A stretch of 59,567 bases of DNA, filler included, from Sanchytrium tribonematis (lineage: Eukaryota), in the NCBI GenBank assembly GCA_018985235.1. It is 7 parts of 7 records of this genome, joined end to end, with 100 filler letters (N's around TTAATTAATTAA, not from the genome) between each part and the next. Parts side by side here need not be neighbours in the genome. Positions count along the whole stretch, not along the records: positions 1 to 8,513 come from JADGIG010000374.1; positions 8,614 to 17,097 come from JADGIG010000375.1; 5 more parts are not named here. One strand, 5' to 3'. Made by a program: the position numbers and the translations under genes. Below the pieces are notes generated by a model. The model had not been told where the DNA came from and made no database searches. It worked only from the letters and a program-made list of their open reading frames with translations. Of the stretch, positions 1-59,567 are shown piece after piece; the first letter of the stretch is position 1; every line of letters starts with the position of its first letter.

Positions 1-803
1 ATATTGGGATCATATATCCAATTGAGATCTGGATATTCAGTATCTCAAAGGACTAGGCCTAATTCACTGGCCATGTCAAAAACGGGTTTTTCATTTAATT
101 GGGAATCTATTAGAAATGAGATGTCAGATTCTAATTCATAGCCAATTAAAAAGAGGGCTGCCATCGTGTATCTGATTTGATGCCATAAAAAGGCACTTCC
201 TTTGATTTCTGCAACCCAAATTTCTTCATTGTCATATATTTTGAATAAATCAAAGACGATAGAGAATATGGTGCGTTTAAAATTGGTTACGTTCTCATCT
301 ACTTTGCAGAAATACTTGAAATCGTGTTCTCCAATGAAGCATTTCGCAGATTTACGCATTTTGTCAATATTTAAATTTCTCTTTAAAAAGTAATATCTGT
401 AAGTTCTACTGGTGCAGCTAAATCTAGCATTGAAATCTTCAATAACAGGGGTGTATGCAACTACTCGGATATCTCCAGGAAGACGAGAATTGATGGCATG
501 AATTGGATTTCCAATATCTCTAATTTTGAGACAAATCACATTTCCAAAGCTGCTGACTCCTTTATCAGTACGCCCACACTTGCTAAAATGCTCTTTCCAT
601 TCAGTAGGATGTATCAGATTGAGATCTAAACACGCATTGATCAAATGGCTTTCAATGGTCGGTGGGACATTTAATGGCAGCAATTTATTGTCTTTTTCAA
701 CAGTGCCTTGCATTTGCAGACCATGGTAGTCCTTTCCAAAGTAGGCAATCTTCAGTGCAGTGGGCAGATAACAAATTTTGTGCTTTTTTGCAACGTGCAT
801 CAT
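1..803 (-). CDS. PUS3: tRNA pseudouridine(38/39) synthase, TruA family; in-frame TGA at 45-47, frame continues to the window edge
   Basis: Motifs KIAYFGKDYHG, KCGRTDKGVS (catalytic Asp), FNARFSCTSRTYRY, GEHDF and GSAFLWHQIR. After the TGA the frame reads DTEYPDLNWIYDPN, matching the Pus3/Deg1 LVL[Y/W]DC..W segment. Confidence 0.92.
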
Positions 804-1060
804 CCCTTCAATTTTTGTAAAATTTGTTGATGGAATTTGTGCTGATAAATCTTGCTGAAATGCATTAATAAACCATCTATAGTCTCAAATATCAACTCAC
901 GGCAATTAAATCCCCTAGTAGAACTGGTGACGACTAATAAATCACCTTCAAATGTCTTAATTTCTAATTTCTTTCCATTTACAGTTGCTTTTTCAACTCC
1001 AAATGCGATTTCGTCTATCACATTCTCTATTTCTAGTTCGGGGGACATGATATGACTCAT
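800..1060 (-). CDS. GSKIP-domain (GSK3-beta interaction) protein
   Basis: 86 aa with IKTFEG...SSTRGF and FETIDGLLMHFSKIYQHKF...LQKL, the GSKIP pattern. Its stop overlaps the PUS3 start. Confidence 0.65.
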   Translation of the reverse strand: MSHIMSPELEIENVIDEIAFGVEKATVNGKKLEIKTFEGDLLVVTSSTRGFNCRELIFETIDGLLMHFSKIYQHKFHQQILQKLKG

Positions 1061-1180
1061 CCAATAACAAACGGGTCTGATTGCTGTTTTGAAAAATATA
1101 ATGGACTGCTTGTTTCCAAATCTAAAATCCCCAAAAATTGCATTTATTATGTGTTTAAATTACATTTGTTGCTGTAATAG

Positions 1181-1651
1181 TCAGTTGAGTAACATGGCTA
1201 TTCCTGGTGACATTGGTGGTGTATTCGAGAGTGCCACAGTGATTTTCATGCTCGCTACTTCTATATTTGTGATTTTGACTGGTTCTTCTTTATGGAATTG
1301 CTTCAAATGCTTTGTCAGATCAAATTTCCATTTAAAACTAATTTTACAGATATCACAAATCCCTTCTGTAATGTCAAAATGTTTTTTAACGTGATTTCTC
1401 AAATTATTCGTATTACTCGTCAAATACTCGCAATATTTCCACAAACACTTCCCATTCCCTTCTCGTAACTCATGATTCCGCTTCAAATGTCTAAAAGCTT
1501 CAAAATCGTTCTTACAGACATATGAGCAGTCATTCCACAAACAACGCATCTCATTATGTAATTCTCTTTTTCGTATGTAGAAAGATATGTCGAAATTAGT
1601 CAAAATCTCTGCATCTACAGCTCCCGGTTGAAGCTTCGACTCTTCGAACAT
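1181..1651 (-). CDS. C2H2 zinc-finger protein (three fingers)
   Basis: CLWNDC...HLKRNH, CLWKYC...HVKKH and CDIC...HLKQFH. Confidence 0.85.
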   Translation of the reverse strand: MFEESKLQPGAVDAEILTNFDISFYIRKRELHNEMRCLWNDCSYVCKNDFEAFRHLKRNHELREGNGKCLWKYCEYLTSNTNNLRNHVKKHFDITEGICDICKISFKWKFDLTKHLKQFHKEEPVKITNIEVASMKITVALSNTPPMSPGIAMLLN

Positions 1652-2260
1652 CTCGAAATTGATGTTTCAGACAGATTTTCACGTCATCAGCTGCCCTTCC
1701 CCGCAAAATATCTCCACAATTTATCAACTACTGTTAATTAAGTGAATTTTGCACCGTGTCAGATTTAATACCGCGTCTTATTTAATACTATTTTTCCTAG
1801 TGAAACAAATTCCGATCTTTAATTTTCATGAAATCATCAAATATTCAATTTATTCAGTATAATACCATGAAAGCAACACTTATAAATGTTCCTAGCTTAT
1901 CTGATCCGTTTGAAATCTCTGTAAATTGAGTTTCTTTTCATTTAGTCACATTTTGACTCATTTTACCCAATTCTGGCTCCATCTGTGTATAAACTGGTTG
2001 GCATTTATGTGCCATCAATACAGTAGCCATCATCATGTACACTCATCCAATATCCATTCAAATATCCTCCATATTTAATCTTTTCGATGATTTGCTCATT
2101 TGATTGGCTCTTTCTAATGTGAGATTCTTCTGAATCCCTCCCATCTGCATTCCATTATATCATTCCATTGATTGTTCCTTTGCATGATCTATGCATCTGA
2201 TCTATGGCCATGATCTGTGCGCTCTATTTTAACGGAATTCCCCGCCATCATCCCCTTCAA

Positions 2261-2764
2261 ATGTATTTGATTTTAGTCACGCTCTTTGCCATTCTGTACA
2301 AACGAGATGCCCCAAGAGGTAATCAAGTGCGTAAAGGTCAACGTGGTTATGCTTACAAAGGATATTCATTTCAATCATCAGGTAATTCGCAACAGAGTAC
2401 TCAGTCCACTCAACAAACAACGCAATCTACAGCTCAACCACCTCTCAATATTTGTGGTTCTAAATCTGGCATTGCATCTTTTTACGATGTCAATAATCCA
2501 TCTGAAAATAATGGATATACTGGCCAAGTCAGTTGCCCCATTGCCATTCCATCCAATGGCATGTATGCTGCTCTCCCAGTCCAATGCATGCAAAATCAAT
2601 GCGGTAAAGTTCTCACAATCACTTATAATGGTAAATCCATTACCGTGCCAGTGATTGATGAATGCAATGGGTGTGCTAGCAATCAAGTAGATTTAAGTGT
2701 ATCTGCTTGGAGAGCATTAGAAAGTAATACAAACATAGGTATTTTAAGTGTTGAATTCAAATAA
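2261..2764 (+). CDS. Secreted RlpA-like double-psi beta-barrel (expansin/loosenin-like) protein
   Basis: Signal-like MYLILVTLFA, a Q/S/T-rich linker, then GIASFY...SC...YAAL...CGKVLTITYNGKSITVPVIDECNGC...VDLS..AW. Start placed at the ATG at 2261. Confidence 0.85.
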   Translation: MYLILVTLFAILYKRDAPRGNQVRKGQRGYAYKGYSFQSSGNSQQSTQSTQQTTQSTAQPPLNICGSKSGIASFYDVNNPSENNGYTGQVSCPIAIPSNGMYAALPVQCMQNQCGKVLTITYNGKSITVPVIDECNGCASNQVDLSVSAWRALESNTNIGILSVEFK

Positions 2765-2793
2765 ATAGAGTAAAAATCATAAATTTATTGTTT

Positions 2794-3868
2794 CTAATGT
2801 TGTTTAACAGCCATCATCCAAATCCGTGTCTTGTACACTTTAAACAAATCTCTCACCAATTCTCTGAAATCTATGCGACGATCCGCAATAAAATAAAATG
2901 TCAATTTTCTACGATCCCTAAATAAATATGAAATACCATTGATATTCACAATCTACGACAGTCATGGGTAATCCCATATCACTGGTTAATTTCATACAAT
3001 ATTGCAAAGCATCCATTTCTTCTTGTGATTTCGTAATTAACATGGTGACTTCACTAGGCTGTGCCATTCTGTAGATTTGACGCGGATGAATTTCATGATT
3101 GACCTTGTGTAAATCTGTTAATAAGCCACGCAATACTTCATTTTCAGACTCATCAGATAATTTCATCAAAATGTCTTTTGAGAGTGTATTTTGAAGAATT
3201 TTACCTAGATCTTTACCACGATCCCCTTCTACAATCACGAGTGTGTTTAAATCCATTAATTCACCCATATAATAAAATACATCAGATCTACCACCTTTAA
3301 ATTCAACCAAATAAAATACTTGCTCATTTGGAAAAGAATTGAGTGATTTACCATGTCCAATATCATGAATAGGCTGGATATCCATTAAAGAAGGATTGAT
3401 TAAATTGGCATAACCATTGGAGATGGATTGAGAGAGCGCGTGTGTCATTTTCGTATTTTGAGCCACTGGTGTGGGATGCAAAGAATGACGACGCACTGGG
3501 TTAGATGAAGTGCGTTTCTTGTCACTCCAGATGGATGGCATTCCCAATACGATGGATTTACTACGCTGTCTTTTCATTGGATCTTCATCATTTAAATCAC
3601 TTAATGGAGAATCGACTCTATCATATTTAGTAGGGGATGGATTGGGGTCTTGTAGACTCATATTACTTAATGCTTTAGTGATATCTGATTGATTTAAAGA
3701 GGAAAGGGATTGAGATCGATTAAATGGATGATATTGCAGGATTTGGGAGTATGATTTGGTGGGGGAGTCATTGGCATCATTTAATGGAGATTGCATCGAT
3801 GGATAGTCCATAGATGGGTTTAAATGATCTGTTAATGGACTAGTTGATTTCATATTGAGGGGGAACAT
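2794..3868 (-). CDS. PSP1: PSP1 C-terminal domain protein, two exons (3868-2937 and 2917-2794)
   Basis: YLVEFKGGRSDVF, VIVEGDRGKDLG and LPMTVVDCEYQW. Removing the 19-nt intron gives W-DRRKLTFYFIADRRIDFRELVRDLFKVYKTRIWM, the canonical PSP1 C-terminus. Confidence 0.9.
2918..2936 (-). other. 19-nt spliceosomal intron GTATTTCATATTTATTTAG
   Basis: GT...AG ends. It splits a TG|G Trp codon, and its removal restores EYQWDRRKLTFYF. Confidence 0.88.
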
Positions 3869-4244
3869 GTTTGGAAATATATGGATGGGGTGATTGGAGG
3901 ATGGGTGATTTATGGAATATTAAATGATGTGATTGGGTTAAAATTGATTTATTTGAGATTAATTCATTTGTGGGGATTACAAAGTGAAAATCAATTTGAA
4001 AATAGACTATCAATTTGAGATAAGAGAGATCTGTTTGAGATTGGCAAATTTGGGGAAATCAGGGTAGATTGGAAGAAATTGTCAATTCGAAGATACTTAT
4101 GTTTAAATTTATTAAATAAATACAAATAAATAACATGACACTGTTTGTATAACAATTGAATGAGATGAACTAGTCGTACTTGAATTATTTGAGCCACTTT
4201 TATGTGCAAGTTTTGATTCACCAGGTTGTTCATTGGGATGTTCA

Positions 4245-4574
4245 TCACGAAAAATAAGCAGTACATCCTTCTAAACAAGTTAAATCATCTCCACAAAGAC
4301 GTGTTAAACAATTAACTTCATCTGTTGAATTGCATTTTTCACATGCCATGTCTTTTTCAGATGCATTTGGACCAGTGAATCTCTTTGCATTTTGTTCATA
4401 TTCTGCTGCTGACATACTGGATGATACACAATCTCGTTTCGTAATTAAAGTCGTCGCATCTGAAGACGCACGATTGGCAATATCACTAGAATCTTGTGCA
4501 TTTTGAATAGCAGTACTCAAACTGGCATCCGTACAATCACTTTGTGCTATAATGATTGATGTGAATATCAACAT
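4245..4574 (-). CDS. Small secreted cysteine-rich protein
   Basis: MLIFTSIIIA signal-like start, a KR dibasic site (TKRDC) and a Cys-rich C-terminus. Confidence 0.6.
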   Translation of the reverse strand: MLIFTSIIIAQSDCTDASLSTAIQNAQDSSDIANRASSDATTLITKRDCVSSSMSAAEYEQNAKRFTGPNASEKDMACEKCNSTDEVNCLTRLCGDDLTCLEGCTAYFS

Positions 4575-4789
4575 TCCTTTTTCTTGCGGATACATGGACC
4601 AAATTGATGCACGTGTCTGGACCAATCAAATTAATATCAGCTCTATCCGAATATGGCGTTTAATTTATATAGCTTTACAATGTCATCAGAATAATCACTC
4701 GCTTGCAAATCTCTTAGGAAATCAAAAAAATTTCTCCATTGACCTGGTTCACCATTATACGGCTCCCTTTCAAACGAGCAACTATTTAT

Positions 4790-5797
4790 TTAAATTGGAA
4801 TGGGTTCAATGCCTGATGAATATTTGGATTCTGTCTTTCTTGACGTTACAGGATCGTTTTTGGAAGCCTTTAAAGTCTTAAAAGCATCATTTAAATCCTC
4901 AGCTGTAATACGTTGTGAACTATCATCAGCAGTCTCTACAGTCCCTTTCTTGACACGCTTAACCCGTGGTACTTTATGACCGATGCTTTTCCTTTTCCTA
5001 TTATCTTTTGGTGTCAATGCTTCAAATTTAGACATCCATGTATTTCCTACTACATTAAAATCTCTTCCTTCATGAGTTTTAAATCGATTATTTCCCATTA
5101 ATTGTAAAGAAATCAATAATTTGACTAATTGAAAATTCCCTGTTTCTTCCACATCTTCTTTCATATCATTTAACACTCTATTCCACACATGAATAGCCAT
5201 TTGTAATTGATTTTCTTGAATAAATTGATTGATATTTTGAATCATGATTTCAATATCCCCTTTTGTAATTTCGAATTGAAAATGATGTTGTTTCGTCCAA
5301 TTTATTTCACTATTGAATAGACTGGGTTGTAATTTATCGAGTCTGGACTGAAATGCTTTGGTCCAATATTCCACATAAAAAACCAAATCGAGGTATTTCA
5401 ATTGTATTACTTCGGAGAGGGATAATAAATTTCTGAATTTGTGTGAGCCATGACGCGTATATTGAATGAATTCTAATAATAAACCCAATTGTTGGTCATG
5501 ATTTTGTGTCATTTGAATCAATTGAATGCCCCATATGCGCATATGATTTAAAAATGAGATGTATTCTGTAGAAAATTCAAATGCATGACTACTACACAAT
5601 CTGATAAATCTCGTCGTCATGACATCCCATAAGAGGAGTGGGGTGGCATTTGGTTCATTTCTGTTATTTTTGACTAGAAATTTGAATAATGGAAATATTT
5701 GAGTGGATGAATAAGAGTATTTTGGATGGATTGTGGTTGGTTGTTGAGTGGATTGGATCATTGGGGATGTGAATACGCACATTAAAATGGAAATCAT
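4790..5797 (-). CDS. Secreted hypothetical protein, paralogue of 5895-6752, with a basic NLS-like tail
   Basis: MISILMCVFT leader; shares WNRV[L/I]NDMKED[V/L]E and Q..GN with its neighbour; C-terminal RKRK and RVKRVKK. Confidence 0.75.
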   Translation of the reverse strand: MISILMCVFTSPMIQSTQQPTTIHPKYSYSSTQIFPLFKFLVKNNRNEPNATPLLLWDVMTTRFIRLCSSHAFEFSTEYISFLNHMRIWGIQLIQMTQNHDQQLGLLLEFIQYTRHGSHKFRNLLSLSEVIQLKYLDLVFYVEYWTKAFQSRLDKLQPSLFNSEINWTKQHHFQFEITKGDIEIMIQNINQFIQENQLQMAIHVWNRVLNDMKEDVEETGNFQLVKLLISLQLMGNNRFKTHEGRDFNVVGNTWMSKFEALTPKDNRKRKSIGHKVPRVKRVKKGTVETADDSSQRITAEDLNDAFKTLKASKNDPVTSRKTESKYSSGIEPIPI

Positions 5798-5894
5798 TGT
5801 GTTTGATCCTAATTTAGCAGCGGGGCATTATCTGTAAATTGATTGGTAAAAGATGAAGATGTTTTATTCAAAGTTCAAATTCAATTTTAATGAT

Positions 5895-6752
5895 TCAGAT
5901 TTGCCAAATTCTCCGCTTTCTTTCTCCATTAGGATGTGTAGGAGCTTTTCTCTTGCTCGAATTCAGCACCTGTTCAACGTCATTTTCAAGTGATTTAAAT
6001 GCTTCAATTTGATCATTCGCATTAATTAATTTAAAGTTTCCAGCTTGTTGTATTTCCTTCAATTTTTGAAAGATATCCAAGTCTTTTGGATCTTTTGAAT
6101 CTTCTAAATCTTCTTTCATATCATTAATGACTCTATTCCACATTCTAAGAGGAGATAATGAATTTTCTTTCCTCAAATCTGGCACTATGTGACCAATAAA
6201 GTCATGTACAAATTGAATTCTGTCTTCATGAAAAGAAAACTCCACAATTGGTTTCCAATTTAATAAATCATTTAAAATGAATTCAGGGTTCAATAATACT
6301 ATAAGTTTTAATCTTGTTTTTAATTCGTTCCTCCAAGACTTGTAATAATCACATTCATCAGATGGCAATTCCTCAAATGAATTCAATTCTAAAAGTTTTA
6401 AAAACTGATTACCAGACACATGTGGTTGAAGCAAATACAACAACATCCACAATTGGCTTTCTCGTAAATCTTTATCATCTTCTTTTACAGCTTCTTGGCC
6501 AGTAACCCAAATCAGTTTTATGAATTCACATTTTACATTAGGAGGATCTCTTTTATTGCAGGATTGATGTAATACTTTAAACATGGTATTCCATACAGAT
6601 AGTGGACTGATAGTTTTTGAATCATATGGTACTGTTTTAATTTTATCTCGATACAATTTGAGAATTGGAGTTATTTTATAATCTGGAAATGGAATAATTT
6701 GACGTACATGAGTCATTGGAATCGCAAATATGCAAATGATAATGAAAATCAT
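5895..6752 (-). CDS. Secreted hypothetical protein, paralogue of 4790-5797, with a bipartite NLS-like tail
   Basis: MIFIIICIFA leader; internal repeat SPLSVWN / SPLRMWN; C-terminal KRKAPTHPNGERKRR. Confidence 0.75.
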   Translation of the reverse strand: MIFIIICIFAIPMTHVRQIIPFPDYKITPILKLYRDKIKTVPYDSKTISPLSVWNTMFKVLHQSCNKRDPPNVKCEFIKLIWVTGQEAVKEDDKDLRESQLWMLLYLLQPHVSGNQFLKLLELNSFEELPSDECDYYKSWRNELKTRLKLIVLLNPEFILNDLLNWKPIVEFSFHEDRIQFVHDFIGHIVPDLRKENSLSPLRMWNRVINDMKEDLEDSKDPKDLDIFQKLKEIQQAGNFKLINANDQIEAFKSLENDVEQVLNSSKRKAPTHPNGERKRRIWQI

Positions 6753-6910
6753 TGTGTTTGATCCTTTTAGACGGAGAAGGATTTTTGTGCATCGTTGTGA
6801 AACATCATCGGATAGTTCACGCTATTAATTGGGTTGTTATTTATTTATTCAACATATTACAAGAATACGGAATAACTAATAAAGTCAAGAAATTTCAAAC
6901 CCATCTATCA

Positions 6911-7477
6911 TCATTTAATTAGTAAATGTTATTATTATCTATCATAATTCCGCCAATTTTTGCTTCTTTATCTCTTCATCTTGTTTTCTTCTATTAGATT
7001 TGCACTTGCTCTTCTTTCTATTCATAAAAGCATCATCTTTTTTACTTAAATATCCCACAAGCAAATTCATTTCTTGTTGATTTGATTTTACCCATTGTCC
7101 ATTGATATTGTCCATTGATATTTTTCAATTTTCTATATTTATTTGACAACTAAAAGCCATCTTTTATAATATCCTGTAATAATATTGTGAGTGGACATTT
7201 TATTTCACAAATATAAAATAGTTTCATTTTTAAGTCCCGTTTTACAATTCGCAGCACGTCTTGATGTATTACGAGTAGATTTTACCCTTCCTTTATAAGC
7301 AATCTCTAGTTCATTAAATGATTTTTCTTGCAAATTTAATTCTTCCTCATTTGATTTCACCCATTTCCATAGAGCAAATAACATTGAGTTTGATCCCCAA
7401 AACAAATTAGCAGCGGAGTAGGAATCACACCATATTGTTTCAACGTGACTCTCTAAATATTCTAGAAATATTCGCAA
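6911..7477 (-). pseudogene. Two degenerate related ORF fragments, possibly Tc1/mariner transposase C-terminal remnants
   Basis: WKWVKSNEEELNL (ORF 7205-7477) and QWVKSNQQEMNL (about 7060-7100) are similar. Stops and a 13-bp tandem duplication interrupt the second. Weak resemblance to the transposase tail at 53363-53575. Confidence 0.35.
7094..7119. repeat. 13-bp perfect tandem duplication (ATTGTCCATTGAT x2)
   Basis: Read directly at 7094-7106 and 7107-7119. Confidence 0.9.
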
Positions 7478-7491
7478 TGTTGTATGATTTA

Positions 7492-8505
7492 TTAAATAAC
7501 CCGTCTTTGATTTCTTTCATATTCCTCTTTATTTTTAAAATTTTCAACTGTTTTCCATCTAGATCCAAATAAATGCTTAATGGCAGTGAAATCAGTACAT
7601 GTATGATCCACATCGCCTGCTATTTCAGATGGTACATGTATTCCGCAATTAAACATATCTACAGATCCAATGAACACATCTCCAATTAAAATGGGAGATT
7701 TCATTAAAACAGTCAAATCTGAATAATATTGGGAAACGTGGTGATTGATGGCTCTTGTCATGACACCAGGACCAGTAGTATGTACAATTCGCTTAATATT
7801 TTCAAATTGAGATTGATTTTTGTGATAATTTGTGAAAATATCTTCAATGCAATTCATCAAGACAGGATGGCGTGGATTGCCACCAAATGTCCATTGGGTG
7901 ATTTGTATGGGTGCCGCGTATAAATGAGTCTTCCAATGCTTGAAATTAATAGCTTCTAAACCCACTATAAATTGGATTTTAGAGGGTTTTATCATTTTAT
8001 CAATTTTATTCGGCCATTCATCTGGATTCCTTTTCATAACAACATCTGAATCCATATAAATACCACCATGATGATAAATATATAAATATCTACAGAAATC
8101 GGATTTCATGACTCCAAATTTGAATGCGTTGAACATTTGCAAATATTTTGGATAATGGAATTTGATTAATTGTGCACAATCTGTGTCATTAAAGATGACT
8201 AATTCATAATCGGTGTATTGTAAAGTGGATATAAATGATTTTTGAGCAAATTGATCGAAATTTGTAGATATTTTTGATTTTACACTCGTGTAGATCACTT
8301 TATTGGTCAATTCAAATGGATAATCTAATGATTGATAGACTTGTGGATAGTTATTAAAGTGTATGGTGTCGTATTTGAAGTGATAAAGTGGCAATATTTG
8401 GATATAAATGGATATGATTGCAAATATCAAAATGGCAATTTTGAATGGGTTTAATTTGATGATGCGTATTAGATTTCTTGCATTTGATGTTGAATGAAGC
8501 AACAT
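7492..8505 (-). CDS. GT32 (Och1-like) alpha-mannosyltransferase, type II membrane protein
   Basis: N-terminal TM; KSDFCRYLYIYHHGGIYMDSD (DxD), IVGLE, QITQWTF...HPVL, TGPGVMT and HLFGSRWK. Confidence 0.88.
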   Translation of the reverse strand: MLLHSTSNARNLIRIIKLNPFKIAILIFAIISIYIQILPLYHFKYDTIHFNNYPQVYQSLDYPFELTNKVIYTSVKSKISTNFDQFAQKSFISTLQYTDYELVIFNDTDCAQLIKFHYPKYLQMFNAFKFGVMKSDFCRYLYIYHHGGIYMDSDVVMKRNPDEWPNKIDKMIKPSKIQFIVGLEAINFKHWKTHLYAAPIQITQWTFGGNPRHPVLMNCIEDIFTNYHKNQSQFENIKRIVHTTGPGVMTRAINHHVSQYYSDLTVLMKSPILIGDVFIGSVDMFNCGIHVPSEIAGDVDHTCTDFTAIKHLFGSRWKTVENFKNKEEYERNQRRVI

Positions 8506-8513
8506 TGGGTTTG

Positions 8514-8613
8514 NNNNNNNNNNNNNNNNNNNNNNNNNNNNNNNNNNNNNNNNNNNNTTAATTAATTAANNNNNNNNNNNNNNNNNNNNNNNNNNNNNNN
8601 NNNNNNNNNNNNN
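8514..8613. other. Artificial contig spacer N44-TTAATTAATTAA-N44
   Basis: Six-frame stop linker flanked by N runs, identical at six positions. Confidence 0.99.
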
Positions 8614-8615
8614 AT

Positions 8616-9734
8616 AATTTAGATGCTAAAACTGTTGCAAAGGAAATTTCCCAAATAACAGAGTTTGATCCGCAGTTGGGATCTCGACTCGCTGAATGGC
8701 TTGTTAAGGAGAATTGCATAGAAGAAGGCATTGTAGTTATGCTGAAAATGGGAGAATTTGATCGAGCTTTTAAGCTAGCTTTCGGGCACCAATGTTTTGA
8801 ATTTTTATTTGATAATATTTTAAAGTATAAATTAAATGGGTCTCAATACCAAGACCTGGGAAATCAATTTTCCGCACATAATTTGTATGAACAAGGTGGT
8901 ACAATGTTTTTGCTAGCAGGGAAATATGAACAAGCCTTGAAACTATTTCTTTCTTGTAAAGAAAAAGGGCTAGACTTAGCTCTTGTAGCAGCTAAAAAGT
9001 CTAACGACAAAAATTTGATAAACTACTTTATTAACACCCTCATTGATGACAGGAACGACTATTTTTCTAATGCTAGTCTTTATTTGCCTTTTTTTGTGTC
9101 CCTGGGAAGAATTGAAGCTGCAACCCCAATTTGTTTAAAATTTGGAAATAAGGAACTAATGACTTCCAATCATTTGAAAGCTCGCCAAATATACAATGAG
9201 TTTATAACTACATTGACTATTCAGCGTAAACTCATACCAAATGAAGTTTATGGTGGACTTTATATCAGTCAAGCATATCTTTCCTTAAAAAAGCTGATCG
9301 AGATAGATCAAGAATTGGACGTAGCAAATTTGCTAACTTTTATCTTGGCAAGGCTGGAGTATTTTCAAAAGTACGAGATGTCTGTTCTGACAAGTGCCAT
9401 GATTTATTACCACAAGGTTGGAATGAAAAAAGAAGCATATCAGCTAGCTCAAAGACTTCTTCTTCGAAATGATATTAATGAGCAATTTCGAAGGAAAACA
9501 GAAAACATTGCTAGAAAGCCCACTGTGGAAACTTTAGAAATGGCTATAGTGAATTGTCAATCATGTCATTCTTCGAACAAATTCTCGGAAATATATTGTC
9601 AAAATTGTAAAAGTGTAATTCATAGATGCATGCTTACATTTAAATCACTGGATAATCCAAAAACATGTAAAAAGTGCAACGTATTTTATGGAAATTCTAT
9701 AGAATCTTGCATAATTTGTGAAAATTTATTATAA
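8616..9734 (+). CDS. WDR19: IFT-A subunit WDR19/IFT144, C-terminal part (5' truncated)
   Basis: Frame open from the contig start. TPR-like helices; VLTSAMIYYHKVGMKKEAYQLAQRLL...FRRKTENIARKP resembles the WDR19 LTSTVIEC..GLK..A...KIE..VRRP block, followed by a C-terminal CxxC zinc cluster. Confidence 0.78.
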   Translation, partial: NLDAKTVAKEISQITEFDPQLGSRLAEWLVKENCIEEGIVVMLKMGEFDRAFKLAFGHQCFEFLFDNILKYKLNGSQYQDLGNQFSAHNLYEQGGTMFLLAGKYEQALKLFLSCKEKGLDLALVAAKKSNDKNLINYFINTLIDDRNDYFSNASLYLPFFVSLGRIEAATPICLKFGNKELMTSNHLKARQIYNEFITTLTIQRKLIPNEVYGGLYISQAYLSLKKLIEIDQELDVANLLTFILARLEYFQKYEMSVLTSAMIYYHKVGMKKEAYQLAQRLLLRNDINEQFRRKTENIARKPTVETLEMAIVNCQSCHSSNKFSEIYCQNCKSVIHRCMLTFKSLDNPKTCKKCNVFYGNSIESCIICENLL

Positions 9735-9744
9735 AATCTAGAAA

Positions 9745-11801
9745 TTAATTTCCAGCAGATGCATTTTTTGCGGCTTTAATAGTTGGTGTCAAGGATAATA
9801 GACTTTCAGCTTTTAGTAAAAATTTGTGTTGTAACAATTCACTTGTGGTCGCTCTTTTGTCGGGATCCACTTCCAAGGACCTGCTTAAAAAGTCCTTCAA
9901 ATCGGGCGACAATTGTTGAGGGTTTTGTAACTTTGGAGTTCCATTAGTTGCAATTAGATAGAGAGCCTAAATTATTGTGTTAATACTCTTAAAGGATTTT
10001 CGTTTAAATATGGCGGTTCACCTTCAATCATTTCAATAGCCATTATACCCAAACTCCAAACATCGATTTTCGGACCATAAGTTTTTCTTGTAACTACTTC
10101 TGGCGCCATCCAATAAGGTGTTCCTACCATAGTGCTCCTTTTCGTATTTGGTTCTCCCAATTGTGCACAAAATCCAAAATCTGTAAGCTTCACTGATCCA
10201 TCGAGGCCCAAAAGAACATTATCGGATTTAATATCTCTATGTATTATATTTCGAGAATGCAAATGCTGAAGTCCTTGAAGAGTTTCTCTAGAAATAGCAG
10301 CAATCTGGCCTTCCGTTAGAACTGAGTAAGTCACAACGTCTGTCAATGGACCGCCTTCCATGTATTCCATAACAACCCAAAGATCTCCTTTCCATATATA
10401 CGAATCTACAAAATTAACAATATTTTTGTGTTGAGCATCTTTCATTACCAATATTTCATTAATAATTAGGTCCTTCTTTGGCTGTGCCTCTAAATTCATC
10501 TGTTTTAAAGCAACAACTTGGTTTGTTCCCAACTTGACTCCACTGAAAACACCTCCGGATGCTCCTTGGCCGATTTTTTTTAAATTGGTGTATATTTTTT
10601 GAGGGTCCGATTCTTGACATATTTCCTTTAGTTTTAAAATGACGTCTTTAGTGGAGGGCTTTGGATTATTAGATTGTTTTTTCAATGGGGGTGCTGGTTG
10701 TTGAGTCAATTTTTCTTTGGAGTCGGAAATGTCTTTGCCGGTTTCTTTGATGTCGTTCTCAACAGGCTTCTCGGCAAACTTATGGGCTTGATTTGTGGAT
10801 TTGTTCTGAGATGTATCTAGTTTGGCGTTTACGGTTCCCGGCTTTGGTTTCACGAATTCTTCCGGCTTTATTGCCAATTTTGACTCGTCTTGAAATAAAA
10901 CTTTCTGAGGAGTATCGTCTTTCTTAAGATCGTTAGAAAATACAGTCAATGTATGATTCGGTCGCTCTGGCGGAACTGGCTTTTTTTCTGTTAATTTATC
11001 AGTCGCATTTTCTTTTTCCTCTTTTAGAACTACTGGAGTAACTTTTTTCTCTGCCACTTTATCAACTGTAGCCATGTATTTGCCAGGTTGCGCTGCTTCT
11101 TCAGTCTCTTTCTTAGAGTCAGTATAAAACCCTATAATGTCAAGAACAGCCTGAGGATTAGCTGTCTGCTCTTGTTTAGAAATTCCAGAAGCTTTTATCA
11201 AGTCTTCCCAGGATCTTGGTAATCCTGTGAACTCTCCAGTTTCCGTATTGAATCCTACGTGGGTTACATGAACAGGATTAAAAGGGCCTGAAATTACAAC
11301 CCCAGGTTTATCGGAGACCTCGTCTTTACTTTTGACAGTACCCACTAAGGTTTTTAATGTTTTGGATAATCCAGCACTTTTATTTTCCTTGTTCCGCACA
11401 GTTCCAGATTCCACTAAATTCGGATTTGACTGAGCTGAATTGAATGCGCTTTTTATATCATTGACAGCTACAATATTTTTCTTCTTATTGTCTTTAAAGG
11501 AATTATTTCTCAAAAACTCGTCAGGATCCTCGGAATTTTTGGTCGCCGGCGTCTCTTTTGAAATTTTTGTATTCTCGGGTCTATCTGGTCGTGGTGGGGG
11601 CTTCGGCTTTCCTTTCTTATCTGACAAGTTATTCTCCAAAGAACGAGATCTTGTCATATTCGCGTCTATTTGAACACCACCAGAATTAGATTTAGACTTT
11701 GGCAATTGACTATTGTCAAAAGATGACTTGTTATCTGATGGGCGGGGTGGGGGTACTATATTTCTTTCTACGTTTTTTGGATTTGAATTTTGATTTGACA
11801 T
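9745..11801 (-). CDS. STE20: p21-activated kinase (STE20/PAK), two exons (11801-9987 and 9966-9745)
   Basis: [18 protein letters not shown]; kinase [17 protein letters not shown] and GTPYWMAPE. Removing the 20-nt intron restores [17 protein letters not shown]...DPDKRAT. Confidence 0.95.
9967..9986 (-). other. 20-nt spliceosomal intron GTATTAACACAATAATTTAG
   Basis: GT...AG, phase 0. Removal restores the conserved PAK sequence [12 protein letters not shown]. Confidence 0.92.
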
Positions 11802-11891
11802 TTATGAAACTGTCGACGAAATCTCAGTGGCTTGTGAAATTTGAGAATTTGGCGTAAACGAGATTATCTTGGTTGAAAAATCAGCTCATAT

Positions 11892-12740
11892 TTATTTCGA
11901 ACTATTTCCAGAATAACGGTTTAAGTCAGACTGGCATGCTACTCCTAAAACAAATTTTCCATTTATATCAGTTATAAAAGCAACGGGATATGTTTTCAAA
12001 AAATTTTCCAATTCATGTAAAGATGTCTCTGGAGTAATTTTGATAAATTGACGTTTTGGTCTTTTCGTGTATATCTCCCCAATTAATAAATTGGGATCGA
12101 CTTTTAGAAGACTATCTCGGCATACCCATCCAACAAGCTTCTTATTCTCTGTTACCGGCATATACGTAAAGTCGCATTCTTCCATCAATTTTAGAGTGTC
12201 ATTAACAGTCATAACTTTGTTTGCAATTATTGCGTGTGGAAGTTGAAGATCTTCAACAATCGCACCCGTGAAGCCTAATTTTGGTATAATTATACCGTTT
12301 TCAAGCAAATAATTTTTGTTTAGTAGAGTACTGTAATACAAATAACAAGTGTCAATAATTAAGCAATCCAAATTCTTTTCCTGTGCATAAACATACGCAC
12401 TAATGCTCTGTAACCCGATAAAAATGCCTTTTTTGTATAAAGTGTAGCAATGCTTTAGCATTGCGTTATATGGAAGTATGGGTGCAAAGGAATGATTTGG
12501 AAAAGCCTGCTCTAAGTAAATATCTTTTGGTAAAACTGTTTCGTTGGAAATTTTAGTCGATAGAAAGTCTTTCAGTTTACGTGCAATAACAGAAGAGTCT
12601 ACAGGAGATCCCATTTCATTTGTATCCGTTACTTGTAGCACATCGAGATAATCAGCTGTTACATTGCAATTAACATTCTTTCCTTTTTGAAGTAATGCCA
12701 ATGCTAGCAATGGATGAGAGGTATTTAAGCTGTTAGGCAT
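11892..12740 (-). CDS. CBS-domain pair protein resembling a degenerate cystathionine beta-synthase C-terminal half
   Basis: LIIDT..YYSTLLNKNYLLENG followed by VEDLQLP..I...TVNDTLKLM...DFTYMPV...LVGWV (CBS pair). Start Met uncertain. Confidence 0.6.
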   Translation of the reverse strand: MPNSLNTSHPLLALALLQKGKNVNCNVTADYLDVLQVTDTNEMGSPVDSSVIARKLKDFLSTKISNETVLPKDIYLEQAFPNHSFAPILPYNAMLKHCYTLYKKGIFIGLQSISAYVYAQEKNLDCLIIDTCYLYYSTLLNKNYLLENGIIIPKLGFTGAIVEDLQLPHAIIANKVMTVNDTLKLMEECDFTYMPVTENKKLVGWVCRDSLLKVDPNLLIGEIYTKRPKRQFIKITPETSLHELENFLKTYPVAFITDINGKFVLGVACQSDLNRYSGNSSK

Positions 12741-12796
12741 GTCTTCGTAATCTAATTGATGATAAATAGTTGGGAAAAAATTCATTTTCTCCTTTG

Positions 12797-15700
12797 ATGC
12801 AAAGAATTTGCACCCTGCTGGAAGAAAACAAGGCTGTCAATTTGACCAACCTTGCAAAAATTTTAAACAAAACAGATGGCGTTGGACAAGCCTGCGTCCT
12901 TAAAGCTTACAGATTACATCATGAAAACTTAGATTCAGCCGTTTTAGAAACTGTGCAATGGAATTGTACACGCAATTTGTTACTAATGCTACTACCTCTG
13001 CTAAATACCGAACAGCTTGAATGGTTAAAATGCAATTTTGAAAGTGAAAGCCTAACTTTAATATCAAATCTAGAAAAAGGAAAAAATGAACCATATGCAA
13101 CCAAGTTAGTGTCATGCTATTTTGATAAATTATCGTCTCCTCACAGACTAAGACTTTACCAGGCAGCTGATGATCTGCGTATTTATAGTTACAGTCTGAA
13201 ATACAATCAAACCAAAGAATATGTAAATTGCATAATTGACGAAATTGGAGAAATTAATGCTTTGGTGGTGATTAAGTCAATTGACATACAATTACTAGAG
13301 CACCTTTGGGAAAATACATCAAATGAGAGAGTTTTAAACGAAATTTGTAAAATATCTGCCACCGGTATCAATGGATGGAGGGAGAAGAAATTTGCGATCT
13401 CTCAAAATACAGCAAAAGCATTGCTTAAAAACAGGCAGAATTGGGAGGGTCAAGCTTTGATATATACCCAGCTACTAGAATACGAGGTTGTTTTAAAGTT
13501 AAAAAATTCTACGCCCTTGTCGAAAATTGACTCTGAACTCTCAAAGGCATTCCAATTTAAACCGTTTGAAATTACTTCCAATTGCTTTTTAACAAGTTCT
13601 TGTCTTTCACTGTTTACGAATTTTATGGAAGCTAGTAACAACACCTCTCATGTATGTGGACCACTAGCTTACAAGTGGATCAAATCTAGCATTTTTACTG
13701 CTATTTTAATGGATGAAATCTCAAAATTGAAAACATTTTTAGATATAAAATTTGATTTGATTTTAACGCAGCAATTGATGTCTGACCTCAAAGTCTTATA
13801 TCAGCTTTGCAAACTATGGATCAAAATGAAATCAGCTGGAATTTATAGTCTTTCAAAGATTCAAATTCCGAAAATATCAGACTTTGATATTGAAAAATTT
13901 GCACAATTTGTCTCTAGTTTTTATGATAATACCCCACTACTAGGACACGCATATCAGAGCATATTTAATTTTGAGATCAATGAAGCTATGGAGTCGTTTG
14001 ACAAGATCCTCGCATCTCCACCTTCTGATATTGTTGATAAAATAGCGCTTTATGAATCATTTTATGTGCTTTTACCTTTCCTTTATATGGTCAAGTCTCC
14101 CAAGATTTTACAAAGTTTAGCAACTGGAATTATCAAAAAATTTGAAGGCAAGAAAATGAAAATAAGATGTGCAAAAATACAGTATTGGATCAACTTGTTA
14201 TCCATAAAAAGAAAAAGACTTAAATTTGATGACATTAGTGAAGCCACCGAGCTCCCTAACCAACTTCTGAAATTTGATTTAATTGGCGAAGAAAGCCCAG
14301 CTGAATCATTAAAATTTTTAGAACATCTCAACATTAAAAAATTTCCACAAATAATAAGTTGGCTTCACGATGACAACTTAGAGCTTTTTTATAGGCAATG
14401 CAAGTATGGGAGTCCAGGGAGAGTTAAAATAAATGCTCCGTTGAGTATTAGTCTGTTTGAATACAACAAAATCAAGTACAACAGTTATGCAGATCAAGCC
14501 AAATCGTACTTCTCTAATCTACAACTACATTCCGAATGGATTTTAAATTCTCTCTTAATATATCCTTCAGGGTGTTGTGGGAAAATAGCAAACCATATTC
14601 TAAAATTTCTAAATTCCTTTCTAGATTTTTGCAACAATATGTTGGACGTAGCCTGCTTTTTAGACAGTGCGTTTTTGCAGCTAATTGTTTCCACAATCTT
14701 GAACATTGGATTGATTTTGCACTACTCTGAAAACTTAAATTTGAAAGAACTAATTCTTAGAGTGACTCCCTGGATAAATTGTTCATATTTGGACGCTCCA
14801 GATTTGCGGACTATTTGTGTTCCAACCGGAAACATCAACTCTGAGATTTTATTCATTGTCCCATGTCAAATAACCAATTGTTTAATTTTCTTATTTGACC
14901 AAAAAATGATTCGAGTTCCGTTTGATTTAAACATTGAAAATGATAGTCTTAAAAGCGTTTTTGATTTTCTCAAGTATTTTCAATTATTAATTCAAGAGGG
15001 AGAGTCTACAATACGGCGAAAACTTGATCCTTCAGAATGGTGGGAATGTCGCAAAAAAATTGACCTGGACATTCAAAATGCTTTAGCTCTACTGAATTAC
15101 AGGGTTGAAATAGGCCTATCAATATTAAATTTAGTGCATGGCAGAATCATTCCAAAATCAACCTATTGTGAGGAATTGCTTTCCTTGTACTTAGACTATT
15201 TTCATGTCGATCTTGTTTATTCAGAGAACAAATTGAATTGCGCACTCAAGACTCTATTCATTGTGTTAGACCAGAGATTATTTGGCGTGCCATTCGAAAG
15301 CTTAGAATCTATGGAGCAGATGTCTATATACAGAGTTCCTCATTCTTACTTTTCTTCGCGAATTTACACCACTTCTTTGGGTTCCGGGTCGTTTATACTA
15401 AATCCGAGTGCTGATTTGGCTAAAACTGAGCAGCGTTTAGAAATGAAATTTAAACATATAGGATGGAAGAGATTCCGCAAAAAAGTTGATCAGGATGCAT
15501 GGTTTTCTTTGCTTGATGAAAACATATTCGTGTACTCGGGACATGGAGCAGGTGAAAAGTATTACAATCCAACAGATCTAGTCAAATTCCAATCTAATTC
15601 TGTTGTAATGTTACTTGGTTGCTCTAGCCTTAAATTGATAGATTATGGAATCGGATCAAGAAGTATTTATGAGAATTATTTGCAAATCGGTTGCAAAGCT

Positions 15701-15886
15701 GTCGTGGGCACACTTTGGGATGTAACTGACAAGGATTTAGACGTTCAAACAATTTCGCTGATTGACGGACTTCAATTTGGAAAGGACCTTGGTATGGCGG
15801 TACAGGAGAGCAGAGCAGAATTGAAATTGAAGTACCTAAATGGTAGTGCATTAATTGTATGTGGATCCCCAGTTTATTTTGAATAG
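12797..15886 (+). CDS. ESP1: Separase (peptidase C50), compact form
   Basis: WWECRKKID, PFESL, FILNPSADL..T, YSGHGAG (His), LLGCSS (Cys), GTLWDVTDKDLD and LKYLNGSA. First ATG at 12797. Confidence 0.93.
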   Translation: MQRICTLLEENKAVNLTNLAKILNKTDGVGQACVLKAYRLHHENLDSAVLETVQWNCTRNLLLMLLPLLNTEQLEWLKCNFESESLTLISNLEKGKNEPYATKLVSCYFDKLSSPHRLRLYQAADDLRIYSYSLKYNQTKEYVNCIIDEIGEINALVVIKSIDIQLLEHLWENTSNERVLNEICKISATGINGWREKKFAISQNTAKALLKNRQNWEGQALIYTQLLEYEVVLKLKNSTPLSKIDSELSKAFQFKPFEITSNCFLTSSCLSLFTNFMEASNNTSHVCGPLAYKWIKSSIFTAILMDEISKLKTFLDIKFDLILTQQLMSDLKVLYQLCKLWIKMKSAGIYSLSKIQIPKISDFDIEKFAQFVSSFYDNTPLLGHAYQSIFNFEINEAMESFDKILASPPSDIVDKIALYESFYVLLPFLYMVKSPKILQSLATGIIKKFEGKKMKIRCAKIQYWINLLSIKRKRLKFDDISEATELPNQLLKFDLIGEESPAESLKFLEHLNIKKFPQIISWLHDDNLELFYRQCKYGSPGRVKINAPLSISLFEYNKIKYNSYADQAKSYFSNLQLHSEWILNSLLIYPSGCCGKIANHILKFLNSFLDFCNNMLDVACFLDSAFLQLIVSTILNIGLILHYSENLNLKELILRVTPWINCSYLDAPDLRTICVPTGNINSEILFIVPCQITNCLIFLFDQKMIRVPFDLNIENDSLKSVFDFLKYFQLLIQEGESTIRRKLDPSEWWECRKKIDLDIQNALALLNYRVEIGLSILNLVHGRIIPKSTYCEELLSLYLDYFHVDLVYSENKLNCALKTLFIVLDQRLFGVPFESLESMEQMSIYRVPHSYFSSRIYTTSLGSGSFILNPSADLAKTEQRLEMKFKHIGWKRFRKKVDQDAWFSLLDENIFVYSGHGAGEKYYNPTDLVKFQSNSVVMLLGCSSLKLIDYGIGSRSIYENYLQIGCKAVVGTLWDVTDKDLDVQTISLIDGLQFGKDLGMAVQESRAELKLKYLNGSALIVCGSPVYFE

Positions 15887-17097
15887 TTTCTGAACAACTT
15901 CCACGCAATAATTAAACACGATAGTCCAAGTACAGATGCAATTTTAACAGTATTGTTTGGTATTTCTGGAAGGGTGTGCTTTAATCTTTTCATCCATTCC
16001 TTCTCGGTTTTGGTTGGGAATTTTTGCGGTATAAAATGTTCTAGATGGGTAGACACATTAGAAAATGGTTCAAAAATCCCACACGATACCCCAGCACAGT
16101 ATGCGCAACCAAATGCAGTTGTCTCCCTCATATTAGGCCGCAAAATTGGAATTTGTAACACATTGCTCTGAATTTGAATCAAACAATTTGAATTTGAAAC
16201 CCCACCATCGACTTTTAGCTGACTTACTTTCAGTCTCGATTCCACTTCCATTTCAAGAACCAAATGCTTGACTTGGATAGCTACAGATTCAAAAAAGGCT
16301 CTGGCTATATTTCCTTTGTTACTTGATGTTGTCAAGTTGAAGAAAGCAGCTTTTGCATTTGGCTCCCAGTATGGTGCGAAAAGGCCCGACAACGCCGGTA
16401 TTATAACGACTCCATCGCTCGATTTCACTAAATCTGCCTGAGCGCCTACTTTAAGAAAAATTACTTATATCTCTACCATCTTTGAACAATCCCAAGCTTT
16501 GAAACCAGGTGATAGCCGAGCCAACATTAGCAACTGCACCAATGCTGCTTGCTGATCCCCTAATATTCCACAAACAGAAATGCCCTTATACACTTCGTAG
16601 CGCAGCGATCCAAATTTAGAATCTGAAGAGCAAATCGAGGCTAGTTTTAAATTTTCCAAACCGAATAACTTTAAGGCTGAGAGATCCCATTTCCCGGAGT
16701 TTATGTTCATGAGCATAGTCCTACTGGCGTTTGTTACATCGGTCTTATATTCCCCAGTTAATTTCCATAATAAAAATGTATCCACTGTGCCCAATCTCAA
16801 ACTACCATTTTCGTAAGCTTCTTTTATTTTTCGATTGTTTCTTATCATCCACACAATTTTCAAGGCGCTAAAATATGTAGAAAAATTAAGTCCTGTTAAT
16901 TTTTGTAGATAATTTTTACCATACTTTTTAATAAACTCATTCATTAGCTCACTAGTTCTTGTATCGTACCACAATATAGCTTCATCATAGACTGTCCCGT
17001 CGGCATTCCAGAACACTGTAGTTTCTCTCTGATTTGCTATTCCAATAGTCGCAATTTTTGGATTCGATGCTACAGGAGAAGGCTTTTTTGATGGACA
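15874..17097 (-). CDS. GUT1: Glycerol kinase (FGGY), 5' truncated, with a 19-nt intron and an apparent internal frameshifting deletion near 16540
   Basis: GIANQRETT, ILWYDTRT, YFSALK, TDVTNASRT, GDQQAAL, PALSGLFAPYW, VDGG and ETTAFG; C-terminal TM anchor. The KNTYGTG...YALE segment is absent. Confidence 0.88.
16446..16464 (-). other. 19-nt spliceosomal intron GTAATTTTTCTTAAAGTAG
   Basis: GT...AG, splits an A|GC codon. Removal joins AITWFQSLGLFKDGRDI to SAQADLVKSSDGVVIIPALSGL in frame. Confidence 0.82.
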
Positions 17098-17197
17098 NNN
17101 NNNNNNNNNNNNNNNNNNNNNNNNNNNNNNNNNNNNNNNNNTTAATTAATTAANNNNNNNNNNNNNNNNNNNNNNNNNNNNNNNNNNNNNNNNNNNN
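17098..17197. other. Artificial contig spacer
   Basis: N44-TTAATTAATTAA-N44. Confidence 0.99.
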
Positions 17198-18676
17198 TCT
17201 ATAATCTTTCCATGTTAGCCGTTTTGGTGAAGCAGATCTTGCATTTCCAGAATCTTTTTGCTCGTATCTAGTTGAGTCGACTTCAATTTGAAGATTGGGT
17301 TTCCGCTTCGATTCTCTTGAGTCCACAATTCCGCTCAAATGGAATTCTAGATGAGACCTCATTTGGTCAAAATATGGTCGAGTGGTATCTATCTGTAGTT
17401 CATCTGGGTTAGAAATATTTGTAACTATATCTCGGGATAATAGAGGCTTTTCTTCGCTGATTTCTGATTCCTGATGTCTAAATATGCTTTTGATCCATGG
17501 AGAATTTTGCATTGGTGAAAAGACCTCACTCTTCATTAAATTTTCATAATCTTTCCATTCCATTTCATTTTGATAATCTAATTCTTGATCTTCCGGTAGT
17601 TCTTTTATACTTTCCAAAGAGGCTACAGGTGACGATGATCTTTCTTTTAAATTGGATTTGGCTGTTGAAAAGCTGCGCGATATTTGCTTCTTCTTTTCAA
17701 TCACATTCTCCGATAGACTTTTAAGCTTTGGATTACTTGTTGCCTTTGAGACCCTTTCAGTAGACACTTTCGCACTTTCTGGCTTAAAGCTAGATTTTGA
17801 GACTTTAGTATTCTTTAAATTATTGTTTTCTAATACTTTTTTCAGCTCTAATATTTCTTCCTTTAAATCTTGAAGTTCTGCCCTTTCATCATCGACTAGT
17901 TTGACGCTATTTGACAGCTTATATTCTTTCACAATGTTATTTTTCATTTCTTCCCACTCTTGGAACCACAATTTTCTTTCTTCTGCAAGCTTCTCTTCAA
18001 AATCTCTTTGACTTATAGCTTCGGTCTTCGCTTGAGCGTTAGAAAGGACCTTCACCTGGTTGTCCGTGTTTGCAATTTGACTGCTAAGAACAGTAAGAGC
18101 TTCTGTGATTTTTTCCAATAAAGGATCTGATTTCCTAGATTTCGAAAATTCGCCTTTGTTTTCATAAAACTCTGACAAGCAGTCGCCGTGTCTTCGTTTT
18201 ATATGTCCTTCAAGAAAGGACTCACTGGTAAATGTCTTTGTGCAAAAATCGCATTTATAATATGCACTTACTTGATTAGATGGTAATTTGTGAGCCATTT
18301 GATATGCATAAACAGTTTTCTTTAGCATTTTGTTTTCTTTTTTCAAATCGTCAAATTCAACCGAATGATTACTTTTATTTTTTTGTGATTGATTCAATTG
18401 CTCTTCTAATTGTATGAGCTTATATTCAGTTTCTTGATTCTTTTGGATAAGCGTATTATTGTTTTGAAGTAGATAGTCATTTGTCATCTGTGATAATTTG
18501 AAGAGTTTGACCAAGTTTGAATCTTGAAAATCTTCCTTTTCAACATTACAGTAAGTTATCATGTCAATATACTGGCGCAACTCTTGAGATGCGTTCTCCC
18601 TTTCAATTTTTTCTGGTGCTGCGTTCCCTAAAAGTTTCCAGTTAATTTCTTGTTTCTTTGGTTTGAAAGAAAACAT
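17198..18676 (-). CDS. DZIP1: DZIP1/Iguana-like basal-body protein (3' truncated)
   Basis: Dzip-like N domain (FSFKPK..INWKLL...IERE...ITYC.VEKED...KLFKLSQ...YLL), coiled coil and the C2H2 finger CDFCTKTFTSESFLEGHIKRRH. Confidence 0.85.
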
Positions 18677-18699
18677 GGCCTACTATTTTCACTTAGATG

Positions 18700-20619
18700 T
18701 CAAAAATTTACTGAAATTTTATTTAAGAACGTAAAGCAATTTAAGCAGCTTACGAATTCTAACTGGATAGTAGACTTCTCATAAAGATAAATGATTGGAA
18801 CAAATCCAACTTGGTTGACAAATTCAGGGCTAGAATACAATTTTGTAATGTCTATCTTCTTGTTGATTTTAGGAATATCGAACTTAGCTAAGAAATCGAA
18901 CTGTTTGTTGGCAGCGACCACGATATTACCTTTAATGGATTCTAAAACTGATAAAACATCCAAGAGACTCTCGCAATTGATGTCATCAGCCAAGTATACA
19001 ATTCTGCTCTGTAAATCGAATTGATAGCAGTTGTAATTGTGCTCGTCTTCGATAACGTAAAACGCGGATCCTTCACCTAGTAACTTGGCCTTCTTAAAAT
19101 CATTCATATCTAAAAAATCATCACTATCAAATATAATTGCATCGGATATTTCAGTACTATCATAATATTGAATATGGATTATCTGTGAAAACAATTTAAA
19201 TGCCAGAGCATCGTTATTTTTTAAACTGCAAAATTTGAACTTAAGCATCATATTACTCGGATCGGGCGAAAATGGTTCTAAAAACCTTGGTATTGTGGTG
19301 GAGCCTGTAGTTCTATAAATTATTTCATTCAAGTGTGCGTCTCCCACAAATATATTTTTAAAAACTAATAAATAGTGTTCACTGGTATGATTTGCGTTTT
19401 TTATTGCGGCTATTAGAGAAAATTGATTGATCTTGTGAAGTAAAATATAACAATAGTCTTTTTCAAAGCCAATTGCCAACAAATTTCGGCTCAAATTGGG
19501 AATGTCTGACTTAGTTGCAGGAAGATCAAAGTTTTCAACAATAAACACGCCTAATTCACCTTCTGAAGGTTGATTTAATTTGGATGCTTCAAATTTAAAC
19601 AAATTTTCGATAAGAGGCATGATCCAATATTCTGGTATAAACTTATTAAATTGTATAAAACAAGGTTGGATTTCTAGCTTCTGCTTAGGTTCTAATTTTC
19701 CAAAACCATATTTGCAAATAGATCTAAAAATTAATTTTACATCGCAAAATTCGAAGTTTTCCCGCCCAGAAAATCGGTATTTAAACTCCCAATCTATTAC
19801 TGACTTTCCAAAAACTAAAGATTGAGGAGTATTTTTTGATAAAAATTCTGGTTTTTTAGGTATATAAAAATTGGAAATATTCAAGGGATCGTCTGATTTT
19901 GATTTTTCCAACATAGTTTTCTTAGTTACAGGCCTTTGTAACAGTGCTTTTTTCTTGGCTTTAATGCCACTATCCATTTTTTTAGGCAATTTTTTAACCA
20001 CATTATTAAGTGTTTTAGATATAATTTCTTTGTCGTAATTGTCCAATTTTCTGGGTATTTTCTTGGGTTCCGACCATTTTATATTTTTGTTCTGAAAGGA
20101 TCTAAGGCCGTCGTAAAATGCAGGGTCTTGTAGAAGGGCCAAATTCATTTCAATTAATTCCTCTTGTTCCCTATTCATTTTTTCTCTCATTTTAGTAATT
20201 ATTGAATCTTGAATTGTAAGCTGCCGTATTCGATCCGATAAAATTGTAACTCCTTTGTTAAAATCCATTATTTTTTCACTTGCCCTGCTTTTCGCAAGAT
20301 TTACAAGACCATTTTCAATCGTTTTCTCATCAATGCCAATCACTTCCAGATTATTAATAATGAGTTTGCTACTTATATTCTTGGCTTCTTCGATGACCAT
20401 TACCTTTCTAGCAATCCCATCATAATTATTTGATTTCACAATGTTTGTCAATTTTTCATTCTGAATACTTAATGTTTTTGTATAGGAGAGCAAATCTTTT
20501 TGTAGCGTGAGAAGGTATAGTAAAAGTTCCTTCATTTCCCCAACATTTAAATCATCGACAAGATCGAGCTCTTGCATGCATCTTTGCGCTAATGAACAAT
20601 AGTCCGTATTATCAAACAT
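18700..20619 (-). CDS. Hypothetical protein with N-terminal coiled coil
   Basis: 639-aa open frame tightly packed between neighbours; no family recognised. Confidence 0.7.
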   Translation of the reverse strand: MFDNTDYCSLAQRCMQELDLVDDLNVGEMKELLLYLLTLQKDLLSYTKTLSIQNEKLTNIVKSNNYDGIARKVMVIEEAKNISSKLIINNLEVIGIDEKTIENGLVNLAKSRASEKIMDFNKGVTILSDRIRQLTIQDSIITKMREKMNREQEELIEMNLALLQDPAFYDGLRSFQNKNIKWSEPKKIPRKLDNYDKEIISKTLNNVVKKLPKKMDSGIKAKKKALLQRPVTKKTMLEKSKSDDPLNISNFYIPKKPEFLSKNTPQSLVFGKSVIDWEFKYRFSGRENFEFCDVKLIFRSICKYGFGKLEPKQKLEIQPCFIQFNKFIPEYWIMPLIENLFKFEASKLNQPSEGELGVFIVENFDLPATKSDIPNLSRNLLAIGFEKDYCYILLHKINQFSLIAAIKNANHTSEHYLLVFKNIFVGDAHLNEIIYRTTGSTTIPRFLEPFSPDPSNMMLKFKFCSLKNNDALAFKLFSQIIHIQYYDSTEISDAIIFDSDDFLDMNDFKKAKLLGEGSAFYVIEDEHNYNCYQFDLQSRIVYLADDINCESLLDVLSVLESIKGNIVVAANKQFDFLAKFDIPKINKKIDITKLYSSPEFVNQVGFVPIIYLYEKSTIQLEFVSCLNCFTFLNKISVNF

Positions 20620-20636
20620 CGTCTCCTTTTTAAATC

Positions 20637-21071
20637 ATGCAAGCAACAAGCAGTTGTATAAAAACCTTTAAACTTAAAGGATTTGAAGTTGATGATAAGT
20701 TGCCAGTTGATCTTGTTGTTAACAAGGTTGGATTCCATATTGCAGACATTCATTTCAAACTACCCAAAAGTTTTGAGTTCACAAAAATTGTTATTGTATC
20801 TACCAAATACATTCATGTTCCTACACACATTTCATTTCTTAAGGTGAAAAGCATTGAAAAATTTATTGCGACACTTGTTGCTCCTAACAAATACAAGCCC
20901 TTAAATTTAAAAGCTACACCACCAAAGTGGAGTGATTTTTTTAATCTTAGTAAACACGCGTATTATGTGACTAAAGAGCTCAGATTGTGTGATTTGAATC
21001 TTGTGGATGTAGATCTTTTAGTAGATGAAGGCAAAAGATTTCAAAAAATGTTTCGCTACAAGAAAAAATAA
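20637..21071 (+). CDS. Hypothetical protein with weak resemblance to nicolin-1 (NICN1)
   Basis: 144-aa ORF filling the gap before MSH6. GFHIADIHF..PKSFEF and L.ATPPKWSDF loosely recall NICN1; unverified. Confidence 0.5.
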   Translation: MQATSSCIKTFKLKGFEVDDKLPVDLVVNKVGFHIADIHFKLPKSFEFTKIVIVSTKYIHVPTHISFLKVKSIEKFIATLVAPNKYKPLNLKATPPKWSDFFNLSKHAYYVTKELRLCDLNLVDVDLLVDEGKRFQKMFRYKKK

Positions 21072-21084
21072 ACATCTCCGTTGT

Positions 21085-23952
21085 ATGAAGCAGTCTTCAC
21101 TATTGGGATTCTTCAAGCCCAAACCTGATGTATCCACAAATATAACACAAAGGACAGAAAATCCGCTTCCGAGCACGCCAATTAAAACACCAAAAAAATC
21201 TCTAGTACAATCGACTCCAAAGTCTGCTGTATCTCGTCAAACTACTTCTTTTTTGAGTAGCGAGATGTTTTCCTCACCACAAAAGCGCAAAGGAACTCAA
21301 GATGGTAGTAAAAAACTGAAGCAAGAGGAATGGCTCTGGTTAAAGCATCCTAAAGATGATCAAAAAAGGACAAAGAGCGATCCAAATTATGATCCAACCA
21401 CTTTGTATATCCCGCCAAGTGATTTCGAGAAATTGACTGGTATGGAGAAGCAATATTGGGAAATCAAAAAGACAATGTTTGACACGATCATATTTTTTCA
21501 AAAAGGAAAATTTTATGAATTATATTCGATAGATGCTGACATTGCAAATAGCCACTTTGGAATGACTTTGGCAAACAGAAGTAGCATGATGAGAATGTGT
21601 GGAGTCCCAACTTATTCATTTGATGACTGGGCTCACAAGTTTGCATCTCAAGGCTTTAGAATTGCTAGAGTAGATCAAGCTGAGGATGAAGGAAAATTGA
21701 AAAGACGATTCGTGAGTCAAGTCTATACTAAAAGCACGCTTTTTGAGCTTGAAACAGATCCTTTTGGGAGCTTTTGCTTATGCCTTTTTCAAATTGATGA
21801 AAAAATTGGCCTTTCCATGGTAGACGTGTCATCTAGTCAAATTTTTATAACTGCCATTAATTTCAATGATTACAATCAAATTTTGGGAACTCTGTTAGCT
21901 AGACGAGACGTTAAGGAGGTGCTTTTGCCAAGAGGAAATCTAAATTCCAAGATAGTTAAATTCATTAAGGGATCAGACCCTGCAATCGACATTCAAACTC
22001 GTGATATTGATGAATTTGTGTCATTACAAGAATTTACTGACTACATCGTTCAAATGGGTTGTTTGAACACTACTCTTGGGCAATTTGCAAATTATTGTCA
22101 TAAGGTGATAAATAAGAAGGAAAATTCAAATTTGCCAGCCTCTCTGGATCTTGAATTAAATGAAGAACAATGCAACTTAATACTGCCTTCATTATCCGGA
22201 ATACTTTACTACCTTTGCGATTGTAGACTCTTCGAAAAGTTAAAGGATTCCTTTAAGATTCAACATTTTGATCCGTTATATCACTCAAATCAATTTCAAC
22301 TAGATGGTACAACGATCAATCATCTAGAAATTTTCGGAAGCGATAAATTTGAAAATGAGGCCTCCTTATTTGCGTTTTTAGATAGTACCAAGACCAATAT
22401 GGGAAAAAGGTTATTAAAAACCTGGCTTCTTCATCCTCTGACGAATATGTATGATATTTTGGACCGCCAAAAGGCTAGCCATGACGTCGAATTTGACTTT
22501 TGTGAAGACGCCCAAAATTTGACTAATTTCGCTTATGATATTCCTCGAGTTTTAGCAAAGCTAAGTGCTGGTCTGGAGCAGCCAAAGAAATTTGTTGCAT
22601 TTTTAAAATCTATATCTTTACTAAATGTCAGCAAGCTGTCCCCCAATGTGAAAAGTTCTTGCTTGAAGTCATATTTTGAAATTCTCGAAGACCTTGAGCT
22701 CGTATGCTCTCAGCTTGAAGACATTTTTGATTTTGATATTGCAGTTGAAAAAAATATTACTCTGCCGAGGCCTGGTTTTGATGCCGATCTTGACAATATA
22801 GAAGCTCAAATTTCTCAGACGGAGTCGGAGATGCAAAACTTAGTGAAAAATCTACAAAAGTCTCACCAATGCAGTTCAATTCAATTAATTGATTCTAATA
22901 ATGATTATTTTTTAATCCAAGTTCCCAATCATGTCAAAATGTCTTCTGCGTACTCAGAATTTTCCAAGACTGCAAAAGTGACAAGATATCAAACAAAAGA
23001 GACAAAAACAACGGCTTTAAAATATAAAGAACTACTGTTGCTAAAAGATACGTGCTTGGAAAATGTTAAAATTTCAATTTACAATCGTTTTTTACAACAT
23101 AAAAAAGCAATTTTGGGCTGGAGTGAATTTATTGCAACTCTTGATGTTCTAATTTCTTTCGTGAATGCAAAAAACAAGATGGGTTGCCACTGCTTACCAG
23201 AATTCGAGTCAGGCAAACCGAGTCTTTTCATTGAGAACTCGAGTCATCCTGTAATGAATTTACAAAATGAATTTATACCTAATGATATCGAGCTAGCGGA
23301 TAAGCACATGCTAATATTGACTGGCCCAAATATGGGTGGTAAATCTACTTTGTTAAGGCAGGTTTGTGTTGCTGTGATTTTGGCGCAAATTGGAATGGTG
23401 GTTCCTGCTAGTAAGTATGTGGGTACTATTGTTGACAATATTTTCACGAGAGTTGGAGCTCGTGACGACTTGATGACTGGACAGAGCACTTTCATGGTAG
23501 AACTACGAGAAACAAGTCGAATTTTGAAACTAGCTACACCAAATTCTCTCGTTATATTAGACGAATTTGGCAGGGGGACATCCTCTGCTGACGGTTATGC
23601 ACTCGCTTGTTCTGTCTTGAGTCATTTTCTATCCAATGTGAAGAGTAGGTTGTTATTTGCCACTCATTTCAAATTTGCATTGTCATTTGAGTCTATACAG
23701 TATCGTTATATGAATTACAATTTAAACAAACAATTAGAACACCTTCCAAGTATCGTGTTTTTATACAAATTAGTAGATGGTATTTGTCCAAGTAGTTGTG
23801 GATTCGAGGTTGCCAAATTAGCAGGCATTTCATCTAAAATAATTGAACGGGCCCAAATTGCAGCAAATTCATACGCAAAAGCTGCCAATAAAAATGCTGA
23901 TTTTGATAAGCAAATTCAACTGTTAATTGAAAGTCGACTAAATGAAGAATAA
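21085..23952 (+). CDS. MSH6: DNA mismatch repair protein MSH6
   Basis: N-terminal PIP box MKQSSLLGFF, YDPTTLYIP, QYWEIK, FFQKGKFYELY, Walker A TGPNMGGKST, STFMVEL, DEFGRGTS and FATH. Confidence 0.96.
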   Translation: MKQSSLLGFFKPKPDVSTNITQRTENPLPSTPIKTPKKSLVQSTPKSAVSRQTTSFLSSEMFSSPQKRKGTQDGSKKLKQEEWLWLKHPKDDQKRTKSDPNYDPTTLYIPPSDFEKLTGMEKQYWEIKKTMFDTIIFFQKGKFYELYSIDADIANSHFGMTLANRSSMMRMCGVPTYSFDDWAHKFASQGFRIARVDQAEDEGKLKRRFVSQVYTKSTLFELETDPFGSFCLCLFQIDEKIGLSMVDVSSSQIFITAINFNDYNQILGTLLARRDVKEVLLPRGNLNSKIVKFIKGSDPAIDIQTRDIDEFVSLQEFTDYIVQMGCLNTTLGQFANYCHKVINKKENSNLPASLDLELNEEQCNLILPSLSGILYYLCDCRLFEKLKDSFKIQHFDPLYHSNQFQLDGTTINHLEIFGSDKFENEASLFAFLDSTKTNMGKRLLKTWLLHPLTNMYDILDRQKASHDVEFDFCEDAQNLTNFAYDIPRVLAKLSAGLEQPKKFVAFLKSISLLNVSKLSPNVKSSCLKSYFEILEDLELVCSQLEDIFDFDIAVEKNITLPRPGFDADLDNIEAQISQTESEMQNLVKNLQKSHQCSSIQLIDSNNDYFLIQVPNHVKMSSAYSEFSKTAKVTRYQTKETKTTALKYKELLLLKDTCLENVKISIYNRFLQHKKAILGWSEFIATLDVLISFVNAKNKMGCHCLPEFESGKPSLFIENSSHPVMNLQNEFIPNDIELADKHMLILTGPNMGGKSTLLRQVCVAVILAQIGMVVPASKYVGTIVDNIFTRVGARDDLMTGQSTFMVELRETSRILKLATPNSLVILDEFGRGTSSADGYALACSVLSHFLSNVKSRLLFATHFKFALSFESIQYRYMNYNLNKQLEHLPSIVFLYKLVDGICPSSCGFEVAKLAGISSKIIERAQIAANSYAKAANKNADFDKQIQLLIESRLNEE

Positions 23953-23956
23953 ATAT

Positions 23957-24787
23957 TTATTTGTAATAACTATTGCTCAAAAAATCAGAATGTAAGCTAG
24001 AGTCTGGTGAATCATCCTGAATTAGAATTGATCCTGTATTCTGTGCAGACTGAATAAGTTTTCCTTTCTCAACAACTTCAACCAAGTCTCCAAAAAACAC
24101 AATGACAGCATTTATACGAATGATGTACGTCATTGACCGTATCCAGGAGATAGAAAAATGAAATTTTAGCAGAACCAGGATTTCTGAAGCCTCAATAAAG
24201 TACACTAATAACAAAGGAAAAAGAGTTTTTAAAATCCATTTTAAGTCGGGTTTTCCATCAAATAAAAGAACCATTTTCCGTAGTAAGATAGTCATGAGAT
24301 ATGTTTCTATGATCCACATAAGGAAGGTCAATGTTGAATACATTATAATCGTAGCAAATAAATAACTTTCATTCTTAAATGTCAGATTATATAACACAAT
24401 GAATGGAATATGTACAGTTACAACAATGAAAAACGCCAATAGAGCTCGCTTGTCTAGCCGGTTTAGTTTTGGAACAGTTTTAATGCGATAAAAGTATATC
24501 AAAAAGGTGCAACTAATTGTAATAAAATAAGTTAAGCTATCTAAAGTAATAAATACTAAACGTTTTCGAGGATCAATCCAGTCTGCTGTAATACTAAATA
24601 TGAGTCCCATTAAACTACAAATTAAACCGGTAATCATTAAATAATATGGCACTGATTTATGAGCCCTAAAAATTATATAACACTTCAAGCAACCATAAAT
24701 CCCGACTAAAATAGACAATACTAAAACTGTTGTTGCTCCGTACCTTTCATTTGGTGAAGTGTTGGGGGTGTTAGTAAGAATAGTCAT
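23957..24787 (-). CDS. Multi-pass (6-7 TM) membrane protein, GPCR-like
   Basis: Regularly spaced hydrophobic helices, a YFYRI motif after TM3 and a polar C-terminal tail. Confidence 0.7.
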   Translation of the reverse strand: MTILTNTPNTSPNERYGATTVLVLSILVGIYGCLKCYIIFRAHKSVPYYLMITGLICSLMGLIFSITADWIDPRKRLVFITLDSLTYFITISCTFLIYFYRIKTVPKLNRLDKRALLAFFIVVTVHIPFIVLYNLTFKNESYLFATIIMYSTLTFLMWIIETYLMTILLRKMVLLFDGKPDLKWILKTLFPLLLVYFIEASEILVLLKFHFSISWIRSMTYIIRINAVIVFFGDLVEVVEKGKLIQSAQNTGSILIQDDSPDSSLHSDFLSNSYYK

Positions 24788-24901
24788 TTACAAAGGAGCG
24801 GAGAATGAACCCCTTAAACTTTTCGGTTTTGTACTCGCCATCTTTTTTGTACTAGTAATCAAATTAAATCTGTTTCGACTTCAATATTTGACACAGGCCA
24901 A

Positions 24902-25675
24902 ATGGAATCGATGATTTATCACTTTTTTCAAATATGGCAACAAATTAATTCTGGTGTGCTATCTGATTCATTTGATTTTTCAAAGATAGATGCCTCTGAT
25001 GTCATTCTTTCACAAGAGTTACAAAGACTATATGAGTATTTTTTATTGCAATTGAAGACAACTGAAGAAGTCACCAAGCTTGATATTCAACATCTAGAAG
25101 AAAAACAACTAGGCATATCTGAAAAATTGAAATCGGAAGAGTTGAAATATCTTGAAGACAAAAAGCACTATGATAATATATTATATGGACTTGGAATAGA
25201 AATTGAAAGAGTTCAAAATGAAATGAAAATAGGAATTTCAAGAGAAGCAAGCTTCAAGGAACAGGCGTTTAAGACACTTGGCACAATCAGATCCGAATGG
25301 GAATTGTACGAGGCGGATGCAATACAAGCAAAACATATGAAGTCTCTCGAACTTGAGAAAAGTTATAATGAGTTTCTTAGATCTCTTCAGAACGAATTGG
25401 ACGATTGGATAGATCGGAAGAAAAGAATACAATTTGAGCTGACTGAGTGGGAAAATAGATTTTATCAGGAGTCGTCAGAAAATTCAGATGTTATTTGTCG
25501 CCTTGAAGCTGAATTGGCATCAAAGACCAATATTTTGGAAGAAACAAATCGTAAATTGAACGATATCACACCAGCTTACAACAAAATTTTGGAGGATAAA
25601 GAAAATATGTTGAAAACTCAATTTAACGAAAAGTTGCTTAATCTTTCACAACGAATTGCTGCAAAAAGGATTCAA
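24902..25675 (+). CDS. IQCD: IQ-motif coiled-coil protein, dynein regulatory complex DRC10/IQCD-like (3' truncated)
   Basis: RKKRIQFELTEWENRF...YNKILEDKE...AAKRIQ has IQCD-like spacing (K.K.E.E...W..KY ... AA..IQ). The IQ motif is cut by the contig end. Confidence 0.65.
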
Positions 25676-25775
25676 NNNNNNNNNNNNNNNNNNNNNNNNN
25701 NNNNNNNNNNNNNNNNNNNTTAATTAATTAANNNNNNNNNNNNNNNNNNNNNNNNNNNNNNNNNNNNNNNNNNNN
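25676..25775. other. Artificial contig spacer
   Basis: N44-TTAATTAATTAA-N44. Confidence 0.99.
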
Positions 25776-25825
25776 GATTTTGGGAATTATATGTATTCGT
25801 AAATGTATTAATTTTTGAAACTTGT

Positions 25826-27889
25826 ATGAAATGGAAAATCATTTCTCTTATTCTCCTTGGATATTTCATATTCTATTCTGGCCTGCTGACCATTAAAACA
25901 ACTTCTGATGCTTCCAGTAACACCAGAATTTCCCACGAGAGCCGAAAGATCATAATTTTGCTTATTGATGCATTAAGACTGGACATGGCCTTTGAAATTA
26001 GCAAAGAAATCAAACATGAAGTAAACATATTCCCAATGATAGTCCATCCTCCTACAACCACTGCTGCAAAGCTAAAATCATTGCTTAGTGGGTATTTGCC
26101 AAGCATTATAGAAGTTAAAGATAGTTTCCAGCAAGAAAAAATTAAAATACAGCATCTATTCAGTGAATACGGAAATCCCATCAATTCTAGCGTAGTATTT
26201 GTTGGTGACGATACTTGGACACAAATGTTAGATTTTGAGATTTCTTATCCAATGGATTCATATAATGTATGGGATTTAGATTCTGTAGATGAAAAGGTTT
26301 ATTCCGTTTTTCGGCAATATCTTCAAAACAATCAACCAGATGTGCTTATTGGACACCTCTTGGGAATTGATCATGCAGGTCATCGATATTTTCCTTTTCA
26401 CTCTGAAATGAAGAGAAAATTTGATGAATATTCCGAATTTATTACGCATATCATCCAGGAAATGTCAGAAGATACATATTTACTGGTTATGGGCGATCAT
26501 GGGCAGGACCAGAAAGGAGATCATGGCGGAGATTCATTGCTTGAAACAACCACAGCACTAATGGTTTACTCAAAAGATAAATTTAATCCAGTTGATTTTG
26601 ACGAAATTCCTTTATCGAAGCAACTTCATAAAGACTACGTTGACCAGCTAAAAAACTTTCCAAATATTGATCATTTGAAATTAAATCGTGTTATTTATCA
26701 GCTTGACGTTGTTCCAACAATATCTATTTTACTAGGAACAAATATACCCTATAATAGTCTCGGGACTGTCATTTATGAATTATTAAATATTAAGGATTTC
26801 GAGCCGTTGATGAAAGCTCAAATGAAATTTGCAAACGATGAACTTGGCATGAAATTTGAGGCAGTTGAGAGTTATAACATCACTAATTACGATAAAATAA
26901 GCAGAAACATATTGAATGAAGCAAATAGAACTCTAAATTCATTTAACCCTGTTGTAATGATCCTTGGAATTTTATTAATTATATCTGCTATTTGTTTTTC
27001 ATTTAAATTTCGCTATTTGGATTTGTTATTTATGCCATATGCATTGATCTATGCGAGCAACAGCTTTATTCTTGCCGAACAAAGTATTGCTTTATTTTTT
27101 ATGCAAATATCCATTTTATTCGAAATGAAAGATCAAATTCTTGCTTTTTACAAAACTAGAAAGTTTCCTCTTCTTGTAGTATTGAGTTTATTTTTGTGTA
27201 AATTGATGAATTATTTGTTTATTTGCAGAGAAGAATTTGGCCCCAATTGTATTTCGACATTTTATGATTCTAACACAACTACCACCCCTGAGTTTTTGAA
27301 ATATATTTCAATATTATTTGTACCCGTCCACCAATTAATCTTTGATGACATCTTACTTTCTACTGGCTTGTGGGTGCACGCTGCTATTTTTAATTCAAAT
27401 GAAATTGAAATGAAATGGAGAATTTATTTTTCTTATTTAATCATAATTTATAGCATTTTCAAATCTTTGAAAAGCAAAAATATTATTTTGTTAAAACACA
27501 CAATTTGCATTTTAACAATTAAGCTTTCTGGATACCCAGCTTTGGCAATATCTTATATTTTATTGAGATTTATCAAAAATCCTTATTTCAAAGCATTTTT
27601 AAGCTACCATTTATTTTTTACTACTGGACATCAAGCAACACTTAGTCATATTATGTGGGATAAAGGATTTGTTTGGTCTAAAGAAACCAATTTTTTAAGT
27701 CCAATTTCTGTTTTTTTAAACTATTTTTCGCCTTTTATCTTATTTGGTGAGTTCTTTCCATTAAAAATAATATTTATTGCTAGTAGTTGCATATCCACAT
27801 TTATTTTACGCAATCACTTAATGGCCTGGAAAATATTTTTTCCGCGTTGGATGTTGAGTTTTGGAGACATTCTTTATTTGATAGGATAG
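25826..27889 (+). CDS. PIGO: GPI ethanolamine-phosphate transferase 3 (GPI13/PIG-O)
   Basis: LIDALRLD, PPTTT, GDDTW, DLDSVD, HLLGIDHAGH, MGDHG...GDHGGDS, SNSFI, FFTTGHQATL..I.W and HLMAWKIFFPR. Confidence 0.92.
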   Translation: MKWKIISLILLGYFIFYSGLLTIKTTSDASSNTRISHESRKIIILLIDALRLDMAFEISKEIKHEVNIFPMIVHPPTTTAAKLKSLLSGYLPSIIEVKDSFQQEKIKIQHLFSEYGNPINSSVVFVGDDTWTQMLDFEISYPMDSYNVWDLDSVDEKVYSVFRQYLQNNQPDVLIGHLLGIDHAGHRYFPFHSEMKRKFDEYSEFITHIIQEMSEDTYLLVMGDHGQDQKGDHGGDSLLETTTALMVYSKDKFNPVDFDEIPLSKQLHKDYVDQLKNFPNIDHLKLNRVIYQLDVVPTISILLGTNIPYNSLGTVIYELLNIKDFEPLMKAQMKFANDELGMKFEAVESYNITNYDKISRNILNEANRTLNSFNPVVMILGILLIISAICFSFKFRYLDLLFMPYALIYASNSFILAEQSIALFFMQISILFEMKDQILAFYKTRKFPLLVVLSLFLCKLMNYLFICREEFGPNCISTFYDSNTTTTPEFLKYISILFVPVHQLIFDDILLSTGLWVHAAIFNSNEIEMKWRIYFSYLIIIYSIFKSLKSKNIILLKHTICILTIKLSGYPALAISYILLRFIKNPYFKAFLSYHLFFTTGHQATLSHIMWDKGFVWSKETNFLSPISVFLNYFSPFILFGEFFPLKIIFIASSCISTFILRNHLMAWKIFFPRWMLSFGDILYLIG

Positions 27890-27906
27890 AATTACAATAA
27901 ATTTAT

Positions 27907-29949
27907 TCAGGACATTAATGACAATGCAAGCTTTTCTTGTTCTTCAATTGAATACTTGTCAAGCTTAATTTTCTTTGCGCTCTGTGCTTGTGATTCGAGA
28001 TCGTTGCTACCTTCAGAATACTCAACTTCAATATCAGAATGATCAGAAATATCAGAGCGATCGTTTGGCAGTGCAGCTTGAATCGCCTCATCTTCAGACT
28101 CATCTCTTTTCCTCTTTTTCAATTTTTTTGCAAGTTTCTGCTCCCTCAACTTCAATTTTTGTTGCGCTTTATCCAGTATATCAGCATGAGCCATATCTGC
28201 TTGTTTTTCGGCCATATTTTCAGCGATTTTTGATTCGAAATTTTCAAGATTCATCTCATCATCAAAAAGAGATTTAGGATTTCCGTTTTCATCAAAAACG
28301 ATTCTTTTTCCCGCACCTCTGCTTTTGATTTCTTTCTGTTTTGCATTTGTAATTTGACGCTTGGTCATATTTTTGACTCTGTCAATATTTCTTGATATGA
28401 ACACAGTCTCTGGCTCGTCATCTTCTTCGGATTCTACAATTTTCTTTGTTAAAAAGCTTTCTTCCATTTTAGCAGTGTTTTCTTTTGCTTTTTCTATATC
28501 AATCTTTCGGCCTGTTGCTTCTTCAATAATTTCTTTATGTGAATCAGTCAATTGAGCATCAATTTTCTCAGAAAACTGATTAAATTCCATCTTGGGAGTT
28601 CGCTTTTTGAATCTGATAATTGGCATGGCGTGCATTCCGATGTGAAGCGCCAATGCTTCCCATGGATACTTGTCAAATTTAAAGACCTCTTTATCTTTGG
28701 ACTTGTAAATGGCACTTGCATAGCTCACAAAGTAACTGTAAGCAAGGGTTTTCAACTCTTTAAATTGTATTAATACCGCAGCAAGTTTTTCATGGATACT
28801 CAGCTGCTTCTCTTTGTTGATCTTTATTTCTTTAATTGGAATTTTATGAGCTTCTAATCTTTTGACGAACTTCAACTCACTTTTAATCAATAGCAACAAT
28901 GCGTTACCACCCTTTTGATATCTCGCACTTCTTCCTACTCTATGAATATATTGATCCACATCTTCAGGACAGTCAACCTGTAAAATCCAGTCTACACCAC
29001 TAAAGTCGAGTCCTCTACTTGCAATATCTGTACAAAACAAAACTGCTTTTTTAGTATGCATAAATTGCGAATAATTTTCCATTCTTCTATTTTGCTTCAT
29101 ACCTCCGTGGATATGCATCAGTGGAACTCCGGGACGAAGTTGTCTGAATGCTTCAAAAACGTATTTGACTTGCTTGCAAGTTGTAAAGAAAATCATTGAT
29201 TTGGAATTTAAGTGACTTTTTATATAAGACCATAATACATTCAGTTTATCATTCGCTTCGACCTCCATATATCTCTGATTTAGCAACTTCGGTGTCATAA
29301 TGTCGTCGTTGTACAATTTGATCGTGGTTGGTGTATCAAGATATTGCTTGGATATTTCAGACACTTCATTGCTGATGGTTGCAGAATAGAGCATAGTCTG
29401 GCGGGATTGATGTTCTCTATTTGGTAAGTGGTCCATTATAGCATCGAGTTGGTGTTTGAATCCCATATCCAAGATTCTATCACATTCGTCAAACACTAAA
29501 ACTTTTAAATTATCAGCATGAAATTGAGGTGTTTGATCCAAATGCTGCAACAACCTTCCGGGTGTGCAGATTAGGATATTCATAAATCCCACACTGCCTT
29601 TTTCTTGTTTAATGTGATTACCGCCGATCAGACAGCCAGCAGAAAATTCGCAATATTTTCCTACTTTTCTTAATACATTAAATATTTGAAGAGCAAGTTC
29701 CCTGGTAGGTGCAATAATTAAAGCCACAAGTCCATCATGCCTGCTGGATTTGTTATCAATTAGGGTCTGAAGCATCGGCAATAAAAAACATAATGTTTTA
29801 CCAGAACCAGTTTTCGCAGCACAGATAATATCATTGTTTTGAAGTGCAGGTTCTATAGCTTGCTGCTGGACACCTGTCATTTCGTGATAATTGGAAGCTT
29901 TTAATCCTTTGATGATGTTTTTGTCCAATTTTAATTTTGAGAAATCCAT
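27907..29949 (-). CDS. DBP4: DEAD-box RNA helicase DBP4/DDX10
   Basis: AKTGSGKT, PTRELA, TPGRLLQHLDQT, DECDRILDMGF, SAT, TCKQVKY.FEAF.QLRPG and HRVGRSAR. Confidence 0.95.
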   Translation of the reverse strand: MDFSKLKLDKNIIKGLKASNYHEMTGVQQQAIEPALQNNDIICAAKTGSGKTLCFLLPMLQTLIDNKSSRHDGLVALIIAPTRELALQIFNVLRKVGKYCEFSAGCLIGGNHIKQEKGSVGFMNILICTPGRLLQHLDQTPQFHADNLKVLVFDECDRILDMGFKHQLDAIMDHLPNREHQSRQTMLYSATISNEVSEISKQYLDTPTTIKLYNDDIMTPKLLNQRYMEVEANDKLNVLWSYIKSHLNSKSMIFFTTCKQVKYVFEAFRQLRPGVPLMHIHGGMKQNRRMENYSQFMHTKKAVLFCTDIASRGLDFSGVDWILQVDCPEDVDQYIHRVGRSARYQKGGNALLLLIKSELKFVKRLEAHKIPIKEIKINKEKQLSIHEKLAAVLIQFKELKTLAYSYFVSYASAIYKSKDKEVFKFDKYPWEALALHIGMHAMPIIRFKKRTPKMEFNQFSEKIDAQLTDSHKEIIEEATGRKIDIEKAKENTAKMEESFLTKKIVESEEDDEPETVFISRNIDRVKNMTKRQITNAKQKEIKSRGAGKRIVFDENGNPKSLFDDEMNLENFESKIAENMAEKQADMAHADILDKAQQKLKLREQKLAKKLKKRKRDESEDEAIQAALPNDRSDISDHSDIEVEYSEGSNDLESQAQSAKKIKLDKYSIEEQEKLALSLMS

Positions 29950-30088
29950 TGTCTGGCCCTTTTTTGAATTGATTTAAATTTTGACCTGGATTGATTCAGA
30001 GCTTGTGAGTTTCGAGATTTATAAATCAACTCATTTTTAACTGAAATTGTATTTACGGCAATTAATCTTGAAACACATAAATTGTTGA

Positions 30089-30295
30089 ATGTCCAGAAAT
30101 ATTTCGCCGTTACTGCTACCTGAGTCTTTACAAGATGATGATGACGATGTTAGCCATATTGAACAAATTGAAGGATTGACGCTAAGAGAAAAAGTTTTGA
30201 TGTTTTTGACCAGTCTCATTGTAATTTCACTAATTTGTGTCGGCACTGCCATTCTGCTTGATCCACACTCAAAGAATAGACACAGGCACAGGTGA
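30089..30295 (+). CDS. Small single-pass membrane protein
   Basis: 68 aa: acidic N-terminus, one TM, basic tail; fills the DBP4-CBF5 gap. Confidence 0.5.
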   Translation: MSRNISPLLLPESLQDDDDDVSHIEQIEGLTLREKVLMFLTSLIVISLICVGTAILLDPHSKNRHRHR

Positions 30296-30357
30296 AAGAT
30301 TTACGACTTTCCCATTCTATTAGCCGATATAGCTCAAATATATAAATGTTAAATATT

Positions 30358-31803
30358 TTATTCAACCGAAACTGACTTTTTCTTCTTTTTCTTCTTTTTG
30401 CTTTGTTCCTCACCATCACCATCCTCAGCTTTTCGCTTCTTGGATTTTTTCATTTCTTTTGTTTCCTCTTCAACAGATTCCTTCTTCTTTTTCTTTTTCT
30501 TCTTCTTTTCTGCGTCTACCATCTCCACTTCATGAACAATCGTCTCTCCTACAACAGCATCGTTCTGGACGGCATCAAGATCAATGCTTGATTCTATCAT
30601 CTGGGCGAGCTCTTCTTTTTCTACAGCTAAAGGTTTGTCTGATTTGTTAGGCACATCAGACCTCTGATAGTCAACGTATTCCTTAACCCACTCTTTCGGT
30701 GTAGTTTCAGTTGGTCTACCGTAATTGTCTAAAGTCCCGCTTTCCTTCATTCCTTTTTTCTTTTGTGCAGTTGGCCCCATACCCCATTTTTTAGGATAAG
30801 TATCTCTATCCATAATAACTCTCTTAATACTGGCAACAATTCCATGATCACAGCCACCAATATCAAGTGTAGACATCTGTGCTATTCCAAGAGCAATTGC
30901 TTCACCTTTAGTTGTAATAATGACAACAACGTCACCAATTCCAATATCATTATCATATCTCAGGACACCAGGAATTAAAAGTTTCGCACCATATGTAATT
31001 GCATTAACAGCACTATCTTTCACAATGATTCTTTTGTAATTTGTCAAGACGCTCTCTAAAGGCTTAACCACTTGTCTCAAATATTGTTCATTTTTTGAAG
31101 TATCGTACAAATATTGAGCATCTAAAACATCATGCATAGTAACACTGTCTTTTTCGTACATAGTCCCACTTCTAATACGTCTCAATTCTTCCATATGTGC
31201 GCCTACACCTAATAAAAGTCCTAAATGAACACACAGAGTTCTGATGTAAGTACCAGCTTCACAATTGATTTTAAATACCGCTAAACCTTTCTCTTCGTCA
31301 TATTCTATAAAATCACTTGAATAAATTGTTCTAATTCTCAATTGTCGTTTAACAGCAGAAATTAAAGGGGGTCTTTGAAACAAAGAACCTGTCAATTGTG
31401 TAATTGCTGCCTTTAATCTGGATTCGCTGACCTTTGAATGAAGTTTCATAACACATACATACTCTTTTCCAGCAGACTGTTGTGATTTTACTAAACGAGT
31501 AGCTCTATCTAAGCAGACAACCAAACATCCTGTGACTTTCGGGTCCAGGGTTCCACTGTGTCCTGTTTTTTCCAGTCTGAGGATTCTCTTAATCCAAGCA
31601 ACAACTTCGTGACTACTTGGGTTACTTGGTTTGTCCAAATTAATAATTCCATATTTCAAATATTCAGCCAATGGTCTACTCAATGGTGCGTATCCGTGAG
31701 GCAGCGGTGTATAATGACCACTTCTAATGTTCATATCTTCAGCGTTTTTAAGTAACAGTGGCATCTCATTCACCTTCTTTTCAACATCACTTTGAGGTAG
31801 CAT
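30358..31803 (-). CDS. CBF5: H/ACA snoRNP pseudouridine synthase (dyskerin)
   Basis: [42 protein letters not shown], a PUA domain and a KKE-rich tail. Confidence 0.98.
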
Positions 31804-31835
31804 TGTTGTGTGTTTTGTCCTAACTCCCCAATGGG

Positions 31836-32429
31836 ATGAAACCGGATACAGAAAATGATATTGAAAATTTGGCTATAGAAAACATCGACTTCGACTTTTA
31901 TGACATAACTAAGGCCGACAAAGAATCTATGAATATACTTTTTCAAACTTATTTGCCAAAAAATGAAGAGCTGGTGGAAGAGATTTTAAAATCTAAATTG
32001 GGCTCGTTGATAAAAGCTGACGAGGAAGTACTAAGTGCTATTGGCGCTATTGCTATGAGCTCGGTCCCTAATGATATATTGCCTGAAATTGAAGTTCCTG
32101 AAAATTCTTATTTCATTCCTTATGCTAGACTTGTCAACATGCCTTGGCAAACAACTGTACCATTATATAGACTACTACTTGAGGACAAATCGCTCTCAAA
32201 AATCAGTGACTTTGTTATTTGTTGCAAATGTGAAGAGTACAAGGTGCAAAAGAAGGCAAATAAGCGGGCTAAATTACAAACAGAATTTTTACACTGCGAA
32301 GATGAGATTTTATTTGAAGATATTAAAATTAGGTCTCTTAAATTGCACAAGAAGGAAGGGCGACTCTTTGGAATAATTTCTAAAACTGATCTACTTTCAA
32401 AAATAGAAAAAATAGAACAAATGCAATAA
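31836..32429 (+). CDS. BCP1: BCP1/BCCIP family protein
   Basis: NIDFDFYD...[21 protein letters not shown] and FLHCEDEIL. Confidence 0.82.
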
Positions 32430-32525
32430 AATATTTTATGTTCTGTAGGAGTGTTTTTACTTTAAATGTAAAATCCTGAAATATTAATTTAAAGGCGTGA
32501 TTCGTTGCAAAACATCCCTTTTTAG

Positions 32526-33710
32526 ATGCTCAAATGCTATATTTGTTTGGACCCATTAAAGGGTGCTAGATTATGCACAAAATGCTCTAAAACTGTCTGT
32601 GCTGGATGTATTGAGCAATGGGATGGTCCTCATTGTCCTCATTGCAGACAAACTTCTGATTTTATAAAAGTTCCATGGTTAGATGAATTACAGGATCAAA
32701 TGAAAGACCTTTGCCATCACAACGCACCCTTAAACTACTACTGCGTTCAATGTAAAGCCTGCGTTTGTGCTGAATGTGTTCTTGGTGGACATAGGGGACA
32801 TTCGGTGGAAAATGTGGAGACTCAAATTGAAGGTGCAAGAACTAAATTAAACACTCAAAAGAAGAAGCTAATGAATCATCAAACCATGTACTCATCTGTT
32901 GCGGACGAATTGAAAAATATTGTTGGCTTTAAAGAGGAAATAAATTCCTTATTAAACGGGCCAAGCTCTAAGATGATTGATAATTATGAAGAATTAACAG
33001 ACAGGATGAAGAAGAATGTTGCTGGAATGAGAGAAGATGGAATCATCCCGACTGAGTCCTTTACTTTCACTTTTACTAGTGAAGATGGCGAGATTTTATA
33101 TTCGCCTAGATTTGTCTCCATAACTGGTCTTGAGTGGAGATTAAAGGTATACCCAACAGGAAATATCATTGCAAACAGAGAATTTGCATCCGTTTTTATG
33201 GAATTATTAAAAGATCCTTACAAACAATTTCCTATAAAATCCAGAACTATGTTAATTAAATTCACTTTGGGCACTTTTGAAAAATCATTTTCTAGTCTAT
33301 TCAAACTTAATGAAAGTTGGGGATATGACAAATTTATTAGTGTGGGTAATATGCCCAAAGGGCCTAGCACATTCCAAGTGGAATTGAGTTATAGAAATAT
33401 TGTGGAATATTGCAGAGATGCCACACTTAAACTCACTAATAAGATGCAAAATAGTCAAGAAGAGAACCCGCAGGGTATTATAGAAAGAGATTTTTCAGAT
33501 CTACACAACGCTAATTTTGATATTTTTGCTGGCTTTTCATCTGACAATAATTCTGAATCAATGGAAGACCCTGGTCCATATGACCAATGGCTCTCTGAGT
33601 TTGATGAACAGGCATTAGATGATCATATAGACCAATTAATGTCAAATATGCCAATCGTGGATTATATGTACAATTCGGATTCTTACAGTGATCAGTATTG
33701 TTTTGAATAA
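32526..33710 (+). CDS. TRIM37: RING/B-box/coiled-coil/MATH E3 ligase, TRIM37-like
   Basis: RING CYIC...LCTKCSK..C..CI..W...CPHCR, B-box CHH..L.YYC.QC..C.C..C....H.GH, MATH LYSPRF...GLEWRLKVYP.GN...SVFMEL...WGYDKF and an acidic tail. Confidence 0.8.
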   Translation: MLKCYICLDPLKGARLCTKCSKTVCAGCIEQWDGPHCPHCRQTSDFIKVPWLDELQDQMKDLCHHNAPLNYYCVQCKACVCAECVLGGHRGHSVENVETQIEGARTKLNTQKKKLMNHQTMYSSVADELKNIVGFKEEINSLLNGPSSKMIDNYEELTDRMKKNVAGMREDGIIPTESFTFTFTSEDGEILYSPRFVSITGLEWRLKVYPTGNIIANREFASVFMELLKDPYKQFPIKSRTMLIKFTLGTFEKSFSSLFKLNESWGYDKFISVGNMPKGPSTFQVELSYRNIVEYCRDATLKLTNKMQNSQEENPQGIIERDFSDLHNANFDIFAGFSSDNNSESMEDPGPYDQWLSEFDEQALDDHIDQLMSNMPIVDYMYNSDSYSDQYCFE

Positions 33711-33715
33711 ATTTA

Positions 33716-33841
33716 TTAGTATTCAATCTTTTTCAGCAGATCTGGCAATATCTCTTGATACTTTTGTATTTCTTCAATGCCTATACTTTCTAAATGGGTT
33801 GAAGAGGTTGATTTTTTTGGCGATTTTGGCTGGCTGTTCAT
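33716..33841 (-). CDS. Putative 41-aa microprotein
   Basis: ATG at 33841 to TAA at 33716: MNSQPKSPKKSTSSTHLESIGIEEIQKYQEILPDLLKKIEY. Fills the gap between the TRIM37-like and AUH-like stops. Confidence 0.35.
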   Translation of the reverse strand: MNSQPKSPKKSTSSTHLESIGIEEIQKYQEILPDLLKKIEY

Positions 33842-33883
33842 TCTACAGAACGATGTTTCAAAGAATGTGAAGTTGAAAAATAT

Positions 33884-34162
33884 TTATTCGCCTTTATAAA
33901 CTGGCTTTCTCTTTTCCAAAAATGCATCTAGGCCTTCTGTGCGGTCTTTTGTAGGTATTGTCTGTGCGTAGCATGCCTCTTCTATTTGCATTTGTTCTTC
34001 AATAGGAAGTCCATAACCATTTTGAATAGCAGTTTTTGCAGCCCGTAATGCAATCGGCCCTTTTGTGCATAGATTGTTGGCTAGATGTATGGCCTCTTCT
34101 TTTGCGTTTTCTGCCGAAAAATGACAAAGGCCTTTACTTAATGCCTCTTTCCCGCTTATTAT
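33884..34162 (-). CDS. AUH: Enoyl-CoA hydratase, methylglutaconyl-CoA hydratase-like, C-terminus (5' truncated; not in the ORF track)
   Basis: Hand translation: IISGKEALSKGL...KGPIALRAAKTAIQNG...IEEACYAQTIPTKDRTEGLDAFLEKRKPVYKGE*. Confidence 0.88.
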   Translation of the reverse strand: MISGKEALSKGLCHFSAENAKEEAIHLANNLCTKGPIALRAAKTAIQNGYGLPIEEQMQIEEACYAQTIPTKDRTEGLDAFLEKRKPVYKGE

Positions 34163-34262
34163 NNNNNNNNNNNNNNNNNNNNNNNNNNNNNNNNNNNNNN
34201 NNNNNNTTAATTAATTAANNNNNNNNNNNNNNNNNNNNNNNNNNNNNNNNNNNNNNNNNNNN
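34163..34262. other. Artificial contig spacer
   Basis: N44-TTAATTAATTAA-N44. Confidence 0.99.
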
Positions 34263-34745
34263 CCTTTGATTCTCAAAGCAGAAGAAAAAACTGTTCAACC
34301 GCAGATGATTTACTTGGATTCTACAAAATCTGACTATCGTACTTTAATGGATTCATTGGGGAATATATTGCGAATCCCTAAAAATACCCTAATTTTTGTT
34401 AATAAGAAAGGAACTATTCAACGTCTACTGGTGGAATTTTCAAAGTTTAACCCAAAAGTATTAAATGATTCAGAGAATGAGCATTCTATTTCTACAATCG
34501 ATGCACTTAAAATTTTAAGATATAATACAAACCCTGAGCCAATAACACTGATCTCGTCTAATTTCTTGGAAAGAGGTGTTGATTTTGTTTACCTACAGCG
34601 AATTATTTTATTTGATGCTCCAAGCAGCATGTCAAGTATGGTTCATAAAATTGGTCGCTTAAGATTTCCTTCCGAAAAGCAAGTTATTATCTGTGTGACA
34701 GAAAAGAATAAGGAAGTTTTAGAAAGTCTCAAGTTAATCAAATAA
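34263..34745 (+). CDS. Divergent DEAD-box helicase C-terminal domain (5' truncated)
   Basis: TLIFVN (motif IV), LISSNFLERGVDF (motif V) and HKIGRL (degenerate motif VI). Confidence 0.75.
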   Translation, partial: PLILKAEEKTVQPQMIYLDSTKSDYRTLMDSLGNILRIPKNTLIFVNKKGTIQRLLVEFSKFNPKVLNDSENEHSISTIDALKILRYNTNPEPITLISSNFLERGVDFVYLQRIILFDAPSSMSSMVHKIGRLRFPSEKQVIICVTEKNKEVLESLKLIK

Positions 34746-34764
34746 AATTTAAATTTTTGAAACT

Positions 34765-36555
34765 ATGAAAAGATTTAAGATCTTAGGTTTATTGGGGCTT
34801 GTTTTTTTCTTGCTCAATTATGACGTCCTGCAAAACAATACTATTATCAACACAACCGTTAAAAAATCGCTAAAATTTCACCATTTTAATCTAACTAATT
34901 TTTCATTTATTCATTCATCAGATTGGCACTATTCCATTCATAAAAAGAATTCGAATATTTACAAAATGCTGAATAATTATATACCCATAAAATTTCACTT
35001 CGTCACGGGAGACTTGGTAGATTCAAAAAGCAAAGATGGAATTCAATCTCACCAATATGAGTTTGAAGAAAATCAAGTGAAGCAAATTGTATATTCTTAC
35101 AAGGAAAAATATCAACAAATGTATTCTGATTTCAAGGGATTTTACTCTGTCTTGGGTAATCACGATATTTATGATACCCTTGAGAGGCAAAAAGAAAGAT
35201 TACATCATGTTATAAATACGCAATACGTCAAAATAATTATGTTGGATACTGGGCCGTTTGGAATGGGGCGGCCTCTTAACTTCTTTGGATTTATAGATTC
35301 ATTGGTAATAGAAATCATAGAAATGTCACTTGGTGAAAAGCCGTTGATCATTATGGCTCACTATCCGTTAAGCACCACATTTTATTCCAAGAAGTTGCTA
35401 GATTTACTCAGAAATTACAAGTACCCGGTGTATTATTTATGTGGTCATTTACACTATTTGAAAAAGCCTTTTGGATATCATCTCAAAACTTTATACAATG
35501 GCTTGATTGAATTAGAAGTTGGTGATACAAAAGATCATCATGCTTCTCGTTTATTTCATATATCAAAAAGAGGAATTTCGTGGACAGATCTTAATAATGA
35601 AAACTATACTAATGCTATAATCACTTGGCCTTTGGACCATAAGTATTTGATAAATGTCAATACAACTTGGGACCATTGTGTAGAAATTAATAATTATGGA
35701 GCCAAAAAATTGGAATTATTCGGAGATGATCAAAGCCTTTTCGTGATCGAAAACGCAGTAAATCAGCAGTACAGTCGATGTTTGGAAAAGACATCATACA
35801 GATCTCTAAAATTGGTTTCTACAGGGATTGGTCAACATGTACATCAAATTTACCTTCAACAGATCCCATTTACGGAGCTTCCAACTATTGAAAGAGTGAT
35901 GTACTGGCTGTATAGCTTGAATTATGCTGATGCATTTATTAACATGTTTTATTTATTTTATTTTATTCAAATTTTGTTTCTGCTGAGTTTATTTTTTGGA
36001 AAAGGAAAGTATGATACAAATTGGTTTACCATTTCTGCTTTAAAATATACTTATAGCAAAGTTTGGATTGTGTTTAATGTCACTTCTATTTCATTTTTGT
36101 TCATGCCCATTTTCTACGGATCGTTTGCAAAAGACAACAACAGGTGTTCAGTTATAGAGTCTCCTTTTTATCCATTTGGTACGCGCTACAATAATCAAGA
36201 CGTATTCCAGTTTGATTTTTTAATTTGGATTACATTGTTTTTATATTACGAAAACTTTATACTGCTAATGGGATATCATGTGCATATTTTTAGGCATAAA
36301 ATTAAAAACACTTGGATTCCTGTGATTATTCCATCGTTAATATTTTACATCAAATTTAGATTGCTATGGAATATGTTTGTATGGTATGTTTATGAGGATA
36401 GAGATTGCTTTAATACTGACTGGCTTTTTTTTGCATGGAACTCATTTGGGTTTTTGCAATTACTTGTCATGCCTGTGAGCTGGGTTTTTTTGAGATATGT
36501 CCACTTATTGATTACCAACAAGTTATCTCTTGGGTTTAGACCAAAAGATTTGTAA
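34765..36555 (+). CDS. TMEM62: TMEM62-like membrane metallophosphoesterase
   Basis: SDWH, TGDLVDSK, GNHD, RPLNFFG, HYP, YLCGHLH, ELEVGD and ITWP, plus C-terminal TM helices. Confidence 0.82.
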   Translation: MKRFKILGLLGLVFFLLNYDVLQNNTIINTTVKKSLKFHHFNLTNFSFIHSSDWHYSIHKKNSNIYKMLNNYIPIKFHFVTGDLVDSKSKDGIQSHQYEFEENQVKQIVYSYKEKYQQMYSDFKGFYSVLGNHDIYDTLERQKERLHHVINTQYVKIIMLDTGPFGMGRPLNFFGFIDSLVIEIIEMSLGEKPLIIMAHYPLSTTFYSKKLLDLLRNYKYPVYYLCGHLHYLKKPFGYHLKTLYNGLIELEVGDTKDHHASRLFHISKRGISWTDLNNENYTNAIITWPLDHKYLINVNTTWDHCVEINNYGAKKLELFGDDQSLFVIENAVNQQYSRCLEKTSYRSLKLVSTGIGQHVHQIYLQQIPFTELPTIERVMYWLYSLNYADAFINMFYLFYFIQILFLLSLFFGKGKYDTNWFTISALKYTYSKVWIVFNVTSISFLFMPIFYGSFAKDNNRCSVIESPFYPFGTRYNNQDVFQFDFLIWITLFLYYENFILLMGYHVHIFRHKIKNTWIPVIIPSLIFYIKFRLLWNMFVWYVYEDRDCFNTDWLFFAWNSFGFLQLLVMPVSWVFLRYVHLLITNKLSLGFRPKDL

Positions 36556-36641
36556 AATTTTCCACATTTAATAAAATTTGAAATTTGACATTTGAAACAA
36601 TCTGTGTGCAAAAGTTGACGAAAAGTGAAACTCGTGAATTC

Positions 36642-37721
36642 ATGGAAAAGCAGGATGATTTAGAGATATTTAGAAATGAATGGAGATCAGAAATTGATAG
36701 TAGGAAGCAAGATACAACTCACAGTTCAGATAAAAACACAACTGTAGATCAATCTTTAAGAGCTAATTTGGGACATATTCAATCTTTCGCGGAACATGAG
36801 AGAGATGAACTCACAGAGATAATGATGAATATAACTAGTCTCTCTCTTGAAGAAAGACAAACAAAATCAATGGAGATTTATGAAAAAGGACTTCAATTGG
36901 AGGCAGAAGAACGACTTCAAGATTGTATTCAATACTACCGAGTGGCGCACAAGTTAGATGCAGAAGTGGATTTTCGATATAATGCGAAATACAGGTATGA
37001 CTCTGAGCAGAAGAGAGTTAAAGTTGATACTGTAAAAGACGATCAGATAAGCAGTAACATTATCAAGGTTTCAATGCCTGCATATATTTTCAAACTTCCT
37101 AACGAATTGTTGCTGAAAATTATGAGATTATTCGTTCCTTTCGAATTAAATGAGCTTTATCACTTGAGTCTCTCTTGCAAAATTTTTGCTGTCCTCTTTG
37201 ACCACCCATCTATATGGACCCGGGCATGCAAATCCATAGGCTTGGATGTGTATAATGATATTAACAATAAGATTTTATTTCAAACGAAGCCTCACATTCG
37301 TTGTGACGGAATTTACATTTCAATATGTAGATATATTTGAACAGGTATTGCCGTTGAATCACTTAATATCCCAGTATATTTGACAGAGTATTATAGATAT
37401 ATTCGTTTCTACCCAGATGGATCTTGTTTAGTCAAATTGAGCAATGAACATCCGTCAAAATTGGTACCAGTTCTTTCTCAAAACCACCTTTCAAAAAATG
37501 GAACCTGGTACCTTTCAGATCATTTGAACATTTCTGTTCATGACAGTGAGTTGTTCGAATTGATTTTTAATCTAAAACGGGTTAACAAAAGATTTAACAG
37601 ACTGGACTGGATTTCTTACAACTGTGTCAGTACAGAAAATGTATTTGAAATACCTTTAAAAAACGAAAGATCATTCAGGTTTTCCAAGGTTAAAACTATT
37701 GCCAAGCAACTAGGATATTAA
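36642..37721 (+). CDS. FBXO9: F-box protein FBXO9/Hrt3, a single reading frame interrupted by TGA at 37338-37340
   Basis: LEIFRNEWRSE, a TPR (YRVAHKLD), F-box LPNELL, then KPHIRCDGIYISICRYI[TGA]TG...TEYYRYIRFYPDG and FRFSKVK. The track ORFs 36585-37340 and 37380-37721 are in the same frame. Confidence 0.85.
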
Positions 37722-37767
37722 AATCTGTCGCGAGTTTTCGGTGAATACCCCGACATCAATAAATTGA

Positions 37768-39738
37768 ATGAATTTATTTTTCAAACGGCAAATGAACAAG
37801 CAGGATGTTGTCAACTCGTTTTTCACCAAAAGACCTGCGGTTACATCTCCAGTTGCCTTGAAAAAGCAGAAAATTCAAGTCGAGATACAATCAGAGACTA
37901 TAGTCGAGGTAAGAGATGAAGAAAAGGAAAATGGGAATTCGCAGCTATTCAGCTGTCTTGCTAAAGTCCTTGAAAAAGTAGAAAATACGACAAAGCGATT
38001 GGAAATACAAGACATATTCAGTAGACATCTTTCTAAAATATTTTCTGAGAGCCCAAAAGATGTTCTTCCAACTGTATATTTATCTAGTGCAAGAATCGCT
38101 CCCGACTACAAAGGAATTGAACTGGGGATCGGAGATGGTTTATTGAGCAAAGCTATAGCTCAAGCATTTGGCAAACAAATATCGAGCATAAAAAGAGAAA
38201 TGGAAACAATTGGTGATTTGGCAAAAGTTGCAGAATCTAGCAGGCAAAACCAAAAAACCATGTTTAAGCCAAAACCCTTGACAATTCAAAGACTTTTTGA
38301 GGTTCTCAAAGAAATTGCTGTTTCAGAGGGTAAATCAAGCCAGCAAAGAAAAGTTGATAAGATTTGCGGGCTTTTAGGTTCTGCAGAAAACATTGAATGT
38401 CGCTACTTAATCAGGATACTCTCTGGTAAAATGAGAATCGGGTTATCAGAGCAGACTATGCTTCACTGTGTATCCCGGGCAGCAGCAGAATTTTGGAATT
38501 TTAAGGATTTAAAAGAAGCTGAAAACATACTCAAGGCTGTATATTGTGAAGTACCATCATTTGATGCAATTATTCCCGAACTTCTTAAATCCTCCATAGA
38601 ATGTTTACCAGCCAATTGCAAGCTGCTTCCAGGGATCCCAGTCAAACCTATGCTAGCTCAGGCCAGCAAATCTATCGACGATGTCTTGAAACGCTTCGAA
38701 AATAAAGTATTCACTTGTGAATTCAAATACGATGGCGAAAGGGCGCAACTGCACAAGGCTGAAAATGGAATATCATATGTGTATAGTAGAAACTCTGAAA
38801 ATTTGAGTGAAAAATACCCTGATTTATTACAACTAATAAGCCAAGTCTCGAATTCAACCTCTTATATTTTGGACTGTGAAGCTGTAGCATATGATCCTAT
38901 CAAAAAGACTATTTTACCTTTTCAAGAATTGCAGAAACGAAAGAGAAAAGGCGTCACCACTGGAAATATAACAATTCCAGTCATTGTCTATCCTTTCGAC
39001 CTTTTATATTTAAATGGGCAATCTTTGCTTCAACAGTCATTTGCAGAACGTCGTGAATTATTGAAAAAAAATTTCAAAGTTATCCCTGAAAAATTCGAAT
39101 TTGCTTCTTATCAGAATTGCAACGATGTTGAACAAATCACTGAATACCTGGACGCATCTATAGATGCCAAATGCGAAGGTTTGATGCTCAAGACATTAGA
39201 GGGGAAAGAGTCGAGCTATGAACCAAGTAAACGGTCCTTAAATTGGTTTAAATTGAAAAAGGATTATCTAGACTCAACTGGTGGCGACACTTTGGATCTG
39301 GTCGTTATTGGAGCCTACTATGGAAAAGGAAAGCGAACTGGAGCATTTGGCGGATATCTATTAGCAACTTGGGACGCTGAAGCTGAGGAATTCCAGTCTG
39401 TTTGTAAACTTGGAACAGGATTCAAAGATAACATGCTGGAGAAGTTGACCCAGGAATTCAAACCTCTTGTTATAAGTGGCCCCAAACCATTTTACAATTG
39501 TGAATTGAAACCAGATGTCTGGTTAGAAGCAGTCAAAGTTTTTGAAATACAAGCCGCCGACTTCACCCTGTCGCCAGTTCATTCAGCAGCAGCTCGGCTT
39601 ATGGAACAAAATAAGGGTATCTCCCTGCGCTTTCCTAGATTCATCCGAGAAAGAGATGACAAAACACCTGAAAATTGTACTTCACCGCACCAGTTGGTAG
39701 ATTTGTATGAATCTCAGGCTGCAATGAAAAAGGAATAA
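37768..39738 (+). CDS. LIG1: DNA ligase I (ATP-dependent)
   Basis: PIP-like QDVVNSFF, KRLEI, ELGIG, PMLA, EFKYDGERAQ, EGLMLK, KLKKDY and SLRFPRF.R.R.DK. Confidence 0.97.
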   Translation: MNLFFKRQMNKQDVVNSFFTKRPAVTSPVALKKQKIQVEIQSETIVEVRDEEKENGNSQLFSCLAKVLEKVENTTKRLEIQDIFSRHLSKIFSESPKDVLPTVYLSSARIAPDYKGIELGIGDGLLSKAIAQAFGKQISSIKREMETIGDLAKVAESSRQNQKTMFKPKPLTIQRLFEVLKEIAVSEGKSSQQRKVDKICGLLGSAENIECRYLIRILSGKMRIGLSEQTMLHCVSRAAAEFWNFKDLKEAENILKAVYCEVPSFDAIIPELLKSSIECLPANCKLLPGIPVKPMLAQASKSIDDVLKRFENKVFTCEFKYDGERAQLHKAENGISYVYSRNSENLSEKYPDLLQLISQVSNSTSYILDCEAVAYDPIKKTILPFQELQKRKRKGVTTGNITIPVIVYPFDLLYLNGQSLLQQSFAERRELLKKNFKVIPEKFEFASYQNCNDVEQITEYLDASIDAKCEGLMLKTLEGKESSYEPSKRSLNWFKLKKDYLDSTGGDTLDLVVIGAYYGKGKRTGAFGGYLLATWDAEAEEFQSVCKLGTGFKDNMLEKLTQEFKPLVISGPKPFYNCELKPDVWLEAVKVFEIQAADFTLSPVHSAAARLMEQNKGISLRFPRFIRERDDKTPENCTSPHQLVDLYESQAAMKKE

Positions 39739-39847
39739 ATTGTCTTGGCTATGTCTTTCATCCAATCATAAGAATTTAATTTTCTGTCGGACCCAATCAC
39801 AAACCTTTAAAATCAATTCAAGAAAGATTGCTGCCCGAGTTCCCAAA

Positions 39848-40771
39848 ATGCTATGGTTCGCTACGGTAAATGCATGTTTTTCATTAAAGACAACAAAGAA
39901 TTGCCCCGAGTTCGACCTGAGTGCATCCCCTATAAATGAGAATGGCGTTCTCCTTTTCTCCGATCAGGTCTCATTTGATGAATTCATGGAAAAAAAGTTG
40001 TCAGATGAGGGTGTCTTGACAGAATTTAATTGCGATACAACAAAGTCTACTTTCAAAAATGCTAGTAATTCTCTGCCAGAGAGGCGATTATATTACTGTG
40101 CGTATTATGCGGCTGCAAGTGTTCAGTGCGATAACGACAACAAAAATAAGAATATTTTATGCCAGAGCACTTGTCAGGATTATGCGAATAATGTGCAAAA
40201 CAACGTCTTTCCTGGTGACGGCTGCGTGGAAACAAAAATTGGAATTAGACAATCTAGTCTTGATATCGTCCGGAACTCGTGTTCCAAAGCCTCTTTCCCT
40301 CAATATAGATATCTTGGTGGAACTGGATCATGCGTAGCTCTTGTTAAAGACAAGAGTTCTTCCACTTCAGTCCCTGGTTCTGGTGAAGATGATCTAGGAA
40401 CTACTTTCATACCTATTGGTGTTTGGATTGCTCTAGGATTGGGAATACCCATTATTCTGATTCTTTGTTTGTTCGCTGCAAAAAAGCTAAGAAAGAAAAC
40501 ATCTCCCGACATTTGCAAGGACGAGATAGCGTTTCCCGCTATTGACCAAACTCACATAGTGGAACCAGAACCGAAAATATCATTAGAAGGTAAAAACGTT
40601 CTTGTCGTCCATCCATATAATGCTACTTTAGATGATGAACTTACTCTTAATGTTGGTGATATGATCGCAATCACCAAAGAATATCAAGATGGGTGGGCTC
40701 TAGGTTATAATCACAGTAGTAAGATGGAAGGAGTATTTCCTGCGGCCTGCGTTGGTTCTCCACATCACTAA
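39848..40771 (+). CDS. Single-pass membrane protein with a Cys-rich ectodomain and cytoplasmic SH3 domain
   Basis: MLWFATVNA leader, Cys-rich region, TM GVWIALGLGIPIILILCLFAA and SH3 VVHPYNATLDDELTLNVGD...DGWA.G...GVFP. Confidence 0.85.
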   Translation: MLWFATVNACFSLKTTKNCPEFDLSASPINENGVLLFSDQVSFDEFMEKKLSDEGVLTEFNCDTTKSTFKNASNSLPERRLYYCAYYAAASVQCDNDNKNKNILCQSTCQDYANNVQNNVFPGDGCVETKIGIRQSSLDIVRNSCSKASFPQYRYLGGTGSCVALVKDKSSSTSVPGSGEDDLGTTFIPIGVWIALGLGIPIILILCLFAAKKLRKKTSPDICKDEIAFPAIDQTHIVEPEPKISLEGKNVLVVHPYNATLDDELTLNVGDMIAITKEYQDGWALGYNHSSKMEGVFPAACVGSPHH

Positions 40772-40784
40772 TTAATAAATTTGT

Positions 40785-41120
40785 TTATTCGATAAAAACT
40801 GATTTATATTGCGGGTCAGACTGAATTGAATTCAAATCTATCACCTCTTCTTCAAACAGGTTCATCACAACTTCAATCAAATCTTGTTGTCTGTACCCAA
40901 GACAGTGGTAGTAAGTTATCGGGAAACTAAGACAGGCTCTCATTAAAGCATTTTGTATCTGGATTTTTTGCTTCAAAGTCAGCTCACGATTTTCCGATTT
41001 GGCAATTGATTTCTTTACGAAAAAAATAATTTGGTTAACATTATCACTTTCCATAAGCTCCATTTTACAGCGAACGGATCTACTATCTAATTTAAACCCG
41101 AAGATAAATGCTACGAGCAA
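40785..41120 (-). CDS. Small hypothetical protein with unresolved start
   Basis: 111-codon frame with a hydrophobic N-terminus (LLVAFIFG) but no in-frame ATG upstream of it. Confidence 0.5.
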   Translation of the reverse strand: MLVAFIFGFKLDSRSVRCKMELMESDNVNQIIFFVKKSIAKSENRELTLKQKIQIQNALMRACLSFPITYYHCLGYRQQDLIEVVMNLFEEEVIDLNSIQSDPQYKSVFIE

Positions 41121-41308
41121 AACAGAGACTTTTCTCCAATCAATTTCAATTTTTTATATTACAATTGTCTTGGCCACATCAGGTTATATTTCTACACTGT
41201 GTCCAATTTAAATGCCAAACATACTGTCTTATTAGTAAGAGGTTTGCAAATTTTTGGTAGAAAGTCATTTAAATTTAGTTGCAAGTGTTAAATACTTGAA
41301 GTTTATTA

Positions 41309-42439
41309 TCAAAGTAAAAACATTCCCACTTTACCGCAATCTATGGGTGTACATTTCCAATTATACAAATAGTAGTATAAAGTTCCATCACCTTTTACGA
41401 ACCTTAGTTGCTCCAGTTCATCAACTGAACCTCCGATTCCTTCTAAAGCATTAAATACGTCAAACCCGTCATTTTGAGCACAGTAAAGCAAGCTTTGAAG
41501 CAATTCAGTCCATTTTGTATTAACGTTAGAGTAAAACCACAGGTAGGCGATCTTGAGTTTTTCTTTAAAAGGAACAGCCAGAGTGTTGACAAGGTAATAA
41601 GATATAAAATCTATGACTTTACCGCTTTCTTCTACAACATAGCACCACATAACTCCCTTAATTGGTTTAAGCCAGTATTCAAACTCTTCGATAGTATATA
41701 TTGGATATAATTTTTTGGTTTGATTATGAGATTTAAAAAGCTCAAAACACTCTACAATGTCCTTCGATTCTAAAAGCCTAAGTTTCAACGGAGCATTTTT
41801 TAAATGCAGCCTTTGTTGAGCAGTAGTCACATTAGGTACGGGAGCAGCAAATCCCACTTTAATTAGCTTTTCTAAGTTTAAACTTCTATGATAATAAGTT
41901 GCAGCAGTAACAATTCCAGGCAACTTATGTCCGGCAGTGTATAAGGCTTGCCATGTATCCTTTAAATGTACACGTCGCGTAATTTCCTTAATCAAGAGTG
42001 GGGCGAAAGCCTTGGCTCTCAACGATTTATGTACGCACAAAAAGTTGACCTCTGCCATTTTAACAATTTTTCCATTCACGTTCATTTTGATAGGCACTGC
42101 AGTGATAAAAGCCATCAATTTTTTACCTTTCTTAATTCCAATCCACCAGTCTTTTTCAGATTCAGGACAAATTAAGGCCCATCTCAAAAGTGGTACTGAA
42201 TAAGAAAAGCGAAAAGATTCTGGACTATCGTCTTTTACATCGCTCACATAATTATCTACTAACAATTGATAAACTAGGTTCATATCTGTATCTTGGGATA
42301 AATCCATTGTGGCCCATTGTAGACCTTCTTTCAATTCAAGTGGATTTGGATCTGGCGTTTTATTTGATTGCAATTCACCTTCCGCTTTTGGTTCGTCTGT
42401 CACTGGTTGAGTGTGCCAGAATATAGATTCTTTGGACAT
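41309..42439 (-). CDS. NMT1: Glycylpeptide N-myristoyltransferase
   Basis: FWHTQPV, NYV.D, FRFSYS, EVNFLCVHKSLR, LIKEITRR, YYHRSLN, DVFNAL, GDGTLYYYLYNW; ends MFLL at a TGA. Confidence 0.97.
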   Translation of the reverse strand: MSKESIFWHTQPVTDEPKAEGELQSNKTPDPNPLELKEGLQWATMDLSQDTDMNLVYQLLVDNYVSDVKDDSPESFRFSYSVPLLRWALICPESEKDWWIGIKKGKKLMAFITAVPIKMNVNGKIVKMAEVNFLCVHKSLRAKAFAPLLIKEITRRVHLKDTWQALYTAGHKLPGIVTAATYYHRSLNLEKLIKVGFAAPVPNVTTAQQRLHLKNAPLKLRLLESKDIVECFELFKSHNQTKKLYPIYTIEEFEYWLKPIKGVMWCYVVEESGKVIDFISYYLVNTLAVPFKEKLKIAYLWFYSNVNTKWTELLQSLLYCAQNDGFDVFNALEGIGGSVDELEQLRFVKGDGTLYYYLYNWKCTPIDCGKVGMFLL

Positions 42440-42639
42440 GTTTTGTTTGAAAAAAGTTTTATTTTAAAAATTCCAAACACTATTTTGATAAGATTTCATC
42501 ATGTCGTAACTATCGAATTCTCGCTCGTTGATGCGAGTTCGTGAAATCAATGGATTTGTTTCTATATTGTGCACCGTTTTAAGCAAATAAACGACAATTT
42601 TTAAAGCATCTGGGCTAATTTAGCGAATATTACTGTTGG

Positions 42640-42739
42640 NNNNNNNNNNNNNNNNNNNNNNNNNNNNNNNNNNNNNNNNNNNNTTAATTAATTAANNNNN
42701 NNNNNNNNNNNNNNNNNNNNNNNNNNNNNNNNNNNNNNN
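42640..42739. other. Artificial contig spacer
   Basis: N44-TTAATTAATTAA-N44. Confidence 0.99.
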
Positions 42740-42867
42740 GCCATTTGGACGTGATAAAGGACTGCTTTAGCGTGATCTAATCCATGAGATGAGCAGACAC
42801 TGGATAATAATGTATCCAATTCTGAAATGATGGCATCCATTTGAAGATGGAATTGCGATTTGGTCAT
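42740..42867 (-). CDS. 5' end of a second HD-domain hydrolase copy (cut by the contig end)
   Basis: Near-identical to the start of 43672-44376 (SHGLDHAKAVLYH). Confidence 0.8.
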
Positions 42868-42955
42868 TTGTTTCAAGGTGGCAAAAATCAATTTATTTTT
42901 TAAAAAAAATGTTTCCGACCACCAGATTCCATTTTAGTGGCTTGACTGGTGATTG

Positions 42956-43477
42956 TCATTTGATCAAAATTTCCGTAGATTTGGTTTCGAGGTTTGGAGG
43001 GAGATCATGGGGAAAGGGTTGTTTTAAATTGTTACCATACAAATCCAATTTTGTCAAATTTGTTGGGAAAGTGCTGAAGCTTGTAATTTGGTTGAATTTG
43101 ACACTTAGTTCTGTGAGGCCATCTGGAAATACAGGAATCGTTCCATTCAATTGATTTTTATAAATTATAAATGTTTGAAGCGTTACAGGATATCCAGTTG
43201 TTGGTAAATTTCCAGTCAATTGGTTGCTGCTCAAATCGAGATAGACCAACGAAGAAGGTAAATTAGCTTGAAATGTCCCATTTAAATTTAATCCATGCCA
43301 ATCAATAGAATCAATCTTTCCTGCTACGCAAGTGACTCTAGTAATTGAACCCGCGCAACAATTAGTAATGATTTCGTTCATGATAGTTGGATTTACTTTT
43401 GGCATTCCCAACCCAATTGCAAATTGTTTCAAGTTTTGACAATCTGATAAAGCAGCAATAATGACATTTAATAACAT
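42956..43477 (-). pseudogene. Internally deleted LRR gene copy (could still encode a short secreted LRR protein)
   Basis: Signal, DC..CC..C cap and about four LRRs, then fused out of frame to the 3' end of the paralogue's cytoplasmic tail. Confidence 0.7.
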
Positions 43478-43671
43478 TGCTTTGTACCGGGGGAATGACC
43501 CTGTTTATAAACAATCGGAACATTCCAAAATGGCTACTCTTCTAGCCAATCAAATCTTGAATGGCTTAGAATATTCCATGAAACAATTTTACAGCAAGAA
43601 CAAAAATTATAATTGAGAACTTGAACTTGTACAAATGAGTCTTGTGCTACTAATTATACTTTATATCCCAT

Positions 43672-44376
43672 TTATTCACAAATCTCTAGCACATCTTGCT
43701 TTGTAATAAATCCCTTTTTGCCATATAAAAATACCAATTTATAAATAGGTGCCATTCTTTCATTCTTAATCTCATTGAAATATGAGTTATCACTCTCAAA
43801 ATCAGCCAAATGCAATAATTTATCGTAACAATGATCCACCATTGACTCAGATTTCCCTTTATATGCCAAATATCTCTGTTTTGTGACTCTTAATTCCTCA
43901 ATTGTCGTATATCTAGGTGTATTTTCAGTATATAATGGAGATTGAATCGTGTTGCAATATGTCATGCATCTCAATAATCCAATTTTACCAATAGCTTCTA
44001 ATCGATCTGCATATCTGGGATACAAATAATATGGATTCTCATGAGTAGAATCCCCATTTTGAGAACAACTCACCAATGAAATCATTTCTATAGCTTGATT
44101 TACAATAATTTGAGGGATATTGCGCATTAAATGACGTGCATTCTCATAATTAGTAGTTTTAAATAATTTATGATCATCTGCATCATGTAATAATGCAGCT
44201 AATTCAATACTTTGTTGTAAATCAATTGGTACTTGAGTGTCTTTTAATGCCATTTGGACGTGATAAAGGACTGCTTTAGCGTGATCTAATCCATGAGATG
44301 AGCAGACACTGGATAATAATGTATCTAATTCTGAAATGATGGTATCCATTTGAAGATGGAATTGCGATTTGGTCAT
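43672..44376 (-). CDS. HD-superfamily metal-dependent phosphohydrolase (YedJ-like)
   Basis: SHGLDH, AALLHDADDHKLF, ADRLEAIGKIG..R and DHCYDKLL. Confidence 0.88.
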   Translation of the reverse strand: MTKSQFHLQMDTIISELDTLLSSVCSSHGLDHAKAVLYHVQMALKDTQVPIDLQQSIELAALLHDADDHKLFKTTNYENARHLMRNIPQIIVNQAIEMISLVSCSQNGDSTHENPYYLYPRYADRLEAIGKIGLLRCMTYCNTIQSPLYTENTPRYTTIEELRVTKQRYLAYKGKSESMVDHCYDKLLHLADFESDNSYFNEIKNERMAPIYKLVFLYGKKGFITKQDVLEICE

Positions 44377-44408
44377 TTGTTTCAAGGTGGCAAAAATCAA
44401 TTTATTTT

Positions 44409-46120
44409 TTAAAAAAGATGTTTTCGACCACCAGATTCCATTTTAGTGGCTTGACTGGTAATCGTCATTTGATCAAAATGTTTTAAATGCAATCGCACTT
44501 TTGGACTCTTGAATTTCAACTTGGCAATGAATAATCCTATTCCAATCAATAAAATCACACATATAGCACCAATGATCCAATAAATGGCATATTTATCAAT
44601 TGTATCCGTGTGTTCAACATCGTCAACAATGGTAGGTTCATGAGAAGCAGATATTTCCACTAAGTAAGCAATAATTACCAGTTAAAGAGGTATAATATTC
44701 CATCAATGTCGTATTTAAGCTGAAAATAGTAATTGGTGGTCTTAACACTCGTGTAATTGGTGTGGGATCTACCTCGATTTGAGAAATTACATTAAGTTCA
44801 CTTGCTATTGATGAAGTTGACAGTAGCTGACTATTCTCGGATGTAATGGTGGAAACTGGCAGCTGACTTGTAGTTTTTTCAGCATTTGTCAATTTAAATA
44901 AATTCAAATGCTCACAAAATGGATACAATTTCTCCACATTTGTATTATTCAGTGTGGGCGTGCATGAAAGTTTACAATAAGTAAGTGTTGAGGTATCCAA
45001 TATGGTAATGTTGGAGATCAAAGTATTTGAAATGTCTAATTCATTGACTTGTTTCAAATAAATGGTACCAAATAAAAACTGATTGGAAAGCGTTAATCTG
45101 GATAAGGAATTTGGCAAAGCAGGTACAATACCTGTTAATTGGTTGTCATGCAGATATAGCAATGACAAACTGGCTGGAAGTGGTGGAATTTGACCAGTAA
45201 ACAAATTTCCTTGAAGCTGTAAATTCGTTAATGGAGAAATAAAATTGGGTTGAACATGGTAAAATGTGACATTGGAAATATCACCTGTCAATCTAGAGGA
45301 ATCAAATGTGATTTTTGTAGCAGTTGGTGGAAGAATAGGTAATTTGCCATAAAAGATATTATTATTTCCTAAAAACATTTGAATATTTGGTGGAAACAGG
45401 ACTGGTGCTACAATTTGATTAGAATCTAAATTGATATTAATCAAAGTATCTGGAAAGGGATACGTCAATCCTTGTAACTTGTTGACACAGGCATTAAAAC
45501 CACGCAATCCAGATGGCAATTTTGGAACGGTTTCCTTCAATTTGATTTTCACATATATCTAATACAGTGAGTGTATCTGGTAGATTGCTAAGATTTCCAT
45601 AAAAATGGTTTTTCTGAAATCTGGCAATTTCGAGTTTTTGAGGAAGATCATGGGGAAAGGGTTGTTTTAAATTGTTATAATTCAAATCCAATTTTGTCAA
45701 ATTCTTTGGAAAAGTGGTAAAATTGTTAAATTTGTTGCTGAAAATCAGCATTTCTAAAAGACAGTCAGGAAACACAGGAATCGTCCCGAAAAATTGATTT
45801 TCATAAATTTTAAATGTTTGAAGCGTGTCAGGATATCCAGTTGTTGGTAAATTTCCAGTCAATTGGTTGCTGCTCAAATCGAGAGTCACTAATTGATCTG
45901 GTAAATAAGCTTGAAATGTCCCATTTAAATTTAATCAATGCCAATCAATAGAATCAATCTTTCCCGCTACGCAAGTGACTCCAGTTACTACACCCGCGCA
46001 ACAATTTGTATTGATTTCGTTCATGATGGTTGGATTTGCTTGTGGCATTCCCAATCCAATTGCAAATTGTTTCAAGTTTTGACAATCTGTTAAAGCAGCA
46101 ATAATGACATTTAATAACAT
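44409..46120 (-). pseudogene. LRR type I membrane protein gene with one nonsense change and two frameshifts
   Basis: Fragments 46120-45935, 45889-45494, 45552-44638 and 44660-44409 assemble into signal, cap, LRRs, S/T stalk and TM. The TGA at 45935-45937 is GGA in the 42956-43477 paralogue. Confidence 0.8.
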
Positions 46121-46373
46121 TGGACATGGCGACATGACTTATAAACAATTGGAATATTCTAAAATGGCCTTGCATTAACCAATCAAATTATGAATGGCTT
46201 CAAAAGACCCAATCAAACAAGAGATGGCTTTTATGGCTCTAGAATGTAAATGAAAAATTTAAAATTAAAATTGAAATGATTGAATTGAAAAAGAATATAA
46301 ATAATTAATAATTATTTGATAGTTTTTCGCGAATCAAGTTTAAATTGTAAATTCTTTTAATTTACAATTTATT

Positions 46374-48098
46374 TCATTCTTTCATTTGTTTTTCCAAATA
46401 CAACTTATAATAATGTGATTTCTGCTCCATAATCTTGTCTCTTCTTAAATATGTCTCTAATTCTGATAAATTCTCCAAAGTCTCTCCTTTGGTAAATAAA
46501 TCCATCACTACCAATGAATACACCCCACAAGAATGCCCATCATGTTGCAATTTCAATGAATATTGATACCATTTGAAACTCTTAAATCCTCTAAATTTCA
46601 AAAAATATAAAATTGATTTTTTAACCCGTGTTTCTAAATGACCAGATGGATTCAAAAAATCAAATGAATCTATTTTCAAATATTTCCCATGATTTTCTAC
46701 CACGATGGTCATCCAATGTCCATAATTTGTATCACTTCCAATAAAGACTGGAATAATCAATGGAAATTGTAATTCCCAATCATCTGCTTGAATCATTTGA
46801 TTATATTCATAATTAGCTACATATCTACCAAATTGAGTACTCATGACATGTCCCTTTGATCTCAAATTGAAATAATATGTGAAATATGAAAATGCAGCAT
46901 CTTGTAACAATTCTTCTCCATTAAATTGAAATGCCATCATTTCTTTATCGGTTTGTATGGCGACTTCATGTCGTGCTGCTTTGATTTCATCTCTATTCAA
47001 TTTGAGTTGTGCTTGAGTGAATGTTTGAAAGGGTTCTTTAATTTCTGGCAATTTTAATTGTATTTCAGTTAATTGTCGAGATGGCATCAATTGAATCTTG
47101 TTAATATGTACATGATCCGTTAATATATCTTTCAAATACATCAAATAAGCATAATTGCCATAATCATCAGATTTCCCCTTGTATTGATTCTCTAAAACTA
47201 ATAAAATAGCAGCATATTCAGTAAACCCCAATTTGAATAAATGGCTCAAATTGTGATAATAAATAGATACTTTTTTAATATTTTCTTGTCGATAGTGCTT
47301 CAATTTCCGTTTCAATTCACCCAAACGCGTATTTACAAATATATCACTAAAATGGTAAATATGAATAGATAAAACACCGTCTAATAAACTCAATTGATAA
47401 AGTACTTGACCACACATTTCTTCATCATATAAGAAATAACAAATTTGAGATGGAATATTCAATGGCAATTGATTTAAATGATTTAATTTAAAATTGCCAT
47501 GTTGATAATCATTTCTGATGGATTTAGAAGCAATATTCAAATAATTTAATCTCCAATTAAATACAGATTGTGAAATATAGTAATATTTGGACTTAATGGC
47601 CATTTGATACTCTAATTCGGATATTTCATAATCATTGAAATCAATTGGCAAATAGGGTTTTAATTGAGATGGATGTTGTAAAGCATGTAATTCAGATGCA
47701 TGTGGGATCAATTGATCAAGTGCATCGTCTATTGCATTGGGATAATAGCAATAAACAATGGAAATCAATAAATTTAATGAATTTGGGATAGGAATAGATT
47801 GATAATGGATATGCTCATTTGGAATAGCAAATATGGATTGTATAGATGATTGATATTGTCGTGTGATGTCATTTAATGGATTTATTGCATTGGGATGGCT
47901 GTAAATGGTCAAATGATGTAAATCATGTATTTTATGGATAATTAGAGATGTAGATTCGATATTAATGATATATGGCATATGATGAGAGGGTTGTGCTTGA
48001 TTATTATAGAGTGATTTGATAAAATTGGGTTGTGCAATGCGGGCAAATGGACAATTCATTAAATTGATGAAATTGGCAAAAATGAGTGAAATCAACAT
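46374..48098 (-). CDS. Signal-peptide-bearing protein with a C-terminal Ulp1-like (C48) cysteine protease domain
   Basis: MLISLIFA leader (ATG at 48098); IIPVF...GHWMTIVV (His), IDSFDFL (Asp) and LQHDGHSCGVYSL (Gln, Cys). Confidence 0.8.
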   Translation of the reverse strand: MLISLIFANFINLMNCPFARIAQPNFIKSLYNNQAQPSHHMPYIINIESTSLIIHKIHDLHHLTIYSHPNAINPLNDITRQYQSSIQSIFAIPNEHIHYQSIPIPNSLNLLISIVYCYYPNAIDDALDQLIPHASELHALQHPSQLKPYLPIDFNDYEISELEYQMAIKSKYYYISQSVFNWRLNYLNIASKSIRNDYQHGNFKLNHLNQLPLNIPSQICYFLYDEEMCGQVLYQLSLLDGVLSIHIYHFSDIFVNTRLGELKRKLKHYRQENIKKVSIYYHNLSHLFKLGFTEYAAILLVLENQYKGKSDDYGNYAYLMYLKDILTDHVHINKIQLMPSRQLTEIQLKLPEIKEPFQTFTQAQLKLNRDEIKAARHEVAIQTDKEMMAFQFNGEELLQDAAFSYFTYYFNLRSKGHVMSTQFGRYVANYEYNQMIQADDWELQFPLIIPVFIGSDTNYGHWMTIVVENHGKYLKIDSFDFLNPSGHLETRVKKSILYFLKFRGFKSFKWYQYSLKLQHDGHSCGVYSLVVMDLFTKGETLENLSELETYLRRDKIMEQKSHYYKLYLEKQMKE

Positions 48099-48222
48099 GA
48101 AGAATGTTAGAAAGAGAGCGTGACTTGAAATACAAATTATGATGTGATTTAAGTACATGTGATGTAGATTGATGCGATGGATGATGTGATGAGGGGATAA
48201 AATGAATTATTTTATTAAAGTT

Positions 48223-48735
48223 TTATGATAAACGAATGCTAATTGGGAGGGTATCATTGTGAGTTCCCAAGAAGTGACCGAGAAATCCAGCTAAAGTAGC
48301 AACCATTGCAAGAATAGTAACCACAAAAACAGCTACAACGATTCGACGATTTCTCCTTTCAGCAACAGTTTTTCTTCCATTTTTGTCAAATCTCATTTCT
48401 TTTGAAGTACCTAAATTTTTATCAAGTAAGATTGAATTATGGTCTTTAAGAGCCAGTTCTTTAATTTCCTCTTCAGTCCTGATATCGAATCTGTCTGTCT
48501 TTCCAAATGGATTGTACCATCTTCTTTCATCAACAGATGTTTGACTTAATCTTTTAGCAGCTGCCGATGGGTTAACAAATTCTGTTGTGGTAATAATTGG
48601 TTGATATAAATCTCCTTTATACTTGGGATCCAGTGTTTCCAATTCATCTCCATTCAATGTTCTTGGTTTTTCTGCTTGCTTCATCCATTCTGGCCGTGCA
48701 AACCCTGCATGTAAAATTAATAGCAAGTAGATCAT
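48223..48735 (-). CDS. Hypothetical protein with signal peptide and C-terminal TM
   Basis: MIYLLLILHAGFA leader; RRNRR followed by a hydrophobic helix. Confidence 0.7.
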   Translation of the reverse strand: MIYLLLILHAGFARPEWMKQAEKPRTLNGDELETLDPKYKGDLYQPIITTTEFVNPSAAAKRLSQTSVDERRWYNPFGKTDRFDIRTEEEIKELALKDHNSILLDKNLGTSKEMRFDKNGRKTVAERRNRRIVVAVFVVTILAMVATLAGFLGHFLGTHNDTLPISIRLS

Positions 48736-48905
48736 ATTAATGTGATATCGCGTCTCTCCTTTTAAAGCGCGATTCAGCTATATCAGGTCTGATGTACGCC
48801 TTTAATTCCTATTAAATCATATTTGATTGGCATGATAGACCTAGTACCAGAATCAAAGACATTATCAGACTCACAGAAACACAATAGACCTATTACCATT
48901 TATTG

Positions 48906-49529
48906 TCAATTATCTTTTCCATTCAAATGTTCTCCAGAATGTGAATCTTTTATATCTCCATCTGGTAATTCATGTTGATTCACAATATTCGGATCCAAAT
49001 TTGCTAATTCTTGAGGATTATTAAAATCAACGGTATCTATATTCTGTACTTCATTTGGATCTGGTCCATTTCTTAAATTGCCTTTTTTTACTTGTACTTG
49101 ATCTTCTCTATTTTCTTTTAAATCCTGCATTTGATTGTTAAATTGGACATCATCATGGTGTTTGCTATTGGATATGACACCTAAAATATATCCTAATGAG
49201 GAAATAGCCATAATAATTGCAGAATATTTGAGACCTTGTATGGATTTATGAGCATATTTCTCAAATCCAACTCGATGTCTTTGTAATTCTAATCTGTAAA
49301 TACCTTTTTTGCCTTTTCTAGTAAATAATGCCTTTTTCAATTCTTTAAGGTGATCAAGAGTTAACTCTGGATGAGTCATACCTATAGTTTTGATAGCATC
49401 TGGATTAAATAAACTTTCTGGTGCTCTAGTTGATAATGGTTCAGCTGTAGTAGCTGTTTTAGCTGGTTCCGCACCTGCTGCTCTTACTTGTCCTGTGGGT
49501 ACTGCATACAATACGCGAGTCAATATCAT
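48906..49529 (-). CDS. Hypothetical protein with a short leader, central TM and acidic N/D-rich tail
   Basis: MILTRVLYA-VP leader; TM YSAIIMAISSLGYILGVI. Confidence 0.7.
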   Translation of the reverse strand: MILTRVLYAVPTGQVRAAGAEPAKTATTAEPLSTRAPESLFNPDAIKTIGMTHPELTLDHLKELKKALFTRKGKKGIYRLELQRHRVGFEKYAHKSIQGLKYSAIIMAISSLGYILGVISNSKHHDDVQFNNQMQDLKENREDQVQVKKGNLRNGPDPNEVQNIDTVDFNNPQELANLDPNIVNQHELPDGDIKDSHSGEHLNGKDN

Positions 49530-49652
49530 GAATATAATACGTCATGTCTCTTTTTAAACAATTCTTGTGCGTTGTACGTGTCTGTCATGTCTGATGCATT
49601 CAAATACAAATCACACAAAATAAATCACAATTTTTGTAACACCCTTGCCAAC

Positions 49653-50462
49653 ATGCTCAAACACATATTCATCAAATGCCCATTAAATCAACCATATAAA
49701 TTCGTTGATGCGAGTTGGGACATGTCTAAACCATTAAAATCAATTCAATATTATATAAATGGCCATTTGCCAAATGCAGTCTATTTTAATATTGATCAAA
49801 TCGCAACCTCATCCAAATATCCCCATATGCTACCATCTCCTACGCAATTTGATCGATTCATGAGTAATTTAGGCATTTCAAATAAAGATCATTTACTCAT
49901 TTATGATCAAATTGGTGTATTTTCAAGTTGTCGTGTTTATTGGACATTTAAAGTATTTGGACATGAAAAAGTACAAATATTAAATGGTGGATTACCCCAT
50001 TATGCATCCCATTATCCCATTACCAGACAATTGCCAGTTATCCAAAAATCCAATTATCAATCCAATTTTCAACCCCATTTAGTCAAATCATTTAAAGACA
50101 TTAAAGCCAATATTAGATCACAACAGAGTATTGTAATTGATGCACGATCATCTGGTCGGTTTAATGGCACTGAAAATGAACCACGTGCCATTCCAAGTGG
50201 ACATATTAAACATTCTATTAATTTGCCATTTTCAAATTTATTAAATTCAGATCAATCCTTGAAATCAATGGATGATATACGACAAATCATTGAGAACCAT
50301 GGGCAATTAAAGCATTTAAAACCATCAGATGCATTAATTATGAGTTGTGGGAGTGGGGTGACTGCAAGTATTTTATTTTGTGTGTTTTCAGAATTGGGAT
50401 TCACGAATTTGAGTGTGTATGATGGTAGTTGGACAGAATACATTCAGAGAATCAATAAATGA
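49653..50462 (+). CDS. TUM1: 3-mercaptopyruvate/thiosulfate sulfurtransferase (tandem rhodanese)
   Basis: VDASW, GHLPNA, PHMLP, DARS.GRF.G...EPR...SGHI, active-site loop CGSGVTA and YDGSWTEY. Confidence 0.93.
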   Translation: MLKHIFIKCPLNQPYKFVDASWDMSKPLKSIQYYINGHLPNAVYFNIDQIATSSKYPHMLPSPTQFDRFMSNLGISNKDHLLIYDQIGVFSSCRVYWTFKVFGHEKVQILNGGLPHYASHYPITRQLPVIQKSNYQSNFQPHLVKSFKDIKANIRSQQSIVIDARSSGRFNGTENEPRAIPSGHIKHSINLPFSNLLNSDQSLKSMDDIRQIIENHGQLKHLKPSDALIMSCGSGVTASILFCVFSELGFTNLSVYDGSWTEYIQRINK

Positions 50463-50594
50463 GTTGTTTAGCGCATCTTTTATCTAAAACGAATGAGAAT
50501 GGCAATTTATTAAATGACGTGGTCTTGCTGAAACCAATTAATGGATGTGGCAAGGATTGTTAATGGTATAAAAAGAGACCATTCTTGATAAATC

Positions 50595-50816
50595 ATGTTG
50601 TATATCGTACAATTGGCATTCGCATTTCCAAAAACTGTAAAGCAAACAGTATGTGGAAAAAAATATGGATACAAGGGTGCTAAATGTGATAAATTTGCAC
50701 CTATTTGCAAATCTGATGGCGTATGTGTTGATAACTTGGAGCATCCATGGATTTGTGATCCAGATTACAGCTATGGCAACGAATGTTTGAAATGGCATCA
50801 TTTTACAGGTCCTTGA
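50595..50816 (+). CDS. Small secreted six-Cys protein, hevein/CBM18-like
   Basis: MLYIVQLAFA leader; CG......C.....CKSDGVC.......CDPDYSYG..C spacing. Confidence 0.6.
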   Translation: MLYIVQLAFAFPKTVKQTVCGKKYGYKGAKCDKFAPICKSDGVCVDNLEHPWICDPDYSYGNECLKWHHFTGP

Positions 50817-51111
50817 ATAAATATGATTTGTATTTGAATGATGGCACATAAAATGCAAAAGTATTGATGTCACCTGTCAGTCACATTGTTGCAATCGTTT
50901 CTAATCTATTTTAATTGATTTGGCTGGATCGGATAAAATAAATTGACAATTTATGATATTTTATTATGGTAGTGTAACCAGATGATGGATTAATGTAGTC
51001 TGATGCTTCGATTTTACATCGAATGGTTCATTTAAGAGAATCAAAGTAATTCAATGTTTGAGCCGCATTGGTAGGAATCGCTTGAATGGGTCTGAACGGA
51101 TATGTAGGAGA

Positions 51112-51211
51112 NNNNNNNNNNNNNNNNNNNNNNNNNNNNNNNNNNNNNNNNNNNNTTAATTAATTAANNNNNNNNNNNNNNNNNNNNNNNNNNNNNNNNN
51201 NNNNNNNNNNN
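51112..51211. other. Artificial contig spacer
   Basis: N44-TTAATTAATTAA-N44. Confidence 0.99.
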
Positions 51212-52503
51212 CACAGAATTTGAATATGAATGCTTCCAATCCATTACTTTTCAAGCAGGTCTCCTCCAATTGCTGCAATGCTGCTGGTGTTAAATGCGAG
51301 AATATCACAAATGCTGTATTGGGAATAAACTGGAGTGGATTGAAACTGAATGGAACTGTGGATATTTCATCGTTGGAATATCTCTCTAGGATGCAATCAT
51401 TGAACATAAGCAACAATTTATTGAGAGGGGATTTCCCACTAGACTTTTATAGTCACTACAAATCATTGGATATTTCCAACAATCTACTTGGGGGTGTTTT
51501 GACTGCCGAGATTATTTTACCAGGAATCCAGACACTCAATATTTCCAACAACAAATTTACAGGAAGTCTGCCTCCGATCCCGAATTCCCTTTCAGTCTTC
51601 TCTGCAGATAACAATATGATAGTAGGACCTATTCCAGGATTAGGCTCACTCACCACATTCTCTGCAAACAACAATTCCATCACAGGATCCATTCCTCCCT
51701 TGAACTCACTCACTTCATTTTCAGTAAACAAAAACAAGTTGACTGGAAATTTGCCTATTTTTACGAATTCATTGACAAGCTTTAGTGCAAATAACAATGA
51801 ACTGAATGGATCTGTTCCAGCATTGGGGCTACAACTTATTTCATTGGATGTATCGCACAACAAGCTGTCTGGCCCAATCTTAAATTTAAATGACAAAGTC
51901 GTCTACTTGAATCTTTCAGGCAATAATTTGAATGCTGATTTGGCAAATTTGACATTTCCAGATTCTTCGAAAACCATTGATTTATCATACAATAATATAA
52001 ATGGGACACTTCACCTTCAGTCTCCTATTTATGTGGATGCAAGTCACAACAGAATTGGAGATATTTTGTTTAATAGCACGAATAATTTGCAATTTTGTAA
52101 TCTTGCTAGTAATCCGGTTGTAAGAGATATTCCAATTTGCAGTGCTTTTACATCCAAGTTGTTGATTAGTACCACGGCAACAACAGACATGGTTTTGGCC
52201 TCAATTGTTACAAGACCACAAATACAAATCACAAGTATTAAAAAACTTTCCTCGGGTGCTACTTTTACAAATAATACCATTGTCAAAACAACCAGATTGT
52301 CGGAAGCAACCATTGAATCTTTCAAATTTGCAAGATCAGAAATAATCTTATTTAGATTCGACTTGTTCATACTTGCTAGATTGGTATTAAGTTTTATTCT
52401 GTACGTGACAGTGTTGGTCAAGACACCTTGGACTGCAAACATAAAGGCTTCAAAGAGAAATAGTACTTACAGTAGAAACGGTAAAAATGTGGTAAGTTTT
52501 TAA
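51212..52503 (+). CDS. LRR type I membrane protein, array member 1 (5' truncated)
   Basis: CC..AGVKC cap, LxxLxxxxNxLxGxIP repeats, S/T stalk, and a TM ending LVKTPW. Confidence 0.85.
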
Positions 52504-52745
52504 GTAAACTCGGTTGTCAATTACGGTTGTCTGGATTTTTTGGAATGATTTTATTTGCAAATTTTAAATTCTCTTTTCCCAAAACTAATTTAACTATATT
52601 TCAAATACTGGCCACAATTACATATGTCCTACTACACCAGACAGACTGCGAATTGCGCCCTATAAATTGTATTCTCCAGTTTATTCATCAGTCAACTACA
52701 AAGCAAAAGATTTGACGTGTCGAGGCTTGACATCAACCAAAATTG

Positions 52746-54499
52746 ATGCTTCTCACGAGTTTACTTTTCGGGCTTAATAGCACAGATTGCTTGAAAGTAA
52801 TACAACTTGCATATGACATGAACATGGCCAAAGCAGCACCATCCTACTGGACTACTCTGAACCTCAATTGCTGTCAATTGCTGTCAAGATTCGAGTAAGA
52901 CATCATGTGATTCAAATGGACGAGTGACTGCCATTAATTGGTACTCTGGCAATGGGTTTGCTCGGGAGTCTCTCGATGGGTTTATCAATTTTACATCCTT
53001 TCGAGCCTTAACTTTTCTACAGACTTTTAACGTAGATTTTCAAAAACTTAGTGGTATTTTTCCTGACAGATTACAAGATTCACTGGCATATATAAATATT
53101 TATGCAAATTTTAACGGCAACATTAAACTGAATGCAACTAATTTTAGATTGCCTAGGAATATTCAATCGCTAAAATTGGGATATGTTTCAGTCGAGGGAG
53201 AGTTTCCTAGGGACGCATTTCCTTAAAGTCTTAAGAGTGTTAATTTTTGGGGCTGTGGCGGACTCATTGGCAATATTTATTTCTATTCTCCTACCAGTAT
53301 AGCATTGTACTTCACACTAGTGAAGATTCCTATCCTCTGTTACAGGGATTTGTCGCCAAATATTACAAATAAAATTTATTAATCAAGTCACCATTTAGCT
53401 GCAAACACTTCTGCAATTTAGTTTTAAATGATAGTGCAAGATTTTCCAGCATATCTGAGTCGTTTTCTTGAATGAATTCCCATAATTTCAATGTAATATT
53501 CTCCAAAGCGTCTTCATTGGGTGGAAAATCCAATTTTCCAAGTCTTCTTTTAATACTGTTGATAGAGCTGGGATTAACAATCTATTGAGTGGCTCAATTA
53601 CAGCCCTCCCAAGTTCAATAACGACTTTTTCTGCAGACAATACTATTTATCTGGAGCAATCCCGACAATGAATTCTCTAGTTTCATTTTCAGCAAACAAA
53701 AATCTGTTTACTGGTGGTCTGCCAATTTTTACACCCTCGTTGACAATTTTTAGTGCAAATAGAAACAAGTTAAATGGTCCCATCCCTGCATTGGGGCAGT
53801 TTTTGAAATTTCTAGATATCGCGCAAAATAATTTGACAGGACACACTCCAATTTTAAATTTACAAATTACAAATTTCAATATATCCAGCAATAGAATGAA
53901 TGACGATTTGACTGACACTTTGTTTCCCAATTCTCTCAAAACATTGGACATCTCATTTAATGAGTTTAATGGAACCTTGTTTCTCAAATCACCCATTTAT
54001 GTAGATGCGAGAAATAATCGCATTAGTAGCGTCTCAATTTCATCGGCAAGCTCGTTGATTTATTGTAATGTAGTCAGAAACTTGATTAAATTGGACATTC
54101 CATTTTGCAATTTTGACTTATCTAATTATATTATCCCAGAGCATACAACGTCTGTGTCAACCCTAAGTTTATTTACCACATCGAAGCCACCTGAGAAGCT
54201 GGAAACGACTTTGGCTTCAAGCATACTGTTAACTTTGATTTCGAGATTACAAAAACTATCTACAACCACAACCACCTTAGCTAATACTGTTGCTTCAAAT
54301 TTACCAACTGATTACCACTCAACTGGTGGCGGCAAAAAGTCAATTCAAATTCATTTTAGATTTCCTTGTTGTCATTCGTTTGATGCTAAGTGGGATATTA
54401 TTGGGAATGATTTTAATTAAAGCGCCTTGGAGACAAAGTATAGAAAGTCAAAAAGGAAATAGCAAATTTGATAAAAACTTTACGGATGATACCATTTAG
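52746..54499 (+). pseudogene. LRR array member 2, disrupted
   Basis: MLLTSLLFG start; 10-bp tandem duplication at 52864-52883 (frameshift); TAA at 53224-53226 where paralogues have AAA; transposon fragment replacing the middle; further frameshift near 54300; ends ...LIKAPW. Confidence 0.85.
53341..53575 (-). mobile_element. Truncated Tc1/mariner-type element: transposase C-terminus, one terminal repeat end and TA
   Basis: The minus strand at 53575-53363 reads IKRRLGKLDFPPNEDALENITLKLWEFIQENDSDMLENLALSFKTKLQKCLQLNGDLINKFYL*. It is followed by ...TTTGGCGACAAATCCCTG|TA, i.e. TA-CAGGG on the plus strand at 53341. Confidence 0.72.
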
Positions 54500-54729
54500 T
54501 CAATTATTAATTATTAAATACCTAGTGAAATTTCTGTGAATCGAACTATAATAAAAATTTTAATTTTTTATTTTCGAAACCTAGATCGAGCATCATAAGT
54601 CTGGCTCAAATCGACAATAATTAAATTTATACTAGTGTTGAGATATAATTTTTTCAAAAGGCACACTTGGTCATATGTCTGCCATGTGGAAAGCCTTGAA
54701 AAAATATTCCAGCAGACATCGTGGCTCAA

Positions 54730-56742
54730 ATGATATTTCTAAATATAATATTTGGTGTAACAAACATGGATTGCTTAAATGCGATCCAGCTGGCGTACGA
54801 TATGAATATGCCACAGGCTGCACCCTCAAATTGGGCTAGTTTAAATGCTGATTGTTGTCAAGATTCTCCACGAACAGTGTGCGATACAAATGGTAGAGTG
54901 ACGCGAATTGAATGGAAACAATTCGCAGATGCTTATGCGGGTAATAGTCTCAACGGAGTTTTGAACTATACTGCTCTTTCCAATCTGCCATTTTTACAAT
55001 ATTTCGATGTAGAAATGCTTGACAAAACGTTGAGCGGTCCCGTTCCCAGGAGACTTCCAGAATCTGTGACGTATTTTTCACTCTACGGTAACGATGGAAT
55101 GTTTCTCAATGCAACAGATTTTGTAGCTCCAACAAATATACAACATCTTGATTTTGGTTATGTCAATATCGTTGGAGAGTTCCCTAAAGATGCTTTCCCG
55201 AAAAGCCTTGATGAAATCGTGTTTTATATGAGTGGCAGTCTTACAGGGAGTTTGTACTTTTATGCTCCCATATCAGTGGATATTGAATTTACAAATGTGA
55301 AAAAGATGTTTATTTTTGATACTAGACAAGTTTCTGGAACTTTTGGCAATTCTGGCTTGTCATTGTCTCAGATTGCTTATCTACCGCCAAGCTGTACAAG
55401 AACAGGAGTTGTGCAAGATACTGATTGTCAACATTTGAAAACATTTGCTGAATTTTTAAATATGGACATCGTCAACCCTTTGGTCTATGGACAAGTCACC
55501 ACTGATTGCTGCAGTGCAAAAGGAGTCATATGTGATAGTACCAAAACCAGCATTTTACAATTAGATTGGAGTGGAATGAGCCTCGATGGGCATGTTGACG
55601 TTCCGACATTAGAATATTTTTCTCTTTTAAAGTCCTTAAACATAAGCAACAATTTTTTAAACGGAAATTTTCCGTTGGATTTATACAGTCATTATCAAAC
55701 TCTAGACATTTCGAATAATTTATTTGATGGTCCAATTACTGAAATCGTGCTTCCTGGAATTGTCAGTTTAAATATTTCTAATAACAAATTCACAGGAAAT
55801 TTACCAAAATTTCCAGACTCCCTTCAATCTTTTGTATTGAACAACAACCATTTGACCGGGCCCATTCCCATCCCAGGGCAATCTCTGAGGTTTTTAGATG
55901 TTTCTCATAATCAATTATCTGGTTCTATTCCACCCATGATGCTTTTAGAGTCGCTTCTTGCAAATAATAATAGATTGAATGGGACTATTCCCAATTTTAG
56001 TCAATTTTTAAAGGTATTGGATGTTTCTAATAATCGCTTATCTGGATTACTTCCTATTCTCAATATTAAAATTGGCTCAGTTAATGTTTCGAACAACAGC
56101 ATGAGTGGCGACCTTACAAATATTGCATTTCCCTCGTCGTTGAAAATTGTTGATTTTTCATTTAATAATTTTAATGGTGCGCTTAATCTCAAGACGCCTA
56201 TTTATGTGAATGTTGAACAAAATGGACTGACAGATATCACATTTCTATCCACCAGTGGTCTATTGACCTGTAACATTTTCAACAATTTGATTCGAAGAAT
56301 AATTCCACCTTGCAATTTTTACACTTCAGACAGCACTAGTACTTCAAGTGGGGTAACGGTACTTAAGCAATCGAATTCCGCGATCCTAAAACCCAGCAAT
56401 ATTGAATCCATCAAAAGCACGTCGAATGTAAATATTATAGCTACAAGGCCACAACGAACCACGCAAGTCATTTTCAAAATATCTACGCTTTTTGTCACGA
56501 CTGAGATGAGCATGTTTGACGAGACTTCCGGGACGGTGCCAGATGATCCTATTGTTTCAACGGAAATTAAATTTGAATTTCCAGCAAGAACACCTTTTAG
56601 CATAAATTTAAATGCATTCGTTCTAATTCGCTTCATGGTGAGTGGGGTGTTGCTTGGCATGATGCTCGTCAAGGTACCTTGGAAGAACGTTTTTGCATTT
56701 AAAAAAGATGATGTTTCTGAGAAGAAATTTACCAGTTATTAA
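54730..56742 (+). CDS. LRR type I membrane protein, array member 3
   Basis: MIFLNIIFG leader; two DC..CC..C..W caps each followed by LRRs; S/T stalk; TM IRFMVSGVLLGMMLVKVPW. Confidence 0.9.
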   Translation: MIFLNIIFGVTNMDCLNAIQLAYDMNMPQAAPSNWASLNADCCQDSPRTVCDTNGRVTRIEWKQFADAYAGNSLNGVLNYTALSNLPFLQYFDVEMLDKTLSGPVPRRLPESVTYFSLYGNDGMFLNATDFVAPTNIQHLDFGYVNIVGEFPKDAFPKSLDEIVFYMSGSLTGSLYFYAPISVDIEFTNVKKMFIFDTRQVSGTFGNSGLSLSQIAYLPPSCTRTGVVQDTDCQHLKTFAEFLNMDIVNPLVYGQVTTDCCSAKGVICDSTKTSILQLDWSGMSLDGHVDVPTLEYFSLLKSLNISNNFLNGNFPLDLYSHYQTLDISNNLFDGPITEIVLPGIVSLNISNNKFTGNLPKFPDSLQSFVLNNNHLTGPIPIPGQSLRFLDVSHNQLSGSIPPMMLLESLLANNNRLNGTIPNFSQFLKVLDVSNNRLSGLLPILNIKIGSVNVSNNSMSGDLTNIAFPSSLKIVDFSFNNFNGALNLKTPIYVNVEQNGLTDITFLSTSGLLTCNIFNNLIRRIIPPCNFYTSDSTSTSSGVTVLKQSNSAILKPSNIESIKSTSNVNIIATRPQRTTQVIFKISTLFVTTEMSMFDETSGTVPDDPIVSTEIKFEFPARTPFSINLNAFVLIRFMVSGVLLGMMLVKVPWKNVFAFKKDDVSEKKFTSY

Positions 56743-56878
56743 CATAAATGATAAATGCAGCAATAAATAATCGCATTTTCCACGAGTTGTATTTTTCTGG
56801 CTTTAAAGCGCGAATCATGAAACTAGGCTTGTCTCATTTGACGGACGTGAATTTCAGTATCCATTTTTGTGGCTTTAA

Positions 56879-58921
56879 ATGTTGTTCTCAAATTTAGTTT
56901 TCAGTAAAACAGCAGATTGTTTAAATGTCATTCAGCTCGCGAAGAACATGAATATGGCAGTAGGATCGCCATCGCACTGGACCAAAATAAACAACAATTG
57001 CTGTCTTGCTACTGGGATTGTTGGTTGTAACGCTAATGGAAGAGTAACGCAAATCGTATGGGATGATGGTATAAATGGATTTACAAATGCTGCTTTGAAT
57101 GGTTTTATCAATTTCACAGCTCTGCAGAATTTGCCCTTTTTAGAAAGTTTCTCTGCAGAATTTCAAACTTTAACGGCAGACATACCAAGCAGATTGTCTG
57201 ACACATTGTTGCATTTTTCAGTTTACGGAAACGATGGAAATGCAATAACTTTGAATGCAACCAACTTCAAGGCTCCAAAAAATCTTCAGTATTTTGATAT
57301 AGGATATACAAATGTTTTTGGAGAGTTTCCCAAAGATGCTTTTCCAAAAAGTCTCACAGATATAAACTTCCTGTTTTGTGGGGCGCTTACAGGTAAAATT
57401 TATGTTTATGCACCGACTTCGCTAAATGTATACTATACGCAAGTGAAAAAAGTATATGTTGTGGACACGAGTCAGATCACAGGAATTATGGACTACGCTC
57501 CTTTGTCTGTTTCCCAAACTGCATATTTGCCTGATGCTTGTACTAGAGCAGGAATTATTCAGGACACTGATTGTCAACATCTGGAAACCTTTGCAAGATA
57601 TTTGAATGTGGATATTGTCAATCCTAGCTTATTCAGTCAAGTCACATCCAATTGCTGTAGCGCAGCTGGTGTCAAGTGCGAAAATGTTACAAACAGCATT
57701 TTACAATTAGATTGGAGTGGACTTGGACTAGATGGAGTGGTAGACATTGACACACTCGAATACTTTTCAAAGATGAAATCCTTGAACATTAGCAACAATT
57801 TTTTGACAGGTAAATTTCCGCTCGACATCTACAGTCATTTTCAAGCTTTGGACATTTCAAACAATTTATTTGACGGACCTCTTACTGAAATTGTGCTTCC
57901 AGGCATCCAGATTCTAAATGTTTCTAAAAACAAATTCACGGGTAGTCTGCCAGCATTCCCAGATACCCTCACCACGTTTATCGCTGATGGAAATTTCTTG
58001 AGTGGGCCAATTCCGACTTTTCCAAACTCTTTGTCCGTATTTAGTGCAGACAAAAATTTACTGAATGGGTCGATTCCGCCTTTCAATTTGTTGGATACAT
58101 TCTCTGCTAATAGCAATCTGCTAAATGGCAACATTCCTGCATTGAGTCAGTTTTTAAAAACTCTTGATGTATCAAACAACCAATTGACGGGTCCAATCCC
58201 TGCATTAAACATCAAAATTGGATATTTTAAAGCCTCCAACAACAGTTTGAATGGTGATTTGACCAATGTTGCATTTCCAAGTTCTCTCAAGATTTTAGAT
58301 ATTTCTAACAATAACTTGGATGGAACCGTGTCTCTTAAATCTCCAAGCTATGTCGATATTAGAAACAACCGTTTTGTTGATCTCGTTTTCGCATCTACAA
58401 GCAGCCTCGTTTATTGTAGCATCTCATACAACTTGATCACCAAGTCAATTTCAATTTGTGACAATATTCAGTCAACGATTAGTCTCATCGAAACTTTGGA
58501 AGTAACAAGCAAGATTGCAACACCAAGCAAGATCGCAACACCAAGCAAGATTGCAACATCAAGCACCACAAGTGTAAAGAGTTTTACTAGTGCAAAAATT
58601 ACAACAAATCTAGTGACAGTCGCAACACGGCCACGAATTGTCGTCCAAAGCACGGTAAAATCTACTCTGATTTCAACTTCCTCACATGGTAATGTGACTT
58701 TCGTTGTAATTGAGACAGAAGCTGAGGAATCTAAAACTGGACAGTATTACGAAATTACAGCTCAAGTCTCTTTTGGGCTTCATTTGAATCTTTGGGTTTT
58801 AATCCGTTTTATGACAAGTGGAATTATGTTTGGCATGATTCTTGTTAAAACACCATGGAAAGCTTCTTATGAAAACTCAAAATCTGCAGTTTCCTCAGGA
58901 AGGAAACATGCTACCTATTAA
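56879..58921 (+). CDS. LRR type I membrane protein, array member 4
   Basis: MLFSNLVFS leader; same two-cap LRR architecture; TM IRFMTSGIMFGMILVKTPW. Confidence 0.9.
   Translation: MLFSNLVFSKTADCLNVIQLAKNMNMAVGSPSHWTKINNNCCLATGIVGCNANGRVTQIVWDDGINGFTNAALNGFINFTALQNLPFLESFSAEFQTLTADIPSRLSDTLLHFSVYGNDGNAITLNATNFKAPKNLQYFDIGYTNVFGEFPKDAFPKSLTDINFLFCGALTGKIYVYAPTSLNVYYTQVKKVYVVDTSQITGIMDYAPLSVSQTAYLPDACTRAGIIQDTDCQHLETFARYLNVDIVNPSLFSQVTSNCCSAAGVKCENVTNSILQLDWSGLGLDGVVDIDTLEYFSKMKSLNISNNFLTGKFPLDIYSHFQALDISNNLFDGPLTEIVLPGIQILNVSKNKFTGSLPAFPDTLTTFIADGNFLSGPIPTFPNSLSVFSADKNLLNGSIPPFNLLDTFSANSNLLNGNIPALSQFLKTLDVSNNQLTGPIPALNIKIGYFKASNNSLNGDLTNVAFPSSLKILDISNNNLDGTVSLKSPSYVDIRNNRFVDLVFASTSSLVYCSISYNLITKSISICDNIQSTISLIETLEVTSKIATPSKIATPSKIATSSTTSVKSFTSAKITTNLVTVATRPRIVVQSTVKSTLISTSSHGNVTFVVIETEAEESKTGQYYEITAQVSFGLHLNLWVLIRFMTSGIMFGMILVKTPWKASYENSKSAVSSGRKHATY
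58506..58565 (+). repeat. 18-bp coding minisatellite, about 3.3 copies, encoding SKIATP repeats
   Basis: CAAGCAAGATYGCAACAY at 58506, 58524 and 58542. Confidence 0.9.
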
Positions 58922-59040
58922 GAATGAAATACCTGATTTGAAATAAATCATATATATCAATTTTTCTGAATTTTTGAGACGTGCGCATTGCAATTTTGTC
59001 AACAAGCAAGATATAGCAATTTTTAATTGAAATTTATTTT

Positions 59041-59394
59041 TCAATCTTGGTTATTACTTGGGGAACTAGTGTCATTTCCACCACTATAACCATTATCACA
59101 TCCACCGCTCTCATAGTTATTGTCCACTTGGACTGCAATACCAACTTCAAATCTTCTAAAATCATCTTCATAGGCATTGAATGCATTATTTTGGTCGCCT
59201 CCATTTTGTGTATTTGGAATGTCACCCGGATTGTTTGTATACGCGGTGTTGGCTAGTTTCCTTATTTCTTTCATGTCATGAAAAGCTTGCTTCATGCATG
59301 TACTACGGCAAATACAACATGCCAGCATGGAAATAAATAATAGGACTAAAATTATGATAATAATAGGCGCATATAGATCAGCAGCATTCGACAT
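59041..59394 (-). CDS. Single-pass membrane protein with a Cys cluster and low-complexity N/D/G tail
   Basis: MSNAADLYAPIIIIILVLLFISMLACCICRSTC. Confidence 0.7.
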   Translation of the reverse strand: MSNAADLYAPIIIIILVLLFISMLACCICRSTCMKQAFHDMKEIRKLANTAYTNNPGDIPNTQNGGDQNNAFNAYEDDFRRFEVGIAVQVDNNYESGGCDNGYSGGNDTSSPSNNQD

Positions 59395-59495
59395 TCGTGA
59401 TTTATTTTGCTTAATGAGCCACTCTAGCTCTACTTGTGAAAATGATTTGATCTTGAAAGTTTTACACATTATATTGCATTTTCCACTTTATAATC

Positions 59496-59567
59496 AGCTA
59501 CGGCCATACACACCTGGAAACACCTGATCCTGTCAAATTTCAGAAGTTAAGCAGGTGCTGGCATGGT
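59496..59567 (+). rRNA. 5S rRNA gene, 3' truncated by the window end
   Basis: AGCTACGGCCATAC...CACCTGATCCTGTC...AGAAGTTAAGCAGG...GGCATGGT matches the eukaryotic 5S 5' half, including the box A-like AGTTAAGC. Confidence 0.9.

What the first reader, a model, noticed from the sequence alone, without database searches (positions are those of the whole stretch)
2918..16464. Ultra-short 19-20 nt spliceosomal introns in a fungus-like nuclear genome
Seen: three independent GT-AG introns: GTATTTCATATTTATTTAG (2918-2936, 19 nt, PSP1), GTATTAACACAATAATTTAG (9967-9986, 20 nt, PAK) and GTAATTTTTCTTAAAGTAG (16446-16464, 19 nt, glycerol kinase). None is a multiple of three, and removing each restores a conserved protein sequence. 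All start GTAWT and end T-W-A-W-K-TAG, with A fixed at -6 (candidate branch point) and no room for a polypyrimidine tract. No longer intron was needed for any recognised gene. Established: introns this small are known from chlorarachniophyte nucleomorphs, heterotrich ciliates such as Stentor, and Mikrocytos; typical fungal introns are several times longer. Inference: an independently evolved minimal, length-constrained splicing system in an early-diverging fungal or holomycotan lineage, which standard gene finders would miss.
Basis: partly seen in the sequence, partly recalled or inferred. Interest (0 to 1): 0.88.

Follow-up and report, generated by a model that had tools for sequence, protein, structure and literature searches.

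The report
Sanchytrid fungus with 19-20 base introns
Three genes of an alga-parasitising fungus (a sanchytrid) are interrupted by 19-20-base segments that look like ordinary introns, two of them at intron positions shared with other organisms; they are likely spliced out and would be the shortest fungal introns found in our literature search, but no RNA was available to show it.

Summary
Confirmed, on the minus strand. The window is seven joined contigs of a sanchytrid (Sanchytriomycota; nearest named proteins are Amoeboradix gromovi). Homology alone fixes the deleted lengths at 19 nt (PSP1), 20 nt (PAK) and 19 nt (glycerol kinase), and each is a GT-AG segment. The PAK and PSP1 breaks lie at positions where other eukaryotes have longer introns (42-78 nt). 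A second sanchytrid-like PAK reads through a 19-nt segment with A at -6; A. gromovi breaks at the same codon. Two more 19-nt candidates were found. The genome is intron-poor (0.06-0.10 per kb). An independent DNA run holds two of the segments unchanged. No RNA was available, so splicing and the branch point are inferred. 'Minimal spliceosome' is not supported: A. gromovi annotations include Prp8, SF3B1, U2AF and U1-70K. Tiny introns are a known kind. The published microsporidian minimum I found is 22 nt, and I found nothing on sanchytrid introns. This scan earlier noted 25-32-nt introns in Rozella, on other DNA. Verdict: new member of a known kind, likely a fungal record.

The parts
2918..2936 (-). 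19-nt GT-AG intron, phase 2, in the PSP1-domain gene; position shared with many other eukaryotes
2937..3868 (-). PSP1 gene exon 1 (from the first Met); Pfam PSP1 positions 2-49
2797..2917 (-). PSP1 gene exon 2; Pfam PSP1 positions 50-86
9967..9986 (-). 20-nt GT-AG intron, phase 0, in the PAK/Ste20 kinase, with an in-frame stop; position shared with other eukaryotes and two relatives
9987..11801 (-). PAK exon 1 (PBD and kinase Pfam positions 1-201)
9748..9966 (-). PAK exon 2 (end of kinase domain)
16446..16464 (-). 19-nt GT-AG intron, phase 1, in glycerol kinase; a tandem AAG acceptor 3 nt upstream would give 16 nt but scores lower
16465..17097 (-). Glycerol kinase upstream exon, cut by the contig end; about 157 nt missing at 16538-16540 relative to run X1
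15877..16445 (-). Glycerol kinase downstream exon (FGGY_C)
44660..44678 (-). Candidate fourth intron, 19 nt, phase 1, with CTTAC around the -6 A; joins an LRR/stalk frame to a membrane-span frame in a gene copy that is otherwise broken
42615..42633 (-). Candidate fifth intron, 19 nt, 6 nt from a contig end; holds a stop in frame with an unidentified 49-aa downstream frame
   Evidence: identification failed

Best explanation
These 19-20-base GT-AG segments in a sanchytrid fungus are likely ordinary U2-type spliceosomal introns that shrank in place, and are predicted to be removed through a branch adenosine six bases from their 3' end. Shown: the segments, their GTAWT start, the invariant -8 T and -6 A, the TAG end, exact restoration of conserved protein by their removal, and shared positions for two of three. 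Inferred: the GTAWT pairs with U1/U6; U2 pairs weakly over positions -8 to -5 (TWAH, a degenerate YTRAY) and bulges the -6 A (position 14-15 from the 5' end), giving a 14-15-nt lariat loop. The acceptor is then set by a fixed 5-nt distance from the branch A, with no pyrimidine tract. Because the donor and branch signals are nearly adjacent, recognition is probably by intron definition with a length ruler, and the usual SF3a/b anchoring stretch upstream of the branch (recalled) cannot exist. The lineage lost most ancestral introns and kept a few, trimmed to about 19-21 nt.
For: Homology alone picks 19/20/19 nt. PAK: 112 of 120 homologues continue without an insertion; 5 break at that codon, including the window and its two closest relatives; 3 lacked the motif. 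Of 77 metagenome loci, 14 had the motif: 10 uninterrupted, 4 interrupted there by GT, two of them by the same 78-nt GT-AG intron. PSP1: of 150 homologues, 95 continue, 29 end exactly at the split Trp as a phase-2 GT intron predicts, and 12 more diverge there with a T-initial residue (my count); three retain in-frame inserts of 42, 63 and 69 nt ending in Arg (AG|G). Relative P0125 reads through in the shifted frame; only a 19-nt length fits 11 of 11 downstream residues with AG possible, and its Tyr codon puts A at -6. A. gromovi P0126 reads VFSMLT-stop, which would give T at -8, A at -6 and 21 nt if the stop is the TAG acceptor. Run X1 contigs carry the PAK, glycerol kinase and 44660 segments without gaps. 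Core spliceosome proteins are annotated in A. gromovi.
Against: No RNA evidence of splicing and no lariat. Few cases: 3 firm and 2 candidates in 60 kb; the whole genome was not available. The branch motif is weak (TTTAT, ATAAT, TTAAA). The glycerol kinase test used 5 homologues, its best 19-nt deletion was not the GT-AG one (55.3 against 53.5 bits), no relative was found for it, and the gene has a second break in this assembly. The relaxed motif also hits an intact reading frame (24537-24556), so the motif alone gives false positives. The relatives' lengths come from translated protein, not DNA. No snRNA lies in the window. Broken genes without introns also occur here (FBXO9, LRR copies).
Confidence: 0.87

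Rival explanations
1. Dead intron remnants: ancestral introns shrank below the splicing limit, are not removed, and the three genes are pseudogenes or give truncated proteins.
For: Other broken genes occur in the window (FBXO9 stop, LRR copies). Microsporidian tiny introns are spliced poorly (81% of junctions below 50%; PMC3629993). No RNA here.
Against: Downstream exons are open and conserved (Pfam 50-86 for PSP1; kinase end). The PAK break and the downstream residues persist in a relative whose protein has otherwise diverged. GT, -6 A and AG are kept in all cases.
Confidence: 0.05
2. The introns are real, but they are the short tail of a broader length distribution and the genome is not length-constrained.
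For: Only 3-5 introns were sampled; stopless 3n introns and 5' UTR or first-exon introns escape frame-break detection; A. gromovi's length is uncertain.
Against: All 5 window cases and the 1 measurable relative are 19-20 nt; no longer intron was needed in about 52 kb of coding sequence. This rival overlaps the best explanation at the level of single introns.
Confidence: 0.2
3. Assembly or amplification artefacts (insertions, frameshifts), or ribosomal frameshifting or hopping across the segments.
For: This assembly has at least one probable structural difference in glycerol kinase and single-base breaks elsewhere.
Against: One- or two-base fixes score below 19-20 nt removal; run X1 has the same segments; two relatives and many other eukaryotes break at the same codons.
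Confidence: 0.02
4. Non-spliceosomal removal, like the roughly 20-nt Ire1-cut hacA intron of filamentous fungi (recalled) or tRNA-type endonuclease splicing.
For: Similar length only.
Against: GT-AG ends, positions shared with longer GT-AG introns, and no common fold around the junctions (-2.7 to -6.5 kcal/mol, differing structures).
Confidence: 0.02

Closest known systems
Chlorarachniophyte nucleomorph introns (Bigelowiella natans, 19 nt; passage in PMC2483917)
   Same: Same length class, spliceosomal.
   Different: A relic endosymbiont nucleus, intron-rich (recalled); here the main nucleus of a fungus, intron-poor.
Stentor coeruleus 15-16-nt introns (PMC9505925, passages)
   Same: GUA start, AU-rich, putative branch A at position 10 of 15 or 11 of 16, that is -6; all snRNAs and U2AF kept.
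   Different: 4 nt shorter, thousands of introns, a ciliate; lariat loop of 10-11 nt against 14-15 here.
Mikrocytos mackini 16-17-nt introns (PMC10245619, passages)
   Same: Parasite, few introns (224), narrow length, conserved sequence.
   Different: Rhizarian; shorter; RNA-confirmed; strongly reduced spliceosome, which is not apparent in A. gromovi.
Encephalitozoon cuniculi introns, 22-76 nt (PMC3629993, passages)
   Same: Fungal relative, intron-poor parasite, GT-AG, branch close to the acceptor.
   Different: Longer, strict branch motif, about 30 spliceosomal proteins and no U1 snRNA identified; a separate lineage, so an independent shrinkage (inferred).
Yarrowia lipolytica fixed branch-to-AG distance (PMC2483917, passages)
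   Same: Fungus with no pyrimidine tract and the branch A fixed at -6.
   Different: Long introns (median 204 nt) with a strong ACTAAC consensus.
Myxobolid myxozoan introns, median 22-27 nt (PMC13644364, introduction and part 1 of 2 of results)
   Same: Opisthokont parasites; ancestral positions shrunk in place; U2 and U2AF kept; no pyrimidine tract.
   Different: Animals; slightly longer; branch A position drifts from the AG with length, whereas here it stays at -6 in 19- and 20-nt cases.

Membership tests
U2-type spliceosomal intron | GT...AG ends | tested here: met
U2-type spliceosomal intron | Exact removal restores the conserved reading frame | tested here: met
   weakest for glycerol kinase
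U2-type spliceosomal intron | Position shared with introns of other eukaryotes (supporting feature) | tested here: met
   PAK; PSP1; not shown for glycerol kinase
U2-type spliceosomal intron | Branch-point motif with a bulged A | tested here: inconclusive
   A at -6 and T at -8 in 5 of 5 window cases (two were picked by that motif) and A at -6 in P0125; weak match to WCTRAY; no lariat data
U2-type spliceosomal intron | Removed from mature mRNA via a lariat | not testable with these tools
   no RNA holder listed
U2-type spliceosomal intron | Organism encodes a major spliceosome | tested here: inconclusive
   Automatic annotations in the relative A. gromovi (file cut when stored; some KEGG numbers interpreted from recall); this genome not available; no snRNA in the window
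U12-type intron | Extended RTATCCTT donor (recalled consensus) | tested here: not met
   donors are GTATTT, GTATTA, GTAATT, GTAATT, GTAATA
Length-constrained tiny-intron genomes (Stentor, Mikrocytos, nucleomorph type) | Genome-wide narrow length peak below about 25 nt | tested here: inconclusive
   5 of 5 window cases and 1 relative at 19-20 nt; 60 kb only
Highly reduced spliceosome (microsporidian/mikrocytid type) | Loss of U1 and most accessory proteins | tested here: inconclusive
   A. gromovi rows annotated U1-70K (E 9e-13), U2AF subunits, an SF1-like KH protein and SF3B1 argue against it; no full inventory
Sanchytriomycota | Proteins group with Amoeboradix apart from other fungi | tested here: met
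   NMT 62% to A. gromovi against at most 44% for the rest listed; PAK kinase 92% against at most 77%; clade support 89/89, below the tool's star threshold. Contig 1 is tied in only through an unnamed 62% relative

The most novel reading that the evidence does not exclude
The whole phylum Sanchytriomycota splices only about 19-21-nt introns with a branch A fixed at -6: the shortest introns in Fungi and, by median, among opisthokonts (below the 22 nt of myxozoans and microsporidia). They are few, sit at ancient positions, and are handled by a spliceosome that still has U1, U2AF and SF3b and must therefore be remodelled to fit donor and branch helix side by side.
Probability: 0.55. Interest if true: 0.75.

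Novelty: new member of a known kind. Interest (0 to 1): 0.6.

Why it matters
It would add a further independent origin of introns under 21 nt, the first I could find in a true fungal phylum, whose sister group (Blastocladiomycota; PMC8371127) is intron-richer (Allomyces 1.30 introns per kb; PMC8476143). Because the PAK and PSP1 introns have 42-78-nt counterparts at the same codons elsewhere, the shrinkage can be traced intron by intron. A fungal spliceosome can be compared directly with yeast structures and its parts tested in yeast, which makes the lower limit of donor-to-branch distance testable. In practice, public sanchytrid proteomes were called as open reading frames on DNA (PMC8371127 methods), so intron-bearing genes are truncated there, which can affect gene-loss inferences.

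Tried and rejected
No whole genome is held, so there is no genome-wide length distribution or snRNA search. Sequencing-run search: no RNA holder listed. The metagenome scan with PAK returned no sanchytrid DNA (best full-length identity 72%). The glycerol kinase protein search (lengths 115-368 only) found no close relative. Candidate 24537-24556 (20 nt, motif match) rejected: removal breaks an intact 276-aa frame. Candidate 37327-37344 (18 nt, FBXO9) rejected: reading the TGA as X gives a gap-free Pfam match, residues 17-91 to profile 13-87, so it is a stop in coding sequence, not an intron. 8046-8063 lies inside an unbroken glycosyltransferase frame. Breaks in LRR genes at about 45500 and 52850 look like a one-base slip and a short duplication. 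The loose 15-40-nt motif is not enriched (12 seen, 8.3 +/- 3.1 expected). The peptide after candidate 42615 was not identified by Pfam, PDB or the Atlas. Literature: Sanchytrium+intron, sanchytri/intron/spliceosom (16), Amoeboradix+intron (51), Sanchytriomycota+spliceosome (80, 0 papers) and five searches on tiny or shortest introns found nothing on sanchytrid introns. The library lacks most subscription papers, and one supplement of PMC8371127 was unreadable and another cut. Earlier scan notes: none in this genome or on this sequence.
Full report
Observation. The three segments are at the stated coordinates on the minus strand, 19, 20 and 19 nt long. The window is not one stretch: six N-linkers separate seven contigs of 8,356-8,513 nt. 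PSP1 lies on contig 1; the PAK kinase and glycerol kinase lie on contig 2. No whole genome is held.

Organism. The N-myristoyltransferase on contig 5 has three relatives at 62-63% identity, one of them Amoeboradix gromovi; all others listed are at most 44%. The PAK kinase domain is 92% identical to A. gromovi (P0126) and to an unnamed protein (P0125), against at most 77% for other fungi. The three group in a 20-row tree with support 89/89, below the tool's star threshold. The window is thus a sanchytrid distinct from A. gromovi; I did not establish the species. Sanchytrids are fast-evolving algal parasites, sister to Blastocladiomycota (PMC8371127; abstract, passages and methods section 18 read). 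That paper predicted proteins as open reading frames on DNA contigs, still reached about 92% BUSCO, and has no 'splic' in its main text and 'intron' only in a reference title.

Are the segments required, and at that length? I scored every deletion of 0-61 nt near each break against a profile of homologues, ignoring splice signals. PAK (109 homologues, 3,966 deletions): 20 nt best at 152.7 bits, next 146.5; the GT-AG segment ties for first. PSP1 (95 homologues, 3,905 deletions): 19 nt best at 137.3, 16 nt 131.3, 1 nt 124.8; the GT-AG segment ties for first. Pfam agrees: profile positions 2-49 before and 50-86 after. Glycerol kinase (5 homologues): 19 nt best (55.3; 53.5 for the GT-AG segment), 16 nt 49.5, 1 nt 45.4. 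Simple frameshift errors therefore fit worse. Run X1, recorded as probably DNA, has contigs spanning the PAK and glycerol kinase segments without gaps; it may be the window's source and is not independent support of function. The same call shows about 157 extra bases in X1 at 16538-16540, so the window's glycerol kinase has a second break unrelated to the intron.

Are they at old intron positions? PAK: of 77 metagenome loci, 14 carried the motif before the break; 10 continue and 4 are interrupted exactly there by GT, two by the same 78-nt GT-AG intron. Of 120 protein homologues, 112 continue, 5 break there and 3 lack the motif. PSP1: of 150 homologues, 95 continue, 29 end at the split Trp, 16 diverge after the motif (one is the window; 12 begin with a T-initial residue as a phase-2 GT intron predicts) and 10 missed my motif. 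Three retain inserts of 14, 21 and 23 residues ending in Arg, that is 42-69 nt. Clusters that end at the Trp include Basidiobolus and Paraphysoderma members. For glycerol kinase no shared position was shown.

Relatives. P0125 runs past the PAK break in a shifted frame. Only a 19-nt length makes 11 of 11 following residues encodable with AG possible at the end (next best 6 of 11), and its Tyr codon places A at -6. A. gromovi ends VFSMLT-stop; if that stop is the acceptor TAG, the intron is 21 nt with T at -8, A at -6 and C at -5. This is compatible, not shown. The closest PSP1 relative (P0362, 62%) ends at the split Trp; length unknown.

More introns in the window. A pattern that I relaxed after seeing the data gives 6 against 0.35: it adds 44660-44678, which joins an LRR frame of 293 codons to an 82-codon membrane-span frame and is present in X1, though that gene copy is broken upstream; and 24537-24556, a false positive inside an intact frame. 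Long conserved genes (MSH6, DNA ligase, separase, a DEAD-box helicase, Cbf5, NMT) are single frames. Three to five introns in about 52 kb of coding sequence give 0.06-0.10 per kb, against 1.30 for Allomyces, 2.53 for Rozella and 0.04 for Saccharomycotina (PMC8476143 Table 1, passages). Stopless 3n introns would be missed.

Mechanism. Shown: GTAWT donor, T at -8, A at -6, TAG acceptor, 19-20 nt, no shared fold. Inferred: U2-type splicing with the -6 A as branch, a 14-15-nt lariat loop, and acceptor choice by fixed distance from the branch. Precedent for the geometry: Stentor's putative branch A is at position 10 of 15 or 11 of 16 (PMC9505925, passages), and Yarrowia fixes the branch 2 nt before AG without a pyrimidine tract (PMC2483917, passages). 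The A. gromovi annotation table lists Prp8, SF3B1, U2AF, Brr2, Prp22, U1-70K and an SF1-like protein (supplementary file 4, searched, cut when stored; identities of some KEGG numbers recalled), so nothing yet points to a minimal spliceosome. No snRNA is in the window. No RNA run was listed, so splicing itself is untested.

Comparison and novelty. Tiny introns are known: Stentor 15-16 nt, Mikrocytos 16-17 nt (PMC10245619, passages), Bigelowiella nucleomorph 19 nt, Encephalitozoon 22-76 nt (PMC3629993, passages), Rozella about 30 nt (PMC6349667, passages), myxozoans median 22-27 nt (PMC13644364, introduction and first part of results). Nine searches found no report on sanchytrid introns or on fungal introns under 22 nt; PMC10459994 has none (term search) and PMC10158995 added nothing (passages). 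The library is incomplete. Earlier notes of this scan cover 25-32-nt introns in Rozella and short introns in Neolecta, none in a sanchytrid. Verdict: a new member of a known kind, likely the shortest introns yet seen in a fungus. Confidence that they are spliced introns 0.87; that the phylum is length-constrained about 0.55-0.7; interest 0.6.

Noticed in passing
window 16538-16540: Glycerol kinase lacks about 157 nt here relative to a contig of run X1, which causes a frameshift in the window; probably an assembly error or a deletion allele.
   Followed up: partly
window 37338-37340 (+): In-frame TGA inside the F-box protein FBXO9/Hrt3-like gene; Pfam FBO_C aligns across it without a gap. Nonsense allele or error; TGA also ends 9 of 29 long frames, so no code change.
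   Followed up: partly
window 42959-46060 (-), 51214-58918 (+): Expanded family of secreted or membrane-anchored LRR proteins with Cys-rich caps and Ser/Thr stalks; several copies have stops or frameshifts, and X1 shows further paralogues. Possible host-interaction family.
   Followed up: no
window 43675-44442 (-), partial repeat at 42740-42933: 256-aa frame with an LLHDADD motif that looks like an HD-domain hydrolase (recalled; no Pfam hit), interleaved with LRR copies and locally duplicated.
   Followed up: no
window 8614-17097: Run X1 shows many two-allele sites at about half depth, as in a heterozygous or mixed sample.
   Followed up: no
window 8616-9731 (+), 17201-18679 (-): Cilium-related genes (IFT-type TPR protein, DZIP1-like) in a lineage with a reduced flagellum.
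   Followed up: no
window 46377-48206 (-): 610-aa frame without Pfam hit whose C-terminus has H...D...Q...C motifs that resemble a Ulp1/C48 cysteine protease (recalled).
   Followed up: no
window 59496-59567 (+): 5S rRNA gene cut by the window end.
   Followed up: no
window 11895-12836, 12770-15883, 15877-16464: Very compact layout: neighbouring frames abut or overlap (CBS protein, separase, glycerol kinase).
   Followed up: no
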